Assembly: GCA_965205015.1 (NCBI GenBank)
Contig: OZ242029.1
Span: 1,088,001-1,152,000, forward strand
Length of the DNA: 64,000 nucleotides
From: Candidatus Poribacteria bacterium
Lineage (GTDB): Bacteria > Poribacteria > WGA-4E > WGA-3G
Direction: 5' to 3'
Made by a program: the position numbers and the translations under genes. The notes below the pieces were generated by a model. The model was given only the letters and a program-made list of their open reading frames with translations, was not told where the DNA came from and ran no database searches. Shown piece by piece: positions 1 to 64,000 of the stretch (within the stretch, counting starts at the first letter, position 1; the number at the start of each line of letters is the position of its first letter).

Positions 1-640
1 ATGGTGGTTAAATCTTGGGGGAATTATATTTTTAGGGTTTGTAGTTTCGCTTTTGCTAAGTTTTGGCTTTCACTGCTTTATAGAATTATGGAAGCGAGTG
101 AAGCCTTCCCGAGACGAAACCAATCAAGTAGAGAAGCAGATAAGAGCCGAGAAGAACGACCGGTTGGTTCGATTAAACGCTTTGACTACTGAGATTCAGC
201 ACTTGGAGGGCAACATTAGCGCGCTTAATCGGGAAAAGCAAGACTGTGAAAATCAGAATAAGGAAGCTGCTAAGCAACAGTTGGATGCTGACATCGCGGA
301 TCACAAGCATCCCATTGAAGTGGAAATCGCCCGTTTGAATGCCGAAAAAGAAAACCAACAAAGTCAAATTGAGGAACTCAATGAGCAGGTTGAGAGTCTT
401 CAAAAGGAAATTAACCAATGTGAATCAGAGATTAAGGTTTTATCAGACCAAGCATCTAAACAGATTATAAATGTAAAGAAATTGGAGGCGCAAGCATACG
501 AATTCGTGAGCGGATGGTGTCGATATGTGGCACAGAGTAAAACCGAGTTGCCTGATGATGTTTCGACCCAAATTAGGCATATTCAGAACCTTAGAGACGA
601 AACACTTGAAAAATTCAAAGCGTCTCTTTCAGAAATTTAA
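1..640 (+). CDS. Membrane-anchored long coiled-coil protein (5' end outside the window)
   Basis: Frame +2 is open from nt 2. Hydrophobic helix WWLNLGGIIFLGFVVSLLLSFGF, then ~150 aa of heptad-rich E/Q/K sequence, ending FVSGWCRYV. Stop lies 11 nt before the next gene. Confidence 0.75.
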   Translation, partial: WWLNLGGIIFLGFVVSLLLSFGFHCFIELWKRVKPSRDETNQVEKQIRAEKNDRLVRLNALTTEIQHLEGNISALNREKQDCENQNKEAAKQQLDADIADHKHPIEVEIARLNAEKENQQSQIEELNEQVESLQKEINQCESEIKVLSDQASKQIINVKKLEAQAYEFVSGWCRYVAQSKTELPDDVSTQIRHIQNLRDETLEKFKASLSEI

Positions 641-651
641 GGAGTTTCTAT

Positions 652-1533
652 ATGAGGAAAATAAGAGTTTTTGTAACAGTATGTGCGATATTTTTTATGT
701 TTCTACCTATTTGTAAATTGGATGGGCAAGAGTCAGAATCCTCCTCGGTAACTCCGATAAATATCATTGTAATCCTTGATACATCCAATAGGGTTTCTAA
801 GGAGAAACATCTGGGACAAGCACAAAGAGACAAGAAACTTGTGACAGAGATCATTAACCTGTTTGAAATGAAGGCAAAGAAGTTTATTCAGGAGACTGAA
901 GACCAGAAGTATCCATACACACTCACTTTCGTTGTGCCTCCTGAATATGGGGCAGACTCAAAAATTCCATCAGAGATTACGGATAACCTTACAATTGGGC
1001 CTGAGGAAATTTATCCTAAACTTAAAAAACAGAAAGAGGCGTTGCTTCAATCTATTGAAGCATTGTATCGAATTGTTGAAAGTCGGAATCTGGCGCAGTT
1101 CCCTGGGTCCGATATTTGGTATTGGTTCAAGTATCAAGCAGAACTCAAAAAAGGCACAAACAATCGTATCCTTTGTCTTTCAGATGGTTACCTTAACTTC
1201 GATGATGATATTCAAGCGGATCTGGGCAAGGGTAGATACATGCAAGTCGGTAAGTTGCGCAGCGACCCGAATTGGGTAAAAACGATCCAAGATGAAGGTT
1301 TGTTGAAAACTGGAAAAGATTTCGGCAATTACAATGTAAAGTTCATGATGGTTGAAATTGCTCTTGCAAAAGCGGAGTCTGGGGTGCTCTATGAGAAAGA
1401 CTTCGACATCATCACAACATATTGGAACACATGGTTGAAATCTATGGGAATCACCGATTCTCAATTTACTCAGTCGAATTTGGGTATCCCTCAACTGAAA
1501 AATCAGATTCAATCGTTCATTTTCCCAGAGTAA
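652..1533 (+). CDS. Exported VWA-like (MIDAS-type) protein
   Basis: SD AAGGAG; N-terminal signal peptide; NIIVILDTSNR (DxSxx-like) and RILCLSDGY motifs typical of VWA folds. Confidence 0.6.
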   Translation: MRKIRVFVTVCAIFFMFLPICKLDGQESESSSVTPINIIVILDTSNRVSKEKHLGQAQRDKKLVTEIINLFEMKAKKFIQETEDQKYPYTLTFVVPPEYGADSKIPSEITDNLTIGPEEIYPKLKKQKEALLQSIEALYRIVESRNLAQFPGSDIWYWFKYQAELKKGTNNRILCLSDGYLNFDDDIQADLGKGRYMQVGKLRSDPNWVKTIQDEGLLKTGKDFGNYNVKFMMVEIALAKAESGVLYEKDFDIITTYWNTWLKSMGITDSQFTQSNLGIPQLKNQIQSFIFPE

Positions 1534-1572
1534 CCTACTTTTGAGTTGCGGCATATCTATGGTGAATTCTTC

Positions 1573-2793
1573 ATGAACTCTTTTACAACGACTTTTATTT
1601 TCTTTCAGATTATTGTTTTGTCTTTATTGTCCTCTTATCTATGGCTAAATAAAACCTGGTATACGCATACCAACACTGCGGCTTCAATTGTAACCATCTT
1701 CGGTGTTTTCGGCACTTTTCTGGGTATTGTCATAGGGCTTGACGGTTTCCAAGCGGCTCCTGATAAAATTCAAGAGAGTATTAAGGAGTTGTTAAAAGGT
1801 CTCAGACTTGCCTTTTGGACATCCCTTGTCGGTATTGGATCAGCGTTGGGTTTAAAGATAATTGCACTGGTCTATCAGACATTGAAACCTGATGAAGATC
1901 CAGGCGAAAAAGCAATATCCAAGACCGATGAACTTCTCAACAGTATAAGGGTTTCGCTCAGTGGAGCAAATGGGGGAACCCTATTCACGGAACTACAGGC
2001 TTTACAAAAGACAGTTGAAAATAATAATCGTCAATGGATAAAAGAATTCAGTGCATTTTCAGAAAGAGTTGTTGAAGACTGTACGGGCCTATTAGTTGAA
2101 GCACTCGAAGCAGTTGTCCAAGATTACAATGCGAAAATCAACGAGCAATTTGGCGAAAACTTTGTAAAACTAAATGAGGCTGTTCTCGAAATTAATAGAT
2201 GGCAGGAACAATACCGCCAACAAATGGATGAACTTGCCACTGAATTTCGTATTGCGGCAGAAAGTGTTGAACAGTCTCGTGAATCATTGGAATCGGCAGC
2301 TGAATCACTCACCCTCATTGGAGGTCAAAGCAAAAATATCGTTTCTATTACTGAAGTATTAGATCCGATCCTTCAGAACTTAAACGATCGATTAGAGGAT
2401 TTCCGCCTGTTGCGCCAGCAAGCCCTTGATGCTTTCCCACAGATAAACAAAGGGCTAGATGACCTCACAAGCACATTTTCAAGTTCCGTTGAGAAATCGA
2501 TTGCCGATTCTGAGCAAAGTCTGCTCAATCAACGCAGCGCAATGGCCGAACATGTTAGACAAATTCGGAGTGCCTTAGAAACGACGACTCAACAATTGAC
2601 CAAAGTCACGAAACCTTTTTCGGAGACCACCGAAAAGATAAAAAACCTCTGGGACACTGACCTTAAGAGAAGCACTGATCTTGACAATATCATACAAGTA
2701 CTCGCCCGTAGTGCGGAAAGACTTGAGGGACATCTGAATCACTTGGATACGTTATCAGAAAGGCTAAATAAAAGAAGATGGTTTGGCTCATGA
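1573..2793 (+). CDS. zorA: ZorA-like MotA/TolQ/ExbB proton-channel protein with long cytoplasmic helical tail
   Basis: Three TM helices including IVTIFGVFGTFLGIVIGL and LLKGLRLAFWTSLVGI; ZorA-type tail motif DYNAKINEQFGENFVKLNEAV...WQEQY; directly upstream of a MotB/OmpA gene. Confidence 0.75.
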   Translation: MNSFTTTFIFFQIIVLSLLSSYLWLNKTWYTHTNTAASIVTIFGVFGTFLGIVIGLDGFQAAPDKIQESIKELLKGLRLAFWTSLVGIGSALGLKIIALVYQTLKPDEDPGEKAISKTDELLNSIRVSLSGANGGTLFTELQALQKTVENNNRQWIKEFSAFSERVVEDCTGLLVEALEAVVQDYNAKINEQFGENFVKLNEAVLEINRWQEQYRQQMDELATEFRIAAESVEQSRESLESAAESLTLIGGQSKNIVSITEVLDPILQNLNDRLEDFRLLRQQALDAFPQINKGLDDLTSTFSSSVEKSIADSEQSLLNQRSAMAEHVRQIRSALETTTQQLTKVTKPFSETTEKIKNLWDTDLKRSTDLDNIIQVLARSAERLEGHLNHLDTLSERLNKRRWFGS

Positions 2794-2856
2794 GAAATAC
2801 GATTCATTCCATGCCAGCATTTTGTATTCGTTGCGAGTTAGATCGGGTTTGAGAAT

Positions 2857-3849
2857 ATGATAGAAAAACACTTTAATCGGTACGGGCAAGAATCGGAAGA
2901 GCACTGGGTTTCGATCTCCGACGTGATGGCGGGGTTGATGGTTATCTTTCTCTTCGTTGCGATCAGTTACATGTTGAACGCCCACCACACAACAAAGCAA
3001 ATTATTGAACATGAGAAAAATATAGAGACCCTCCTTGACGATTACAAGAATTTGAAGGACAAATTAGCGAAAGCTTTACAAACTGAGTTTCAAGGCAATC
3101 CGAATAAAAAGAAGCAATTTGAATCAAAGTGGAAAGGGTATCTGAATATGGATACACTGACCATCGGCTTCAAACAGCCCTTCCAGGTGGGTAGCAAAAT
3201 CGTTCCAGATGAATTTAAAATTTACTTAGCGGATTTCTTCCCACGATATATTGAGATCCTAACGGAAGCTGATTATAGAGAGGAAATTGAGGAAGTCCGT
3301 ATCGAAGGGCATACCTCCAGCGAGTGGCAGGATCAAGTGCCTATTGATGTCGCTTTTATGAATAATATGGAGTTATCGCAAAATCGTGCGAGAAATGTCC
3401 TTGACTATGTGCTGGCAATAGACAATCCCAAAATATCTCAGAATAAGATATGGCTGAAGAAAAAAGTGACAGCAAATGGATTATCTTCGAGTCATCTCAT
3501 CCGGGATTTAGTTGAGAAAGATTCACTGGAACCCACCAATCCTTACGCCATCATCTCAGAGGAAACAGAAATTGAGGAATTCATCGTGAAGTCTGTGCAT
3601 AAGCGACTGCTCCGTGAAATTCCGAACTGGCAAAGGAAGCCAGACATTGATAAAATGGATATAATAAAGAGCGTTAGTGATTTTTTTAAAATAAAACCGA
3701 AACCAGAAGCCATTGAAAGAGTGATTAGTCTTCTTTTGGAGGACAGAGAAGCCTCTCGGCGTGTTGAATTTCGAGTTGTCACAAAATCTGAAAAGGTTAT
3801 TGAGCGCGTAAAACAACTTATGGAGGAATTTAACACGTCGACGGAATAA
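2857..3849 (+). CDS. zorB: ZorB-like MotB/OmpA peptidoglycan-binding protein
   Basis: HWVSISDVMAGLMVIFLF TM with the conserved Asp; OmpA motifs IEGHTSS, NMELSQNRA, TANGLSSS and SRRVEFRV. Confidence 0.8.
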   Translation: MIEKHFNRYGQESEEHWVSISDVMAGLMVIFLFVAISYMLNAHHTTKQIIEHEKNIETLLDDYKNLKDKLAKALQTEFQGNPNKKKQFESKWKGYLNMDTLTIGFKQPFQVGSKIVPDEFKIYLADFFPRYIEILTEADYREEIEEVRIEGHTSSEWQDQVPIDVAFMNNMELSQNRARNVLDYVLAIDNPKISQNKIWLKKKVTANGLSSSHLIRDLVEKDSLEPTNPYAIISEETEIEEFIVKSVHKRLLREIPNWQRKPDIDKMDIIKSVSDFFKIKPKPEAIERVISLLLEDREASRRVEFRVVTKSEKVIERVKQLMEEFNTSTE

Positions 3850-4020
3850 AGTCTATTTGTTTGGAGCATTTTCCCTTGACATTGAGCAAATGTATAAGGA
3901 GAGTTTTAGTGATTTTAAATATAATACCTGTTTTCTTATTTGCTGTCATTTTGGTGCTATAGAGTCAATACCCTTCGCACGGAAGTAAATCTATTATATG
4001 GAGATGAAAAGGAAATTTTG

Positions 4021-5769
4021 ATGAACAAACAGGCAGTTCTCTGTTCTTTAGTTTTCGCAATGTGCGTCTTTTGCGGTTTAGTGCCGATCCCTGCTTCCGC
4101 GCAAGGCATCCTTCTCGCCCAACAGGTGTTTCGGAAACACAACAAGACGCTCCAACGCGCGGATGTCCAAGAAGTCTTGCCACAGGTGCTGGAAGGATTA
4201 AAATCACCAGACACGCAAGCTCTTTTAAATCCGCAAACTATCAATATCGTCATCAATGACCCGGATCTCTTGCCGATATTTATTCCGGAGATAGAACCGA
4301 GGTTTGTGGCACTGCTGCAGCGGGATCAGGAACTCAAGAATTTCCTGAGGGATCCGCCGGTGCAAAGATTGCTTCAGAGTCCAGCGGCAATTGATGCCCT
4401 TGCCGAGCTGTTAGGGGTCAGTGCCCAGCGACCGCCAGACTTGCCTGCACAACAAATCTACAATCAAGCAATTCATTCCGTCGTATGGATAGCAACACTC
4501 GGGGATAACTGGTTCGGTAAGGGAAGTGGCGTTGTGATTGACAAGACACGTCGACTTGTCGTTACCAACGAACATGTCGTCCGTAACACTGAATTGATAT
4601 CTGTGTTTTTTCCGTTTAGACAGAACGGACGCTTGGTAGGAGATGAAGGGTTCTATTATGAGAATTGGGAATGGCTTGATCAGCGCGGTTTTCATGCTGA
4701 CGGTCGGATCGTCGCGAGAAGTATGAGGAATGACCTCGCAATCATCCAACTTGATCATCTCCCAGCAGCAACCCACGAAATTAAGCACGACTTTAGCAAA
4801 AACGTTGAAGATGGCATGCAGGAACGTGATAAGGTCCATATCTTGGGGAATCCGGGGAAGCAGTTGTGGCATTGGATGCCGGGCACTTTTGTAGGCGATG
4901 GGCGAAATTGTTTACCGAGCAAAGGCGATTGCTTCATCATGGAAGCTGGGGCAAGGGGTGGCAATAGCGGAGGTCCCGTCCTCAACGGGCAAGGGACACT
5001 CATTGGAATCCTGACTGCCGGGGACCGTGAAACCCGGTCATTGGCATCTCCTGCAAGGAACATAAAAGCGCTGCTGAAGACGGTTCCCGCGCATTTGGTC
5101 ACTGTCCCACCCCAACGGACGCATCCTAAACGGGTCTTCAAAATTAGAAACCACACCGGGGTTACTATCCCTTACCAAATCAGGTGGTCACATAACAACG
5201 ATTGGCAACGTTATTCCCTTGAGACGGGTTTTATCAGGACGCACAGGTCAGATGGACAGCAGGTTCCCTCAAATTACCCGAAAATCCAGTTTGATCACAT
5301 CGCCGGGGATCAATGGTTTACAGGGAAAACTTATAGATTGGAAACCGCCCTATTATTGGGTGAGAACAACGGTGGTGCCCCCACGTATATTTTTAGATAC
5401 AACCGTCGGGGAGACAGACTGGATCTGTTCCGTGATGTAAATGCAGCCCCCGCCCTCTCAAAAGTCGTTCCAAAAGAGAATTCCCTGTTCGCCAACTATC
5501 CGAACCCGTTCAACCCCGAAACGTGGATCCCCTATGAACTCGCCGAACCTGCAGAGGTGAACATCGCTATCTATACCACCGATGGGACGCTGGTTCGGAC
5601 GTTGCGGCTTGGACATCAACCCGCGGGTATGTATCAGAGCAAAGATCGTGCGGCGTATTGGAACGGCACAAACGCACTTGGTGAATCTGTGGCGAGTGGT
5701 GTGTATTTTTATACACTCAAAGTTTCCGGCGAATTTACAGCGACGCGGAAGATGCTAATACGGAAGTAA
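4021..5769 (+). CDS. Secreted trypsin-like serine protease with C-terminal FlgD-Ig-like sorting tail
   Basis: Signal peptide; catalytic triad TNEHVV / NDLAII / GNSGGP; C-terminus NYPNPFNPETWIPY...AAYWNG...ASGVYFYTL...TRKMLIRK. Confidence 0.85.
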   Translation: MNKQAVLCSLVFAMCVFCGLVPIPASAQGILLAQQVFRKHNKTLQRADVQEVLPQVLEGLKSPDTQALLNPQTINIVINDPDLLPIFIPEIEPRFVALLQRDQELKNFLRDPPVQRLLQSPAAIDALAELLGVSAQRPPDLPAQQIYNQAIHSVVWIATLGDNWFGKGSGVVIDKTRRLVVTNEHVVRNTELISVFFPFRQNGRLVGDEGFYYENWEWLDQRGFHADGRIVARSMRNDLAIIQLDHLPAATHEIKHDFSKNVEDGMQERDKVHILGNPGKQLWHWMPGTFVGDGRNCLPSKGDCFIMEAGARGGNSGGPVLNGQGTLIGILTAGDRETRSLASPARNIKALLKTVPAHLVTVPPQRTHPKRVFKIRNHTGVTIPYQIRWSHNNDWQRYSLETGFIRTHRSDGQQVPSNYPKIQFDHIAGDQWFTGKTYRLETALLLGENNGGAPTYIFRYNRRGDRLDLFRDVNAAPALSKVVPKENSLFANYPNPFNPETWIPYELAEPAEVNIAIYTTDGTLVRTLRLGHQPAGMYQSKDRAAYWNGTNALGESVASGVYFYTLKVSGEFTATRKMLIRK

Positions 5770-6162
5770 AGCTACAACACTCCACATTCACAGAGTTTCA
5801 AAAAGAAATGAGTGTCCACACGCTACAAGACGACATCCAAAAGGCTAACAACCTGCGGAGACAGGGAGGGGACACCTCACAAACCGTTCCACTTGATAGT
5901 CGTCATAGAGATGCTTGAAAGCGGGAACTTTGCGAAAACCGTATCCCTTTCAGAGAAATTAAAAAGAAGAACCCTTTTTTCCAGAGTTGATAACGGTTTT
6001 CAATAGCGGGAACGCATCAAACCGGCAACCGAGTCTCCACGATCCGTTTTTCCATCTGAAAACCGACGGCTTTTGATGCAAGATTATTTTCTTTGAACGA
6101 AACATATCACGTCATTGTTCCGCCAAGTTCACACGAACATGAACCAACAGAGAGAATGTTAA

Positions 6163-6674
6163 GTGAGTTACGTGATAAACATATATGAACACCTCCTGAT
6201 GAACAACACCGTCCTCGTCAAGAGGCCTTGGCATGGCACCGGAAGACAGCGATGCGGCAGTCAGTCCCGCTGCGTAGGAATGACATGCGCGTTACAATCC
6301 ATTCACACGACTGGCAAGTCTCTGGTCATTCCGACGCAAGAACAGAACGTCTCCGACAATCAGTGGCATCATATTGCGTATGTCTTGTTTGCAGATACGT
6401 ACACTCTCTTTATTGACGGAGAGGCTGTGCTATCGCAACCCGCGGTGGTGCATCCTGGTTTTTTGGGGATATCGTCTTACTGACGATAGTGACGAGCGCT
6501 GAAAACAATCAGAACACACTCGTGGATGAAGTCGGATTCTTTGAAACCGGGTTCAGTGCTTATGAAATCAAAGGACTTTACGAGGATGGGCTTGAGACAT
6601 TCCTGGAAGTCACGCCTGTCGAGTCTCACGGGAAACTCGCCACGACGTGGGGCGAACTGAAGTCCCGACAATAG
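6163..6674 (+). pseudogene. Fragmented LamG/concanavalin-like domain gene
   Basis: Two pieces in different frames: VSDNQWHHIAYV...LFIDG and VDEVGFF...VESHGKLATTWGELK. No intact N-terminus. Confidence 0.65.
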
Positions 6675-6855
6675 TTTAAGGAAAAACTATGAAAAGAGAA
6701 GATGACCCCATTAGTGTGAATTTGCCATGGGGTTAGAAATCTGAATTGGGTTGATGATGAGAAGGCATGAGACAGGTTTTCTCTACGGTTGGATCGAACT
6801 AACCGCGATATGTATAGAAATTGCGAAAAACTATACAGATTAAAGGACAGACACA

Positions 6856-7389
6856 ATGGAAATGAGGCTATGTTTTAGCGAATCTGACATCAATGATTTA
6901 GCGAACGGCTACACGGAATACCAGGGTGCGTACTATCATGAGAGAGAACAGCAGGTCATAGAACTTCGGGATGACATTCAGCGGCGAGGTTACCTGACGA
7001 AAGACGACTTGCATACGGTCGCATATTGGAAATCGCACAGAAGAGCCACCCTGACATTAGAGAACTCCGACGCTTTCATAGAAGAAATCACCACACAGGC
7101 ATTCACATCCACAGACGACTGGGAAAAATTGTTAGTTTTGACGAAGTTACGCGGCATCGGACAGCCAACCGCTTCTGCCATCCTACATCTCTATGACGAA
7201 GGGCAGTATCCGATCCTTGATGTTCGCGCGCTCTGGTCTGTGGGACTTGAAGGGGAAACGGGACCCTCGTATCCCTTCTGGCTGGAATATATTGCGTTTT
7301 GTCGGGACATTGCGAACCGAAACGGGGTAGACATGCGAACGCTGGATAGAGCGTTATGGTTTTATTCGTATGACAGTGGAGAGGCCTAA
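6856..7389 (+). CDS. Helix-hairpin-helix (HhH-GPD-like) DNA-binding/glycosylase-like protein
   Basis: SD AAAGGA; LTKLRGIGQPTASAILH (HhH), then YPILDVRA and MRTLDRALW. Confidence 0.7.
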   Translation: MEMRLCFSESDINDLANGYTEYQGAYYHEREQQVIELRDDIQRRGYLTKDDLHTVAYWKSHRRATLTLENSDAFIEEITTQAFTSTDDWEKLLVLTKLRGIGQPTASAILHLYDEGQYPILDVRALWSVGLEGETGPSYPFWLEYIAFCRDIANRNGVDMRTLDRALWFYSYDSGEA

Positions 7390-7610
7390 ATAGGAATAAT
7401 AGATACAATGCTGGATTGGATGCGCACACCGTTATCTGGTGGATCCATCAGTATAAATAGTTTACCGCTAAATTGGAACGATTCAACCAAGTTTTCCGAC
7501 CGCGTATCCAAGCACTCAATGCTGCTGACTGGGTGGCAGTGGATGGCGCCCCATAATTTCTATAGGTTTTTCAATAATCCAGGTATCTTAAAATCAAGGA
7601 GTCAACTGTT

Positions 7611-8057
7611 ATGATGAGTGTTGAGAAATTGCTGAAGCTTCTAAGACCAATAATCCCACATTTACCCAGGGCTGTCCAAAGATTTATGCCGGGGGTATTA
7701 GCATTTTTGCCATTAGCGTTCGAGATTGCTAACCTGTTATACAAGCATCGTGAAAAAATAAGGGAGATTATTGGGAATCTGGCTGAAAGCGTTTCAACCC
7801 AGTCGAAAAAAGAAACTGATGGGATCGCAGAGGCTATTCCTCGTCTACCCAGAAGAAGGGCTCGATGGTTAACTCGTCGGTTGGCGTATTTACCATTAGC
7901 ACTTGAAATTGCTAAGGCATCAAATCGAAAGAATATGAAGAGATTTCGTAATTTAACGGCACCACTTCCAGGCAATGTTAAAAGGAAAATAGGTAGGATA
8001 TTACAACGGGATAGTCGTCCTTCTCGTTGGAACTTTTCCCGTAGGTTCCGGCGTTGA
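7611..8057 (+). CDS. Basic hypothetical protein with an internal duplicated motif
   Basis: SD AAGGAG; repeated LAFLPLAFEIA / LAYLPLALEIA; Arg-rich. Confidence 0.55.
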   Translation: MMSVEKLLKLLRPIIPHLPRAVQRFMPGVLAFLPLAFEIANLLYKHREKIREIIGNLAESVSTQSKKETDGIAEAIPRLPRRRARWLTRRLAYLPLALEIAKASNRKNMKRFRNLTAPLPGNVKRKIGRILQRDSRPSRWNFSRRFRR

Positions 8058-8134
8058 GCGGATTAAATATCTGTCAATCCTTCTGGGACTGGACTACTCT
8101 GTGTATTGCTGGCAGTACAACTGGATGAGTTCTA

Positions 8135-9209
8135 ACGCCTTGTGCTAATTAGATTTTTCATGCGAGGACGAGATTTTTCAGTTCCATAAGGGGTCTGCCG
8201 AGTATATGATTGATGAAATACCCGAGTAAACACGCCCTGAACTTATTACTCATTCGGGTCCGGACGCCCCACTGCCCCATCTACGCACCTGGGAGACACA
8301 AAACTGATCCATCAACTGCCCGATTGTGGTCTCCACACGTCGGTGCAACCGCACTTGAAGTTTCCGAAACGTCTCGGGATATTGTCGTTTCTGGTTGCGC
8401 CGAAGCGTCGGGAGTAAACAGGTGTTTTCGGTCGCTAACACCTCCTCTTGGAGGCTTTCAGAGATATATCCTTTGTCGCCTAAAAGGATCGGATAGCGTC
8501 CGCACTTCACGAGCAGAGGCAATACCTTTCGGTCATCTATATTCGCAGAAGCGATTGCAAAATCAACAGGCACGCCATCAACGATGGTGATCAGATGTCC
8601 ATGAAACCCAAAGAACGTTCCGAGACCTTTCGTGGCACAGGGTCCATAAGTCGCAAGACACCCCGAAGCATCTGCCCACCGTAAGTCAGATGTTAAAGTT
8701 TTCACACGTTTGACATCACAAATCGGTATCGGGAAAGAATCAACAATGAACACGTCTGTTTGAGGCAAGCAGGTCCGCAAGGTCTCTCGGACGACTTCAC
8801 TCGCTGCCATGAGATTTCGCCGTCGTCGATTGAAACGAGATCGCTCCAGCAGAGACGGGAAAAGCCCGCGCAGTTGCTCTTTCAACCGTGGATACCCAGC
8901 ATTTTCGCTATCCGCACCGATATATTCAAGCAGGTAGGCGATCGTGAGAATATCAGCATCTGGGCAATCGGGATTCCGTCCGGGTCTGTGGCATTTGGAA
9001 AATGGGCATCATAAACTGTTTTGATGATCTTCTGAACCACACCTGCGACAGTGAGGCGCGTGTGAGGTTGATTTTTCAGTTGCAACGCATAGCGTTCTAA
9101 AGTAGACTGTAACTCCATCCTTATGCCTCCTTTGGAGTCTGTGTTTACCCCATCAGGATTGCATAAGGATGGACTTATTCAAATACCAAAACTAATTAGC
9201 ACAAGTCGT
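8135..9209 (-). mobile_element. IS982-family insertion sequence with frameshifted transposase
   Basis: 18-bp terminal inverted repeats ACGCCTTGTGCTAATTAG (8135-8152) and CTAATTAGCACAAGTCGT (9192-9209), 1 mismatch; ~1.07 kb; DDE motifs RSRFNRRRR, IVDSFPIPIC, LLGDKGYIS and RRVETT; ORF split into 8882-9118 and 8250-8885. Confidence 0.85.
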
Positions 9210-9227
9210 AATGAGAACGAAATTAAG

Positions 9228-12200
9228 ATGTCAAAATTTTTAGAAGGACTGAATCCATCACAACGAGAAGCTGTTACACATACAATAGGTCCCCTCTTAA
9301 TTATCGCCGGCCCTGGCTCAGGTAAAACGCGAACGGTTGTTCATTCTATCGCTTATGCTATAGAAAACGGTGTGATGCCTGAACAGATTTTGGCATTTAG
9401 TTTCACTGTGAAAGCGAGTGAAGAGTTGCGAGATCGGGTGAAAGAGAATGTAGGAGAGGAAAAAGGATCTCTCGTTAACATATCTACATTCCATAGTTTC
9501 TGCCGACAGGTTTTGAGAGAAGATATTGATAAACTTGGTAGAGGCTACGCACGGAATTTTAGAGCATTAGAGGAAAATAATCAGAGAAAAATTGTTAAAA
9601 ATTTAGCGCGCATTAATGAACAGCGGGTCCGCGCCGAGATTGAACATATACAATCTTATAAATTTCCTAACCCTGAAGAGGTTCTTAATTTTATTAAAAA
9701 GTGCAAAGCGAGAGAAATCAGTCCATCTGATGCTGGACCTCACGCCCACGAGTTCCACAGGTCAGAGGACTATATAAAGATTTATGAAAGTTATGAGCAA
9801 TTTCTTAAAACTAAGGGGTGGATTGATTACGAAAACCAGCAGCTTTTTACCGAGGAACTTTTTAGAAGTGTCCCTGAAGTTAAAACCAAATGGCAAAATA
9901 GGTTTGCGCTTATTTTCGTTGATGAATACCAAGACACCGATCCTATTCAATATCGGATTGTAAAAGCTCTGGCAGAATCTCATCAGAATTTGCGTGTTGT
10001 TGGGGATGATGACCAGGGAATTTACGGTTGGCGGGGAGCTGATATCCAGAACATATTAAACTTTGAGAAAAACTATCCAAACGCCAAGGTAATTTCGCTC
10101 GGGCAAAATTATCGTTCAACACAAAAGATAGTTGAGATATCTCATGCTTTGGCAGAATTTAATCCAGATCGGCGAGATAAGGACCTGTTCACGCGGAACT
10201 TTGAAGGCGAGAAAGTAAAATATCTCCACTGTGACAATGATGAGGAAGAGGCTGCTACTATCGCCTCTTTTATCCAGCGGTCTATTGATCAAGGCAATTG
10301 GCGGCCAAGCGATTTTGCAGTGCTGTACCGTACGAATAAACAAGCATACGCTTTGAAAACAGCACTTAGTGATTTAGATATCTCCATCATGACAATTCAT
10401 AAATCTAAAGGGTTAGAATTTCCGAATGTATTTGTTACAGGAATATGCCGAGACTTGTTACCACATTATCACAATCGCGACGAAAAGAACTGGGGTGAGG
10501 AATTGCGGCTCCTTTACGTCGCAATGACTCGCGCGAAAAATTGGTTATGTCTATCTTCCTATGAAGAAGAAGGGAAATTCCAGCATAAGCGTGGACGGTC
10601 TCCTTTTTTGGAACGTGGTTATATTCCTTCCCGTCTCCTTGAATCTGTAGAGACACTTGAAAGCGTGATGATTCCTCCGAGTCCTCCCGAAATGACTGTT
10701 CCGGTAACTACCAGAGAAACAGCAGAATATATTGAACCTCTCCCTGAGAAACTACTTGGGGATGGTATGACTGTCCTGGGGATAGATCCTGGTATCCAAA
10801 ATGTGGGTTGGTCAATCACTAAAAAATCACCAGTTGGCTACACTGTTCTTAGATCTGGCACCCAGATTACCACTGGATGGCAAAATACCCTTGTACAAAC
10901 AGAACGCACAATCAATAAACTGATAACTTTATATCATCCCGATGCAATTGCAGTTGAAAAACTTGAGGGGGCTACAGAGGAGTGGTTCCGTTACGTCGCA
11001 GGATGTGTAGCCACCATAAGAAATATTTCCGATCAACACAAAATTGAATGCCAACTCTATACGCCGCAGCATGTTAAATACATCGCTACGAACAACAGAA
11101 ACGCATGTAAGTTGGATGTCCAGAAGGGGGTCATGCGAATATGTAACCTCCAGCAAATTCCAGAACCGCACCATTCTGCGGATGCAATTGCGACAAGCCT
11201 CTGTTACCTCAGGAATTACCTGAACTCTTCCCGTTTTGAAGGCAACAAACGAAAACAGGAACACTATGAGGTGGGTTGTGGTTACTTGGATAAGAAGCAC
11301 TATGAAGCAGCGATTGATACATTCAAGGAGACAATAAACATAGATCCTGTTTATACGCAGGCATACTATGGATTGGGGCGAGCGTACCTTGCACAAAATG
11401 ATTTGGATGGAGCGGAAACTTCAGCTGCAACAGCCCTAAGGCTTGCGGAAAATAATCATCCTGATTCGCAAAAACTTTTGGACGCTATAGAACGGTACCA
11501 CTCTGGTTGCAATTTCTTGAACAATAGCGAATGGAACATGGCGATTGATAAATTCCAAGAATCTATAAACTTAGGACCCACTTTTACTGAAGCACACTGT
11601 GGACTTAGTAGGGCATACTTGGAGGTAGGTAATCTTGAAGCAGCCAAAAACGCAACCGAAGAAGCCTTAAGACTCAGAGATGATTATCTACCTGCTCGGG
11701 AACTTTTGAATGATGTAAAAATGAGATCCTACTACAAAGGCAGAACTTACTTTCACAGTGAGGAATACAATCAAGCAATTCCTGAATTTCAAAGGGCAGT
11801 GAAAATTGGACCAGACTTTAAAGAGGCACATCGCTATCTTGGTGAGGTTTACCTTAAACTAGGAGATCTTGAAACCGCAGAAAAAGAAGCAAGAGAGGCT
11901 TTGAGAGTTGACGCTACCTATGAACGCGCCAGTGTACTGTTAAGAGAAATAAAGCAAAAACATAAAGAGCACGGCGATGACTATAGGAAGAAAAAAATGT
12001 TCACCCAAGCACTAAAATCCTACCAACAAGCACTACGTATTGACAATAAATACAAAGAAGCCTATCACAATCTCGGCATCCTTTATCGAAGGATGAAAAA
12101 ATACGACAAAGCAATAGAGGCTTACCAGAAGGCAATAGACATCGATGAAAGATCTCACGTAACCTATAGCGATTTCAGTTTCGTTTACCGCGAAATTGGT

Positions 12201-13199
12201 GAGCCCGCGAAGGCAGTGGACTTACTAAAGCGTGCAATCGCAACCAAACCAGATTACCAAAGGGCATACTACAACCTTGCTGAAACTTACTTTGAAATGA
12301 AAAATTTACAAGCCGCAAGTGAAACACTTCTTGAGTCTTTAAGGCTTGATGCCGACGACCAAGACACTCTTAAACTACTAAAGAATATACAGAATGTCTA
12401 TTTAAAACAAGGACGCAATTACTTTAGACAGAATAACCTTGAGGCAGCAGAAATTTCTGTGAAGGCAGCCTTAAGGCTTGGTTCTGACTATCAACGCGTG
12501 CGTAGACTTTGGAATGATATAAAATCAGGTTACTACAAACAAGGTCTCGCTTGCATAGAAAACGGCATGTATGCTGCAGCCATAGGCCTTCTCCAGAAAG
12601 CAGTAAAAATGGATCCGAGGTTTAAAGAAGCACACTACTCACTTAGTGAAACTTACTTTAAGATGGGAGATTTTGAAACTGCCGAAGAAAAAGTAAGACA
12701 GACATTATGGATTGATCCAAACTATGAACTGGCATCCTGCCTTTTGATATCTATAAAAGAAGAATATTACAAGCGTGGTTTGACATCCCTTGAACAGAAT
12801 GAATGGAAGGCAGCAGAAAAATTCGCGAAAGAAATATTGAGAATTGATCCAAACTATGAACCAGCATATAGACTCTTAAAGCAAGCGTGTTACGAACTGG
12901 GCCTCGCCCATTTACAAAAGGGAGCACATTCCAAAGCTATAAGTCCACTTCGGAAAGCAAAGGATATTGATCCAAATTGTGAAAGAACGCGCTACTCCCT
13001 TGGATTTGCCTACTTCAAATTGGACAGGTTAGAAGAGGCAAAACTGGAGATCAAAGGCGCATTATCCATTCAACCCAATTATTCTAAAGCCCGTGAACTT
13101 CTGTCAGAGATAAATGATCCCCGTAATTGGTTGAAATTAGGCAGGGCGAAGGTGCAACGATGGACGCGTCGGATAATAAACCATATCGGGTTCAGTTAA
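9228..13199 (+). CDS. UvrD/PcrA-like SF1 helicase fused to a RuvC-like nuclease and a TPR array
   Basis: LNPSQREAV, AGPGSGKT, VDEYQD, VGDDDQGIYGWRGA, NYRST, TIHKSKGLEF, ELRLLYVAMTRAK; then VLGIDPG...AVE...HSADAIA (RuvC); then ~600 aa of TPR-like repeats. Start placed at the ATG just after the IS982 end. Confidence 0.9.
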   Translation: MSKFLEGLNPSQREAVTHTIGPLLIIAGPGSGKTRTVVHSIAYAIENGVMPEQILAFSFTVKASEELRDRVKENVGEEKGSLVNISTFHSFCRQVLREDIDKLGRGYARNFRALEENNQRKIVKNLARINEQRVRAEIEHIQSYKFPNPEEVLNFIKKCKAREISPSDAGPHAHEFHRSEDYIKIYESYEQFLKTKGWIDYENQQLFTEELFRSVPEVKTKWQNRFALIFVDEYQDTDPIQYRIVKALAESHQNLRVVGDDDQGIYGWRGADIQNILNFEKNYPNAKVISLGQNYRSTQKIVEISHALAEFNPDRRDKDLFTRNFEGEKVKYLHCDNDEEEAATIASFIQRSIDQGNWRPSDFAVLYRTNKQAYALKTALSDLDISIMTIHKSKGLEFPNVFVTGICRDLLPHYHNRDEKNWGEELRLLYVAMTRAKNWLCLSSYEEEGKFQHKRGRSPFLERGYIPSRLLESVETLESVMIPPSPPEMTVPVTTRETAEYIEPLPEKLLGDGMTVLGIDPGIQNVGWSITKKSPVGYTVLRSGTQITTGWQNTLVQTERTINKLITLYHPDAIAVEKLEGATEEWFRYVAGCVATIRNISDQHKIECQLYTPQHVKYIATNNRNACKLDVQKGVMRICNLQQIPEPHHSADAIATSLCYLRNYLNSSRFEGNKRKQEHYEVGCGYLDKKHYEAAIDTFKETINIDPVYTQAYYGLGRAYLAQNDLDGAETSAATALRLAENNHPDSQKLLDAIERYHSGCNFLNNSEWNMAIDKFQESINLGPTFTEAHCGLSRAYLEVGNLEAAKNATEEALRLRDDYLPARELLNDVKMRSYYKGRTYFHSEEYNQAIPEFQRAVKIGPDFKEAHRYLGEVYLKLGDLETAEKEAREALRVDATYERASVLLREIKQKHKEHGDDYRKKKMFTQALKSYQQALRIDNKYKEAYHNLGILYRRMKKYDKAIEAYQKAIDIDERSHVTYSDFSFVYREIGEPAKAVDLLKRAIATKPDYQRAYYNLAETYFEMKNLQAASETLLESLRLDADDQDTLKLLKNIQNVYLKQGRNYFRQNNLEAAEISVKAALRLGSDYQRVRRLWNDIKSGYYKQGLACIENGMYAAAIGLLQKAVKMDPRFKEAHYSLSETYFKMGDFETAEEKVRQTLWIDPNYELASCLLISIKEEYYKRGLTSLEQNEWKAAEKFAKEILRIDPNYEPAYRLLKQACYELGLAHLQKGAHSKAISPLRKAKDIDPNCERTRYSLGFAYFKLDRLEEAKLEIKGALSIQPNYSKARELLSEINDPRNWLKLGRAKVQRWTRRIINHIGFS

Positions 13200-13425
13200 T
13201 CCTTTGGAACTTGCGAATCAACTTCCCCGCACGCTGATTCAGCAGACAGCAGCAGTTTCTCACAATTGGGATGCTAATTCGCAATCCAACCATAAAGGAA
13301 TAGTTGTGCATAAAAGTCCGTTTAGGTATTTTCATGATGAGGCAGAATTGTTTGACTACGTAAGAGATCATACCTCTACTATTTTTGGTGAGGAAAATGA
13401 CCACAGGGGCGTGATTTTGAAGGGG

Positions 13426-14252
13426 TGTACTGCCTACGGTTTTTTAGACCACTCCCTAAAACAAGATTGTGCTACAATACAATCTCACTGGTGCGTTTCA
13501 ACGAATAATGATGGAATGTAAGTTCAATTCTTACTCGGTAAACCCAACATCCGTATATCTCACTCTAATGGCGTTGCTGGAAACGCTAACGTGGGAATCA
13601 AGAGGAAATGGCGCACTCCCAAGAACATAGGCAAAACTAAAGAGAGCAATCCCTTTAGTGTTCGGAATTGGAGCGTCCGACAGAACTCACATGGGTAAGC
13701 GAAAGTCGAATGCCTGAAAAATCCCGTCATGTCGAATACAATAGTCTTGAGCGGAAACGCAACAGTTGTAGTGCTATAAGGTGTAGCCACAAGTTACTAC
13801 ATCAATTGTGGAAATGCGGAGCATTCCCCCACAAACTGGAATAAATAGCACAAGGCACAATCTGTGTCCATCGGGACATAGGGTAACCCTAAATGAGTTG
13901 CGAAGTCTCTATACAGGAAGTTAGACAGAACCTAAACGGACTCAAGTAGTCCGATAGGTTGAGGAGATTAGGTAGTCTCGTGTGAGACGAGCATAATCAG
14001 GTTTACTGCTTTGAAATACTTACAGACCTCGTATCTCAATGGAGAAAATCACGCTTGCGTGTCTCCTTTGGATGTCATAAGTAAAGAAAAGTGGTCTATA
14101 TGACCTAACGTGTATAACACCACAGTAAACTGGAAGGTTTCATGTGCGGTGAAAGTCGCACGCACGGTTTGGAAGGGGAACCGTAGAGGGGCGACCCTCT
14201 ACGGCTACCTTAACTTTGCTAATTTTGTGTCCAAATTAATATTGGCACTTCA
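13426..14252 (+). mobile_element. Non-autonomous IS3-family shell (IRL and IRR only) enclosing the intron
   Basis: Left end TGTACTGCCTACGG...TTAGACCAC is similar to the IS3 remnant end at 27418. Right end GTGTCCAAATTAATATTGGCACTTCA reverse-complements to TGAAGTGCCAATATTAATTTGGACAC, giving TG...CA termini. Confidence 0.6.
13491..14214 (+). ncRNA. ORF-less group II intron (IIB-like) with degenerate domain V
   Basis: 5' GTGCG; DIV closing stem GTTTACTG (14001-14008)/CAGTAAAC (14123-14130); DV TGCGGTGAAAGTCGCACGCACGGTTTGG; DVI stem CCGTAGAGGG-GCGA-CCCTCTACGG with bulged A; 3' AAC. Confidence 0.8.
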
Positions 14253-14304
14253 GTTGCGTGGATATGCAAACGGAGACTCAGGTCTCAGAAATTCCAATCA
14301 TAAA

Positions 14305-14919
14305 ATGAATAACCAACTTTTTCCAGAAGATCGATATGAAATAGAAGATATTCCAATACGAGACGGAATGTTATGTCTCTACCCATACCTTTTCTCGCCG
14401 GAAGAACGAGAAACCTTTTTTGCCCAACTCAGAGATCAGGTGGATTGGCAGCAAGAGGAAATCAAATTGTATGGCAGATCCATTCCGTTACCTCGTTTAA
14501 CCGCATGGTTTGGCGATGAAGGGAAAACCTATATGTATTCAGGCATAAACGTTGTGCCTGAACCGTGGACTCCAACTTTGTTAAAAATCAAAGACAGAAT
14601 AGAGGAGGTTTCAGAAATAACATTCAACAGCGTCTTACTTAACTACTACCGAAATGAACGTGACAGTGTGTCTTGGCACAGCGATGACGAACCCGAACTG
14701 GGCAAAAACCCGACGATTGGCTCGGTAAGTTTCGGGGATGTCAGGACCTTTCAACTCAAACACAAAACGGACACATCGCTAAAGATCAGCAGAGACCTGC
14801 CGGATGGCAGTTATCTCCAAATGGCTGGGAGTACCCAACACCATTGGCTACACCAGATACCAAAGCGGACCCGAAAAATAGGTTCGAGGATCAATTTAAC
14901 GTTCAGAGTCATATTATAG
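14305..14919 (+). CDS. alkB: AlkB-family 2OG-Fe(II) dioxygenase (ALKBH2/3-like)
   Basis: PRLTAWFGD, FNSVLLNYYRNERDSVSWHSDDE, HQIPK and RINLTFR. Confidence 0.9.
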   Translation: MNNQLFPEDRYEIEDIPIRDGMLCLYPYLFSPEERETFFAQLRDQVDWQQEEIKLYGRSIPLPRLTAWFGDEGKTYMYSGINVVPEPWTPTLLKIKDRIEEVSEITFNSVLLNYYRNERDSVSWHSDDEPELGKNPTIGSVSFGDVRTFQLKHKTDTSLKISRDLPDGSYLQMAGSTQHHWLHQIPKRTRKIGSRINLTFRVIL

Positions 14920-14951
14920 ACGCGCGGATGTTCCTTAAGGAAATCTAAAGT

Positions 14952-16388
14952 ATGATAGACCCAATTGTGATTGTCTATAGCAGCATTGTCGCTCTTATTA
15001 TCGGAGGACTTATAGGTGGGTTTCTCTATAAATCCATGTCTCGTCAACAGGACATAATATATACTACCCTTGAATTAGAAGAAGAACGCCACCGTCGCAA
15101 GGAACTTGAAAGTGCTTTATTGCAGGCCCGGCAGGAAGTCGCACAGCTCTCTCGCGAAAACAAACACATTTCCGGCACATTGACGCAAACCTCGCAACGA
15201 AACGAGCAATTCTCTAATACGTTGACACAAGAGAACCACGCCATTGCTTTAGAAAAAGAACGCGAGAATCGCGATAAAGTGGAAAACGCCCTACAGCAGA
15301 CACAGCAAGAAATCAAAAAAGAACGCGAGAACCGCGAGAGACTGGAACGTGCCGTTCGCCAGACACAACAGAAAGTAGAACAGCTCTCTCGCGAAAAAGA
15401 ACAACTCTTCGGTGCATTGACACAAGAGAGCCGGTATCGCGAGACCGTTGAAAGAAAATTGGCATTTTCCGGTACCTCTGGCTATCCTATCCTTCTCAAC
15501 GAGTTGTATGCCGCAAAACATCTAAAAACCGACATCCAAAAACGCGACTATCTTCAAGAGTTGCAAGGGGCTGCCGGGGCGTTATGGCATGAGTATCAAG
15601 GCACAGATATTTCGCCAGACTACTCAAGAATGGACTATCAAGAAGCATATCTGCTCTGCTACTTTTTGCCATATTCTCAACCTGTCCCTTACCTGCTCAA
15701 CCAGTTGGTTCTCAGGAAAGAGTTCCCCTATCAACTTCCCGAAACAGGCGTATTAACTGCCACCTTCTTTGGATGCGGGCCGGGGCCAGAGCTACTGGGT
15801 CTCATGCGTTATCTGCGATCCTTTCAAGCGTCCCTGTGTATTTCCGCTGCCTTGTTGGACAGGGAGACTTGGGCACATAGCAGACGTATTGTGTTTCAGC
15901 ATTTATTAGATCGCGCGTGGGATCCAGAGAACTACGATATCCAGGAATTCAAGACAGACATCGCAGGAAGCTCAGAAGTTTTTTTACCTGCCGATTCAGA
16001 AGAATGGGTAAAAAGGTCGGAGTTAATCGTCATTCAAAACTGCCTTAATGAAAGACGGAATGCCACGTCCGAACGGTCAATAGAGAACCTGAAGTGCCTT
16101 GTAGAGAAAATGAAAACTGGAGCGGTGATGCTAATCATTGAGCGTGGTACGTATGTTAGAAAATTACTGGGCGAATTCCGCTACATATTGCAAGAAGAAT
16201 TCAGGGGTCGCATACACGTTAGCAGCAAAATAGAGGGTGTTGAAAAAATTACACCAATCCTTGAGGTGATTCCTGAAGAACTGGAAGTTAATTTCTTGAG
16301 GGAATTGCAGGCCAACGCCATCAACTCCGTGGAATTTACGTGGATCGCCATCTCCAAGATGCCGTCAGGAACTGAGTCCCCTGTCTAA
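14952..16388 (+). CDS. TM-anchored coiled-coil protein with a C-terminal SAM-dependent methyltransferase-like domain
   Basis: N-terminal TM; repetitive coiled coil (EKERENR repeats); YQEAYLLCYF, FFGCGPGPELLG, LIVIQNCLNE and GAVMLIIE motifs. Confidence 0.7.
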   Translation: MIDPIVIVYSSIVALIIGGLIGGFLYKSMSRQQDIIYTTLELEEERHRRKELESALLQARQEVAQLSRENKHISGTLTQTSQRNEQFSNTLTQENHAIALEKERENRDKVENALQQTQQEIKKERENRERLERAVRQTQQKVEQLSREKEQLFGALTQESRYRETVERKLAFSGTSGYPILLNELYAAKHLKTDIQKRDYLQELQGAAGALWHEYQGTDISPDYSRMDYQEAYLLCYFLPYSQPVPYLLNQLVLRKEFPYQLPETGVLTATFFGCGPGPELLGLMRYLRSFQASLCISAALLDRETWAHSRRIVFQHLLDRAWDPENYDIQEFKTDIAGSSEVFLPADSEEWVKRSELIVIQNCLNERRNATSERSIENLKCLVEKMKTGAVMLIIERGTYVRKLLGEFRYILQEEFRGRIHVSSKIEGVEKITPILEVIPEELEVNFLRELQANAINSVEFTWIAISKMPSGTESPV

Positions 16389-16500
16389 ATCAAGAGTGCG
16401 ATATAATACGCAGTATTTGGGGAGAGGACCTCTGTTGAATTTAAACAATATTACTTGTCTGAACTTTACCGATGTTGACGATACAAACGAAAAAGGAAAT

Positions 16501-19500
16501 ATGAATATGCACCAGAATCCTTTGTCAGAGTTTGAGCTAGGTCAGATTGTTTTCTTGAAAGCCGATCCCTCTACTCGGGGGGCTGTTGTAGCGATCCTGC
16601 CGGGTACCCCTGAGAACCGAATTAACGTTTTTGTTGATGGAAATGTTCATACTTTTTATCCATCTCAGTTGCAACTTGAGGTTCAAGATAGTTCTCGTGT
16701 CTTTTCATGTGATGACTTTCATGCTTACCTAACGGCACTCCAAATTCGGTACCCCGGTTTATCAACCTTATATTCGCTCAATGCAGCGCGGGTTGACTTT
16801 ATCCCCTATCAATACCGACCCGTTCTGAAATTCATCAAAGCGGACTTACCAAGGCTGCTCATTGCCGATAGTGTTGGTGTTGGTAAAACGATTGAGGCTG
16901 GTCTGATCTTACGCGAACTACAAGCACGTAGCAATATTGAATCTGTTCTCATTATATGCCCGCGTCCCTTGGTGGCTGAGCAAAAGTGGCAGCGGGAGAT
17001 GAAACGATTTGACGAAAATTTTGAACATTTGGACGGAGATAAGTTGCGATATTGTATCAATGAGATGCACCTTGACGGTGAGTGGCCAGAACAATACCAG
17101 AAGGTGATTCTCCCGTATTCATTATTGAATAACACACTCCTTTTCGGTCCAGGAGGGGGTCGTAAACGAAAGCGTGGCAAAGGGCTTTTAGACCTGGACC
17201 CACCGCCGCGCTTTGATCTGGTCATCGTTGACGAAGCGCACCATATCCGAAATCAGGGGACAGCCAACCACGAAGCAGTCCGGTTTTTCTGTGAAAATGC
17301 GGAAGCAGCGATATTTCTTACAGCAACCCCTATTCAGCTCGGCAGCCACGACCTATTTGTCCTGCTTAATGTTCTCCGCCCAGATCTGATTCTGGATGAG
17401 GAGAGTTTCAATCACATGGCGGAGCCAAATCACTTCATTAATCAAGCGGTTAACGCTGCACGGGCACAAGAGAGCGATTGGAAGCAGATCGCAAAGGAAG
17501 CTTTTGACCAAGCAGGTGCAACCGACTGGGGGCAATCAATTCTCAAGGCTAATCCTGAATTCAAGCGAATTAGAAATCAGCTTGCTGGGAGGCGTATTAC
17601 CCCTGAAGATCGCGTCCAACTCATCACCGATATAGAGGCACTCCACACATTTTCAGGAATAATCAATAGAACCCGCCGTCGCGATATCGGTGAGTTTACT
17701 ATTCGCAAATCACAGACCGTACCGGTGAAATTGACGACAGAGCAGGATGAACTTCATGAAGCACTCCTTGAAACGCAAGCGGAAATATTCCGCAGCTTAC
17801 ACGGCAATCAGAGTGTTAACTTTATGATGACAACGCTCCGTCGACAGTTGGCAAGTTGTTTGCATGGGCTCGAACCCCTCCTTGAGGATATTTTGAACCG
17901 CCGCCTTGACGAACTTGAATGGACGGAAGCTGATGCGATTGAGGCAATTCCCTCATCGGAATTAGTTACACATATCCGAGAACATGTGCAAGTGCTTCTT
18001 GAGAGAGCGAAGAATCTTGATTCAGAAGACTTGAAACTGGAAGCACTTCGGACAATTGTTCGTGATCGGCAAAACCTTCCGAATAACAAGGTTATGATTT
18101 TCAGCAGCTTCCGTCACACACTTTTCTATCTGCACGCACACCTAATGCGCGACGGATTTCGCGTTGGATTGATTCATGGGGGCACCCCGGACGAGGAACG
18201 CCTTGACCTCCGGAATCGGTTTGAAAAACCCCGTTCAGACCCCGACAGTCTTGACTTGATGCTCTTTTCGGAGGTCGGCTGTGAAGGGTTGGACTACCAG
18301 TTCTGTGACTGCATCGTTAACTACGATCTGCCGTGGAACCCAATGAAGGTTGAACAACGTATTGGTCGTATTGATAGGAGGGGACAAAAGAGCGAGAGCG
18401 TTAGCATTATCAACCTGATTACACCCGGAACCGTTGATGCAGATATTTATGAACGGTGTCTCCTTCGTATCGGGGTGTTTGAGAGCGCGTTAGGTGGAAA
18501 CGAGGAAATCCTGAGTGAAATCACAACGGAATTACAAGACATCGTCCAGAATCACGGGTTGACTCCAGCACAACGGAGAACCCAATTGGAAGTGTTAGCT
18601 GATAGCAAAATCGGATTGGTGTTGGAACAGGAAAAACTTGAGGCACAGCAATTAGACCTGTTTGGACTGCGCTTTCCTGAGGATAAGATGGAGAGAGAGG
18701 TCGAGGAAGCGTCGAGTTTCTGGTTATCTTCGGACTCAATACAGCGGCTCGTCACGCGTTATCTTCACCAAAAAATCGGGACAGCGCAAGAATTCATCCT
18801 CGGTGAAAAACCCCTTAAAACCCTTCGACTTTCTGAGGAAGCGCGGAATACCTTATTGGGTGATTTTCAGCAGTTCCCTCGGGAAAGGACACGTGTCTAT
18901 CGTGACTGGGAAAAATGGTTAAAAGGATCGGAGCAGCATTTATCTATAACCTTTGAGGCTGACTGTGCCACAGGGAATCCTGACGTTGTATTTATCATGC
19001 CGACCCACCCATTCGTGAAACAGGCAGCAGCGGTGTTAAACACAGACCAAGAAGTCGTTACAGCACTGAAGGTCAGAACCAACAAGGTGCCTCCGGGACG
19101 TTATGAGTTTGCTATTTACCAATGGCGCTTTCTTGGGATTCGGGAACATTTAGTCCTAAAACCGATTGCTTTATCAGAGGCGTTGGGGCCGCATCTTAAC
19201 GACCTACTTGAAAGGGCAGAAGATGGTGATACACAGGGAAGCCAAACCCCAATCCAGAAAGAAGCGTTAGAAAAAACGCACCAGCACCTATGGGCTGAAG
19301 CACGGGACAAACATCAGGAACGCATACAGGCGTTAGCAGATTACCGTAAAGAGAGTTTGTCAACTAGTCATCAAAAACGGGTAATGCTACTTGAAGATAA
19401 GATTGCACAAGCAACCGATCCAAGAATTCAACTGATGCGACAGAGCGAACTTGACAACGCTGAGTCTGATTACCGGCGGCGTATCCAAGTGTTTAACGAG

Positions 19501-19563
19501 GCAATGGCAAAAGCAGATGTTACCGCGGAACCGGTGGCGTATGGGATTCTGGAAGTGGAGTAG
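16501..19563 (+). CDS. SNF2-family helicase (RapA/DrmD-like)
   Basis: [66 protein letters not shown]. Confidence 0.9.
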   Translation: [1020 protein letters not shown]

Positions 19564-19615
19564 CGTGCATAAAGATTTATATATTGTTTTCCTGTAGGTT
19601 AAGGAGGGATTTATT

Positions 19616-22600
19616 GTGTCAAGTGCGCAATTTGAACATATTCGGAGCATTAGACAGGATTTTCATCAAGGGAGTAAGCGGCTTAAAGAGAGTTCAAACA
19701 ATTCAATCAAGACGCTCGCTGATGATCTTTACAACAAGCATACGCATTTTATCTTTGAATTGATTCAGAACGCTGAAGACAACACATACGAAAAACAAGG
19801 GACTTATCCGCCTTATATCTCCTTTCAGTTAACAAAAACCGATCCGACTTGCACCCCTGGATCTAAGGGCGCGTTGATTATCCAAAATAACGAGATTGGC
19901 TTTCAACGCGATAATGTGGACGCTATTTGTGCAGTTGGTGCGACTACAAAAGAACAGGGACAAGGATATATTGGTGAGAAAGGCATAGGTTTCAAGTCTG
20001 TTTTTCGTGTAACAGGAAATCCTCATATTTTTTCTAATGGTTACCATTTCTGTTTACCCGAGTATGATGCGGAAACTGGGCTTGGATACATTGTACCACA
20101 ATGGATTGATAGCCCGCCAGAAGACCTATATCTCTCTGAAACTCATATTATTCTGCCGTTAACGAAGCCGGATTTTGGATATGAGACGATTGAGCAGATG
20201 CTACAAGATATTGAGCCAGAGACTCTTCTTTTTCTCTCAAAACTTGAAGAAATTCGAATTGGAACCGATACTGGAGATAATCTGACTATTTTGAAAGATA
20301 GTACAGCAATACCAGAGGTTGCAGTCATAGTTGAAGGTAATAAGCAGGGGAAAGTTTTCTCTAAGTCGGATAGTTTCTTGGTGTGCACCAAACGTTTTGA
20401 TAGACCTGTAGAGATTCGTCATGAGAAACGAAACGGAATAGAAAATCGAGATATCTCAGTTGCATTTCCATTGGATGAAAAATCAACTGCGATTGGAAAA
20501 ATTTTTGCCTATCTTCCTGTCCGATCGGATACCGGATTCCCATTTTTAATTAACGCCGATTTCATTCTACCCAGTTCGCGTGAAGATATTCAGGATGTAC
20601 CTTGGAATTACTGGTTGATGGACTGTGTGGCAAATTTGGTTACATCTGAATTATTACCGCTTCTAAAAGAAAAGCGACTTTTAGGCGTTAACTTTCTTGA
20701 AGCACTTGCCAACCGACTGAATAATCTTGTGTATGATGGAGATAGTTTGTTCTATTCTATTTTTAGGGGAGTTTGTAAAGCCCTGAAAAACGAGGCGTTA
20801 CTCCCTACCAGCGATGGCGAGTTTGTATCTGCGCGAAACGCCGCACTCACGCGTTCCGATGCAGTTAGAAACCTGATCACCCCCGCTCAATTACGCATAC
20901 TTTTGCGTTCTAACGCTGATCGTAATGTTCCACGCAAATGGCTATCTGCTGAAATCACGCTAGACCGAACTCCATATCTCCGTAGCTACCTCATGGAGAT
21001 TCTTGGAATTGAAGAAGTCACACCTGATATGTTTGCCCGTAGGCTCACCAAAGAATTCCTTTCCGCACAGACTGACGAATGGTTTGTCAAATTCTACAAA
21101 TTTTTATCCGAACAGCCCGCATTGTGGCGTTCCAACGGTGCCGTTCTAAGAACCAAACCGATCTTGCGTCTCCAAGATGGAAGGCATGTGAATCCACCTC
21201 AAGAAGATTCCGTTCCTACGGCCTATTTGTCACTTGATAAGACTCCTGACACTTCATTGCCGATTGTGAAATGGGAAATTACCCAAGATAAAAGTGCCTA
21301 TCGGTTTCTAAGAACGTTAGGCGTTCAAGAATGCGACATCGTTGCGGAAGTCATTGAAAAGGTGCTCCCAAGATACAAGAACAAGATGTCGCCAGTTCCC
21401 ATTAACGAGCATCTACAGGATTTTGACAAAATTCAACGGGCATATAACACAGATTCAATAGAGAAAAAAGAGCAGCTTAAAACAATGCTGCGAGAGACCC
21501 CTTTCATTCGGGCAGAGGAATCGGACAAAGATGGAAATGTCTACTTTGAACCCGAGTGTCTCTATTTTGGCGATAATACTTTGCGTTCATATTTCGCTAA
21601 CAACCCTTCATGTGCCTTTGTTGATCTTGATATTTATCCGCCTTCTGCCAAATCGTTGTTCGGCGATTTAGGGATTTTGGGTTCTGTACGAATTCACAGG
21701 GAACCGGAGGATTCGCAAGGGTACGTTACGATTGTGAATGAGCGTGGAAACCACCAGAGAGGATGCTTCGGGTTTGATTATGGTATCACCGTTGATGGAT
21801 TAGAACACGCTCTCAACACCCCAACTCTTGAGAAAAGTTCTTTCATTTGGAATCACATCGCTATTCCTAATGCAGATTGCATTAAAGGGTTTGTGGAAAA
21901 GTCCAGTACCCAAACTTATAGTAAGAGTTCGTTTGAGGAGATTGAATCCTATTATTTTGGACGTTTGTTAATTGATACTGTATGGCTTCCTGATTCCGAT
22001 GGAAACATGCACAGACCGAGTGAAATTACTCTTGATGATCTTCCCGCTTCATTCAAGAAGGATGAAGAATTGGCAAAACAACTTGGTATGCCAATTAGCA
22101 AAACTCGGATAGTTGACAAGGTTGCCCCAGAAATTGGTGTATCTTCGGAGATTCTCAATGGGATCGTTAATGCCTCACCGGAAATGCTTCAGCAAATTGA
22201 ATCACTGTTACAGTTAGGACCTGACTTTGGTCATTTGCCACCCTCTCCGTCCCCCCTTTTCGATGGCTTGTCGTCCTCTCAAACTACCGCTTTCCCAGTG
22301 CGTTCTGTATCGAACCCGGCGCGACGAAAAAAAATGATTCTCGCAGAACTTAAAGAGTCACCGGACCAGGAATATGTTGAAAAAAGAAGGAGTGTTCGGA
22401 CGACGCGGAGTAAGATCGATCCTAAAACGTGGCTCAGTGCTGAATATATGAATGATGACAGTCAAATTATATGCCAAATCTGCCAAGAGGTGATGCCGTT
22501 TAAATATAAGGGCGAAAATTACTATTTTGATGCGGTGGAGATGCTGAAAGGGTACTTCACGAAAGAGTACGAGGCACAATTCTTAGCACTTTGTCCAGAG

Positions 22601-23347
22601 TGCTCTCCGAAGTATAGAACATTTATGAAGCAAGTGCCTGAAGCCATGGATGCCTTGAGAAAACAACTCATGGATTCGGATGATGCGAGTGGTTTTGAAG
22701 TTCCGTTGAAACTCGGTGACACGAATACAAGCCTCCGTTTTGTGGAGAGGCATTGGCTTGATATAAAATCAATTTTGAGTTTTTACGAAGATCAGTCAAA
22801 GCAGTCTATTGAAACATCTGATTCAGGTGAAAATCAGGTAGAACCGAAGGAGTCGCTACCTGTACAACCGGACGAAAAAAAGGAGAATTGGAATGCGGAT
22901 CAAATGCTATCCCAATTTTTCGCGCAACCCGTCCGTTTTATTACTTATACAGGTATAAAGGATTTGGCAGAAGTCGAAGCGAGTCAATATGATATAAAAG
23001 GCACTGATACCAAGGGTGCTAAAATTAAGTTCACGAAACTGGACATCCTATTTGCTTTTCCCAAAGAGAAGATGCCAGTCTTAAAACCTCATGTAAAGGT
23101 AAGGAGACCGTTAAAAAACAAGAATCTCCAACCCGTTGAAATTTATGAAAATCAATTTCGAGTTTCAGACAAACGTCTCACGCAAGTGAAAGAGAACAGA
23201 TCCAAAGTGGAGGTTGTCGCTCGAACTGGACATGTCTTGAGCGGCTGGATCCAACATTTCGACAAACACGTTCTCTATATGCGAGTCGGAGAAAAGGTCG
23301 TAATCGTCTATCGACACGGCTTGTTTGGATTTACAATTGGGAAATAA
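19616..23347 (+). CDS. Sacsin/NOV-type GHKL ATPase with HNH-like Zn domain and C-terminal Sm/Hfq-like domain
   Basis: HFIFELIQNAEDN, NNEIGF, IGEKGIGFKSVF, FLINADF; CQIC...LALCPEC; terminal VEVVARTGHVLSGWIQHFDKHVLYM...IVYRHGL. Confidence 0.8.
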   Translation: MSSAQFEHIRSIRQDFHQGSKRLKESSNNSIKTLADDLYNKHTHFIFELIQNAEDNTYEKQGTYPPYISFQLTKTDPTCTPGSKGALIIQNNEIGFQRDNVDAICAVGATTKEQGQGYIGEKGIGFKSVFRVTGNPHIFSNGYHFCLPEYDAETGLGYIVPQWIDSPPEDLYLSETHIILPLTKPDFGYETIEQMLQDIEPETLLFLSKLEEIRIGTDTGDNLTILKDSTAIPEVAVIVEGNKQGKVFSKSDSFLVCTKRFDRPVEIRHEKRNGIENRDISVAFPLDEKSTAIGKIFAYLPVRSDTGFPFLINADFILPSSREDIQDVPWNYWLMDCVANLVTSELLPLLKEKRLLGVNFLEALANRLNNLVYDGDSLFYSIFRGVCKALKNEALLPTSDGEFVSARNAALTRSDAVRNLITPAQLRILLRSNADRNVPRKWLSAEITLDRTPYLRSYLMEILGIEEVTPDMFARRLTKEFLSAQTDEWFVKFYKFLSEQPALWRSNGAVLRTKPILRLQDGRHVNPPQEDSVPTAYLSLDKTPDTSLPIVKWEITQDKSAYRFLRTLGVQECDIVAEVIEKVLPRYKNKMSPVPINEHLQDFDKIQRAYNTDSIEKKEQLKTMLRETPFIRAEESDKDGNVYFEPECLYFGDNTLRSYFANNPSCAFVDLDIYPPSAKSLFGDLGILGSVRIHREPEDSQGYVTIVNERGNHQRGCFGFDYGITVDGLEHALNTPTLEKSSFIWNHIAIPNADCIKGFVEKSSTQTYSKSSFEEIESYYFGRLLIDTVWLPDSDGNMHRPSEITLDDLPASFKKDEELAKQLGMPISKTRIVDKVAPEIGVSSEILNGIVNASPEMLQQIESLLQLGPDFGHLPPSPSPLFDGLSSSQTTAFPVRSVSNPARRKKMILAELKESPDQEYVEKRRSVRTTRSKIDPKTWLSAEYMNDDSQIICQICQEVMPFKYKGENYYFDAVEMLKGYFTKEYEAQFLALCPECSPKYRTFMKQVPEAMDALRKQLMDSDDASGFEVPLKLGDTNTSLRFVERHWLDIKSILSFYEDQSKQSIETSDSGENQVEPKESLPVQPDEKKENWNADQMLSQFFAQPVRFITYTGIKDLAEVEASQYDIKGTDTKGAKIKFTKLDILFAFPKEKMPVLKPHVKVRRPLKNKNLQPVEIYENQFRVSDKRLTQVKENRSKVEVVARTGHVLSGWIQHFDKHVLYMRVGEKVVIVYRHGLFGFTIGK

Positions 23348-23456
23348 TAAAGGCGACCTACAAATCACAGGTATCGATGCAACTTGAAAAAAGTGTATAG
23401 AAAGTTTTTTGTTTTACAATTAGGATAGACTATAGAGATGGAAGGGAGCACATTAC

Positions 23457-26400
23457 ATGCCAAGCGATTACAAAGCAATAACAGAATATAACGAAGATCA
23501 ACTGGGCAAGGATACGTCGTCTCGCAAGACTCAAGTTTCTATGTACTCGGACCCTACACACTTTGTATACGAGATTCTGCAGAACGCCGATGACCATGGC
23601 GCAACCGAAGTGCTTTTCAAACTCTCAAAAAATGAGATTGTAATTGAGCACAACGGTGAACCTTTCGAGGAGGAAAACGTCAGAGCAATTACATACTTCG
23701 GCAAGAGTACAAGCCGCGAAGACCTTGTAAAGACAGGGCGTTTCGGTATAGGCTTTAAATCTGTCTTTGCTTTCACAACGACACCGATTATCATTTCGGG
23801 GCCCGAGCATTTTCAGATATATGGGTTATATCGCGTCAGAGAATATCCATATCCAGAAGGTTTTTCTCCGTCCCGAACTCGCATTATTCTTCCATTCAAC
23901 CATGAATCCGAGCAACCGGACTTCGTGGAAGAACCTATGTTTCAGGAAGAGGCATATCAACAAATATCAGAATGTTTAATTGACTTAGATATGAATACAC
24001 TACTATTCACGCGAAACATTCAAGAGATTCGTTGGGAGATAGATAATCAATATGAGTGCTACTCGCGTGAAGATGAGATAGCAGGTAACGCCCGATTGAC
24101 AACAATTAAAGACGGTAAAAATGAGAATACGTATCTGGTTTTCTCAAAGATTCCAACTTGGGAAAATGAGGAGCATAAAGAAGTAGAGATTGCCTTCTCT
24201 GTAGATGAACAACATCAACTTTCGCCGATACATGGCGAATTTCTCCACGTTCTCTTTCCAACAACAGAAAAAACAGGTTTAAGGTTTATACTTAATGGAC
24301 CTTATCGTACGAATCCGGCTCGAGAAACCATATCAAAAACTGATGCTTTCAATCGCCATCTTATGCAGGTAACTTGCGAATTAATGAGAGAATTACTCCC
24401 GATACTCAGAAATATAAAACTTCTAACGCTTCAATTTTTGTCGATTCTTCCAAATGAAGAGGATTCCCTATCGATTTTCTATGCCCCACTCAGTGATATT
24501 GTCGTTAATGAATTTCGGAATACAAAATTGACCCCGACAAAACGGGGAGACCACGCTGCTGCATCGGAACTTTATCGAGTGAGCACGGAATTATCGGATT
24601 TGATTAGCGATGGAGATCTGGCGATACTTCTTGGAAAAGATTGTTCTCTACCTTTCAAAGTTGACGAAATTTCACAACAGCGTGACGAAAGAGGTCGATT
24701 TGTCCAAGATCCCAATGCCAAGTTTATAGATAATTTCCTAAATACATTGCGCATTCCTGATTGGAACACGTCCCAACTTGTAAGCAAACTACTTGCTCAG
24801 CCTGAAATAGTAAAGGTTTGGTTAAGGGAAAAGAGCATTGAGGACCACCAGATTCTTTATGCATTGCTTTATGATTTTCTGCGGCTCAGACAAAGTGGCA
24901 CCTACTGGTATTCATCTAATAGCAACCTGAAAAATAAGTTATCCGATCTTCCCCTCATCCCTTGTAGTGATAGTATCTACAGAGCGGGAGATAAATGCTT
25001 CTTTCCAAGTGATGATGTAGAACGCGACGAGCGTTTCCCTCGCGTTCTTAAGGGGGTTTATTCATCTGGAGGAGACGATGATCAAAGGTCGAAGGCTCGA
25101 GACTTCCTTGAAGCTATCAACGTCCGCCCAGTTGATGAAGTTGTAGAGATTGAGGCAATTTTGCAACAGCGATATGTAAGTGGGACGATTGCACTTCGTA
25201 AACCTCATCACAAAAGAGATATAGAAAGGTTCATTGAATTTGTAGAAAAGGAACCTGATAAGGCCATTTTGTTCAAAGACTACCATATATTTCAGCTAGA
25301 CAAAAGCGATTCAAAAACATGGTCGTTCCCTCGCAAAGCTTTCCTGGATACTCCTTATTGCAATACGGGTTTGAGAACTTACCACGCGATCCTTGATCTT
25401 AAAGATTCAGAGGGGCGGCGGTTGGCTATTTCACCAAAGTATGAAAAATTCGGCATAAACTTAGAGAAATTGGTAAAATTTGCCGAGGCGATAGGTGTCC
25501 AAACAAAGCTGGAGGCCATCATGCAACAGATTCCGCGCGACCATCCGGAATACAATTATCTTGTCACTGATGCCCCAGGTGAACGCATTACATACACATC
25601 GAAAAATGAAGATTACACCATCGATAAGTTTGATATTTTTTCCCGTATACCTGCAGAATTTTTTGCAAAATTTGGCGATATTGATAGAGCATTAGATACA
25701 GCAAAATTGATATGGCAAACGATGTGTTCCCAACCTCACAATCGTCTGGAAGCCAGATTTCGTAAGAATTCATCTTACTCTGATCGTGTTGGTACCTCTA
25801 GCCTTGTCCATGCTTTAAAGCAAGGTCGATGGGTTCCACAGAAAGATGGTGACTCTGTGTCCTTTGTGTGTCCTCGTGATGCCTTCCGCGAACATCTTCC
25901 TGAAAAAGATGGTTTTCCATGGCCTAAAGGTTACCCACACGATGCTGGTGACACTTGGCTCAAGGCGATTGAGTTTGGTAAGATTATTGATAAACAAAAA
26001 GAGGAAAACGCCCAGCAAAATCAAAAGGCAAAAGAGTTTGGATTTGATTCCGTGGATGAAGCCAACACAATGGCAGAGATAGCAAACACTTGGAAAGAGC
26101 AGGGGAAATCACCGGAGGAATCGCTCAAAAAACTTGTTGCCCAAGAGCGTCGTAAGGAATTGCTTATTATAGAACTTGACGACGCTGGGGAAAAAATCTA
26201 TAAAATCGTGCCAAGGAGTACTAAGGTCACCAGTAACACAATTGATCCGAGAACTGCTCTTAGAGCACAATATACGATGGATGAAAACAGCATGCACTGT
26301 CAGATGTGTTCAAAGGATATGCCCTTCAAAAAGCGGAATAGCGATGAAGATTACTTTGAGGCAGTGGAAGCATTAGGAAAGGGATACTTCTTCAAAGAAC

Positions 26401-26642
26401 ATGAAGCACAGTATCTGGCATTGTGTCCAGAATGTGCAGCAGAGTACAAAGAATACGTGAAGCGAGATCCAAAAGCACGTGAAACTTTCCATGACGCCCT
26501 GAAGAATTCGGATAGCCCCCAAATCCACTTGGCATCGAACGGGCGAACCATACGTATTTGGTTTGAAAACAAGCATTGGCAGGACCTGAAAACAATTTTA
26601 TACTATTACGAACACATATACGACTCTGATGATGCGGATTAA
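23457..26642 (+). CDS. Second sacsin-type GHKL ATPase with HNH-like Zn domain
   Basis: HFVYEILQNADD, HNGEPF, TGRFGIGFKSVF, FILNGPY; C-terminal CQMC...YFEAVE...YLALCPEC paralogous to the upstream gene. Confidence 0.8.
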   Translation: MPSDYKAITEYNEDQLGKDTSSRKTQVSMYSDPTHFVYEILQNADDHGATEVLFKLSKNEIVIEHNGEPFEEENVRAITYFGKSTSREDLVKTGRFGIGFKSVFAFTTTPIIISGPEHFQIYGLYRVREYPYPEGFSPSRTRIILPFNHESEQPDFVEEPMFQEEAYQQISECLIDLDMNTLLFTRNIQEIRWEIDNQYECYSREDEIAGNARLTTIKDGKNENTYLVFSKIPTWENEEHKEVEIAFSVDEQHQLSPIHGEFLHVLFPTTEKTGLRFILNGPYRTNPARETISKTDAFNRHLMQVTCELMRELLPILRNIKLLTLQFLSILPNEEDSLSIFYAPLSDIVVNEFRNTKLTPTKRGDHAAASELYRVSTELSDLISDGDLAILLGKDCSLPFKVDEISQQRDERGRFVQDPNAKFIDNFLNTLRIPDWNTSQLVSKLLAQPEIVKVWLREKSIEDHQILYALLYDFLRLRQSGTYWYSSNSNLKNKLSDLPLIPCSDSIYRAGDKCFFPSDDVERDERFPRVLKGVYSSGGDDDQRSKARDFLEAINVRPVDEVVEIEAILQQRYVSGTIALRKPHHKRDIERFIEFVEKEPDKAILFKDYHIFQLDKSDSKTWSFPRKAFLDTPYCNTGLRTYHAILDLKDSEGRRLAISPKYEKFGINLEKLVKFAEAIGVQTKLEAIMQQIPRDHPEYNYLVTDAPGERITYTSKNEDYTIDKFDIFSRIPAEFFAKFGDIDRALDTAKLIWQTMCSQPHNRLEARFRKNSSYSDRVGTSSLVHALKQGRWVPQKDGDSVSFVCPRDAFREHLPEKDGFPWPKGYPHDAGDTWLKAIEFGKIIDKQKEENAQQNQKAKEFGFDSVDEANTMAEIANTWKEQGKSPEESLKKLVAQERRKELLIIELDDAGEKIYKIVPRSTKVTSNTIDPRTALRAQYTMDENSMHCQMCSKDMPFKKRNSDEDYFEAVEALGKGYFFKEHEAQYLALCPECAAEYKEYVKRDPKARETFHDALKNSDSPQIHLASNGRTIRIWFENKHWQDLKTILYYYEHIYDSDDAD

Positions 26643-26661
26643 TCGTTGCCAAAAACATGTT

Positions 26662-27027
26662 ATGTCAGAAGAAACAGCGGAATATCAGGTGAAGGCGAAA
26701 AGCGGGATTATGCATAACAACACACGAAACGAGTTTGCATCTTACGGTTTAGACATACTCAAGCGGTCAGTGCTACTGGTGTTATATGAAGGGACGGATA
26801 GCGTATATGAAAAATCACCATATCCACGATATCCAAATGGACGGATCCTCAAAGCAGGGCAGATTCGTGAAAAACTGAACATACTGCAACCGCGGCTCGT
26901 ATGTGCTAACACTAACTCTCTGATTCATGGCATCCTTGATCACCTACGGCATGATGGACATGCGTATCATTATGTTGGTGCCGGATGGGGAATCACAGAG
27001 AACGGAGTATCGGTCCTTGAAGGTTAA
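26662..27027 (+). CDS. Small putative winged-helix protein
   Basis: ILKAGQIREKLNI...LIHGILDHLRHDG...GWGITENG resembles a wHTH with wing. Confidence 0.5.
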   Translation: MSEETAEYQVKAKSGIMHNNTRNEFASYGLDILKRSVLLVLYEGTDSVYEKSPYPRYPNGRILKAGQIREKLNILQPRLVCANTNSLIHGILDHLRHDGHAYHYVGAGWGITENGVSVLEG

Positions 27028-27072
27028 ATTTTTTGTTGCATTTGGCGAGATATCTATAGGTGTGGATAACAA

Positions 27073-27399
27073 GTGAAACATCGCGTGAAATATTCTGATA
27101 TTACAAGCCAATGGGGCATTGGTATAATTACGAAAATAATGGATGATATATGGATAGCCGATATAATATTCTGTGGAGAATTCTTTGAAGATATTAATAT
27201 CCAGATATTGGATCGGGAACAGGCTGATTTAAATTTCGTAAGAGATGATATTTTTATATACGATGTTTGGAAAAAAGATGTACCACCGCCAGAAATAATG
27301 CCTGAAGCTCATTTTATCTTATGTGTACATAGTGTACGTCATTTGTCTGATGATATAGTGGATTTTCTAAAAAATGTTGATTTTCTCCAGCGAATATAA
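27073..27399 (+). CDS. Hypothetical protein (AT-rich)
   Basis: 108-aa ORF in island orientation; no recognisable motif. Confidence 0.4.
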   Translation: MKHRVKYSDITSQWGIGIITKIMDDIWIADIIFCGEFFEDINIQILDREQADLNFVRDDIFIYDVWKKDVPPPEIMPEAHFILCVHSVRHLSDDIVDFLKNVDFLQRI

Positions 27400-27417
27400 G
27401 ATGGTTCTCCAAAGGGT

Positions 27418-27670
27418 TGTACTGCCACCGGAAATTTAGACCACTCTCCAATATAAGATTGTGGTATAATGACACTCTCATTGAAAGGAACATCTGATAG
27501 CGAAACGAAAACGAAGAAGCTTCACTCCTGAGTTTAAAGCCTCAGTTGTTCTTGAAGTAGTCAGGGGTGAAAGTTCACAATCGGACATTTATCATACGGG
27601 TGTATCACCAGAAACGTCCTCACTCGGTGTTAGGGTATCCGACATTTCTTGAATTTGAACGACACAAAAA
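27418..27670 (+). mobile_element. Internally deleted IS3-family remnant
   Basis: TGTACTGCC left end; OrfA-like KRKRRSFTPEFKASVVLEVVRGE joined directly to an OrfB-like C-terminus YHQKRPHSVLGYPTFLEFE. Confidence 0.75.
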
Positions 27671-27799
27671 GTTTCGATTATTCCGTATGGTCATCAAGCG
27701 GATCTGGAAGGAATAGGACGCCGCTAAGTTCCCTCATCGAGCTCATGGTAGAATATATCTACATATCAATATGTTATATTTACTTCAACAAAACAATAC

Positions 27800-28014
27800 T
27801 TTCACAGTAAACCCAAAAAGCACTAATTTTCCATACAGGCGATAAACCCACACCACGACTGAGTTCTCAAGGGATCGGAGTGATGTCCCAATTCTAAAAT
27901 TTCACAGTAAACCCGAAAAAATGAGAGGGTCTTCAAATGGCTCTAAACCCATACCATATCTATGTTTTCAAAGGGTTATAAAAACCGTTTCTCAAACGCT
28001 TACTGTGAAATTTT
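27800..28014. repeat. MITE-like element with 15-bp inverted repeats plus a degenerate upstream copy
   Basis: TTTCACAGTAAACCC at 27800 and 27900; AAAATTTCACAGTAA (27896) inverted as TTACTGTGAAATTTT (28000-28014). Confidence 0.65.
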
Positions 28015-28146
28015 GAGGACTTCCGCAATTTTCTGAGAGAATACCCATGTCCCGTAGGTTTTCGCCAACGAAGTTTGATGAAGTGTAAGGAAGTAAATCG
28101 GTAAATTCGACAATTGAATGCCCCAGCACCCATCCCTGTGAAAAAT

Positions 28147-28175
28147 TTGACTTTTTGTAGTGTATATGTTATACT
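28147..28175 (+). promoter_or_regulatory. Sigma70-type promoter for the cysK operon
   Basis: TTGACT-17 nt-TATACT with extended -10 TG. Confidence 0.7.
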
Positions 28176-28244
28176 TTAAAGTGGAATTTTTAACTTAAGA
28201 TAGGGTTGTAGAAGCGGTGTCGTGCGTTGTTATCTGGATGAAAA

Positions 28245-29195
28245 ATGAAAATCGCCAAAAATCTGACAGACCTCATCGGGAATACACCAACGATCCGCCT
28301 GAATGCCTTGCCCGGTAAGGACGATGCAACCATCTTCGCGAAATTGGAGGCTTACAACCCGGGTGGCAGTATCAAGGACCGGATTAGTTATGCGATGGTC
28401 GTCGATGCCGAAGAACGCGGTATCCTGAGAAAAGGAGATACCATCGTTGAACCGACAGCGGGAAACACGGGTTTAGGACTCTCCATCGTTGGAATCGCAA
28501 GGGGTTATCCTGTCACTTTGACAATGCCAGAAAACGTCAGTCGTGAGAAATACGAACTCCTCTCCGCCTTTGGCGCGAAAATTGTGCTAACACCCGAACA
28601 CGGTGGCATGGCAAGTGCTATCTGGGAAGCAGAAGAGATCATCAGACGACACTCACGACACTATATGCCGAACCAGTTCACAAATCCTGCGAACCCGGAG
28701 ATCCATCGGCGCACGACTGCAGTCGAAATTCTCAAAGCCATCGGTAGCGACATCGATTTTTTTGTTACGGGAGTCGGGACAGGCGGTACATTGACAGGCG
28801 TTGGGGAAGTGCTGAAGACGGAATGCCCTGATGTGAAAGTTGTCGCAGTGGAACCGCGGGTCTCAGCCGTACTTTCCGGGGGTCTCCCGAATCCGACGCG
28901 AATTGATGGTCTCGGCGCGGGAATGATCCCCGAAGTGCTCAATGTAGATGTCATTGATGAAGTCATCACAGTCTCCGAAGAAGAAGCATATCAAACGATG
29001 AAATCAATTTCAACAAGCGAGGGTCTGTTAGTCGGTATGTCGTCGGGCGCGAATGTCTACGCTGCCTTACAGGTTGCAAAAGACCAAGGACCGGATAAAA
29101 CCGTCGTTACAATTCTCCCCGACACAGGGGAACGGTATTTCAGTTTGAGTCGTTACTTTGAAATCGAATCGGACATCATGGAGGCACTCCCTTAA
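28245..29195 (+). CDS. cysK: Cysteine synthase (PLP)
   Basis: LIGNTP, KLEAYNPGGSIKDR, EPTAGNTG, GVGTGGT, PDTGERY. Confidence 0.92.
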   Translation: MKIAKNLTDLIGNTPTIRLNALPGKDDATIFAKLEAYNPGGSIKDRISYAMVVDAEERGILRKGDTIVEPTAGNTGLGLSIVGIARGYPVTLTMPENVSREKYELLSAFGAKIVLTPEHGGMASAIWEAEEIIRRHSRHYMPNQFTNPANPEIHRRTTAVEILKAIGSDIDFFVTGVGTGGTLTGVGEVLKTECPDVKVVAVEPRVSAVLSGGLPNPTRIDGLGAGMIPEVLNVDVIDEVITVSEEEAYQTMKSISTSEGLLVGMSSGANVYAALQVAKDQGPDKTVVTILPDTGERYFSLSRYFEIESDIMEALP

Positions 29196-29271
29196 CCTAT
29201 CCTGTATGGAAACTAAGTGGAGTCTGCCTACTACTATGTTGTGGACGGCAGAACGGAGTCTGCCTACTACT

Positions 29272-30039
29272 ATGAAACCAATTGATGAAGAATTGAACTA
29301 TTCAGTAGACCACGCCCTCTGTCAAGAAATTGCCTTGACGGAGGCTCCTCAAGAAATTCTTTTCTCTCTGTTTAAGCGATTCAAAGAACGCGCCGCAATT
29401 GTCACAAGCGGACAACTTTCGGGCATGGTGCTGCTGCATCTGGCGGCAGAAAACCAATTGCCGTTCCGAGTCTGTACACTTGACACACTTCGACTCTTCC
29501 CCGAGACGTACACCTTCCTTGAACAGGTGGAAGCGCGTTACGGTATCCAGATTGAACAGATTCAGCCTGATCCGCAAGAAGTACAACAGATGGTGACAGA
29601 GCATGGGGAGTACCTGTTTTTTGACAGTAAAGCGAAGCAGGAATACTGTTGTAATATCCGAAAAGTTCGACCGATGCAACGGCTCTTGGAAACGCTGGAT
29701 GTCTGGATCACCGGCTTACGGCACGATCAGTCGGATGCGAGACAACAACTCCGAAAGGCAGAAATTATATCCTCAACGGAACATCCGGTGCTCAAGGTCA
29801 ATCCGCTCCTTCAGTGGACAAGCGAACAGGTATGGCAGTTTGTCCGTGAAAACGAAATTCCCGTGAATCCGTTGCTTGAAGCAGATACCCAAGGTCATTA
29901 TTATGAATCGCTTGGGTGTATCATTTGCACAACACCCATAAAACCAGGAGAACCGAAACGCGCCGGACGGTGGCGTTGGCAGAACGCGCCGTCTTCAGAA
30001 GAAAATACTAAAGAGTGTGGACTCCATTACTCGATTTAA
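29272..30039 (+). CDS. cysH: APS/PAPS reductase (4Fe-4S type)
   Basis: LDTLRLFPETY, CCNIRKVRP, WITGLRHDQS, SLGCIICT, RAGRW, KECGLH. Confidence 0.9.
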   Translation: MKPIDEELNYSVDHALCQEIALTEAPQEILFSLFKRFKERAAIVTSGQLSGMVLLHLAAENQLPFRVCTLDTLRLFPETYTFLEQVEARYGIQIEQIQPDPQEVQQMVTEHGEYLFFDSKAKQEYCCNIRKVRPMQRLLETLDVWITGLRHDQSDARQQLRKAEIISSTEHPVLKVNPLLQWTSEQVWQFVRENEIPVNPLLEADTQGHYYESLGCIICTTPIKPGEPKRAGRWRWQNAPSSEENTKECGLHYSI

Positions 30040-30160
30040 TGGCTGTCAGCAAGATGGCTGTCGACTGTCAGTAAAGAGGTTTCCTGATAAATTAGAGTCT
30101 TCTTTCTGACCGCTGATGACTAACGGCTGACGGCTAATAAAAAAGGAGAAAATATATTTC

Positions 30161-30442
30161 ATGGCTGTAACAGTTCGTATTCCAACCCCGCTGAGACGCT
30201 TGACACAAAACTTGGCAGAGGTTGAAGCAGAAGGTGCCAATATTGAAGGTATCATTGATAACCTTGAAGTAAACTATCCAGGGATGAAAGAACGTCTCTG
30301 TGATGACGGCGGAAACATCCGTCGGTTTGTAAATATCTATCTCAACGATGAAGACATCCGTTTCCTCGATGGAAAAGCGACGGCTGTCGAAGATGATGCC
30401 GAAATCTCAATTATTCCAGCGATCGCTGGCGGACTTTTTTAA
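30161..30442 (+). CDS. MoaD/ThiS/CysO-type sulfur carrier with C-terminal extension
   Basis: VRIPTPLR, RRFVNIYLNDEDIRFL, IIPAIAGG followed by LF. Confidence 0.9.
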   Translation: MAVTVRIPTPLRRLTQNLAEVEAEGANIEGIIDNLEVNYPGMKERLCDDGGNIRRFVNIYLNDEDIRFLDGKATAVEDDAEISIIPAIAGGLF

Positions 30443-30570
30443 GGATTGCTGAAGGATAGTCGTCAGTTTTCGGTTGTCGGTTAAGCACGCTTGTGGCAGT
30501 AACAGAAAATATACCTGCTACAAGCAATACTACCGAAAACTGTTAACCGATAACCGATAACCCATAACTA

Positions 30571-31032
30571 ATGACTGTAAAACCGGAAACCCTCAGCGAG
30601 ATTTGTGAGCACGCGAAATCGGAGTTTCCCGATGAATGCTGCGGTGTTATTCTGGGAACCGAAGCACAAGAATTCGTCCGGAAATGCCGGAACATACAGA
30701 ATGAACTGCATCAGGAAAACCCGGACACATACCCGCGCGATGCCCGCACAGCGTACGTCATACACCCTGATGATTTAATCGCCGTTCACAAAGAGGCTGA
30801 CACACAGCAACGGCAGATTAAGGCGTTTTACCACTCACACCCAAATCACGAGGCGTACTTCTCCGAAAAAGACAAAGCAGACGCAACCGTATGGGGTGAA
30901 CCCGCCTACCCGGGTGCCACATATCTGGTTATCTCCATTTACGATACCGAAATACGCGCAGTGAAGGCTTTCGCATGGGACGAAACAGCGAAAGATTTTA
31001 CTGAGGTTGACGGACCGCTTGAAGAACCCTAA
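30571..31032 (+). CDS. JAMM/MPN+ metalloprotease (Mec/CysO-cysteine peptidase-like)
   Basis: PDECCG and YHSHPNHEAYFSEKD (HxH-x7-S-x2-D). Confidence 0.9.
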   Translation: MTVKPETLSEICEHAKSEFPDECCGVILGTEAQEFVRKCRNIQNELHQENPDTYPRDARTAYVIHPDDLIAVHKEADTQQRQIKAFYHSHPNHEAYFSEKDKADATVWGEPAYPGATYLVISIYDTEIRAVKAFAWDETAKDFTEVDGPLEEP

Positions 31033-31080
31033 TACGGTAGAAGCGACTTCCCAATCACGCCCTTCTTCGAGGCAAGAACC

Positions 31081-33402
31081 ATGCAACGCTTGCGAGTTTT
31101 CTTGGTACAGCTTGCAAACAAAAGTCAGCAATTGATGCCGGACATGCGCGTTGTCAAAGCCCCTGCCTTCAAGTCCTACGTTGGACTTCTCACATTCTCC
31201 GCTGCCTCCCTTGCCATTGCCTTAGGAATAACCCTCAGTAAGATTCTCGTTTTTGAATACCATTCAAATTCCGGTGTCGTCGGCTGGCTCAGTGTGAATG
31301 CGTATCCGAAACAACAGGAATACTTTTTCTATCTGTTGGCACTGCTTGGAATCCCAGGAATAATATATCTGTACTGGCTCGGGTGGTGTATCTATTCGCG
31401 CTGGTGTGCAGAACGAACCGCCCAACCGATACAGCGTGTCCTGAAAGCAAACGCGCTGGCATCCATTCCGTTATGGCTCTGTTGGCTACAGGTCTACCAT
31501 ACCGGTCAGAGCATCCTAACAGGCTTACTCCTACCGATGAGTTTATCCATTCTGATTAAATTGGTGTTACTGTATCAGCGGTATTTCCCTACGCTGTGGA
31601 ATTCAGATGTTTCCGATGACAGAGACACCCGTAACGCAGCCTGCAACAACGGCGCAAGCGGATCAATAGAAAGGCAGCCGAATCCTGAACCTCACTTTAT
31701 AACTCTGCAAGGTATAATTAAAAAGCGGAGTGGACTTGAATACATCATCCTCCCGATTTTCATCTATCTCCTTACCTACTCTGGAGGCATCCACGGCAAA
31801 ATAGATTTATTCCACGAAGGTGAACGGCTTGCACCTCTCAATGAAATGCTGCACGGCGCGGTGCCGTTCCGGGATATCTACATCCAGCACGGACTCTTCC
31901 AAAACGCTTACCTGGCATGGTTTGGTAGCCAACTCTTTGAACCGACCCTGTTCGGTGTGCGTTCAATGGAGGACATATTGGACCCACTCGGCTATGTTGC
32001 TCTCTACGTGCTCGGTTTGCAAGTATTCCGAGGTAGATTTTTGACGGCTCTTATCTGCGTGCTGATTGCCTCTGGAACGGAGTTTTGGGTATCTGCAAGG
32101 CACAGCCTCGGTTTAATCAGTTTTGCCCTTGTAGCGAGCTCCCTTACGCACTTCCAAAGGACCCGCCCGAACAAGGTCCCTTCATTTGTATGGAAATTGC
32201 TCCTCGCTGGACTCTCCACAAGTTTGGCGTTCTGGTATAGCACTGAGATCGGACTCTACACGCTGGGTGCCATCGGATTGTTCTTGGTGATATATGTGTT
32301 TCAAGGCGGCTTTAGAACCGAGGGTGGAAACAGGCGAAGCCAACAGGAAAAAAATAGGAGAGAATACCTATTACCCCTAATCAGTTATAGTTGCGGGGTG
32401 CTGTTCGGTTTTTTCTCAGTAGGCATCTATTTTCTATGGCACGGTGCCTTGGATGATGTCATCTGGAATTCCTATATCCAGTGTCGCTATCAACTCGCAA
32501 CGTGGGGACTCGCCTTTCCATCTCTATCGGAAACACTTACCCTACTGCCGACAGCGGGTTGGCATGCTTTCATCTTCAGCGAAGGATTTCGATGGTATCT
32601 GCCGGTTTGTATCTTTCTGATTGTCGCGGCGTACCTAACATATCGGTGCCTATGTGGCACTGCATCAGAACCGAACGCGATGAAGCTCCTACTTCTATTG
32701 CTCGGTGGTATCGCATTCTTCCGAACCGCATTGGGACGTTCAGATGGTGGTCATCTGATTTACGGTGCGACTTTTTTATGGCTGCTCTGTCTGTTTCCAT
32801 TAGAGAGCGGAATTTTCAGAATGTTCCGGACGGCTCTATCGTTTTTAAGGGGCAACGGACGTTGGCAGTCCGCAGTGAAGGCGGCATGGGTGCTGATCCC
32901 GACAGCAATATTCTGTTGGTATGTTGGGGAAGCGCATCAGCCGCTGGCAGGTTTTCGTGAGAAATGGCAAAGGTTGCGCCAGAATCCATTCAAACAACGC
33001 GTCGTAACGCAGGAATTAGCGCGTGCAGGAAAGGTGGACATCCCGGACGATCAGGTTGAACAGGTTCAAAAGGTGGTTGCTTATATTCGGGAAAACACAG
33101 CAGAGAATGAAAAGATTTTCGATTTCACGAGTCAGGGGGCTTACTACTTCTTCGCAAACCGACTGAGTGTCACCCGATTCCATCAAGTTTCGTATGCCTC
33201 GACACCGGAGATGCAGCAAGAAGTCATCGGCGCTCTTGAACGAGACAAAACGCGCTTAGTGATTTTTAAAACGGGCGGATGGTTCGATGCCGTCGACGAT
33301 ATCCCTGTCGAGGAACGGCATCCGTTGATCGCAGCATACCTGCAGGAGAACTATGCGCTGGCGGTGAACATTAACGAAACGGAGATTTTACTGCGGAAAT
33401 GA
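31081..33402 (+). CDS. Polytopic membrane protein, GT-C-like glycosyltransferase candidate
   Basis: Many TM helices; DLFHEGE...VPFRDIYIQHG loop; C-terminal soluble domain with YYFFANR. Confidence 0.6.
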   Translation: MQRLRVFLVQLANKSQQLMPDMRVVKAPAFKSYVGLLTFSAASLAIALGITLSKILVFEYHSNSGVVGWLSVNAYPKQQEYFFYLLALLGIPGIIYLYWLGWCIYSRWCAERTAQPIQRVLKANALASIPLWLCWLQVYHTGQSILTGLLLPMSLSILIKLVLLYQRYFPTLWNSDVSDDRDTRNAACNNGASGSIERQPNPEPHFITLQGIIKKRSGLEYIILPIFIYLLTYSGGIHGKIDLFHEGERLAPLNEMLHGAVPFRDIYIQHGLFQNAYLAWFGSQLFEPTLFGVRSMEDILDPLGYVALYVLGLQVFRGRFLTALICVLIASGTEFWVSARHSLGLISFALVASSLTHFQRTRPNKVPSFVWKLLLAGLSTSLAFWYSTEIGLYTLGAIGLFLVIYVFQGGFRTEGGNRRSQQEKNRREYLLPLISYSCGVLFGFFSVGIYFLWHGALDDVIWNSYIQCRYQLATWGLAFPSLSETLTLLPTAGWHAFIFSEGFRWYLPVCIFLIVAAYLTYRCLCGTASEPNAMKLLLLLLGGIAFFRTALGRSDGGHLIYGATFLWLLCLFPLESGIFRMFRTALSFLRGNGRWQSAVKAAWVLIPTAIFCWYVGEAHQPLAGFREKWQRLRQNPFKQRVVTQELARAGKVDIPDDQVEQVQKVVAYIRENTAENEKIFDFTSQGAYYFFANRLSVTRFHQVSYASTPEMQQEVIGALERDKTRLVIFKTGGWFDAVDDIPVEERHPLIAAYLQENYALAVNINETEILLRK

Positions 33403-33463
33403 TCCCATTCACAGGGTCCCGTTCAACCCAACCTACGCGCTACACTCCGACACCCGACAACCA

Positions 33464-34525
33464 TTATTGCTGTTCAACAAAGATCCTGTAGATATCCTCA
33501 AAGAGTCTGACATCGGTGAGGGTATCCTCAGCTGAAGAGCGGAACGGTTCATCGTTGCGGAGGTTCGCTACAAAGTATTCGGCTTCCCTGTGATACGCCC
33601 AGGTCCAACTCGGTCTCGGAATCGGACGGGTGATTTCCTGTTCCTCCCCGGCACGATAGACCTCGACCTCTGCAGGCGTGTTTTTCAAAAGCAACGGCGG
33701 TGCCCACGTGTGAACCCAGCCGTTCTCAAAATAGATTTGGCTATGCTCATCCCAGCGATAATGCGAGACATGTCCGGTCTCTAACGTCACACGGATGCCG
33801 TCCATATCAAAGATAACAATCCCAGAGTATCCATTCGCGTCCAAATCAACAACTTTGACGCTCACTTTGTCGCCAGCATCAAGAAACCAGCGCATCAGAT
33901 TGATATTGTGCGTGTACTGTTGAAGGTATCCTAAATAAGAACCTCGGTACTGCTCGGGTATCCATTCTGGGGTTTTGACGGGTGCGCTCGGCTTTGCTTC
34001 TGTTGTTCCATCCATGTGGGTATCAAGATTACACACCCAATCCCCACCGAAGCCGTGATTTCTTGCATACGTCAAGCGTCCGAGTTCGCCTGTTTCTCGG
34101 AATTGCGCAACTTTTGTCTTGACGATCTCGTTTCCGGCATCGTACCGTTTCATGTAGCCGACCATCAACTTTTTGCCGGACTTTTGTGAGGCTGCTACAA
34201 TCGCCTCGGCTTGTTCGACAGAAACGGCCATCGGTTTCTCCATAAAAACGTGCTTACCTGATAGAAGGAGATCCCTCGCGATTTCACCTTGCAATGCGAA
34301 ATCAGCGGATACCGCGACGGCTTCAATATCGGCGTTTTGTGCGAGCGCCTCGTGGTCCCGGTAGAGGTGGGGAATCCCGAAACGGCTTTGGACTTTCTTA
34401 CCGAGTTCAGTGCGGACCTCGGCGAGTCCGATGAGTTCACAGTCTGCGATGCTCGTAAAGTTTGGAATGTGGACCTTTTGTGCCATGAACCCACAGCCGA
34501 TATAACCGAGTCGAATCTTTTCCAT
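33464..34525 (-). CDS. Gfo/Idh/MocA oxidoreductase
   Basis: IGCGFMA, HVFMEKPMA, VGYMKRYD. Confidence 0.9.
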   Translation of the reverse strand: MEKIRLGYIGCGFMAQKVHIPNFTSIADCELIGLAEVRTELGKKVQSRFGIPHLYRDHEALAQNADIEAVAVSADFALQGEIARDLLLSGKHVFMEKPMAVSVEQAEAIVAASQKSGKKLMVGYMKRYDAGNEIVKTKVAQFRETGELGRLTYARNHGFGGDWVCNLDTHMDGTTEAKPSAPVKTPEWIPEQYRGSYLGYLQQYTHNINLMRWFLDAGDKVSVKVVDLDANGYSGIVIFDMDGIRVTLETGHVSHYRWDEHSQIYFENGWVHTWAPPLLLKNTPAEVEVYRAGEEQEITRPIPRPSWTWAYHREAEYFVANLRNDEPFRSSAEDTLTDVRLFEDIYRIFVEQQ

Positions 34526-34713
34526 GTTTTTAATTTTCCTTGCGGTTCAGTGAAGCGGGTTTGGACATTAACGTGCCTCCCCATAGAGTTGAAGAAACAT
34601 TTTCTTCGCATTGGATTTCAGCGTTTGCAAAAACCCTTCCACTTCTTTTCGTAAATGCCCAAGCAAAACACTTGGTTTTCTGGATTAGTGTGACAATTGA
34701 TCCCTAACCACCC

Positions 34714-35151
34714 TTAAGACAGGCGCGATTCTATCTGTTCAACGGCGGTTTTAGCCCCTTCCCGCACGAGTGCGGAGGCATCGTCTCGGGCGAGTTGCTT
34801 CAATTTTCCGAGGCTGAGGCTCGCTTCCAGTTTACCGAGGGCGACTGCGACGAAGTAGCGGACATCGGCATCCTCGTCATCCAATGCTTCTAAGAGTGCG
34901 TTTGCATCCGTTAGCGTGGCGAGGTGTCGATCGCCATCGCCGATATTAATCAACGCTTGCGCGGCGAGCCGCCGCGAATGGATGTCTCCGTGAAGGAGAG
35001 AGGAGAGCAACTCGTCGTTACCTTTGGGAATGACACTGAGGTTATCCCAGTCACAATCCAAACAGAACCATGAATTACCATCCAATCGCCGGAGATTCGC
35101 ATTTCCACACGAGGGGCATGCCCCAAATTCCTGTTGCTGACTCATATCCAT
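34714..35151 (-). CDS. Zn-ribbon plus HEAT-repeat protein
   Basis: CPSC...CLDC; LLEALDDEDADVRYFVAVALG. Confidence 0.75.
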   Translation of the reverse strand: MDMSQQQEFGACPSCGNANLRRLDGNSWFCLDCDWDNLSVIPKGNDELLSSLLHGDIHSRRLAAQALINIGDGDRHLATLTDANALLEALDDEDADVRYFVAVALGKLEASLSLGKLKQLARDDASALVREGAKTAVEQIESRLS

Positions 35152-35196
35152 TGTCCTTGGTTACGGCACACAATGTGTGCTCACTACATTTCCAGT

Positions 35197-35598
35197 TCAC
35201 ACATTTTCAGGCGTCACAGTTTCCTCGACCATCGGGTTCCCTTCCAGTTCTGGGAGTTCGCGCCAGATTTCAGGACCCTCTGGCTTGAAATTAATGGTCG
35301 CAATGAACTGCATTCCGTGATAGAAGTTGATTTTGAATTTACCACCGCCGAAATTTTTCCTGAGATATTCCAATGGTGCCTCAATCAACGGACCCATTTC
35401 GTCTGCATGATAGAAAGCGAGCGGTTTAAACCGCACTGTATTGCCCACCGGTTCTTGGACGAGTAACTGTGCCGACGTCGCGGGAAAAAGCACTTGAAAG
35501 GCTTGCCAAAGGTCGGAAACAGTAGGCTCTAACTTCCCGATGCGTTTTTTAAAGTCGTTCTCAAGATATTCTGAGAAGGTGTTGAAAACCCAGTCCAT
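35197..35598 (-). CDS. Conserved hypothetical protein
   Basis: Co-oriented 133-aa ORF with globular composition (FGGGKFKINFY). Confidence 0.6.
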   Translation of the reverse strand: MDWVFNTFSEYLENDFKKRIGKLEPTVSDLWQAFQVLFPATSAQLLVQEPVGNTVRFKPLAFYHADEMGPLIEAPLEYLRKNFGGGKFKINFYHGMQFIATINFKPEGPEIWRELPELEGNPMVEETVTPENV

Positions 35599-35691
35599 GA
35601 TTTAACCATCCGACAACTATTACAGCGGTGCCTTTAAGAAGTCCTTCCAATCAAAATTGGGCAGAGGAAACTCCTCTGTGGCTTCGCATTG

Positions 35692-36105
35692 TCAAAATGT
35701 CGCCGCTTTCTCGAAAAATTCAATATCCACACGTTCAACGCCGGCTTGCCGTGCATTCTCAGCGACGCGCTGGACAACCATCTCACGGACAAACGGAATC
35801 GGTATCCGCTTGACCCGATGCTCGACTTCCTCTGTACAAGGCATCGTGGTGTTGTCGAGGAAAGGACCATCTTGAAGGGCAACTTCAGCAGGATGGTCGC
35901 AGGTCTCTGGCACGAGTTGTTGTAGTCGCATTGAGACGTAATTCGTCACCCACTGCTTAAACTCTTCCGTTTTCTCGGTATCAACAGTACTAACCTCGGA
36001 ACGCTGTTCCAACTTTTCGTTGATACTAACGAGTAGGCTCTCCAGACGTGTCAAGCGTTCTTCTACATTCGTAAGCCGTTCGTGTGCATTTGTTTGTTTA
36101 TTCAT
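35692..36105 (-). CDS. Coiled-coil plus PCP_red (BchB C-terminal-like) domain protein
   Basis: TEEVEHRVKRIPIPFVREMVVQRVAENARQAG. Confidence 0.7.
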   Translation of the reverse strand: MNKQTNAHERLTNVEERLTRLESLLVSINEKLEQRSEVSTVDTEKTEEFKQWVTNYVSMRLQQLVPETCDHPAEVALQDGPFLDNTTMPCTEEVEHRVKRIPIPFVREMVVQRVAENARQAGVERVDIEFFEKAATF

Positions 36106-36115
36106 GTTCTTCTCC

Positions 36116-36835
36116 TTAAATTACCCAATACTTCCAGAGGTCTTCCGGAATTTCGTATTTAATCTCCTCCCGTTTTTCATGGGAGTAGCGTGCGAAAATC
36201 CCAAAACGGGGAACGTCTCTTATATTCGCTGACCCGGTATGGCACAGGAACGCATGCCACAACACAACATCACCCGCAGCCCCGATAAACTCACAAGGTC
36301 CCTCCGGCGATAAATCCGAGAGTACATGCCACCCCCAATCCTCAATATCGTAGAAACTGCCATCAATCTGTTCCGGATATTGCAGGAAGTACTTGTGGGT
36401 TGAATAGTGGCTCTGGGGCCAAAAGACGAAGGCACCACCGCCGGGTTCGACATCATAGAGGTAGGTTGTTGCCCCCAGCATAAAAGGACTCCAGCCACCG
36501 GGACCGTAGGCGTCAATGTGTCCGCTACCGGGCATCGACCATTCCTCTTCAGGGTTAGGCCACTTGACGAGCGGTGAACCACCACCGCCTGTAAATTGCC
36601 CACCCCCCAGTTGCTCGGTAATCTCCTGCATCACAGGCAATTGTCCGAACAGTGGCGAAAAACTGAAGTTCTGCACCACGTAATCGTTGGGCCATGTCTC
36701 GGGTGCTTCCAAGCTGGAATTAAAATGGTTCCATACCTGGGTCCGCCATCCGTCAATTATCTCAGGATCGATTAAATTCTTAAGGATAAGGTATCCATGC
36801 TCCTGAAAAAATGCGATCTGTTCTGTTGTAAGCAT
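36116..36835 (-). CDS. Phytanoyl-CoA dioxygenase (PhyH) family, copy 2
   Basis: MLTTEQIAFFQEHGYLIL, GHID, GDVVLWHAFLCHTGSAN...PR. Confidence 0.88.
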   Translation of the reverse strand: MLTTEQIAFFQEHGYLILKNLIDPEIIDGWRTQVWNHFNSSLEAPETWPNDYVVQNFSFSPLFGQLPVMQEITEQLGGGQFTGGGGSPLVKWPNPEEEWSMPGSGHIDAYGPGGWSPFMLGATTYLYDVEPGGGAFVFWPQSHYSTHKYFLQYPEQIDGSFYDIEDWGWHVLSDLSPEGPCEFIGAAGDVVLWHAFLCHTGSANIRDVPRFGIFARYSHEKREEIKYEIPEDLWKYWVI

Positions 36836-36881
36836 CTCGGTTTCCTCTATCAGCAAACGGCTGATAACTGACAACCATTTC

Positions 36882-37607
36882 TTAAATTGCCCAATATTTC
36901 CAGAGATCCTCTGGAATCTCGTATTTAATCTCTTCCCGTTTTTCATGCGCATAACGAGCAAAGAGACCAAAACGGGGAACATCCCTCACATTTGCCGACC
37001 CGGTGTGGCAGAGAAAGGCGTGCCACAGCACAACATCCCCCGCAGCACCAATAAATTCGCGGGGTCCCTCCGGCGATAAATCCGAGAGCACGCGCCAATC
37101 CCACCCCTCAATATCGTAGAAACTGCCGTCAATCTGCTCCGGATATTGGCGGAAGTATTTGTGTGTCGACTGATGGCTTCGGGGCCAAAAGATGAAAGCA
37201 CCGCCTTTGGGTTCAGCATCATAGAGATAGGTGGTTGCCCCCAACATAAACGGACTCCAGCCCGCGACAGCCCCATAGGCATCAATGTGCCCGTCATTGG
37301 GCAGTGCCCACTCCTCTTCAGGATTGGGCCATTTGATGATCGGTGAGCCGCCACCGCCTGTAAAAAACTGTCCGCCACCGAGCTGCTCGGCAATCTCTTC
37401 CATCACAGGCAGATGCCCAAATAACGGCGAGAAGGTGAAGCCCGGAATCTCATAGTCGTTGGGCCACGTCTCCGGTGTTTCTAAACTGGAATTAAAATGC
37501 TCCCATACCTGGGTCCGCCATCCGTCAACCACTTCAGGGTCGATTAAATTCTTAAGGATAAGGTATCCATATTCCTGAAAAAATGCGATCTGTTTTGTTG
37601 TCAGCAT
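36882..37607 (-). CDS. Phytanoyl-CoA dioxygenase (PhyH) family, copy 1
   Basis: Highly similar tandem paralog with the same HxD...H...R motifs. Confidence 0.88.
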   Translation of the reverse strand: MLTTKQIAFFQEYGYLILKNLIDPEVVDGWRTQVWEHFNSSLETPETWPNDYEIPGFTFSPLFGHLPVMEEIAEQLGGGQFFTGGGGSPIIKWPNPEEEWALPNDGHIDAYGAVAGWSPFMLGATTYLYDAEPKGGAFIFWPRSHQSTHKYFRQYPEQIDGSFYDIEGWDWRVLSDLSPEGPREFIGAAGDVVLWHAFLCHTGSANVRDVPRFGLFARYAHEKREEIKYEIPEDLWKYWAI

Positions 37608-37721
37608 ACGACTCTCCTTCTCTCTATAACACCAAAAACGAAGCCCGTAAGCAAAGCGGAGGGCGGATTTGAGAAAGGCACTTCAAAGTTCAAACGCACG
37701 GCGTTTAACCGTAAGGAAAAA

Positions 37722-39029
37722 TTAAAAACGTTTCGGTCTGAAGGATGGGATACCGGTTTTATCAAATCGTTTCTTGACGGCTTGCATCAGTTCAGGGGTA
37801 ACCTCGCGATGCCCGTGTTCGCGTGCGTATTTCTCAACACTTTTGACGACCATCCCCCGCGCAAACGACGGCACACGCTTCAACCTTTTTTCTGCCGCCG
37901 GCGTCCACCGTAAATCGTAATCGGTTTCCGTTGCGAAAGCAATCTTTTTTTCTATTTGAACAGGCGGTGCACCATATTGACCGGGCTGATACTCACATGA
38001 GCCATCTTCGGCGAGATAGTTGCCAGTCGTGGCGTATGCACGCGCCCTGCAACCCCCGCAGACCTCTCTGAATTCACACGCACCACATTTCCCCTCAAGC
38101 AAATCCCGATTCCGCAACTCCTGGAAGGTCCCCGATTCGTTCCAGAGTTTAACGAAACTCTCCTCTTTGAGGTTCCCGACACTCACAGGTAGATAGGGAC
38201 AGGGGGTCAGCTCGCCTTCAGGCGTGATACGACAGTAGTAAATTCCGCACGGACAGGTGCCACTGGGATACCCCTGAAGGAACGCAGAATCGGATTGTTG
38301 TTCATAAATGACGCGTTTGTAATGCGGTGCACACTTCGCGGCGATGAGCATTTTTCCAGCATACGCCGCCTGTAACTCGAAAAACGTTTCAAACGCCTTT
38401 TCGTATTGCGCAGGTGTAATGTCCATCACCGTCTTACCCCTCCCGGTTCGGACGAGGAAGTAGAGATTTAGCACCTTCGCGCCGAGTTGATACGCGTACT
38501 CCACAATCTCTGGAATTTCATCGTAATTCCACTGCGTTACGGAGGTCTGAACGAGGAAGTCGAGTTGTGCGCGTTTGAGTGCTTCTACACCGTTCATCGT
38601 CGCTTTCCACGCGCCCTCCATCCCACGAAACCGGTCGTGGTTTGTCGGCTGGATAGAGTCAAGACTAATGCCTGCCCCGGTAACACCGTGCTGCTGCATC
38701 TTCTCGACGACTTCATCGTTTAACAACACCCCATTTGTACCCATGACAACAAGAAACCCGGTATCGGAGGCATACTTCGATATCTCCAAGATATCCGGGC
38801 GTAATAGGGGTTCACCACCGGTGAGAATCAGGAGGATGTGTGGGTTGATTTCGGCTATCTCATCAATGACGCGAAAACATTGCGCTTGGCTCAACTCCGT
38901 ATCCTTGTGATAACCGTGTGGGAACTCATTTGTGTCAACAAATCCGGCGGGAAGATAGCAGTGTGTGCACTTTAGATTACACAATCGGGTGATATTCCAT
39001 GAAACCGCCTGAACTTTTGTGTCTGTCAT
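37722..39029 (-). CDS. Radical SAM/SPASM protein (AhbC/AhbD/NirJ-like) with C-terminal PCP_red domain
   Basis: CNLKCTHC, LTGGEPLLR, SPASM CGACEFREVCGGCRARAY, tail WTPAAEKRLKRVPSFARGM. Confidence 0.85.
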   Translation of the reverse strand: MTDTKVQAVSWNITRLCNLKCTHCYLPAGFVDTNEFPHGYHKDTELSQAQCFRVIDEIAEINPHILLILTGGEPLLRPDILEISKYASDTGFLVVMGTNGVLLNDEVVEKMQQHGVTGAGISLDSIQPTNHDRFRGMEGAWKATMNGVEALKRAQLDFLVQTSVTQWNYDEIPEIVEYAYQLGAKVLNLYFLVRTGRGKTVMDITPAQYEKAFETFFELQAAYAGKMLIAAKCAPHYKRVIYEQQSDSAFLQGYPSGTCPCGIYYCRITPEGELTPCPYLPVSVGNLKEESFVKLWNESGTFQELRNRDLLEGKCGACEFREVCGGCRARAYATTGNYLAEDGSCEYQPGQYGAPPVQIEKKIAFATETDYDLRWTPAAEKRLKRVPSFARGMVVKSVEKYAREHGHREVTPELMQAVKKRFDKTGIPSFRPKRF

Positions 39030-39045
39030 GTTTTTAGATTTGAAA

Positions 39046-39528
39046 TCAGTTTTTTAACAGCAATGTGAGCGCGAAGACAATTAATCCCGTTACCAGCATC
39101 AAACCGCTCCACACATTGATATACGGGCTTGGGTCATGATATATTTTGTCATTAGGAGGGGTAGCCTCAAGGTGTCGTCGGTAGAGCGAACTATATAAAC
39201 TCCAAAAGAGGACCATTACGCCGAACGCCGCAAGTTTTGCGACAAACGTTAACATATAAGTTCTGAAATTACCGTCACCACTCCCCGTGAAAAAGCCGTT
39301 ATTCCATGCAACAATAAAGAATACCATCGCGCCTGTCGTCAGTAGCACATGAATCATCAATCGGATCAAGACCCGAAAACGATTGTGAATTGCCAACAAG
39401 TTTTGCGGTGGTAAGTTGCGTTGTAGAATTGGCATCGCGACGAAAGTAGAAAAAATAATACCCCCGAACCAGACAATCGCCGCTAACAGGTGGACACCTC
39501 GAATGATAAGCTCTACGCTCTCCCGCAT
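39046..39528 (-). CDS. CopD/DUF4149-like 4-TM membrane protein
   Basis: VHLLAAIVWFGG and four hydrophobic helices. Confidence 0.65.
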   Translation of the reverse strand: MRESVELIIRGVHLLAAIVWFGGIIFSTFVAMPILQRNLPPQNLLAIHNRFRVLIRLMIHVLLTTGAMVFFIVAWNNGFFTGSGDGNFRTYMLTFVAKLAAFGVMVLFWSLYSSLYRRHLEATPPNDKIYHDPSPYINVWSGLMLVTGLIVFALTLLLKN

Positions 39529-39556
39529 TCTTTTCCAGAATCCCTATTTTTGATAA

Positions 39557-39585
39557 ATGATACCACATTTTACGTCCAAAGTCAA
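39557..39585 (-). promoter_or_regulatory. Sigma70-type promoter
   Basis: Minus strand TTGACT-17 nt-TATCAT with extended TG. Confidence 0.6.
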
Positions 39586-39668
39586 ATTTGTCTTTGCTCT
39601 ACACATTTGATTCAAGATCGTAAAAAACTGTGAACGACGCGGTGTTTCATACAGGTCAAGACGACGCA

Positions 39669-40538
39669 TCACGGTTTTAAATTAACGAAAATCAGTGCAA
39701 TCATTGCAAGCAGCGCACCGATGAGCGGGATTCGACCTAACCGCTCCCGGAGGAATACCATACCAACGAACATCGTGAACAGCACTCCCCCCGAACTCGA
39801 CATCGGAAAAGCAATCAACGCACTCACCTTATCCAGCGCGATGAGCAACGCCCAACTGCCAGCGACATTACAGACGCCTATGAGCGTGCCGTAGAAGACT
39901 TCCCACCAATTCGGCCACGTTTTCTGATAGAGGCATATCCCGAGATAAATCAGTGTAGCGACGCCGAACAGCAGACTCATATAGAGCGATTTCTCGTCAA
40001 TAGGACACATCTCATTGAAGGCTTTCATGGTGAGTCGCGAGATACCGGTGATAAGCAGAATCGTAAGCGCAACAGCGAACCCCAAACCTTGCGGCATTTC
40101 CGGTCTGTCAGGCGTAAATTTGTAGGTTGGCTCTTTTTCTCGCTGGCTGAGGAGCGGAATCGCCACGAAAGTTAAGAGAAGTCCTACGGCTTGCCAGAGA
40201 TTGGGAATCTCCTTCCAGAACAGCATCGACACCAAAATCGGAACCACAATCGAGAGTCTAACGAGCGCTGCTGTGACGACAATCCCGCTGAGCCGGATCC
40301 CAAGTGTAAATAACTCAAACCCGGCGGCATACGTCACACCGTTTGATATACCTAAGGCGAAAGTTAACTTTGAGAACTCGAAATCCTGCTCCTGTGACAG
40401 GACCCAGACGCTGATAAAGAAAGCAACGAGGTAGTTAACAAAACCGATCGGATTTAAGCGTTGTTGATTATCCTTGGCATGCTTGAGAAAGAGCCCAAAA
40501 CCGGAAAGTAGGACGATGTTGAGTACGAGGAAGAGCAT
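39669..40538 (-). CDS. EamA/DMT-family transporter
   Basis: Ten TM helices in two repeats (FWKE, FLRERL). Confidence 0.8.
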   Translation of the reverse strand: MLFLVLNIVLLSGFGLFLKHAKDNQQRLNPIGFVNYLVAFFISVWVLSQEQDFEFSKLTFALGISNGVTYAAGFELFTLGIRLSGIVVTAALVRLSIVVPILVSMLFWKEIPNLWQAVGLLLTFVAIPLLSQREKEPTYKFTPDRPEMPQGLGFAVALTILLITGISRLTMKAFNEMCPIDEKSLYMSLLFGVATLIYLGICLYQKTWPNWWEVFYGTLIGVCNVAGSWALLIALDKVSALIAFPMSSSGGVLFTMFVGMVFLRERLGRIPLIGALLAMIALIFVNLKP

Positions 40539-40549
40539 AGGCTTTAAAG

Positions 40550-40632
40550 ATTGAAAGGTTGGAAGGTTGGAAGATTGGAAGGCGAAGTCTCCTTTCCATC
40601 CTTCCTCCCTTCCTGTCAAACCCTTCCATCCA
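40550..40632. repeat. TTGGAAGG octamer tandem with inverted CCTTCCAT arm
   Basis: TTGAAAGG TTGGAAGG TTGGAAGA TTGGAAGG followed by CCTTTCCATCCTTC...CCTTCCATCC. Confidence 0.6.
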
Positions 40633-40639
40633 AGTCCGT

Positions 40640-41617
40640 CTATTCCTCCATCGGTAAAGCAACTTTGGTTCCCTCTTTCGCGGATTGATAGGTTGCCAAA
40701 ACGACTTCTACGGCGTGTTTCCCACCCCGACCGTCAATCATCGGGGTTCTGTCCTCTCGGACACAGTCGACAAAATGGGTTAACTCGCCGACGACCCCGT
40801 GGGGTCCATCTCGATCAGGCACGATTTCTTGCCACTCCCCACCTCGCTTTTTAAGATAGGCGAGATCGGCTGCCATATCCAAGCGAAGCGAGCCTTCGGA
40901 GCCGTCAATAATGGTTTCGTTGGTGCCGCGTGCACCGAGGAATCCGCCCCATCGCAGAATCCCCACCGCGCCGGAATCGTACCGGATGAGGGAGACGGTG
41001 TAATCTTCCCAATCGTCATGTCCAGAAAAACTGCCGACTTCAGCGGCGACGGTGAGTGCAGTGCCACCGAACCAATTAATCAGATCGGATTTGTGGATGC
41101 CGTTTTCCAGAAGTCCACCGACAGTGCCGTACCAACTCTCAGGACGATTGCGCGGGGCATTATAGGGACCCGTGTAATCCGTCTCAATGTAGGTAATGTC
41201 TCCGATATCGCCGGCATCGACCATCTGTCTCCCGAGTTCGTGGACCGGATAGAAGCGTAATACCTGTCCTACCATCAGGTGGGTTCCCGCCTTATCCGAT
41301 GCCTCGATCATCGTGTCCGCATCTGCGAGGGTCAATGAGAGCGGTTTTTCACAGAAAGCATGCACGCCCGCCGCAGCGGCATCAACGACGACCTGCGTGT
41401 GCGCGACAGGTGGTGTCGCAACCACGACAGCGTCCACAACATCAAATAATTCCTGATAGTCTTGGAAGGCGCGAATTTGATGCCGTTGGGCGACGGCTTC
41501 TGCCGCGTCCAAGCGGAGATCTGCTATACCTACAAATTCACAATTTTCAACATTCGGGAGCGAGTTGCAATGGGCATTTCCCATGCCACCGACTCCGACT
41601 ACACCTATGCGAACCAT
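40640..41617 (-). CDS. Gfo/Idh/MocA oxidoreductase
   Basis: GVVGVGGMG, HAFCEKPLS, GGLLENGIH. Confidence 0.9.
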   Translation of the reverse strand: MVRIGVVGVGGMGNAHCNSLPNVENCEFVGIADLRLDAAEAVAQRHQIRAFQDYQELFDVVDAVVVATPPVAHTQVVVDAAAAGVHAFCEKPLSLTLADADTMIEASDKAGTHLMVGQVLRFYPVHELGRQMVDAGDIGDITYIETDYTGPYNAPRNRPESWYGTVGGLLENGIHKSDLINWFGGTALTVAAEVGSFSGHDDWEDYTVSLIRYDSGAVGILRWGGFLGARGTNETIIDGSEGSLRLDMAADLAYLKKRGGEWQEIVPDRDGPHGVVGELTHFVDCVREDRTPMIDGRGGKHAVEVVLATYQSAKEGTKVALPMEE

Positions 41618-41670
41618 TTTGAACCTCCTCTATTCAAATACTTGTAAGAAAGGTTTTCAATCTTGAATCT

Positions 41671-41748
41671 TTGTGGGAGGGGTTTCCAACCCCGATACCA
41701 CCATCTTAGCTTTTTGTGGGAGGGGTTTCCAACCCCGATACCGCCATC
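41671..41748 (+). repeat. Two GTGG-type REP palindromes
   Basis: TTGTGGGAGGGGTTTCCAACCCCGATACC twice, 44 bp apart; the second overlaps the RAYT 3' end. Confidence 0.85.
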
Positions 41749-42212
41749 TCAAATTTACATCGCCAATATGGATAATCCCTTGCTACTTCAACAAGTCCCT
41801 TTCTGACAGGGTTCTCATAACAGTAGCGAATCATTTCATTCAAAGCGGCCTCTCCGCGAATCCCGGAGTCGTGATACCCATCTTGCCAGAAGGTTCCTTC
41901 CCGCTTGAGCAATTTGTTAATCTGACTTGCTGTAAAACGCTTGAGAGTATGCATAATGTCAGGTAAAGTATGTTGTGTGCGTAGTTGAATGATGGCGTGC
42001 AAATGGTCGGGCATAATCATGATACAGTACCACCTGATACGCTCTTTGGTTTCAAGCCATTCAAAAGCATCAAAAATGATTTGCACGACACCGTCTTTTG
42101 TAAGAATCGGTTTGCGGTTGTGCGTGGTGGTAGTCAATAAATAGAAGGCTTCTGGCACTGAATAGCGGCCCTTCCGCAATTGACGATAACCTTTCCTCTT
42201 ACTAGAACGCAT
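41706..42212 (-). CDS. rayT: REP-associated tyrosine transposase (RAYT, Y1 HUH)
   Basis: YLLTTTT, IMPDHLH (HUH), FWQDGYHD, YCYENPVRKGLV, YPYW; flanked by REPs. Confidence 0.9.
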   Translation of the reverse strand: MRSSKRKGYRQLRKGRYSVPEAFYLLTTTTHNRKPILTKDGVVQIIFDAFEWLETKERIRWYCIMIMPDHLHAIIQLRTQHTLPDIMHTLKRFTASQINKLLKREGTFWQDGYHDSGIRGEAALNEMIRYCYENPVRKGLVEVARDYPYWRCKFEMAVSGLETPPTKS

Positions 42213-42220
42213 CTTCAAAT

Positions 42221-42400
42221 CCTCCACAGAAATTCGGGCTTACAAAGCCCTCCCACAAGAGTTCAAACCTCCACAGAAATTCGGGCTTACAAAGCCTTCC
42301 CACAAGAGTTCAAATCCTCCACAGAAATTCGGACTTACAAAGCCCTCCCACAAGAGTTCAAACCTCCACAGAAATTCGGGCTTACAAAGCCCTCTCACAA
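42221..42400 (-). repeat. Four tandem 47/48-bp units, each carrying a GTGG-type REP
   Basis: CCTCCACAGAAATTCGGGCTTACAAAGCCCTCCCACAAGAGTTCAAA at 42221, 42268, 42316 and 42363 (reverse complement GTGGGAGGGCTTTGTAAGCCCG). Confidence 0.9.
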
Positions 42401-42435
42401 AAAAAAGAAAACCTGACTTAATCTTCGTCAGCAAC

Positions 42436-43131
42436 TTAAGTTCGGGTTTTCATTAGCCATTTTACAATTGAGATCGCGATGACGATACCAAAAGCGAAAA
42501 GAATCCATTTGATGTGTGGCGATGCACTTTCACCGAGGTAAGAATACACCAAGGTGGCTGGTATTTGACCGAGCCCGGTGGCGATCCAAAACCCGAGAAA
42601 CCGCATCCGAGTTGCCCCTGCAAAATAACTGATAACATCAAAAGAGATGAACGGCATCAAGCGAGCAATAAGAATGGCGTAAGTGCCATATTTCTCAACG
42701 AAATCGTTTGCTTTCTCAACTGCTGGTTGACTGATGAACCGCGTAATCCGTTGGATCCCGAGATAACGGGCAATATAGAAACAGAATGCCGCGCCAACCA
42801 TCGAGCTGCTCCACGACAAAAGTGAGCCCCACCAAAATCCAAAGAGCATGCCGTTTGCAAAGGTAATCAGGAATGCCGGCAGCGGTGCGATAACGCTCTG
42901 AAAGACCATGAGTATCGCCGATACAACAGGTGCGAGTGCGCCATAACCCGCGATATACGCCCGTGCTGTCTCAAGACTCTGAAAAGCCGCGGTGAGTTCA
43001 AGGAAATATTCCCAAACTTGTCTATGGTAGACACCACCAAACACCACCCCCATCGGCACCACAAGCAGTAGTATAACAAGACGCTTTTTGTGGACGGAAA
43101 TCGAGCGGAATCTATCTATTACCTTACACAT
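42436..43131 (-). CDS. TVP38/TMEM64 (DedA/SNARE-associated) membrane protein
   Basis: QSVIAPLPAFLITFANG, ARLMPFISFDVISY. Confidence 0.85.
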   Translation of the reverse strand: MCKVIDRFRSISVHKKRLVILLLVVPMGVVFGGVYHRQVWEYFLELTAAFQSLETARAYIAGYGALAPVVSAILMVFQSVIAPLPAFLITFANGMLFGFWWGSLLSWSSSMVGAAFCFYIARYLGIQRITRFISQPAVEKANDFVEKYGTYAILIARLMPFISFDVISYFAGATRMRFLGFWIATGLGQIPATLVYSYLGESASPHIKWILFAFGIVIAISIVKWLMKTRT

Positions 43132-43162
43132 CTTTTCTGAACGGCAGAACGGCGTCTGCCTA

Positions 43163-44122
43163 CTACTTTGCTTGCCGTATCAAAGCATGATTCATGCGTT
43201 CCCGAAGCCGCTGTATTTTCTCATCCGTCCAACTGTAAAAGCCTTCCTTAGATTTTACGCCGAGTTTCCCAGATTCAACCATCTGTCGAAGGAGCGGATT
43301 GATATCAGATGAACTGTTTAGATCCTTATAGAGTTCTTCAAAAGCGGCAAGTACGAGGTCCCAGCCTGCGAGTTCAAAAACTTCAAAGGGACCGGCGACG
43401 CTGAGTCTACGTCCAAAGCTGTTGCGGACGACGAGATCTATGGTCTCTGCGCTGGCGATGCCTTGCTCCACAATAGCAAATGCTTCCCGAATCAAAGCGG
43501 CTTGCAGTCGCGGTCCGACGAAACCGAGTGCCTCTTTCTCAATAATCGCAGGTGTTTTACCGATCGCTGTTAAGAGTTCAAACGCAACCTCAACCGTTTC
43601 ATCAGATGTATCGGGACTCCGAATCAGTTCGACAAGGGGAATCAGATAAGGTGGATTAAAATAGTGGGTATTGAGTATCTGATCCTTGCGCTTTGCATTT
43701 ACACCGATTTGGCTCGGCATTAATGCCGTCGTGTTGCTCGCCAAAATTGCATGCGGTGGACATATTGTGTCCAATTTACCGAATATCTGCTGTTTGAGCG
43801 TCAAATTCTCCGTAACGGCTTCCACGACAAAGTCTGCATCTTCTACGACTGCTTCAAGTTCCGTAGAGGTCTGAATTCGCTGTAGGGTTCCGGAAATATC
43901 GTCCTCTTGAATAATGGCATTTGAGGCGAGTAGATTTAGATTTTGCGCAATTTGGGTGCGCGCGATTTCGAGTTGCTCATTGGTGACATCGTGCATAAGG
44001 ACGCGGTACCCTGCGCTTGCAAACTCCTGCGCGATACCGTGTCCCATTAATCCTGCACCGATGACTGCGATTTGTGCGATTGGGCGCAAGCCTATAGAGG
44101 AGACCTGCGGGACAATAGTCAT
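43163..44122 (-). CDS. 3-hydroxyacyl-CoA dehydrogenase family
   Basis: VIGAGLMGHGIA, VEAVTE, LASNT, HYFNPP...LVE. Confidence 0.9.
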   Translation of the reverse strand: MTIVPQVSSIGLRPIAQIAVIGAGLMGHGIAQEFASAGYRVLMHDVTNEQLEIARTQIAQNLNLLASNAIIQEDDISGTLQRIQTSTELEAVVEDADFVVEAVTENLTLKQQIFGKLDTICPPHAILASNTTALMPSQIGVNAKRKDQILNTHYFNPPYLIPLVELIRSPDTSDETVEVAFELLTAIGKTPAIIEKEALGFVGPRLQAALIREAFAIVEQGIASAETIDLVVRNSFGRRLSVAGPFEVFELAGWDLVLAAFEELYKDLNSSSDINPLLRQMVESGKLGVKSKEGFYSWTDEKIQRLRERMNHALIRQAK

Positions 44123-44817
44123 TTTTTCTCCTTTGCGGAAGAGCCGGCAATAACAAGGGTAAATTCCCCGCGCGGCTCAGTATTTCGGAATTTCTCCAAC
44201 GCTTCACTCACATTCCCACGAAATACCTCTTCAAACCGTTTTGTCAACTCGCGTGCGATGACAATGTCCCGTTCACCCATCACTTCGAAGACATCTTCAA
44301 GAAAACGTCGGAGCCGATGCGGGGATTCAAAGAGAATTAACGTCCTTTCTTCGTCAGCGAGTACACCTAATTGACGCTTTCTCTTCCCAGATTTTGGAGA
44401 GAGGAACCCTTGAAAAATAAAGTTATGTAGGGGGAGCCCGGAGATGGATGCCGCTGTGATGACCGCTGATGCCCCAGGAATCGGAACGATCGGGATCGCT
44501 GCGTCGATGCATCCGCGTAAGAGTGGATACCCCGGATCAGAGAGAATCGGCGTGCCAGCATCTGAAACGAGCGCAATTGTCTCACCCGTCTTCAAGCGTT
44601 CGATCAGCTTGTCCCCCTTCATCTGTTGGTTCCCCTCAAAGTAGCTTGTGAGCGGTGTCTGGATATTGTAGTGTGTCAGCAGGCGGCGTGTTTGACGGGT
44701 ATCCTCAGCGGCAATGAGATCGACCTCTTTGAGGATACGTAAGGCGCGCAAGGTAATATCTTCTAAATTTCCAATGGGTGTGCTAACGAGGTAAAGCGTG
44801 CCGAGTGGCGTGTTCAT
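44119..44817 (-). CDS. rsmI: 16S rRNA C1402 2'-O-methyltransferase
   Basis: LYLVSTPIGNLEDITLRA, AEDTR, VSDAGTP, FESPHR, RELTK. Confidence 0.95.
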   Translation of the reverse strand: MNTPLGTLYLVSTPIGNLEDITLRALRILKEVDLIAAEDTRQTRRLLTHYNIQTPLTSYFEGNQQMKGDKLIERLKTGETIALVSDAGTPILSDPGYPLLRGCIDAAIPIVPIPGASAVITAASISGLPLHNFIFQGFLSPKSGKRKRQLGVLADEERTLILFESPHRLRRFLEDVFEVMGERDIVIARELTKRFEEVFRGNVSEALEKFRNTEPRGEFTLVIAGSSAKEKK

Positions 44818-44933
44818 TTTTTTAATGGCTATCGGAAACCATCGACTGCCGGTAGGCTTGTAGGGACAATCCCTTGGGGTGGTTCCCATTTGGGCAGGCA
44901 CAAGACCTACCCCTACACCCTGACCGATGATGG

Positions 44934-44975
44934 CGACGCAGGTCTCCGTGTGTGGGAGACCTGCGGGACAATGCT
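44934..44975. repeat. Dispersed palindromic repeat (also 45893-45934; half copy at 44099-44117)
   Basis: CGCAGGTCTCC-GTGTGTG-GGAGACCTGCG-GGACAAT. Confidence 0.75.
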
Positions 44976-45022
44976 ATTCTTCTTTCTTGTGATATTGTGT
45001 ACTTCATGCTAAATTACCCAGA

Positions 45023-45838
45023 ATGAAAACGACCTACACCACGCTATGTCTTCTCTGGTTGATAGTTCCAGTATGTGCGGAGGTGCCCCCTGACAAAAAA
45101 CCCTTTGAATCGGCGCGTCCCCTGTATGTCGGCGTGCGGGCATTAGGGATGGGCAACGCCTTCACTGCTGTCGCTGACGATGCCAGTGCGGGTTTTTGGA
45201 ACCCAGCCGGACTCATCCAGTGGCAGGGCGTGAAACTCTTCGCCATCAATAAGTTTCATGACCGAAGCGATTACCGATTCGACCCAAAGGGTATCGGCTA
45301 TAGCTACCGTGGCTATAGTCTATTTTGGGGAAACAAAATCGCCATTGGTGTCGATAGCGGTGTGCCGGATTTCAACTACTACGGCATTGCTCGTCAACTC
45401 GGTCCGTACCTTGCCGCGGGATTAAGCCTCAAGTTTAAACGACGACATCCCTCCGATGTCTATCAATTCTTCGGCTACGAGACGGCGTATGATCTCGGAT
45501 TCCTCTTCAAACCGCATCCGAATCTCAAGTTCGGGTGCCTCGCGCAGAATCTCAAGGGGTATGGTATTCAATGGCTGACCCTGGGCACCGCTTACCGCTA
45601 CACTGCGTATCAATTTTCGGTAGATGTCGCACTCTCTACGGAAGGTAAAACCCCAGAGTTGTACATTGGTGCCGAGTGGGATCGGTTTCCCATTGTCCCT
45701 ATCCGACTCGGCATCTCAAACGGGGCATTCACAGTCGGAATAGGGGTTGCGTGGAAGGGCCTTCATATCGACTATGCCCGAATTTTTGAGAAACCTTCCG
45801 CATCCGATTTCATTGGAATAGTTATCAATTTTGAGTAG
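45023..45838 (+). CDS. PorV/PorQ-like (UPF0164/FadL-type) outer-membrane beta-barrel
   Basis: Signal peptide; GVRALGMGNAFTAVADDASAGFWNPAGL; alternating beta-strand pattern. Confidence 0.75.
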   Translation: MKTTYTTLCLLWLIVPVCAEVPPDKKPFESARPLYVGVRALGMGNAFTAVADDASAGFWNPAGLIQWQGVKLFAINKFHDRSDYRFDPKGIGYSYRGYSLFWGNKIAIGVDSGVPDFNYYGIARQLGPYLAAGLSLKFKRRHPSDVYQFFGYETAYDLGFLFKPHPNLKFGCLAQNLKGYGIQWLTLGTAYRYTAYQFSVDVALSTEGKTPELYIGAEWDRFPIVPIRLGISNGAFTVGIGVAWKGLHIDYARIFEKPSASDFIGIVINFE

Positions 45839-45946
45839 TCAGGTGTCAGTTAAGATATGTCGTGATTAAGCCAAAACCTCTTTAACTGACTGCGACGCAG
45901 GTCTCCGCGTGTGGGAAACCTGCGGGACAATGCTGAACGCTGATGG

Positions 45947-47386
45947 CTATTCACCCACCTCTTCCCAATCCAATACCTCCTGATTCCACTCAAATTGCTG
46001 CAACGGACCGAATTTGAGGTTGACCGTCAAACTTTTCGGGGTTGGCGAACTATCGAACAGATTGAAATCTCGGACGACAACGTAGGTATGCTGTCCATCG
46101 GTAATGGTCTGGCACGCTTCAATGAAGTCGTCAAGGTTACGGATCTGTTTTCCATTTATATCAAGAATCACGACCTTAGAGTTCCCATTCCGTTCCTGTA
46201 AACCGACACGTGAGAAGCTACTGCCAGCAGCGGCATGTGGTAAATAGACACCGTCGGCTTCTAAGAAGAGTATCCGTCGGAGTTGCGGCGTAATATCGTG
46301 AAAGACGGCACCGCCAAACCGAACAAACCGCCGCACCTTTTTCGCCTCCAAGTCTTCTACTGGGACATCAAGTTTCAGGTTTTCACCGTTCCGATAGATA
46401 TCCAAGGTAACACTTTCCCCAACGTTCCGGTTCAGGATAGCATCAAAGGTATAGAGGTCATCCCGGATAAGTTCATTATCTATACGATAGATAATATCGG
46501 AGGCACGGAGGATGGTTTCTCCTGTTGTGCGTGGGACCATGGATTCAACCTGAATCACCTTGGGGGTTCCTGCTTTGGAGGGACCTATCTCTTTTCGTAA
46601 AGCACTTGGGAAATTGAAGTGTTTGATGGCTTCCCCAATAGAGATAAGTTCTAAATCGACACCGATCTCGCCGCGTTGGATTGATATCTTGTTGCGAATC
46701 AATTCAAGGGCATCGTAGAGGTAATCGATCGGCAGCTCAAAACTCGAGGTGTCCGTGCCGCGGGCGTGAATAGCGATAACCTCACCTGCCGTATTCCACA
46801 CCGGACTCCCACTTGAGCCACCCGTCCGGTCAAATGTGGTGTGAATGTAACTGGAGTGCCGATCGCCTTTGTTAACATTGAGGTTGGTAATTCTTCCGAA
46901 TTTAATCGTATACTCCTCTTTCTCGTTGTTACCGATGAGCAGGAGCTCATCTCCAAGGGCAAGTGAACCCCATTCCCCGAGTTCAACGGCTTGAAGTTCA
47001 AAATCGACCTCGGCGGGATCAATTTGATAAAACCCGAAGTCGTGGGTTGGATCGTAGTAAAGAATCCGTGCTTCTGTGAAACTCCCGTCGTGAAAGTTGA
47101 TTTTGACATAGGCGGGACTGCTGCCCGTGACATGTCGGTTCGTGGCGATAATGCCATGTTTCGCGTCTACAACGAAACCGGTGGCGAAATTCGTGCCTTT
47201 CACTTCTGTTTCAAAGACGACCTCCGAAGAGGTTTCGACATTTACGACCATGGGTTTGTACGCGGCAACCTGTTCCGTCCAATCGTGTTCGGCATTGGCA
47301 TTGATAACCAAGATTAAGAGTGAAAAAATGGTTAAGATTGGACCGCACGGGCGATTTTTCATCACATTTTTATAGGTTTGTTTCAT
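45947..47386 (-). CDS. Exported trypsin-like serine protease with PDZ-like domains (Nma111/DegP7-like)
   Basis: ATGFVVD...TNRHV, DPTHDFGF, GGSSGSPV, followed by two PDZ-like regions. Confidence 0.8.
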   Translation of the reverse strand: MKQTYKNVMKNRPCGPILTIFSLLILVINANAEHDWTEQVAAYKPMVVNVETSSEVVFETEVKGTNFATGFVVDAKHGIIATNRHVTGSSPAYVKINFHDGSFTEARILYYDPTHDFGFYQIDPAEVDFELQAVELGEWGSLALGDELLLIGNNEKEEYTIKFGRITNLNVNKGDRHSSYIHTTFDRTGGSSGSPVWNTAGEVIAIHARGTDTSSFELPIDYLYDALELIRNKISIQRGEIGVDLELISIGEAIKHFNFPSALRKEIGPSKAGTPKVIQVESMVPRTTGETILRASDIIYRIDNELIRDDLYTFDAILNRNVGESVTLDIYRNGENLKLDVPVEDLEAKKVRRFVRFGGAVFHDITPQLRRILFLEADGVYLPHAAAGSSFSRVGLQERNGNSKVVILDINGKQIRNLDDFIEACQTITDGQHTYVVVRDFNLFDSSPTPKSLTVNLKFGPLQQFEWNQEVLDWEEVGE

Positions 47387-47417
47387 GATGTTCCTTTTTC
47401 TGCTTTGAATTTTTAAG

Positions 47418-47446
47418 AGTTTACCACAAGGGGTGATGGATGTCAA
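47418..47446 (-). promoter_or_regulatory. Sigma70-type promoter
   Basis: Minus strand TTGACA-17 nt-TAAACT with extended TG. Confidence 0.65.
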
Positions 47447-47598
47447 ATCTTTATTATTTTCAGTTGCCGGTTGTCAGAGGTTGGGTATATTTTGTCTGAA
47501 TCGCGGAGGGTCGCGGATGATGCAGCTGACGCGGATTTTAGGGAACCCACCATGAAATCGCTCAATATTCAATCGCGGTATGGGTTAATGTTCCTATC

Positions 47599-47627
47599 TT
47601 GACGATACCTCTCGAAAGTGATATATT
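47599..47627 (+). promoter_or_regulatory. Sigma70-type promoter (divergent)
   Basis: TTGACG-17 nt-TATATT with extended TG. Confidence 0.55.
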
Positions 47628-47705
47628 ATTCACATTGGTTTTCAATTTATTGCTCCTGGGCGAAAGAAACACCCATCTGAACGAACCGCAAGGAAAAATT
47701 AAAAC

Positions 47706-48626
47706 ATGGCGACACACCACTTTGAACCGACGGTCTATTACACAGCAATTGGCGCGCATGAACCGGTGCTTCACATCGAAAGCGGCGACACCGTTTTTAC
47801 AACAACCGTGGATAATGCGGGCTACGATGCCAACGATACACAGGTCACCGAAAGAGGCAATCCACAAACAGGTCCCTTCTATATTGAATCCGCAGAACCG
47901 GGAGATACGTTAGCCGTTCATTTCGATCGAATCGTTCCAAATCGTTTGATCGGACGGACGGCTATGACTGTTGCTCCGAATGTCCTTGATCCCGATTATG
48001 TCGCATCCGAGATGCCCGAAGGCGGCCTCGCAGAGTGGCATATTGACGTGGAGAAGTGGACGGCGACGCTAATGACCCCAGAGACACAGTTGGGTAGACT
48101 CACACTACCCCTTGAACCGATGGTCGGCTGTTTCGGCGTTGCTCCGCCCCGAGGACAAGCGATCTCAACAGCGACCTCCTCCACACACGGTGGAAATATG
48201 GATTATCGCGGTTTTCAGGAGGGTGTCACCGTCTATTTTCCTGTCTTTGTCCCCGGCGCGCTCTTTTTTCTCGGTGATGGACACGCCGTACAAGGTGACG
48301 GCGAGATCGTCGGGACGGGCATTGAAATCTCTTTCGACGTGCAATTTACGGTTGAAGTGCTGAAGGGAAAAAGCATCAACTGGCCCCGTGCGGAAAACAG
48401 CGATTACATCCTGGCAGCGGGAAATGCGCGTCCGTTGGATCAGGCGGTGCAACACGCAACGACGGAACTTCTTCGGTGGTTGACTGAACTCGGTTTGGAG
48501 AAACGCGCCGCACACACCCTGTTAGGGCAAGCGGTAGAATACGATATGGGTAACGTCTTCGATCCAGCATATACAATGGTCTGTAAAATTAAAAAGTCGA
48601 TATTACGGGACATTGGGATTATGTAA
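47706..48626 (+). CDS. Acetamidase/formamidase family protein
   Basis: NPQTGPFYI, HGGNMD, GDGHAVQGDGEI. Confidence 0.9.
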   Translation: MATHHFEPTVYYTAIGAHEPVLHIESGDTVFTTTVDNAGYDANDTQVTERGNPQTGPFYIESAEPGDTLAVHFDRIVPNRLIGRTAMTVAPNVLDPDYVASEMPEGGLAEWHIDVEKWTATLMTPETQLGRLTLPLEPMVGCFGVAPPRGQAISTATSSTHGGNMDYRGFQEGVTVYFPVFVPGALFFLGDGHAVQGDGEIVGTGIEISFDVQFTVEVLKGKSINWPRAENSDYILAAGNARPLDQAVQHATTELLRWLTELGLEKRAAHTLLGQAVEYDMGNVFDPAYTMVCKIKKSILRDIGIM

Positions 48627-48642
48627 GGTGTGAGTACAAGTC

Positions 48643-49470
48643 CTATTCTTTATTCATATTTAATTCCGCCATAGAGCGGAGATTCAACAGCGGTGTCATT
48701 ACACCACCGGCAGCGGGGAGGACGACCCCGGTGTCGTAGAGTTTCATCGCAGAAATGGTGGCGTGTGCGACATCCTCAGGCGCACCGGCACGGACCATGA
48801 AGATATAACCTTTCTCCGCCGCTTCCTCGTAATCGGGGATACGGACGCGTGAGAGGTCGGTATCAATCACACCCGCGGCGATGCCGTTGACCTTAATGCC
48901 GTGTCCCGCCAAGCGTCCAGCAAAGGCGCGCATGCTCATCTCCAGTCCTGCTTTTGAAATACAGTAGGCGGTGCGGTTGTCGGACGCCATGATATCGGAA
49001 ATCGAGAGCGTATAGATAATGCACCCGCGAATCTCGTTTGCTACCATGTAGTTCGCGACGCGTTGCGTGAGAAAGTGGGTCGCTTTGAGATTGGTGTTGA
49101 CAATCAGATCGAACTGTTCCGGTGTCTCCTCAAGAATATCAGCGATACGGGTGATACCGGCGTTGTTGATGAGGATATCCACTTTCCCGAAGGCATCATG
49201 TGCGGTATTGAGTAGTTTTTCGTGCGCATCGAGGTCGCTGATGTCGGCTTGGATAATCACCGCTTTTCTGCCCAATGCTTCCACTTCCTGCTGGACGGAT
49301 TCGGCGGCACCTCGATTCTGATTGTAGTTGATAAGCACGTCGGCACCCTGGCGTGCCAATTCGATTGCGATTGCGCGCCCGATACCGCGACTGGAACCTG
49401 TCACGATTGCGGATTTGTCGGTGAACGAAACATCCGTTGCGAAGAATCCGAGATCTGTATCTGTTGGCAT
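48643..49470 (-). CDS. Short-chain dehydrogenase/reductase
   Basis: TGSSRGIG, NNAG, YCISK. Confidence 0.9.
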   Translation of the reverse strand: MPTDTDLGFFATDVSFTDKSAIVTGSSRGIGRAIAIELARQGADVLINYNQNRGAAESVQQEVEALGRKAVIIQADISDLDAHEKLLNTAHDAFGKVDILINNAGITRIADILEETPEQFDLIVNTNLKATHFLTQRVANYMVANEIRGCIIYTLSISDIMASDNRTAYCISKAGLEMSMRAFAGRLAGHGIKVNGIAAGVIDTDLSRVRIPDYEEAAEKGYIFMVRAGAPEDVAHATISAMKLYDTGVVLPAAGGVMTPLLNLRSMAELNMNKE

Positions 49471-49664
49471 ATTATTTCTCCGTCAATTTATTAGGATTTT
49501 CATACTCCTATAAACATGCCGCCCTTACAGGGCTTGATTGTTCTATTAACGTCCTTCTATAAACATTCCGTCCCTACGGGACTCAGGACACCACCACTAC
49601 CTTACGCTTCTCAAAAGACTTGAATTGCAAATCGGCTTACACGGTTTCCTCCCACGATTTACTT

Positions 49665-50780
49665 TTAATCTGAGTAGGGGTCTGCGGCATCGCGGAGGGC
49701 ATCTCCTAAGAAGTTAAAAGCGATGACGACGATGAGGACTGGGACCGCTGGGAAAATGAGCCACGGATAATGGAGCAGAACCGTGACACGCTGTGCCTCC
49801 TCCAGTAGGACCCCCCAACTCGTCATCGGAGGACGAATGCCTAAACCGAGAAAACTGAGTGCTGTCTCTCCCAAAATCATGCCGGGGATAGCGAGGGTGG
49901 CGATAACGATGATATGGCTATAACATCCGGGTAACAAGTGCCTCGTGATGATGTGCCAATGTCCTGCGCCTGCGGCACGCGCCGCCATTACAAAATCGCT
50001 TTCTCGATATGCCAAGACCTTTCCACGCACCTGTCGCGCCAATCCGCCCCACCGTATAATCGACAAAATAATGGTGATACCGAAGTATATCTGGATGCTC
50101 GACCAGCCAGGGGGTAGCGCGGCACCGAGTGCCATCCACAACGGAATGTCTGGAAATGCCGACAGGACTTCAATCACGCGTTGGATGAGGTTGTCTACCC
50201 ACCCGCCCCAATATCCGGAGATAGTGCCGAGGATAGAACCGAGAATGATGCTCAGAAACACACCGACCAAGCCGAGTGTCATTGAGACGCGTGCCCCGTA
50301 CATGATACGTGAAAGCAGGTCGCGTCCCATCCGATCTGTGCCTAATAGGAACATGGGACCCGCGGAACTGAAGAAGTGCCTTCTGCCGTCCGCATCCTTA
50401 AAAAAGAATTCAACGGGATGACGCTGCGCCAAGTCTTTGGTAAATTCCAACTCCAGACTTTCTGGATTACGGACGGACTTTAAGCCGTGAACATAGAACC
50501 CGTCTTCAACCGAGAAATGGAGACGTTGAGGCGGCACATGGCGCAGTCGCATGTTGATCTCGTTGTAGTGATAGGGCGCGAAAAAGTCGGCACCGACAGC
50601 GAGAATATAGAAGAGCAGCAAGAGGACCCCCGCAATAACACCCATCCGATTTTTGCGAAACCGTCGCCATATCAGCTGGCGATAACTCAGCTGCCCCCCC
50701 TCTACATAAAAGTCGGCTGCATCTTTAACTTCTTCCGCAGGTTTGTTGACCTGATCATCTATGCTTGGTATCTTATTCAT
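49665..50780 (-). CDS. Peptide/oligosaccharide ABC transporter permease (DppC-like)
   Basis: LGTDRMGRDLLSR, EAA-like loop FVMAARAAGA, ETALSFLGLG. Confidence 0.9.
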   Translation of the reverse strand: MNKIPSIDDQVNKPAEEVKDAADFYVEGGQLSYRQLIWRRFRKNRMGVIAGVLLLLFYILAVGADFFAPYHYNEINMRLRHVPPQRLHFSVEDGFYVHGLKSVRNPESLELEFTKDLAQRHPVEFFFKDADGRRHFFSSAGPMFLLGTDRMGRDLLSRIMYGARVSMTLGLVGVFLSIILGSILGTISGYWGGWVDNLIQRVIEVLSAFPDIPLWMALGAALPPGWSSIQIYFGITIILSIIRWGGLARQVRGKVLAYRESDFVMAARAAGAGHWHIITRHLLPGCYSHIIVIATLAIPGMILGETALSFLGLGIRPPMTSWGVLLEEAQRVTVLLHYPWLIFPAVPVLIVVIAFNFLGDALRDAADPYSD

Positions 50781-51759
50781 AGCGAATCCTCGGATCTACC
50801 CAAGCGAGGGCTATGTCTGCGAGCAGGTTCCCGATCACCAGAAGGAGGCTCAGCATCATAATCAACGTCCCCGCGAGATAGATGTCCTCGTTCAATAAAC
50901 TGCGTAAAAGAATCGGTCCGACTGTCGGTAATCCCAAGACGATTGAGACGATCGCTGAACCGGAGAGAATACCGGGGAGACTCATCCCCAAAATGCTGAT
51001 AAGTGGATTGATCGCAATCCGTACCGCATGCTTACTCACCACAACGATCTCTTTAAGCCCTTTTGCTCTCGCCGTTTGGACGAAAGGCTGTCCCAGCACA
51101 TCAAGGAGGTTGCCCCGCATGATCCGCATCAAACTCGCGGTTCCGTTAATCCCAACGACAATGACAGGGATCCAGAGGTGCTTGAAAAGGTCGTTCAGTT
51201 TGCCCCAGGTCCACGGCGCGCCTTCATAGTAAGCCGAGAATAGCCCAAACAGTGGAACACCGAAGATATCAAACGCAAAGACCATCAATGAGAGTGCTAA
51301 GAGAAACGCCGGTATGGACATCCCGACGAAACTGAGGAAGGTGAGAAAGTGATCCGACCACTTGTATTGGTGCGTTGCGGAATAGACACCGAGCGGGATA
51401 GCGACAACGTAGGTGAAGATGAGCGATCCGACAGAGATAATCAAGGTGAAGGCGATTCTGTCCCATATCAGTTCGTGGACCTCTCGTTTATACTCAAACG
51501 ATTCGCCGAAGTTACCACGCACAAAACCACCCATCCAGATAAAGTAGCGTTTCCAGAGCGGTTCGTTCAAACCGTAACGCGCCCGCAATTCCTCAACATG
51601 CGCCAGTGAACTGCTATCGCCGAACTCCTCCTCTAACCGCTGAATTTCCCGGTCGAGGTAATCGCCTTGGGGGAGCTGGATGATAATAAAAGAGATAATG
51701 GAAATCGCCATGAGTGTCGGAATCGCGATCAAACATCGGCGAATGATATAGGTAATTAT
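50773..51759 (-). CDS. ABC transporter permease (DppB-like), apparent ATA start
   Basis: GNFGESF, TARAKGL, DPRIR; SD AGGAGA 7 nt before an in-frame ATA giving xITYIIRRCLIAIPTL. Confidence 0.88.
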   Translation of the reverse strand: MITYIIRRCLIAIPTLMAISIISFIIIQLPQGDYLDREIQRLEEEFGDSSSLAHVEELRARYGLNEPLWKRYFIWMGGFVRGNFGESFEYKREVHELIWDRIAFTLIISVGSLIFTYVVAIPLGVYSATHQYKWSDHFLTFLSFVGMSIPAFLLALSLMVFAFDIFGVPLFGLFSAYYEGAPWTWGKLNDLFKHLWIPVIVVGINGTASLMRIMRGNLLDVLGQPFVQTARAKGLKEIVVVSKHAVRIAINPLISILGMSLPGILSGSAIVSIVLGLPTVGPILLRSLLNEDIYLAGTLIMMLSLLLVIGNLLADIALAWVDPRIRYE

Positions 51760-51925
51760 GAGTGTATCTCCTTTTTATTTTTTACCAGTGTTGCGGGCTG
51801 CTGTCTTGGATAAACCCAAACCCGTAGCCCGTAATGAAATGAAGGGGTTTTTGCTTGGGTGTTTCTTCAGATTTGAGGAACGCACGTCAACGTCCAAACG
51901 TCCGTTGTTACTCCGCAAGGTATAA

Positions 51926-53872
51926 TTAAAAATTAGATAGCCAACACTGTTCGGGATAACTGGTTGCAGGCGTGACAATCGCCCACGGACCCAAAATGCC
52001 GTCGTTTGGGACGTTGTGAAAATGGTTCGCTACGACCAAGAGCGATGGTGAACGCGCCGCGGATCCGAGATGAAACGGTCCCTCGTCGATGTGAATCCTG
52101 ACGGCATCCCGGACATACTGGTGCCGTTGTTTTTCATCGGGTTCTTTTTTAATTTCGTCGTATAAGTCAAGCAACTTTTTCAGCGGTCCAGTGGCGGGTT
52201 CGCCCTTTTCACCCCCGGTTTCGTACCACTTCCCTACTTTCGGATGCCAGTACTTGGGGAGCGTCGGAAATACCCAATCGGGATACGTGAAGAGATCCAT
52301 CTCCGCTTCACCGTGCATACTGATTGTGAATTTACCGAGTGTACGCCGCAAACTTAACTCGGCACCCGGCGGCGTATAGAGCAGGGTTTTCAAACCGAGT
52401 TGCTCCCACCCTTCCTCAATAATCAACCCGATGTCGTTCTCCTGGCTATTCAGATTAGAACTCGGAACGTCCATGAGTATCTCAATCGGTTTTCCATCGG
52501 GACGCAGCCTATAACCGTCCTCATCGCGTGCTGTGAGTCCCATTTCATCGAGAAGTCGGTTTCCTGCAGCAATATCAAAGTCTGCGTCGGCACGTTTCCA
52601 TTCTTCAAAGAGGGTCTGTCCGTCTTCATCAGCGAAGTGCCATCCCTCTTGACTGACGGTTGCCGCTTGGGGCTCCAACAAGCCGCGCCATGCGATTTCG
52701 TTACATTTCACACGATCAATACCGTAAGCGAGTGCCTTACGGAAACGCTGATCCCGAATGAGTTTTCTTAACACCGGATCGGGGGCAGTCCAGTTAATCA
52801 AGATAGCGGGTTGTGCACCAGCCGTGCTTTTCCAGCGACGGACCTTATAGTTTCCCTTCTCCTGTCCCTTCAAATAGAGTGCGAGATCGCGGAGTTCCAT
52901 CCCGCGGTACTGGCAGTCGATCTCCCCGGCGAGGATTTTGAGCACACGTACCTGCGGCTCAGGCACTAAACTCGTTTTCACTCTGTCAATGTAAGGGAGC
53001 TGCCTGCCGAGTTCATCAACGACATAGTAATAGGGATTGCGTTCGAGTTCTACACGGAAACCTCCCTTTTCATATTTTGTCACCCGCCAGGGCCACAACG
53101 TCGGACGTTCCGGATTCTGATGTGGGATGTTTTCCTTCTCAAACCGGATGAAATCCGTGTATTTCGGGTTCCCGTTTGGGTGGAACTGCATCATGTAGTG
53201 CTTGGGAATGTTATATTGATTGCACCACCAAAAACCCGTCGCCAACCAGAGCGGCACGAGCCAGTTGGGACCTGCGAATTTCATGACAATCGTATAATCA
53301 TCGGGCGTTTCGACTTCCATTGGAATGCCGTTTACTTTACACCAAACCGGTGGGCTGTACTTGTACCGTTCATCAAGGCAGAGGTCATAATAGAAAGCGA
53401 ACGAGGCAGAGGTATAGGGATGTCCGTCCGACCATTTGACTCCCTTGCGGAGATGCAACGTTAACACACTTCCATCCTCATTGAACTCCCATGTTTCAGC
53501 AAGACCGGGTTCCAGACCGGAAGCATCAAATTTCCATCGGATGAGCGGTGCGTACCCCGCTGTCATCTTCCATGTCCCCAAATCTGGATGTGTGTGGAAC
53601 CGGTGCCACGTGCCACCATAGGGACCCGGACGTTCATAGCCATCGAAATTCGTCTTAGCAACGAGTGGGTTTTCTGGGAGCCGTTCCATGAGAGACGGAA
53701 GTTTGCCTTCGGTGACGCGTTTTGCCCACATCGGTGCCTCTTTGGCTTCGATTCCACGCGGAAAATCGGAGGTATCTTCCAAAGAGTTTCCCGAACATCC
53801 GGCGATGAAAATCAGTAAGATAATTAGAGCTTTCGCTGCATTCTGAGGGATTTGTATCGGAAACCTTCGCAT
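51926..53872 (-). CDS. Family 5 ABC substrate-binding lipoprotein
   Basis: Lipobox FIAGC; LRKGVKWSDGHP, LERNPYY, GRQLPYID. Confidence 0.9.
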   Translation of the reverse strand: MRRFPIQIPQNAAKALIILLIFIAGCSGNSLEDTSDFPRGIEAKEAPMWAKRVTEGKLPSLMERLPENPLVAKTNFDGYERPGPYGGTWHRFHTHPDLGTWKMTAGYAPLIRWKFDASGLEPGLAETWEFNEDGSVLTLHLRKGVKWSDGHPYTSASFAFYYDLCLDERYKYSPPVWCKVNGIPMEVETPDDYTIVMKFAGPNWLVPLWLATGFWWCNQYNIPKHYMMQFHPNGNPKYTDFIRFEKENIPHQNPERPTLWPWRVTKYEKGGFRVELERNPYYYVVDELGRQLPYIDRVKTSLVPEPQVRVLKILAGEIDCQYRGMELRDLALYLKGQEKGNYKVRRWKSTAGAQPAILINWTAPDPVLRKLIRDQRFRKALAYGIDRVKCNEIAWRGLLEPQAATVSQEGWHFADEDGQTLFEEWKRADADFDIAAGNRLLDEMGLTARDEDGYRLRPDGKPIEILMDVPSSNLNSQENDIGLIIEEGWEQLGLKTLLYTPPGAELSLRRTLGKFTISMHGEAEMDLFTYPDWVFPTLPKYWHPKVGKWYETGGEKGEPATGPLKKLLDLYDEIKKEPDEKQRHQYVRDAVRIHIDEGPFHLGSAARSPSLLVVANHFHNVPNDGILGPWAIVTPATSYPEQCWLSNF

Positions 53873-53873
53873 G

Positions 53874-54836
53874 TCAGACCTCCTCTTCACGCTTTACGAG
53901 GGAATCAGTGAACGTATTTAGGTCTTGGGAAACCCTTGTAAATAGGTCATCAATTGACTTGGCATGCGGTATGGTCTTTTCATATTTCAATTCTCTATTG
54001 TAGATATTATTGACTTTGTGCCGGAACTTCAAAAGGTCTTCTAACTGAAAACATGTTTGTTCGGAAATCACGGGAGATCGTTCGGGTCGCTGTTCCGCCA
54101 TTTGTGCGAGCAGATTTTTATGCCATTGACTGCCAGTCGGGACGTGCATATCGACCTCACGGGCAATTCGGAGAAAGATGTTCTCTATCCCTCTATAGAC
54201 ATCGGCGAGATCTGTAGCAATTGTATTCTCAATGAATTCTCTCGCCTCAATAGGTAGCACACCAATATACCCCAAACCTCTATGGATTCTTTCAAGTGCG
54301 TCCTCTATTTTTACGAGTTCATCGTTGATGCGTTGTGTGAGTCTTTTTCGGTTCATCTCATAAATTTCTCCGTCGTCAATAGGGAAAACCTGTTGCTGCA
54401 GATGTTTGTAAAGCGTCTGCCATATATCTCTCATACTACTGGAGGGACGGGTTCCTTTTTCGATGGGGATCGCTTGGTGTTTGATCCGCTCCCGGAAAAG
54501 TCCTTTGGAGGTATCAAAGTTAATGATGTCCATTTTGAATCCCGAATCGAAGTCCATCACCACTTCCCACGCTTTATCATAATCGTCATCGGAGAGTCCT
54601 GACACGGCGATATCAATATCCGACTCGTTTGTGAACCACATCGGTTCCGTGAGGGAACCGAAGACCACGACTTGGATTGTGTCAAACCGTGCATAGAGGT
54701 GCGTGGCGACTTCATAAGCCGCGTCCCATGCTCGATGGAGCAATTCTTCGTCCATGATTCGGCTTTTCCAGTGTTGCTCCAGTCGCCTTCTGCATGCGGA
54801 GAGTTGATCTACAGACATCTTTTGCTTTGACATCAC
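53874..54836 (-). CDS. Fused minimal nucleotidyltransferase (MNT)-HEPN/HepT-like ribonuclease
   Basis: VVVFGSL...SDIDIAV (MNT), then YRGIENIFLRIA...GSQWHKNLL...LKFRHKVNNIY (HepT-like HEPN). Confidence 0.85.
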   Translation of the reverse strand: MMSKQKMSVDQLSACRRRLEQHWKSRIMDEELLHRAWDAAYEVATHLYARFDTIQVVVFGSLTEPMWFTNESDIDIAVSGLSDDDYDKAWEVVMDFDSGFKMDIINFDTSKGLFRERIKHQAIPIEKGTRPSSSMRDIWQTLYKHLQQQVFPIDDGEIYEMNRKRLTQRINDELVKIEDALERIHRGLGYIGVLPIEAREFIENTIATDLADVYRGIENIFLRIAREVDMHVPTGSQWHKNLLAQMAEQRPERSPVISEQTCFQLEDLLKFRHKVNNIYNRELKYEKTIPHAKSIDDLFTRVSQDLNTFTDSLVKREEEV

Positions 54837-55834
54837 TATACTCCCTGTAACGCCAATGTATCACTGTGATGACACGCCACCTGAACTCCGGATGCTACCT
54901 GACGGAGCTCCGGGGTTTCCTGTTTGCATATATCGGTTGCGTACCGGCACCGCGGGTGAAAATAGCATCCGGTAGGCGGTTGAGATGGATCAGGGACATC
55001 CCCTTCAAGGCGAATATGTTCGCGTTTGCGCTGTGCACTCGGATCTGGAAGTGGCACAGCGGATATTAATGCCTCCGTATAGGGATGCTTCGGCGATTGA
55101 TAGAGGGTTTCAGCATCGCTGATTTCCACGATTTTACCGAGATACATGACCGCGACGCGGTCACTGATATGTTCAACGACACTTAGATCGTGTGCGATAA
55201 AGATATAAGAGAGCTGAAATTTTTCACGGAGCTCCGCCAGCAAATTGAGAATTTGTGCTTGGACGGAAACATCCAATGCCGAGACGGGTTCATCTGCGAC
55301 GATGAGTTCCGGCTGAAGTGCTAACGCCCGCGCAATACCGATACGTTGGCGTTGTCCGCCACTGAAGGCGTGTGGGTATCGGCGCATATCCTGCGATCTC
55401 AAGCCCACGGATTCCAACAGTTCCACAATCCGGTCTTGAAGTGCTGTCCCCTTTTCGGTCCGATTGACGCGCATCGGCTCGCCGACAATATCTCCCACCG
55501 TCATCCGAGGATTGAGCGATGCATGCGGGTCCTGGAAGATCATCTGGATACGTCTACGATACGGACGCATCTCGTGATAGGTCAACTTGGCTAAATCAAC
55601 CTCTTCCTCGCCGAAAATGAAACTCCCGCTTGTGGGTGGAATCAATCGGAGGAGGCATCGTCCTGCTGTGGTTTTCCCGCAGCCGCTTTCACCGACGAGC
55701 CCCAACGTTTCACCGCGTTGGACATCAAAACTGATACCATCAACCGCCTTGACATAACCGACAGTGCGTTGAAAGATGCCTTTCTGTATCGGAAAATATT
55801 TTCTGAGGTCGTTCACCTGAAGCAACTTCGCCAT
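54836..55834 (-). CDS. Peptide ABC transporter ATPase (DppF/OppF-like)
   Basis: [36 protein letters not shown]. Confidence 0.92.
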
Positions 55835-55931
55835 TGTTTATCTCTTATCCTATCTCCTAATTTAAGGGAAGGCGGATATACGAAAAGGTACTTCAATATC
55901 CAACCCCTCCTTACCGAATCGCAAGGTAAAA

Positions 55932-56966
55932 TTAAAGATCTGTGTGAAGCCAGCATCGAACAGCATGTCCATCATTTTGCGTTTTTCCATTGATCTCTGC
56001 GAGTTCCGGCATCCGTTCGCATTCCGACATCCGTTCTGAACACCGAGATTGAAACGAGCATCCGTCCGGGAGTGTCAAGGGGTGTGGCACCGTCCCAGGT
56101 ATGGAGGGCAAAGTTTTCTGCGGCGTTTTTCCGAGGACGGGTATGGACTTTAGCAATCCCTGGGTGTACGGGTGTAGCGGATTATAGAAGATGTCATCAA
56201 CGGTGCCTTTTTCGACGACGCGGCCTGCGTACATGACAACGACTTCATCAGCGAGATCGGCAATGACCCCGAGATCATGGGTGATGAGCATAATTGCCAT
56301 CCCCATTTCCGCTTGAAGCTCCTGCATGAGACCCAGCACCTGCGCTTGTATCGTCACATCGAGTGCAGTTGTGGGTTCATCTGCAATGAGGAGTGTCGGT
56401 GAACAACAGAGTGCCATCGCAATCATGACGCGTTGACGCATGCCACCCGAGAGTTGGTGTGGGTATTCATCGACACGTTGTGTAGGGGCGGGTATGCCGA
56501 CGCGGGCGATCATCTCAATTGCGCGCTCGCGGGCGGTCTTCTTATCAACCTGCTCGTGTAAAATGATCGCTTCAGCAATCTGGTTTCCGATCGTATAGAC
56601 CGGATTGAGGGAAGTCATGGGTTCCTGGAAAATAATGGCAATTTCGTTGCCGCGGATTTGGCGCATCAATTCGCTTTTTGGCGACACTTGTGCAATGTCC
56701 AACGGGTCATCTTCACCGTTGCGATAAAATTGGATCTCACCGGCTTCAATACGTCCCGGTGACGGCACGAGTTGAAGCATCGATAGTCCAGTGATGCTTT
56801 TGCCGCAGCCACTTTCGCCGACAACGCCGACGGTCTGACCGCGGCCAATTTTAAAACTGACATCGTTCACGGCATTGACAATGCCATCGTCTGTTGGAAA
56901 AACTGTTTTTAAGCCTGAAATTTCCAGGAGCGGTTTTTCGTGGGATGTATTTTGCGCTGAAGCCAT
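55932..56966 (-). CDS. Peptide ABC transporter ATPase (DppD/OppD-like)
   Basis: GESGCGKS, LSGGMRQR, DEPTTALD. Confidence 0.92.
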   Translation of the reverse strand: MASAQNTSHEKPLLEISGLKTVFPTDDGIVNAVNDVSFKIGRGQTVGVVGESGCGKSITGLSMLQLVPSPGRIEAGEIQFYRNGEDDPLDIAQVSPKSELMRQIRGNEIAIIFQEPMTSLNPVYTIGNQIAEAIILHEQVDKKTARERAIEMIARVGIPAPTQRVDEYPHQLSGGMRQRVMIAMALCCSPTLLIADEPTTALDVTIQAQVLGLMQELQAEMGMAIMLITHDLGVIADLADEVVVMYAGRVVEKGTVDDIFYNPLHPYTQGLLKSIPVLGKTPQKTLPSIPGTVPHPLTLPDGCSFQSRCSERMSECERMPELAEINGKTQNDGHAVRCWLHTDL

Positions 56967-57011
56967 TCTCTTGGGGTACCTTAAACTTAAGCGTATGCCA
57001 AATTTTAGGGG

Positions 57012-57040
57012 ATTATACACAAAAAACGCGTGTGTGTCAA
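57012..57040 (-). promoter_or_regulatory. Perfect-consensus sigma70 promoter for the ABC operon
   Basis: Minus strand TTGACA-17 nt-TATAAT. Confidence 0.8.
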
Positions 57041-57087
57041 TCTTTTTTAATCTTGGCAACGGTAATCAAGGAACGGAAAGAAAAGTG

Positions 57088-57114
57088 CAGGCGCGGTTAC
57101 GAAACCGCGCCTGA
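57088..57114. repeat. REP-like hairpin or possible terminator
   Basis: CAGGCGCGGTT-ACGA-AACCGCGCCTG; a similar hairpin GGCGAGGTT-AGGA-AACCTCGCC occurs near 58748. Confidence 0.55.
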
Positions 57115-57171
57115 ATAAATGGAAGGAGTAAAAATGAAGGCACCCCGAGCAGTACAGGCGTGCTTGTATAT

Positions 57172-57897
57172 CTATAACTCGGTTTTAATGTGATTCCAAA
57201 ACACAGTCAACTTTTCGTTCGCAATATCTCGGGCATAGTTAACGACACTGGCTTCGCCTGTCTGCTCTTCATAACCTATGGTATCGGTGCGCCACATCTT
57301 CGATGAATCCTGCGTCGGACTGAAGAAGTAACTATGTGCATGCTGGACAGCGATTACAGACTGTTGTGGCGTGTCCGGGTTCTCAACTTTCGTCTCAGTG
57401 TCTTTAATCAGTGCCCAGGGAGATGGAGATATCTTGACGTGTTGAAGCCGTGTCCTCTCCATTGCGGTTAAGCCGAATTCCGGCTCCTGTGAATCCGTGA
57501 AGAATGCTAATTTCATGACAAAACCGGAAGCGACGAGAAAGAAAAGTAGGACAATAGCGTTGACTAACCGCGGAGAGAGAGGCAACTTTAATCGGTCCAG
57601 ACACCACGCTAAAGGCGCCGCGAAGAATGCGAATTCCTGTTGTCGATGGCGTTGCCGGATGCTCTGTTGAATACTTCCGACTAATTCCGGCGGCGGAATT
57701 GGTGCTTCCGTATTTTCCAATACACTTGCGGTGTGCCACAACGCTTCATACTCTCTTTGGCATCCTGGACAGGCTCGCAGATGCGCCAAAAGGGTGCGTC
57801 GCGAAATTCCCTCAGAAATTGGTTCTGTCGTTCGTGCATCCCTCTGCACGACGAGGTGTGGCAAATTGTTAAGAGTCTGTTCGCAATTCAAATTCAT
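57172..57897 (-). CDS. Zinc-finger (ZAS) transmembrane anti-sigma factor
   Basis: HLRACPGC (HxxxCxxC), single TM, coupled to the sigma gene. Confidence 0.8.
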   Translation of the reverse strand: MNLNCEQTLNNLPHLVVQRDARTTEPISEGISRRTLLAHLRACPGCQREYEALWHTASVLENTEAPIPPPELVGSIQQSIRQRHRQQEFAFFAAPLAWCLDRLKLPLSPRLVNAIVLLFFLVASGFVMKLAFFTDSQEPEFGLTAMERTRLQHVKISPSPWALIKDTETKVENPDTPQQSVIAVQHAHSYFFSPTQDSSKMWRTDTIGYEEQTGEASVVNYARDIANEKLTVFWNHIKTEL

Positions 57898-58469
57898 CAA
57901 GACCCTCCTTCCAAGAGATAATATTTGCTCAACTTCCGCTTGAGATTTTTCAGTGCCTGATTCAACCGTGAAGCCACAGTACCTTCCGAACACTTCAATA
58001 TCTCAGCGATCTCCCGGTATTTGAGGTGCTGCATATAGTAGAGTATGACGACCTCGCGCTGTTTCTGCGGTAACCGACTAATGGCACCCTGAACCATTTC
58101 GTTCCGCTCTATATTGACCACCGCCCGTTCGGGTGAGTCGGTTTCAGAAACCGCGCCCTCTATTTCCGTTTCTCTGGTGTAAGCGGTAAGTTTGCGTTCA
58201 TGCGATTGCGATTTACGGATATACTGCTGGCACGTATTGATGCCGATACTATAGAGCCAGGTCCCGAACTGCGACTGAAATCGAAACGCCTTAATTGACT
58301 TGTATGCCTCTAAAAACGTTTCCTGTGTCGCGTCAGCAGCATCTTCGGGATTGCCCAGCATTCGGTAGGCAAGCCCATAAATCTTTGAATGATGCCGATT
58401 GACGAGCTCGTTGAACGCCTCGGCATCGCCCTCCACTGTTTGGTGCACATACACATCATCAGGAATCAT
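57897..58469 (-). CDS. ECF sigma-70 factor
   Basis: DAADATQETFL, FGTWLYSI, LPQKQREV, YREIAEIL...GTVASRL. Confidence 0.92.
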   Translation of the reverse strand: MIPDDVYVHQTVEGDAEAFNELVNRHHSKIYGLAYRMLGNPEDAADATQETFLEAYKSIKAFRFQSQFGTWLYSIGINTCQQYIRKSQSHERKLTAYTRETEIEGAVSETDSPERAVVNIERNEMVQGAISRLPQKQREVVILYYMQHLKYREIAEILKCSEGTVASRLNQALKNLKRKLSKYYLLEGGS

Positions 58470-58819
58470 ACTTTTAATTTTTCCTTGCGGTTCGATGAGG
58501 GTGGATTTCACACTTGACGTTCCTTGACGTAGAACCAGCCCTCCATTACATTACGGGCTTACGCGCTCGTAACTAAGAATACAAATTTCTAATTTACCTT
58601 GCGGTTCGTCAAAAAGTGGCAAGTGCGCCCATAAATTGGGGTGTTATTTCTTTTGTTGCATCGGACCCAATTTTTCTTCATTTTTTCTTTTTAAGAGCAA
58701 AAAAAGAGAACTCATGTCCCGCTATAGTAATTTGGACACCCCAAAGCGGCGAGGTTAGGAAACCTCGCCAGCGGCAGTAGGGATGGTTTTCGTGTAGAAT
58801 TCACTATACGTCCGAAACG

Positions 58820-59386
58820 TTATACGGATTCGCACGCCTCACAGACCAAGGCGAAACGTTTAGTGCCGTTTGCCTCAAATTCGGTCTCGTAATCATAACT
58901 GACCGGCACGTTTGACTCACCACACCAATCACAGCGTCCAGAAAAGGTGTGTGCATTCTGTCCCAAAAGCACTTCCTTCTGCTCCTCAACCTTGCGGGTA
59001 GCAGCAATGAGGTCAAGCGCATTTTGGCGGAGCTTCGGATCGGTTTCCTCTTTAGCGATCCTTTCAAGGAGCGGTTGGAGTCTCGGATCGTTCGGATTTC
59101 CGCCGTCCTCAAGCGTATGCCACGCGGCTTTGCGGACGCGCAAATCGGGATCGACCAAGCCTTTGTAGAGTGCTACCCACACTTTGTCGATACTTTTCCG
59201 AACGTGACACGGACAGAGATTGTCCATCGCCTCAACGCGATCGTCCGCGTTCGCAGAATACGCGAGGGAGAGGTAGTATTCGACCTCATTACCGCGCAAC
59301 CGATCCTCACGCCGGCGATGTGCTTTCTTCTGATACTTGTTCATGCCTCGCATTTTTCTTGCCTTCGGAATTCCATGTTTTGGCAT
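58820..59386 (-). CDS. HEAT-repeat protein with CPCH motif and C-terminal Zn ribbon
   Basis: LCPCHV, DPDLRVRKAAWHTL, CDWC...CEAC. Confidence 0.7.
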   Translation of the reverse strand: MPKHGIPKARKMRGMNKYQKKAHRRREDRLRGNEVEYYLSLAYSANADDRVEAMDNLCPCHVRKSIDKVWVALYKGLVDPDLRVRKAAWHTLEDGGNPNDPRLQPLLERIAKEETDPKLRQNALDLIAATRKVEEQKEVLLGQNAHTFSGRCDWCGESNVPVSYDYETEFEANGTKRFALVCEACESV

Positions 59387-59502
59387 CTGTTTCCTCCGAT
59401 TTTTAAAATTAGCGGATTTCGTCCTTCTCTTCCGGGACTATTTTTTTAGTTTTTCAACCATGGCGAAACGCCTCAAGAAACGGAAAAATCCACGATGTGA
59501 GT

Positions 59503-60810
59503 CTACCACTTTGTCGATTGTACAAGTGCTTCGACTTCATCAATTTCTTTCGGGACACCGTCCGTTAGCACTTCACAACCGTCCTCAGTAATGAGGATAT
59601 CGTCCTCTATGCGGACCCCGATGCCGAGATACGCCGGGGGGACCTCCTTTGTATCGTCAGCGACGTAGAGTCCGGGTTCAATTGTCATCACCATTCCGGG
59701 TTGGAAGGTTTTGAAATCACCGTTGGGGTCGTGGACGCAATTGACATCGTGAACATCTAAACCGAGCATGTGTCCGATCCGGTACATGTAAAACTGCCGA
59801 TACGCTTCCTTCTTTATCAATTTCTTTGCTTTTCCGGTGAGGAGACCGAGGCTGAGCATCCCCTCCGTCAACAACTCAATCGACTTTTGGTGCGGTGCGT
59901 CGATGGAAACCCCAGGACGGATCGAATCAATAATGGCAGTGTGTGCGTCAAGAACAATCTGATAAATCTCTCGCTGCGCTTCAGTGAAAGTGCCGTTCGC
60001 CGGGAAGGTACGCGTCACATCACCGGAGTAGCGACCGTATTCTGCACCTGCGTCAATGAGTACGAGGGTTTCGTCTTCAATCCGGCAGTCATTCGTTGTG
60101 TAGTGGAGCGTCGTCGCGTTTCCACCACTCGCAACGATAGTGGGAAAGGCGATGCCGTTTGCCCCGTTCATACGGAACGTGGATTCAACGAGTGCCTCCA
60201 GTTCGTATTCATACAACCCCGGACGGACCGCTTTCATCGCGGCGACGTGACCGGCTACGGTAATCTCCGTCGCCAATCGGGTGCGCTGCAGTTCAGTCTC
60301 ATTCTTGATTAACCGCAGTTCGCTGAGAATCGGACTCGGATCGACAAGCGTATCGAACCCCTTGCCAGATCGGATTCTTGACCTGACAGATTGCGTAAAA
60401 CGCGCGAGGATTTCGGAGTCAACCTCCGCATTGGAGCCGAGGGTATAGTAAAGCCGTTCGGCATCCTGTAGGTATTTCCCGATTTTCTCACTGAATTTTT
60501 CTATCGGATAGGCTTTATCTGCCCCGTAGCGTTTACGAGCATCCTTAACGCCAACGCGTTTACCGTTCCAGATTTCCGCCTGCTTATCTTTCGGACGAAC
60601 GAACAAAATATACTGATGTTTTGGATGATCGGGCGCGATGACACAGATTGACTCTGGTTCTTCAAACCCCGTAAGGTAAAAAAAATTCGGATCCGGACGA
60701 TAATTATATTCGGTGTCGTGATTCCAGATGGCGGGGGGTGTACTGGCGAAGATAGCGACCCCGCCACGTCCCATTTTTTCAATAAAAGCCTCGCGATTCT
60801 GTTTATACAA
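59503..60810 (-). CDS. pepP: Xaa-Pro aminopeptidase
   Basis: FFYLTGFEEP, LIDAG...DVTRTFP, GHMLGLDVHD, TIEPGLY, GVRIEDD. Confidence 0.92.
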   Translation of the reverse strand: MYKQNREAFIEKMGRGGVAIFASTPPAIWNHDTEYNYRPDPNFFYLTGFEEPESICVIAPDHPKHQYILFVRPKDKQAEIWNGKRVGVKDARKRYGADKAYPIEKFSEKIGKYLQDAERLYYTLGSNAEVDSEILARFTQSVRSRIRSGKGFDTLVDPSPILSELRLIKNETELQRTRLATEITVAGHVAAMKAVRPGLYEYELEALVESTFRMNGANGIAFPTIVASGGNATTLHYTTNDCRIEDETLVLIDAGAEYGRYSGDVTRTFPANGTFTEAQREIYQIVLDAHTAIIDSIRPGVSIDAPHQKSIELLTEGMLSLGLLTGKAKKLIKKEAYRQFYMYRIGHMLGLDVHDVNCVHDPNGDFKTFQPGMVMTIEPGLYVADDTKEVPPAYLGIGVRIEDDILITEDGCEVLTDGVPKEIDEVEALVQSTKW

Positions 60811-60973
60811 GCCGTTCCCTCCTCATAAAGCGATGGATCCACGCAAGAAAAATGAAAACGAAAACCAAGCCCGTAAGCGAAGCGGGGGGGTTTTGTAGGG
60901 TGTTTCTTCAACGCTTGAGAATGATATGTCAGCGTCCTAACCCACGTCGTTTACCCGCAAGGTAAAATAAAAA

Positions 60974-61960
60974 TTAGAGATATTCGATCGGTGTGCCGAT
61001 TTTGCCGATGATACCACCGCTGGCGACCATCGGATAGATGGGCTTTGCCCAGAAAACACCATCGACTGGCGCACGGATAGACTCCCGCACGTTGCCAAAT
61101 ACATCGCAGATGTCTGCTATAGGTTGATACATCGCAAGTTGTTCATATAATTCCGCTTTGTAATAGACAAATCCGCCTTCATTGCTGAGGACCGGTACAA
61201 ACCGCTTAACAACGATCTGGCGATCAGGAATCTGTGGGGTTCCGGCAATGAATTTATAATATTGTAGTACATTGCGCACGCCGCGTACCCCTTTTTCGAT
61301 GCTCACTGCATCCCATCCATGGGTGCCTCCTAATTCGGGATCAATCGTTGGAATACCGACCTCTGGTGCCGCTTGTGCGAGTTGGCCCTCCGGTCCCTTC
61401 TGATTGAGAATATGTCCTATGCCGAAAACGCGTGCGAGTTCAAGGCAGGCATCGTGAAGCGCGTGTTTCTCGTCAACGCGCACGCGGACCTCATCGATCA
61501 TTGGGTGCACCCCACCTTGGTGTAGATCGAGGCAGTAATCGGCTTGTTGGATGGCGCGGCGAAAGAGATGATAGGCTATCCGTTCGCTCGACGTTCCATC
61601 GCGCCTCCCCGGAAAACAGCGATTCATTTTGCGGTTGTCTACAGGGTTCAGTGCCTGTTTCGTGTGAAAGGCGTGGAAGTTGACGAGCGGCACAGCGATA
61701 ATTTTTCCATACAACTGCTCCGGTGTGATTGTACAGAGCAGTTTGTGAATAACGGCGATTCCGTTGAGTTCATCTCCGTCACTAATCGCTTGGATGTAGA
61801 GCGTTTTGCCGGGGTACCTCCCGTTGATGAGCACAACAGGCAGCCGGACAGACGTTCCATCGGGCATACTGCCGACCTTGATATGTCCTTCCATTCGGGT
61901 TCCGGGTTCGGCGACTAATTGCCCAACTACCAGTTGGCTATGGCGAATTTTATTCCTCAT
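60974..61960 (-). CDS. Succinylglutamate desuccinylase/aspartoacylase (M14) family
   Basis: DGDELNG, MNRCFPG, CLDLHQG; C-terminal barrel-like segment. Confidence 0.85.
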   Translation of the reverse strand: MRNKIRHSQLVVGQLVAEPGTRMEGHIKVGSMPDGTSVRLPVVLINGRYPGKTLYIQAISDGDELNGIAVIHKLLCTITPEQLYGKIIAVPLVNFHAFHTKQALNPVDNRKMNRCFPGRRDGTSSERIAYHLFRRAIQQADYCLDLHQGGVHPMIDEVRVRVDEKHALHDACLELARVFGIGHILNQKGPEGQLAQAAPEVGIPTIDPELGGTHGWDAVSIEKGVRGVRNVLQYYKFIAGTPQIPDRQIVVKRFVPVLSNEGGFVYYKAELYEQLAMYQPIADICDVFGNVRESIRAPVDGVFWAKPIYPMVASGGIIGKIGTPIEYL

Positions 61961-61967
61961 AACGATT

Positions 61968-61996
61968 ATTTTAACAGAATCCGCGAAATAAGTCAA
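61968..61996 (-). promoter_or_regulatory. Sigma70-type promoter, probably giving a leaderless mRNA
   Basis: TTGACT-17 nt-TAAAAT, 7 nt before the ATG at 61960. Confidence 0.6.
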
Positions 61997-62099
61997 ATCG
62001 GCGTCAGCCATCAGCAATCGACTGTCAGCAGTCAGTAAGCGTCGGGATTCGGATTATCGCTTGATTTCAAGGGGATTCTCTGGTAAACTTATATGCATC

Positions 62100-62816
62100 A
62101 TGAACACAGAAAACCAGAAAAAAATTGCCGCAGAAAAAGCGACAGAGCGCGTCCGGTCGGGTATGGTCGTCGGATTGGGGACAGGTTCTACAGTTTACTA
62201 TGCACTCTTGAAACTGGGTGCCATGGTGCGGGAAGGACTTGATATCGTTGGCATTCCCACCTCCGCTGGCACTGAAAAAATTGCGACGGCACAACAGATA
62301 CCGCTCGCGACGCTCGCTTCACATCCTATCATCGACCTAACGATTGACGGTGCTGACGAAGTTGACGCACATCTCAATCTGATTAAAGGTGGCGGCGCGG
62401 CACTCGTCAGAGAAAAAATCATCGCCAATGCCTCCAAAAAGATATTGATTGTCGTCGATGAAAGCAAGGTATCACGCGTTCTTGGCACGACCTTTCCGCT
62501 CCCTGTGGAAATTGTGCAGTTCGGGTGGGAGGCGACACAAACCGCAGTCAATCGGATTTGTGGAAAATCAACGTTACGCCTTACACCGGAGTCCCCACCC
62601 ATTACTGGGAAGGGGAAACAGGACGGTAACCAACACCCACTTATTACTGACAACGGTAACTATATCCTCGATTGCCACTTTGATGGGATTCCGGTACCTG
62701 AAGAGGCTGAACTACAACTGAACAATATCCCCGGCGTCGTGGAGAACGGGATTTTTGTCAATCGCGCCGACAAAATCATCATCGGCACGCCTTCCGGTAT
62801 CCGGTACATGGGGTGA
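62100..62816 (+). CDS. rpiA: Ribose-5-phosphate isomerase A
   Basis: GLGTGST, DGADEVD, LIKGGGAALVREK, TDNGNYILD, PGVVENG. Confidence 0.95.
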   Translation: MNTENQKKIAAEKATERVRSGMVVGLGTGSTVYYALLKLGAMVREGLDIVGIPTSAGTEKIATAQQIPLATLASHPIIDLTIDGADEVDAHLNLIKGGGAALVREKIIANASKKILIVVDESKVSRVLGTTFPLPVEIVQFGWEATQTAVNRICGKSTLRLTPESPPITGKGKQDGNQHPLITDNGNYILDCHFDGIPVPEEAELQLNNIPGVVENGIFVNRADKIIIGTPSGIRYMG

Positions 62817-62821
62817 CATCT

Positions 62822-63688
62822 ATGGGAAAATACCTGTTTCTATTTTTTTTGCTCGTTTTTGCATCTCCACCGGCATCAGGCTCTGCTAAAGGTCAAATAT
62901 TTACAGGAAGTGGATTGGCGAATATTCCAACCGGTGCTGTGCTGGAACACGGCGTATTCACGATAGGGACGTATGTTGCTGCCCGAATGGATGAGACCCC
63001 CGTCTCGTCTGATGTCGTTGTCGGTCATCTCACGGCTACCAGCTGTTTCTACCTGAACTTCGGATTATTCGATAGGGTTGAAGTCGGGTTCGGGCACATG
63101 TGGGACGAGTATGGATGGGACGAGTCTGGGCGTAAACTTTCCACTGAGCAGGCTGCGAGTGTGAAGGTGCAACTTTTAAAAGAGCAAGAAGTCGGGGCAG
63201 TGCCAAGTCTTGCAATTGGTATAGAATATCTCGGTGATGGGATTGTCATCACCGACGCGGTCGGCAGCGAGAGTCCGTCACCGTTTTTGGCAGTTAGTAA
63301 AACGTTCAATCTGCCGCGGATCCACCAATTCTCCGGTCATATCGGTGTTGGTGCACAACGGTTTGGGTTTGAAGAACGCCCATTCGGTTTCTTCGTTGGT
63401 TTGAGCAAGGAATTCCAACCCGCTTTTGCACGAGGCGACATCACGATGAGTTTGGAATTTGATGGTGCCGATGTGAACACCGGCATGCGATATACCACTT
63501 CAAGCGGACTGCAGATTGCCCTGGGGGCTGAGACGCTAAACAATCCCGACAAACTACGGTATCTTGCTGCAGTCTCGTGGACGAATGCACCACTGATGGA
63601 ACAGATTGATGAAACGAGACGGTTGATTAAACAAGCGACAAAACTCGCTATTGAAGCGAAGCGCGCCGTTTCAGGGGGTTCCAAATAG
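62822..63688 (+). CDS. Exported beta-barrel protein (YjbH-like)
   Basis: Signal peptide; GSGLANIPTG, NFGLFDRVEVG, KVQLLKE...PSLAIG. Confidence 0.6.
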   Translation: MGKYLFLFFLLVFASPPASGSAKGQIFTGSGLANIPTGAVLEHGVFTIGTYVAARMDETPVSSDVVVGHLTATSCFYLNFGLFDRVEVGFGHMWDEYGWDESGRKLSTEQAASVKVQLLKEQEVGAVPSLAIGIEYLGDGIVITDAVGSESPSPFLAVSKTFNLPRIHQFSGHIGVGAQRFGFEERPFGFFVGLSKEFQPAFARGDITMSLEFDGADVNTGMRYTTSSGLQIALGAETLNNPDKLRYLAAVSWTNAPLMEQIDETRRLIKQATKLAIEAKRAVSGGSK

Positions 63689-63716
63689 CAAACAGCACCA
63701 AAAAAGATAACAAAAT

Positions 63717-64000
63717 TTATTGGGAAGTCTTCGTCTCAATAGATTCCATCACCCTTTGGAGTGAGGTCAGTAGTTCCGATAAGAAATCCTGGGGGGGTAC
63801 GAGTATAATTTCGATTCTTCGATTCTTGGCTTTCGCTTCGGGTGTGTCGGCAGTATCTATCGGCTGATAGAAAGCGTATCCCGTCGCCGCCAAGCGTTGG
63901 GCATCGACTTTCGCATGCACCTGTAAGTACTTCACGGCGGCGATTGCCCGCTCGGTTGAGAGGTTCCAGTTGCGGAGTTCGGAACCACCGATGGGTGTAT
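63717..64000 (-). CDS. OmpA/MotB-family protein (5' end outside the window)
   Basis: NWNLSTERA, RLAATGY, KNRRIEI. Confidence 0.8.
   Translation of the reverse strand, partial: TPIGGSELRNWNLSTERAIAAVKYLQVHAKVDAQRLAATGYAFYQPIDTADTPEAKAKNRRIEIILVPPQDFLSELLTSLQRVMESIETKTSQ

Follow-up and report, generated by a model that had tools for sequence, protein, structure and literature searches.

Within the 64-kb stretch of poribacterial DNA that was analysed (hereafter the window) we found a gene encoding a helicase–RuvC–TPR fusion of 1323 aa, with translation and Pfam both agreeing with the ORF and the SF1A helicase motifs described in a first-pass annotation (Table 1). The longest ORF begins at an upstream in-frame ATG (position 9123; 1358 aa), which receives no support from relatives; as Met1 at 9228 is near-invariant in the 14 relatives aligned, this is the likely start. 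The N-terminal 680 aa form a conserved enzyme module, in which a PcrA-like SF1A motor without a 2B subdomain is followed by a catalytically complete RuvC-type endonuclease. An IS-type transposase ORF lies upstream of the gene, and the genes that usually flank members of this family (see below) were found nowhere in the window; thus, the window copy lies outside the family's usual site. The gene adjoins this IS within a 28-kb stretch of 40–46 % GC (one 2-kb bin, 4001–6000, has 49 %), after which the remaining 36 kb have 47–52.5 % GC. Using PADLOC, we identified Zorya-like ZorA2/ZorB2, a DISARM-like DrmD and two Tiamat-like TmtA genes in the same low-GC stretch, and neither cas genes nor CRISPR arrays were seen next to the fusion gene, whether in the window or at loci L002 and L003.

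Table 1. Coordinates in the window of the fusion gene, its parts and the neighbouring transposase ORF
Feature	Position (nt)	Strand	Basis
IS-type DDE transposase ORF, upstream of fusion gene	8250..8885	-	Pfam DDE_Tnp_1_3, 59.7 bits
Whole CDS, helicase–RuvC–TPR fusion	9228..13199	+	1323 aa + stop, by translation
SF1A PcrA/UvrD-type helicase core, aa 1–446, subdomains 1A, 1B and 2A only	9228..10565	+	Pfam, PcrA match
Junction where 2B subdomain (PcrA residues 377–557) is absent	10374..10385	+	PcrA alignment in two stretches
Linker, aa 447–515, with conserved EY.EPLPEKLLG directly before RuvC	10566..10772	+	Family alignment
RuvC-type endonuclease domain, aa 516–659	10773..11204	+	Pfam, NCBIfam, PDB alignment, fold match
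Catalytic D520, in GIDPG	10785-10787	+	Alignment to Thermus thermophilus RuvC
Catalytic E577, in AVE	10956-10958	+	Alignment to Thermus thermophilus RuvC
Catalytic H649, in HSADA	11172-11174	+	Alignment to Thermus thermophilus RuvC
Catalytic D652, in HSADA	11181-11183	+	Alignment to Thermus thermophilus RuvC
Conserved family-specific helix after last catalytic Asp (SLCYL.SYLNSSRFEGNKRK), linking RuvC to repeats	11196..11255	+	Alignment, model
TPR array, variable tail, aa 677–1300	11256..13127	+	Pfam TPR families, self-similarity
Basic C-terminal short tail, aa 1301–1323	13128..13196	+	Read from translation

A misassembly, which the first-pass annotation had raised as a concern, was rejected on the grounds that the helicase–RuvC module is present in 108 of the 120 rows of the homologue listing and that independent contigs bridge both domain junctions. 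Furthermore, an RNA library yielded a contig of 3224 nt that, in a ∼92 % identical relative, runs across the helicase and RuvC into the beginning of the tail; this is a weak sign of expression, as DNA carry-over could be its source. The literature searched contained no printed description of a helicase–RuvC–TPR architecture, as had already been supposed, and we conclude that this gene of sponge-associated Poribacteria is real and so far undescribed.

The helicase part matched Pfam UvrD-helicase (PF00580) over aa 8–284 with 271.9 bits (cut-off 23) and UvrD_C (PF13361) with 134.8 bits, the latter match ending at aa 446. Its motifs, including GPGSGKT, DEYQD, GDDDQ.IY, NYRST, MTIHKSKGLEF and LLYVAMTRA (Walker A and B among them), align to PcrA and are invariant in all 14 full-length members. 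The best sequence match was PcrA (1PJR, E = 1e-95), alignable only over residues 8–376 (query 4–385) and 558–652 (query 384–477), so that residues 377–557, the 2B subdomain, have no counterpart. This gap, a feature overlooked by the first-pass annotation, runs through the whole fusion family. As such, all helicase motifs are shared with PcrA, UvrD and Rep (1PJR, 2IS1 and 1UAA), but where those enzymes consist of 1A, 1B, 2A and 2B the fusion lacks 2B and carries the linker, RuvC and the TPR array in place of the C-terminal region of PcrA. The NCBIfam equivalog cut-offs for PcrA (TIGR01073; 410 vs 911 bits), Rep (352 vs 951) and UvrD (315 vs 1144) were all missed, and the fusion helicase is an additional paralogue next to the canonical PcrA/UvrD of 727–765 aa, which was found in all five genomes checked (three carriers and two non-carriers).

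For the middle part, Pfam RuvC (PF02075) aligned to aa 516–659 over model positions 1–147 of 148 with 62.4 bits (cut-off 22.2), and NCBIfam RuvC (NF000711) to aa 514–663 with 75.7 bits against an equivalog cut-off of 163; hence the domain is of the RuvC family but falls outside the equivalog group of the housekeeping enzyme. The complete RuvC-like domain reported previously is therefore borne out, with all of the quoted motifs present, although by Pfam it starts at nt 10773 rather than at about 10767. The motifs align with T. thermophilus RuvC (6S16 and 4EP4, E = 5e-8). None of the 17 rows compared (14 fused domains and three canonical RuvC proteins of the same phylum) departs from the four catalytic residues, and K617 and K628 are invariant in all 14 members. 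The histidine that had been pointed out at the position of the preceding Asp is indeed present, but it is unremarkable because it also occurs in RuvC of T. thermophilus and in canonical RuvC of Poribacteria. An AlphaFold model of aa 500–685 had a mean pLDDT of 83.9, and its ten best Foldseek matches in the PDB were all bacterial RuvC proteins (TM by target 0.82–0.87, rmsd 1.9–2.9 Å), which shows that the middle domain has an RNase-H-like fold with the topology of RuvC. The preceding linker had low pLDDT in a model of aa 1–690.

RuvC normally acts as a homodimer with RuvAB, and in E. coli RuvC an aromatic wedge, Phe69, sits in the loop behind the catalytic Glu. Compared with solved RuvC structures (1HJR, 4EP4, 6S16, 6LW3 and 7XHJ), the fused domain has the same fold and the same two lysines, with a D-E-H-D tetrad as in T. 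thermophilus, at an identity of only 21–25 % to solved RuvC and 23–27 % to the host's own RuvC. Stand-alone RuvC is a dimer of 160–190-aa chains; the fused domain, by contrast, is embedded in a 1323-aa polypeptide with no evident link to RuvAB. Its post-Glu loop is remodelled: the aromatic residue at Glu+3/+4 is absent, and a W–F pair lies 8–13 residues downstream but is gone in three of the 14 members. In addition, the last catalytic Asp is followed by an extra helix (149–185 in the domain model; S657–S667 invariant) that canonical RuvC does not have. Canonical stand-alone RuvC (124–183 bits, ORFs of 159–308 aa) was found in 118 of the 120 genomes of a phylum sample, including all 15 that carry the fusion, which is thus not the sole chromosomal RuvC. 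As relatives keep canonical copies of both enzymes, we rejected the idea that the fusion is simply the housekeeping RuvC or UvrD.

Beyond the enzyme module, where ∼600 aa of TPR-like repeats had been reported, we found ∼620 aa of TPR organized as approximately eight super-repeats of 78 aa (34 + 44 aa), 78 aa being the best self-similarity offset. Pfam TPR families match at about aa 690–1300 (TPR_2, 215 bits over 11 stretches), and no DNA-level tandem repeat was found in the array. Mean identity to relatives was 39 % for the tail vs 66–68 % for the enzyme domains. Among the 14 closest pairs, dN/dS was 0.09–0.25 for the helicase, 0.10–0.28 for RuvC and 0.12–0.74 for the linker, with means of 0.27–0.40 for the tail; the helicase and RuvC are both under purifying selection, and the tail values signify constraint without overall positive (diversifying) selection.

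Across the family the tail comprises the C-terminal 200–970 aa, which consist of TPR repeats and, in some members, an additional FGE-sulfatase (C-type-lectin-like) domain. In 188 pairs whose enzyme modules are ≥ 85 % identical, tail identity ranged from 23.5 to 98.5 % and was below 50 % in 56 pairs; for P0005 and P0067 the modules are 96.8 % and the tails 25.2 % identical. The tail is thus exchanged as a cassette between near-identical enzyme modules. The FGE-sulfatase domain is present in 21 of 108 rows, and to explain its distribution the module tree needs 11 changes or more, eight of them forced by well-supported branches, compared with a mean of 19.3 for shuffled labels (none of 500 shuffles was as low as observed); it has been gained or lost at least eight times. 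We did not find a diversity-generating retroelement, in that two genomes held no template-like repeat of the FGE-sulfatase 3′ end, and a reverse transcriptase occurred in one of four genomes, elsewhere in the genome only. Proteins combining trypsin, TPR and FGE-sulfatase occur in the same genomes, so that this tail type is common to another enzyme head. Moreover, TPR and FGE-sulfatase proteins are abundant in Poribacteria generally, and tail exchange may therefore in part reflect the abundance of donor sequence.

Of the 111 genomes available for one family of Poribacteria, 21 carried the fusion gene and 90 lacked it. In 19 of the 21 carriers it occupies one fixed chromosomal site, with the gene order Fe-ADH, PQQ propeller, radical SAM, AMP-ligase, fusion gene, FAD oxidoreductase, binding protein and dnaN, the last lying 2–5 kb downstream of the fusion gene in eight of 16 loci. 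All 20 non-carriers examined had this site empty (flank-to-flank gap of 19–1280 bp) and held no other cargo there, with helicase relics in two of them. At the usual site the gene stands alone, directly between two core genes, with no integrase, transposase or repeat boundaries beside it and no co-travelling partner gene seen at the loci. One further family copy is shortened, with a transposase on either side, and another is split by a frameshift. At seven loci the fusion gene had 37–41.5 % GC vs 43–54 % in the neighbouring cl1 and cl8 genes, a deficit of 1.6 (L003) to 14 points (L027; 40.2 against 50–54). Together with conflict between the fusion-gene and flank trees (AU test, P = 0.028 in one direction and 4.6e-73 in the reverse direction), this deficit indicates exchange between lineages: the gene is accessory and horizontally exchanged. 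A search of 1.84 billion representatives gave 1007 RuvC-domain matches, and the best 150 of these showed no helicase–RuvC pairing outside the fusion family; none of the 80 viral-contig loci kept matched past residue 523.

Several known systems unite an ATP-driven DNA motor and an endonuclease in a single chain, including AddA/RecB (UvrD-like helicase and PD-(D/E)XK nuclease), Cas3 (HD and SF2) and archaeal Hef (SF2 and XPF). Compared by description, the fusion differs in having a nuclease with a RuvC-type RNase-H fold and a long, variable TPR tail, and a pairing of a UvrD-type motor with a RuvC-type nuclease was not found in the literature searched. An enzyme of the AddA/RecB type was rejected, as no C-terminal PD-(D/E)XK nuclease follows the motor: RuvC was the sole nuclease domain found, and AddA/RecB models matched the helicase only, far under their cut-offs. 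Avs and other STAND proteins likewise combine a nuclease and a variable array of TPRs at the C-terminus in one chain, but their NTPase is of the NACHT/NB-ARC kind, in contrast to the SF1 helicase and the motor–nuclease–repeat order seen here; no STAND NTPase was among the matches listed (25 of 45 for Pfam, 25 of 62 for NCBIfam and 25 of 55 for PADLOC), nor was any Avs model among those PADLOC matches. As the NTPase is a motor and not a STAND switch, the analogy with Avs drawn in the first-pass annotation does not extend to the fusion. The PADLOC matches listed comprised only generic UvrD-type models (GajB, with at most 291.8 bits, and RTasHel), reached via the helicase, and Gabija was rejected because no GajA-like (OLD/Toprim) neighbour exists in the window, L002 or L003. 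Genes linked to Cas12a2 are described that combine TPR-DUF3800 (an RNase-H fold), UvrD and TPR (PMC10910872), and thus bring a similar set of parts together in a defence setting; there, however, the parts are encoded separately, next to a CRISPR effector, with DUF3800 in place of RuvC PF02075. Similarly, FGS domains are described as modules that bind ligands in bacterial conflict systems (PMC7159879), where, as in the fusion family, the FGE-sulfatase domain is always chain-terminal behind varied N-terminal enzymes. In Poribacteria these heads are helicase–RuvC or trypsin, and partner genes of the vWA-MoxR, STAND or GTPase kind were not seen for the fusion.

We favour the reading, at a probability of roughly 45 %, that the protein is a single-chain helicase–nuclease directed against phages or other mobile elements and aimed by its tail. 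The tail would bind a protein or other ligand marking the target, or might pair two chains; the 2B-less motor would load on DNA and then unwind or branch-migrate it, and the RuvC domain would cut the branched or unwound DNA, such that the invader's replication or recombination intermediates are destroyed. Rep is constitutively active when it lacks 2B, and by analogy the motor of the fusion may be so as well. In favour of this defence function are the signs of active enzyme parts (invariant helicase motifs, the RuvC tetrad and lysines, and low dN/dS), the divergence of the fused RuvC in carriers that also keep canonical RuvC and PcrA/UvrD, and the patchy presence, empty sites, relics, low GC and tree conflict, which make the gene appear, in its evolution, closer to immune genes than to repair genes. 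The swappable tail, the ligand-binding role given to FGS domains in PMC7159879, and the IS and low-GC island with defence-like genes in this window point the same way. Against it stand the lack of a known defence family behind it, the placement of the gene amid metabolic and housekeeping genes rather than defence islands in most carriers, the constrained tail, and the possibilities that tail exchange partly mirrors abundant donors and that the RNA-library contigs are DNA; absence from the viral-contig loci carries little weight either way. The sensor–helicase–nuclease against phage intermediates proposed in the first-pass annotation therefore fits the evolution of the gene, but not its fixed site, its helicase-type NTPase or the dN/dS of its tail. 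Slightly more tentative is the specific version, a novel type of single-protein immunity in which a true RuvC junction resolvase would be the killing part, driven by a 2B-less PcrA-type motor and aimed by exchangeable TPR/FGE-sulfatase cassettes that recognize the invader. If true, bacteria would have repurposed a Holliday-junction resolvase as an anti-phage or anti-plasmid weapon against branched DNA, on which the replication and packaging of many phages depend, and this immune RuvC would be a genuine resolvase, unlike the distant RuvC-like domain of the Cas type.

The main rival, on balance unlikely, is an accessory repair or recombination enzyme, acting as a one-chain alternative to RuvAB–RuvC or processing forks much as archaeal Hef or AddAB does. 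In the host chromosome itself it would act on Holliday junctions and on forks that have stalled or reversed, and its TPR array would serve as a scaffold that recruits it to replisome or repair partners. The proximity of the motor to PcrA, a true RuvC with its junction-contact lysines, purifying selection on all three parts and a lone gene at a fixed site by housekeeping genes are all consistent with such a role; the nearby dnaN, however, belongs to a conserved flank block that, judged by its other genes, non-carriers keep too. Absence from most genomes of the family, with empty sites and relics, makes the gene dispensable, and carriers also possess the canonical enzymes. Exchange between lineages argues further against a repair role, and the wholesale swapping of tails between near-identical modules sits badly with a conserved cellular partner. 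It is improbable, in our view, that the RuvC domain of the helicase acts chiefly in binding or pairing on branched DNA and not in cutting it, as it might in an anti-recombinase or a protein remover whose site of action is set by the tail. UvrD, PcrA and Srs2 are known in such roles, and the remodelled post-Glu loop with its missing aromatic residues would suit this; nevertheless, the catalytic residues and lysines, whose loss would be expected in an inactive domain, are invariant in all 14 members at low dN/dS. More improbable still is a selfish gene, or one serving a mobile element in maintenance or exclusion, propagated through recombination at conserved flanks and bringing the cell no benefit, for which low GC, tree conflict, patchy presence and the IS beside two displaced copies would speak, but against which stand the precise setting of a lone gene between two core genes, the absence of integrase, transposase or repeat boundaries at the usual site, and the lack of any member among the viral contigs kept.

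At the 2B junction the window copy carries an extra deletion of 21 alignment columns, corresponding to 16–21 residues that most relatives keep; it is shared with P0003, P0005, P0007 and P0028 (five of 43 aligned rows in all), and a contig from run X5 has 45 additional nt at the same junction.

Translation of window positions 9228-13199 (+) gave 1323 residues with no internal stop. A longer ORF of the same gene opens at the ATG at 9123; we took the start of the fusion gene to be at 9228, because the Met there is nearly invariant in an alignment of 14 relatives. The first-pass annotation had described a single ORF with helicase, RuvC and TPR parts, and all three were indeed matched by Pfam within this translation (see the table). 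In NCBIfam, PcrA gave the top helicase score (410 bits) and RuvC scored 75.7 bits, with all matches below the equivalog cut-offs; judged by these sequence models, the protein combines a RuvC-family domain with an SF1A helicase core and is not an equivalog of RuvC, PcrA, UvrD or Rep. With aa 1-700 as query, the nearest ESM Atlas clusters were plain UvrD-like helicases (469-985 aa, scores 0.87-0.90), with no helicase-RuvC cluster found among them, a result that serves as a lead only. Promoters and terminators predicted near the gene were no more numerous than in shuffled sequence.

Features of the fusion gene, its surroundings and related loci (window positions unless a locus or aa is named)
Feature	Position	Evidence or remark
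UvrD-helicase	aa 8-284	Pfam, 271.9 bits
UvrD_C	ends at aa 446	Pfam
RuvC	aa 516-659	Pfam, 62.4 bits (cut-off 22.2), model positions 1-147 of 148
TPR families	~aa 690-1300	Pfam
Coiled-coil membrane protein	2-640	
293-aa protein	652-1533	no family match
ZorA2-like MotA/ExbB protein	1546-2793	193 bits
ZorB2-like MotB/OmpA protein	2857-3849	229 bits
Trypsin-like protease with secretion-sorting tail	3940-5769	next gene after ZorB2-like
AlkB-like 2OG-Fe(II) oxygenase	14110-14919	matches PADLOC CARF_2OG model
478-aa coiled-coil protein	within 14110-27399	
DrmD-like SNF2 helicase	16396-19563	364 bits
Two paralogous TmtA-like (Tiamat) sacsin/GHKL ATPases	19616-26642	1243 and 1061 aa
Usual site, upstream: Fe-ADH, PQQ propeller, radical-SAM enzyme, AMP-ligase, sometimes 162-aa ORF		
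Usual site, downstream: FAD oxidoreductase (cl1), NMT1-type binding protein		
Helicase N-terminus relic	L040 (G047) 2053-2616	183 aa, 58 % identity
Helicase N-terminus relic	L049 (G077) 2142-2207	22 aa, 82 % identity
N-terminally cut family member	L022 (G020:C2) 6952-12020	799 aa
Trypsin-like peptidase + TPR + C-terminal FGE-sulfatase	L139 (G019:C101) 2-2068	
Trypsin-like peptidase + TPR + C-terminal FGE-sulfatase	L144 (G002:C1) 1071-3137	

In a protein search, the whole helicase-RuvC module aligned in one piece in 108 of the 120 rows listed (query included), and the named rows among these 120 were all from 'Candidatus Poribacteria', with annotations of RuvC, TPR protein or hypothetical protein. 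In an independent DNA sequencing run (X4), contigs identical to the window bridged both domain junctions, whilst a contig of DNA run X5 and a 3224-nt contig (∼92 % alike) of an RNA library (X17) each ran from the helicase across RuvC into the first part of the tail. The intact module in the 108 rows, the conserved loci and the bridging X4 contigs together rule out a misassembly. A canonical RuvC, scoring 134-162 bits in ORFs of 167-197 aa, accompanied the fused RuvC (68-75 bits) in each of three related genomes, and 118 of the 120 genomes of a phylum sample had a canonical RuvC; 15 of those 120 had a RuvC domain within an ORF of ≥ 800 aa, with canonical RuvC present too. Likewise, all five genomes checked encoded a canonical PcrA/UvrD of 727-765 aa. 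These canonical copies rule out that the fusion is the sole RuvC or UvrD of its genome.

The fused domain aligned to RuvC of T. thermophilus, P. aeruginosa and D. radiodurans (E-values of 5e-8 to 1e-5), and alignment to the sequences of the structures places D520, E577, H649 and D652 at the RuvC catalytic positions. At these four positions and at K617, 14 fused domains and the canonical RuvC proteins from three Poribacteria genomes all carry the same residue, and K628 was kept in ≥ 90 % of the rows of the same alignment; the His at the third catalytic position is shared with canonical Poribacteria RuvC. For a predicted model of aa 500-685 (pLDDT 83.9), the ten best PDB fold matches were all RuvC (TM by target 0.82-0.87), which, together with the aligned catalytic residues, upholds the earlier identification of the middle domain as RuvC. 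Compared with canonical RuvC, the fused domain has a remodelled loop after the catalytic Glu and adds a strongly conserved helix (SLCYL.SYLNSSRFEGNKRK) after the last Asp, leading into the repeats. A two-copy complex prediction for aa 500-685 from a 17-row alignment scored 0.08 against a mark of 0.42, a value that says nothing either way on pairing. Among the best 150 of 1007 RuvC-domain matches, the fused domains grouped tightly, with 20 family matches at ≥ 76 bits (19 of them at ≥ 119) and one 46-residue family fragment at 62.5 bits; stand-alone RuvC proteins scored ≤ 68.5 bits at ∼33 % identity, and other long RuvC fusions were absent from these 150. One of the seven clusters of nearest stand-alone relatives bears a taxon name, Armatimonadota.

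PcrA (1PJR) matched the helicase part in two pieces (E-value 1e-95), residues 4-385 of the query corresponding to PcrA 8-376 and residues 384-477 to PcrA 558-652; no part of the fusion protein corresponds to PcrA residues 377-557, where the 2B subdomain lies. This gap is common to the whole fusion family, with an extra loss of 21 alignment columns (16-21 residues) in the window copy and four close relatives (5 of 43 rows). Every helicase motif was invariant in 14 full-length family members, including GPGSGKT, DEYQD, GDDDQ.IY, NYRST, MTIHKSKGLEF and LLYVAMTRA, and the enzyme head is conserved and apparently active. A predicted model of aa 1-690 (14 alignment rows; mean pLDDT 63.6, pTM 0.44) was too poor for use. 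How the 2B subdomain restrains SF1A motors is a long-standing question, for which the fusion protein, as a natural SF1A helicase without 2B, would therefore be useful. Additionally, IMG/VR viral contigs (L057-L136) contained many UvrD/PcrA-like helicases, 26-43 % identical to the helicase part of the window protein, and extension into the RuvC domain was seen in none of the 80 kept viral loci.

Within the GTDB family of genome G039, the fusion gene was present in 21 of 111 genomes. The same flank genes surrounded it in 13 of 16 loci and, by the position of cl1 (found in 109 of the 111 genomes), 19 of the 21 carriers hold it at this usual site, as does L051, the one family member found in a metagenome scan, whose enzyme module is 90 % identical to that of the window copy. 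In all 20 non-carriers examined the flanks were adjacent, with 19-1280 bp between them, and the helicase relics of L040 and L049, each at an otherwise empty usual site, show that the fusion gene was lost there by deletion. The cut member at L022 starts inside UvrD_C and lies off the usual site between two 426-aa DDE transposase genes of the same orientation, an arrangement reminiscent of a composite transposon or of a relic left by IS insertion. One family copy is frameshift-split, possibly through sequencing error, and the short contigs that carry the second copy in G128 and the copy in G134 yield no gene context. Across seven loci, GC content was 37-41.5 % in the fusion gene versus 43-54 % in the flank genes cl1 and cl8, a deficit of 1.6-14 points. 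Gene divergence followed cl1 divergence weakly (Spearman's coefficient 0.25, 66 pairs), and the fusion and flank trees conflict: for clades chosen after the trees had been seen, AU tests rejected the flank clade on the fusion data (p 0.028) and the fusion clade on the flank data (p 4.6e-73). The fusion gene is accessory, lineage-restricted and exchanged between lineages. Its fixed site among housekeeping genes is what might be expected of an accessory enzyme that processes forks or junctions in the cell's own DNA, the main rival to a role against phages or other mobile DNA, but its dispensability and foreign composition fit such an enzyme poorly.

The TPR region is built of 78-aa super-repeats (best self-similarity at an offset of 78, then 34 and 44), and a search of it for DNA-level tandem repeats found none. 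Tail lengths cluster in classes; those of 642 and 564 aa, for example, are one super-repeat apart. For the 14 closest pairs, dN/dS was 0.09-0.25 in the helicase, 0.10-0.28 in RuvC and 0.27-0.40 in the tail, whilst mean identity to the window copy was 68, 66 and 39 %, respectively. Across 188 pairs with modules ≥ 85 % identical, tail identity spanned 23.5-98.5 % (median 61) and fell below 50 % in 56. Furthermore, a C-terminal FGE-sulfatase domain occurred in 21 of 108 rows, and its distribution needs at least 11 changes on the enzyme-module tree, eight of which are imposed by well-supported branches; with labels shuffled, the mean was 19.3 changes, and none of 500 shuffles was as low as observed. 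The tail of the fusion protein is cassette-swapped on a conserved enzyme head. Overall purifying selection would again suit an enzyme that processes the cell's own DNA; tail swapping, however, would not, and we regard that role as less likely than one against phages or other mobile DNA.

A diversity-generating retroelement acting on the FGE-sulfatase tail is unsupported. In two genomes, the last 418 nt of the fusion gene at L002 had matches elsewhere at 70-94 % identity, the long ones (> 100 nt) at 70-75 %, and as no match passes nt 303 of the 418 the 3′ end is unrepeated; RVT_1 was present in one of four genomes, away from the fusion gene. Trypsin-TPR-FGE-sulfatase proteins are encoded in the same genomes as the fusion family, and the two at L139 and L144, whose ORFs extend past the 5′ end of the examined stretch, carry, on another enzyme head, the type of tail that some family members have.

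Our preferred reading, to which we give a probability of roughly 0.45, is that the fusion protein is directed against phages or other mobile DNA. Target choice, or the joining of chains, would fall to the tail, DNA opening or migration to the 2B-less motor, and cutting of the DNA so processed to the RuvC domain. Should the gene be an immune one, its effector would be of a new type and it would clearly exemplify recognition tails exchanged as cassettes while the enzyme head stays constant, offering a compact model for the evolution of specificity in bacterial immunity. The protein is also relevant to the ways in which uncultivated sponge symbionts deal with phages. Were it to cut forks or junctions unaided, it would be a natural one-chain resolvasome. 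We rate it among the helicase-nuclease fusions, a group whose members, RecB/AddA, Cas3 and Dna2 among them, have central roles in repair and immunity. Membership tests ruled out Gabija and Avs, as well as AddA/RecB. No paper on this architecture, or on a fusion of a UvrD-type motor with a true RuvC, was found in the literature searched. Nearest within that literature are PMC10910872, in which UvrD, TPR and RNase-H-fold genes lie separately beside Cas12a2 whereas the window protein is one chain, and PMC7159879, on FGS or repeat modules in conflict systems; the supplementary architecture tables of these two papers may list such proteins.

The genes that usually flank the fusion gene are all absent from the 64-kb window, and an IS-type transposase precedes the window copy. 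GC content is 40-46 % over positions 1-28000, except for one 2-kb bin (4001-6000) at 49 %, and 47-52.5 % over 28001-64000; this step at ∼28 kb suggests an accessory island of at least 28 kb with its left border beyond the window. A search for tRNA genes as possible island borders found none in the window. A low-GC run of defence-like genes occupies positions 14110-27399. As the usual flanks are absent, an IS adjoins the gene and its neighbours are low-GC and defence-like, the window copy has relocated to an island of defence-like genes, an exception within the family and not the rule. The four-gene block at 1-3849 is possibly a Zorya type II system, incomplete or variant; nothing ZorE-like was recognised downstream of its ZorA2/ZorB2-like pair. 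Finally, the first of the TmtA-like ATPases ends in an Hfq-like C-terminal domain (aa 1185-1235).
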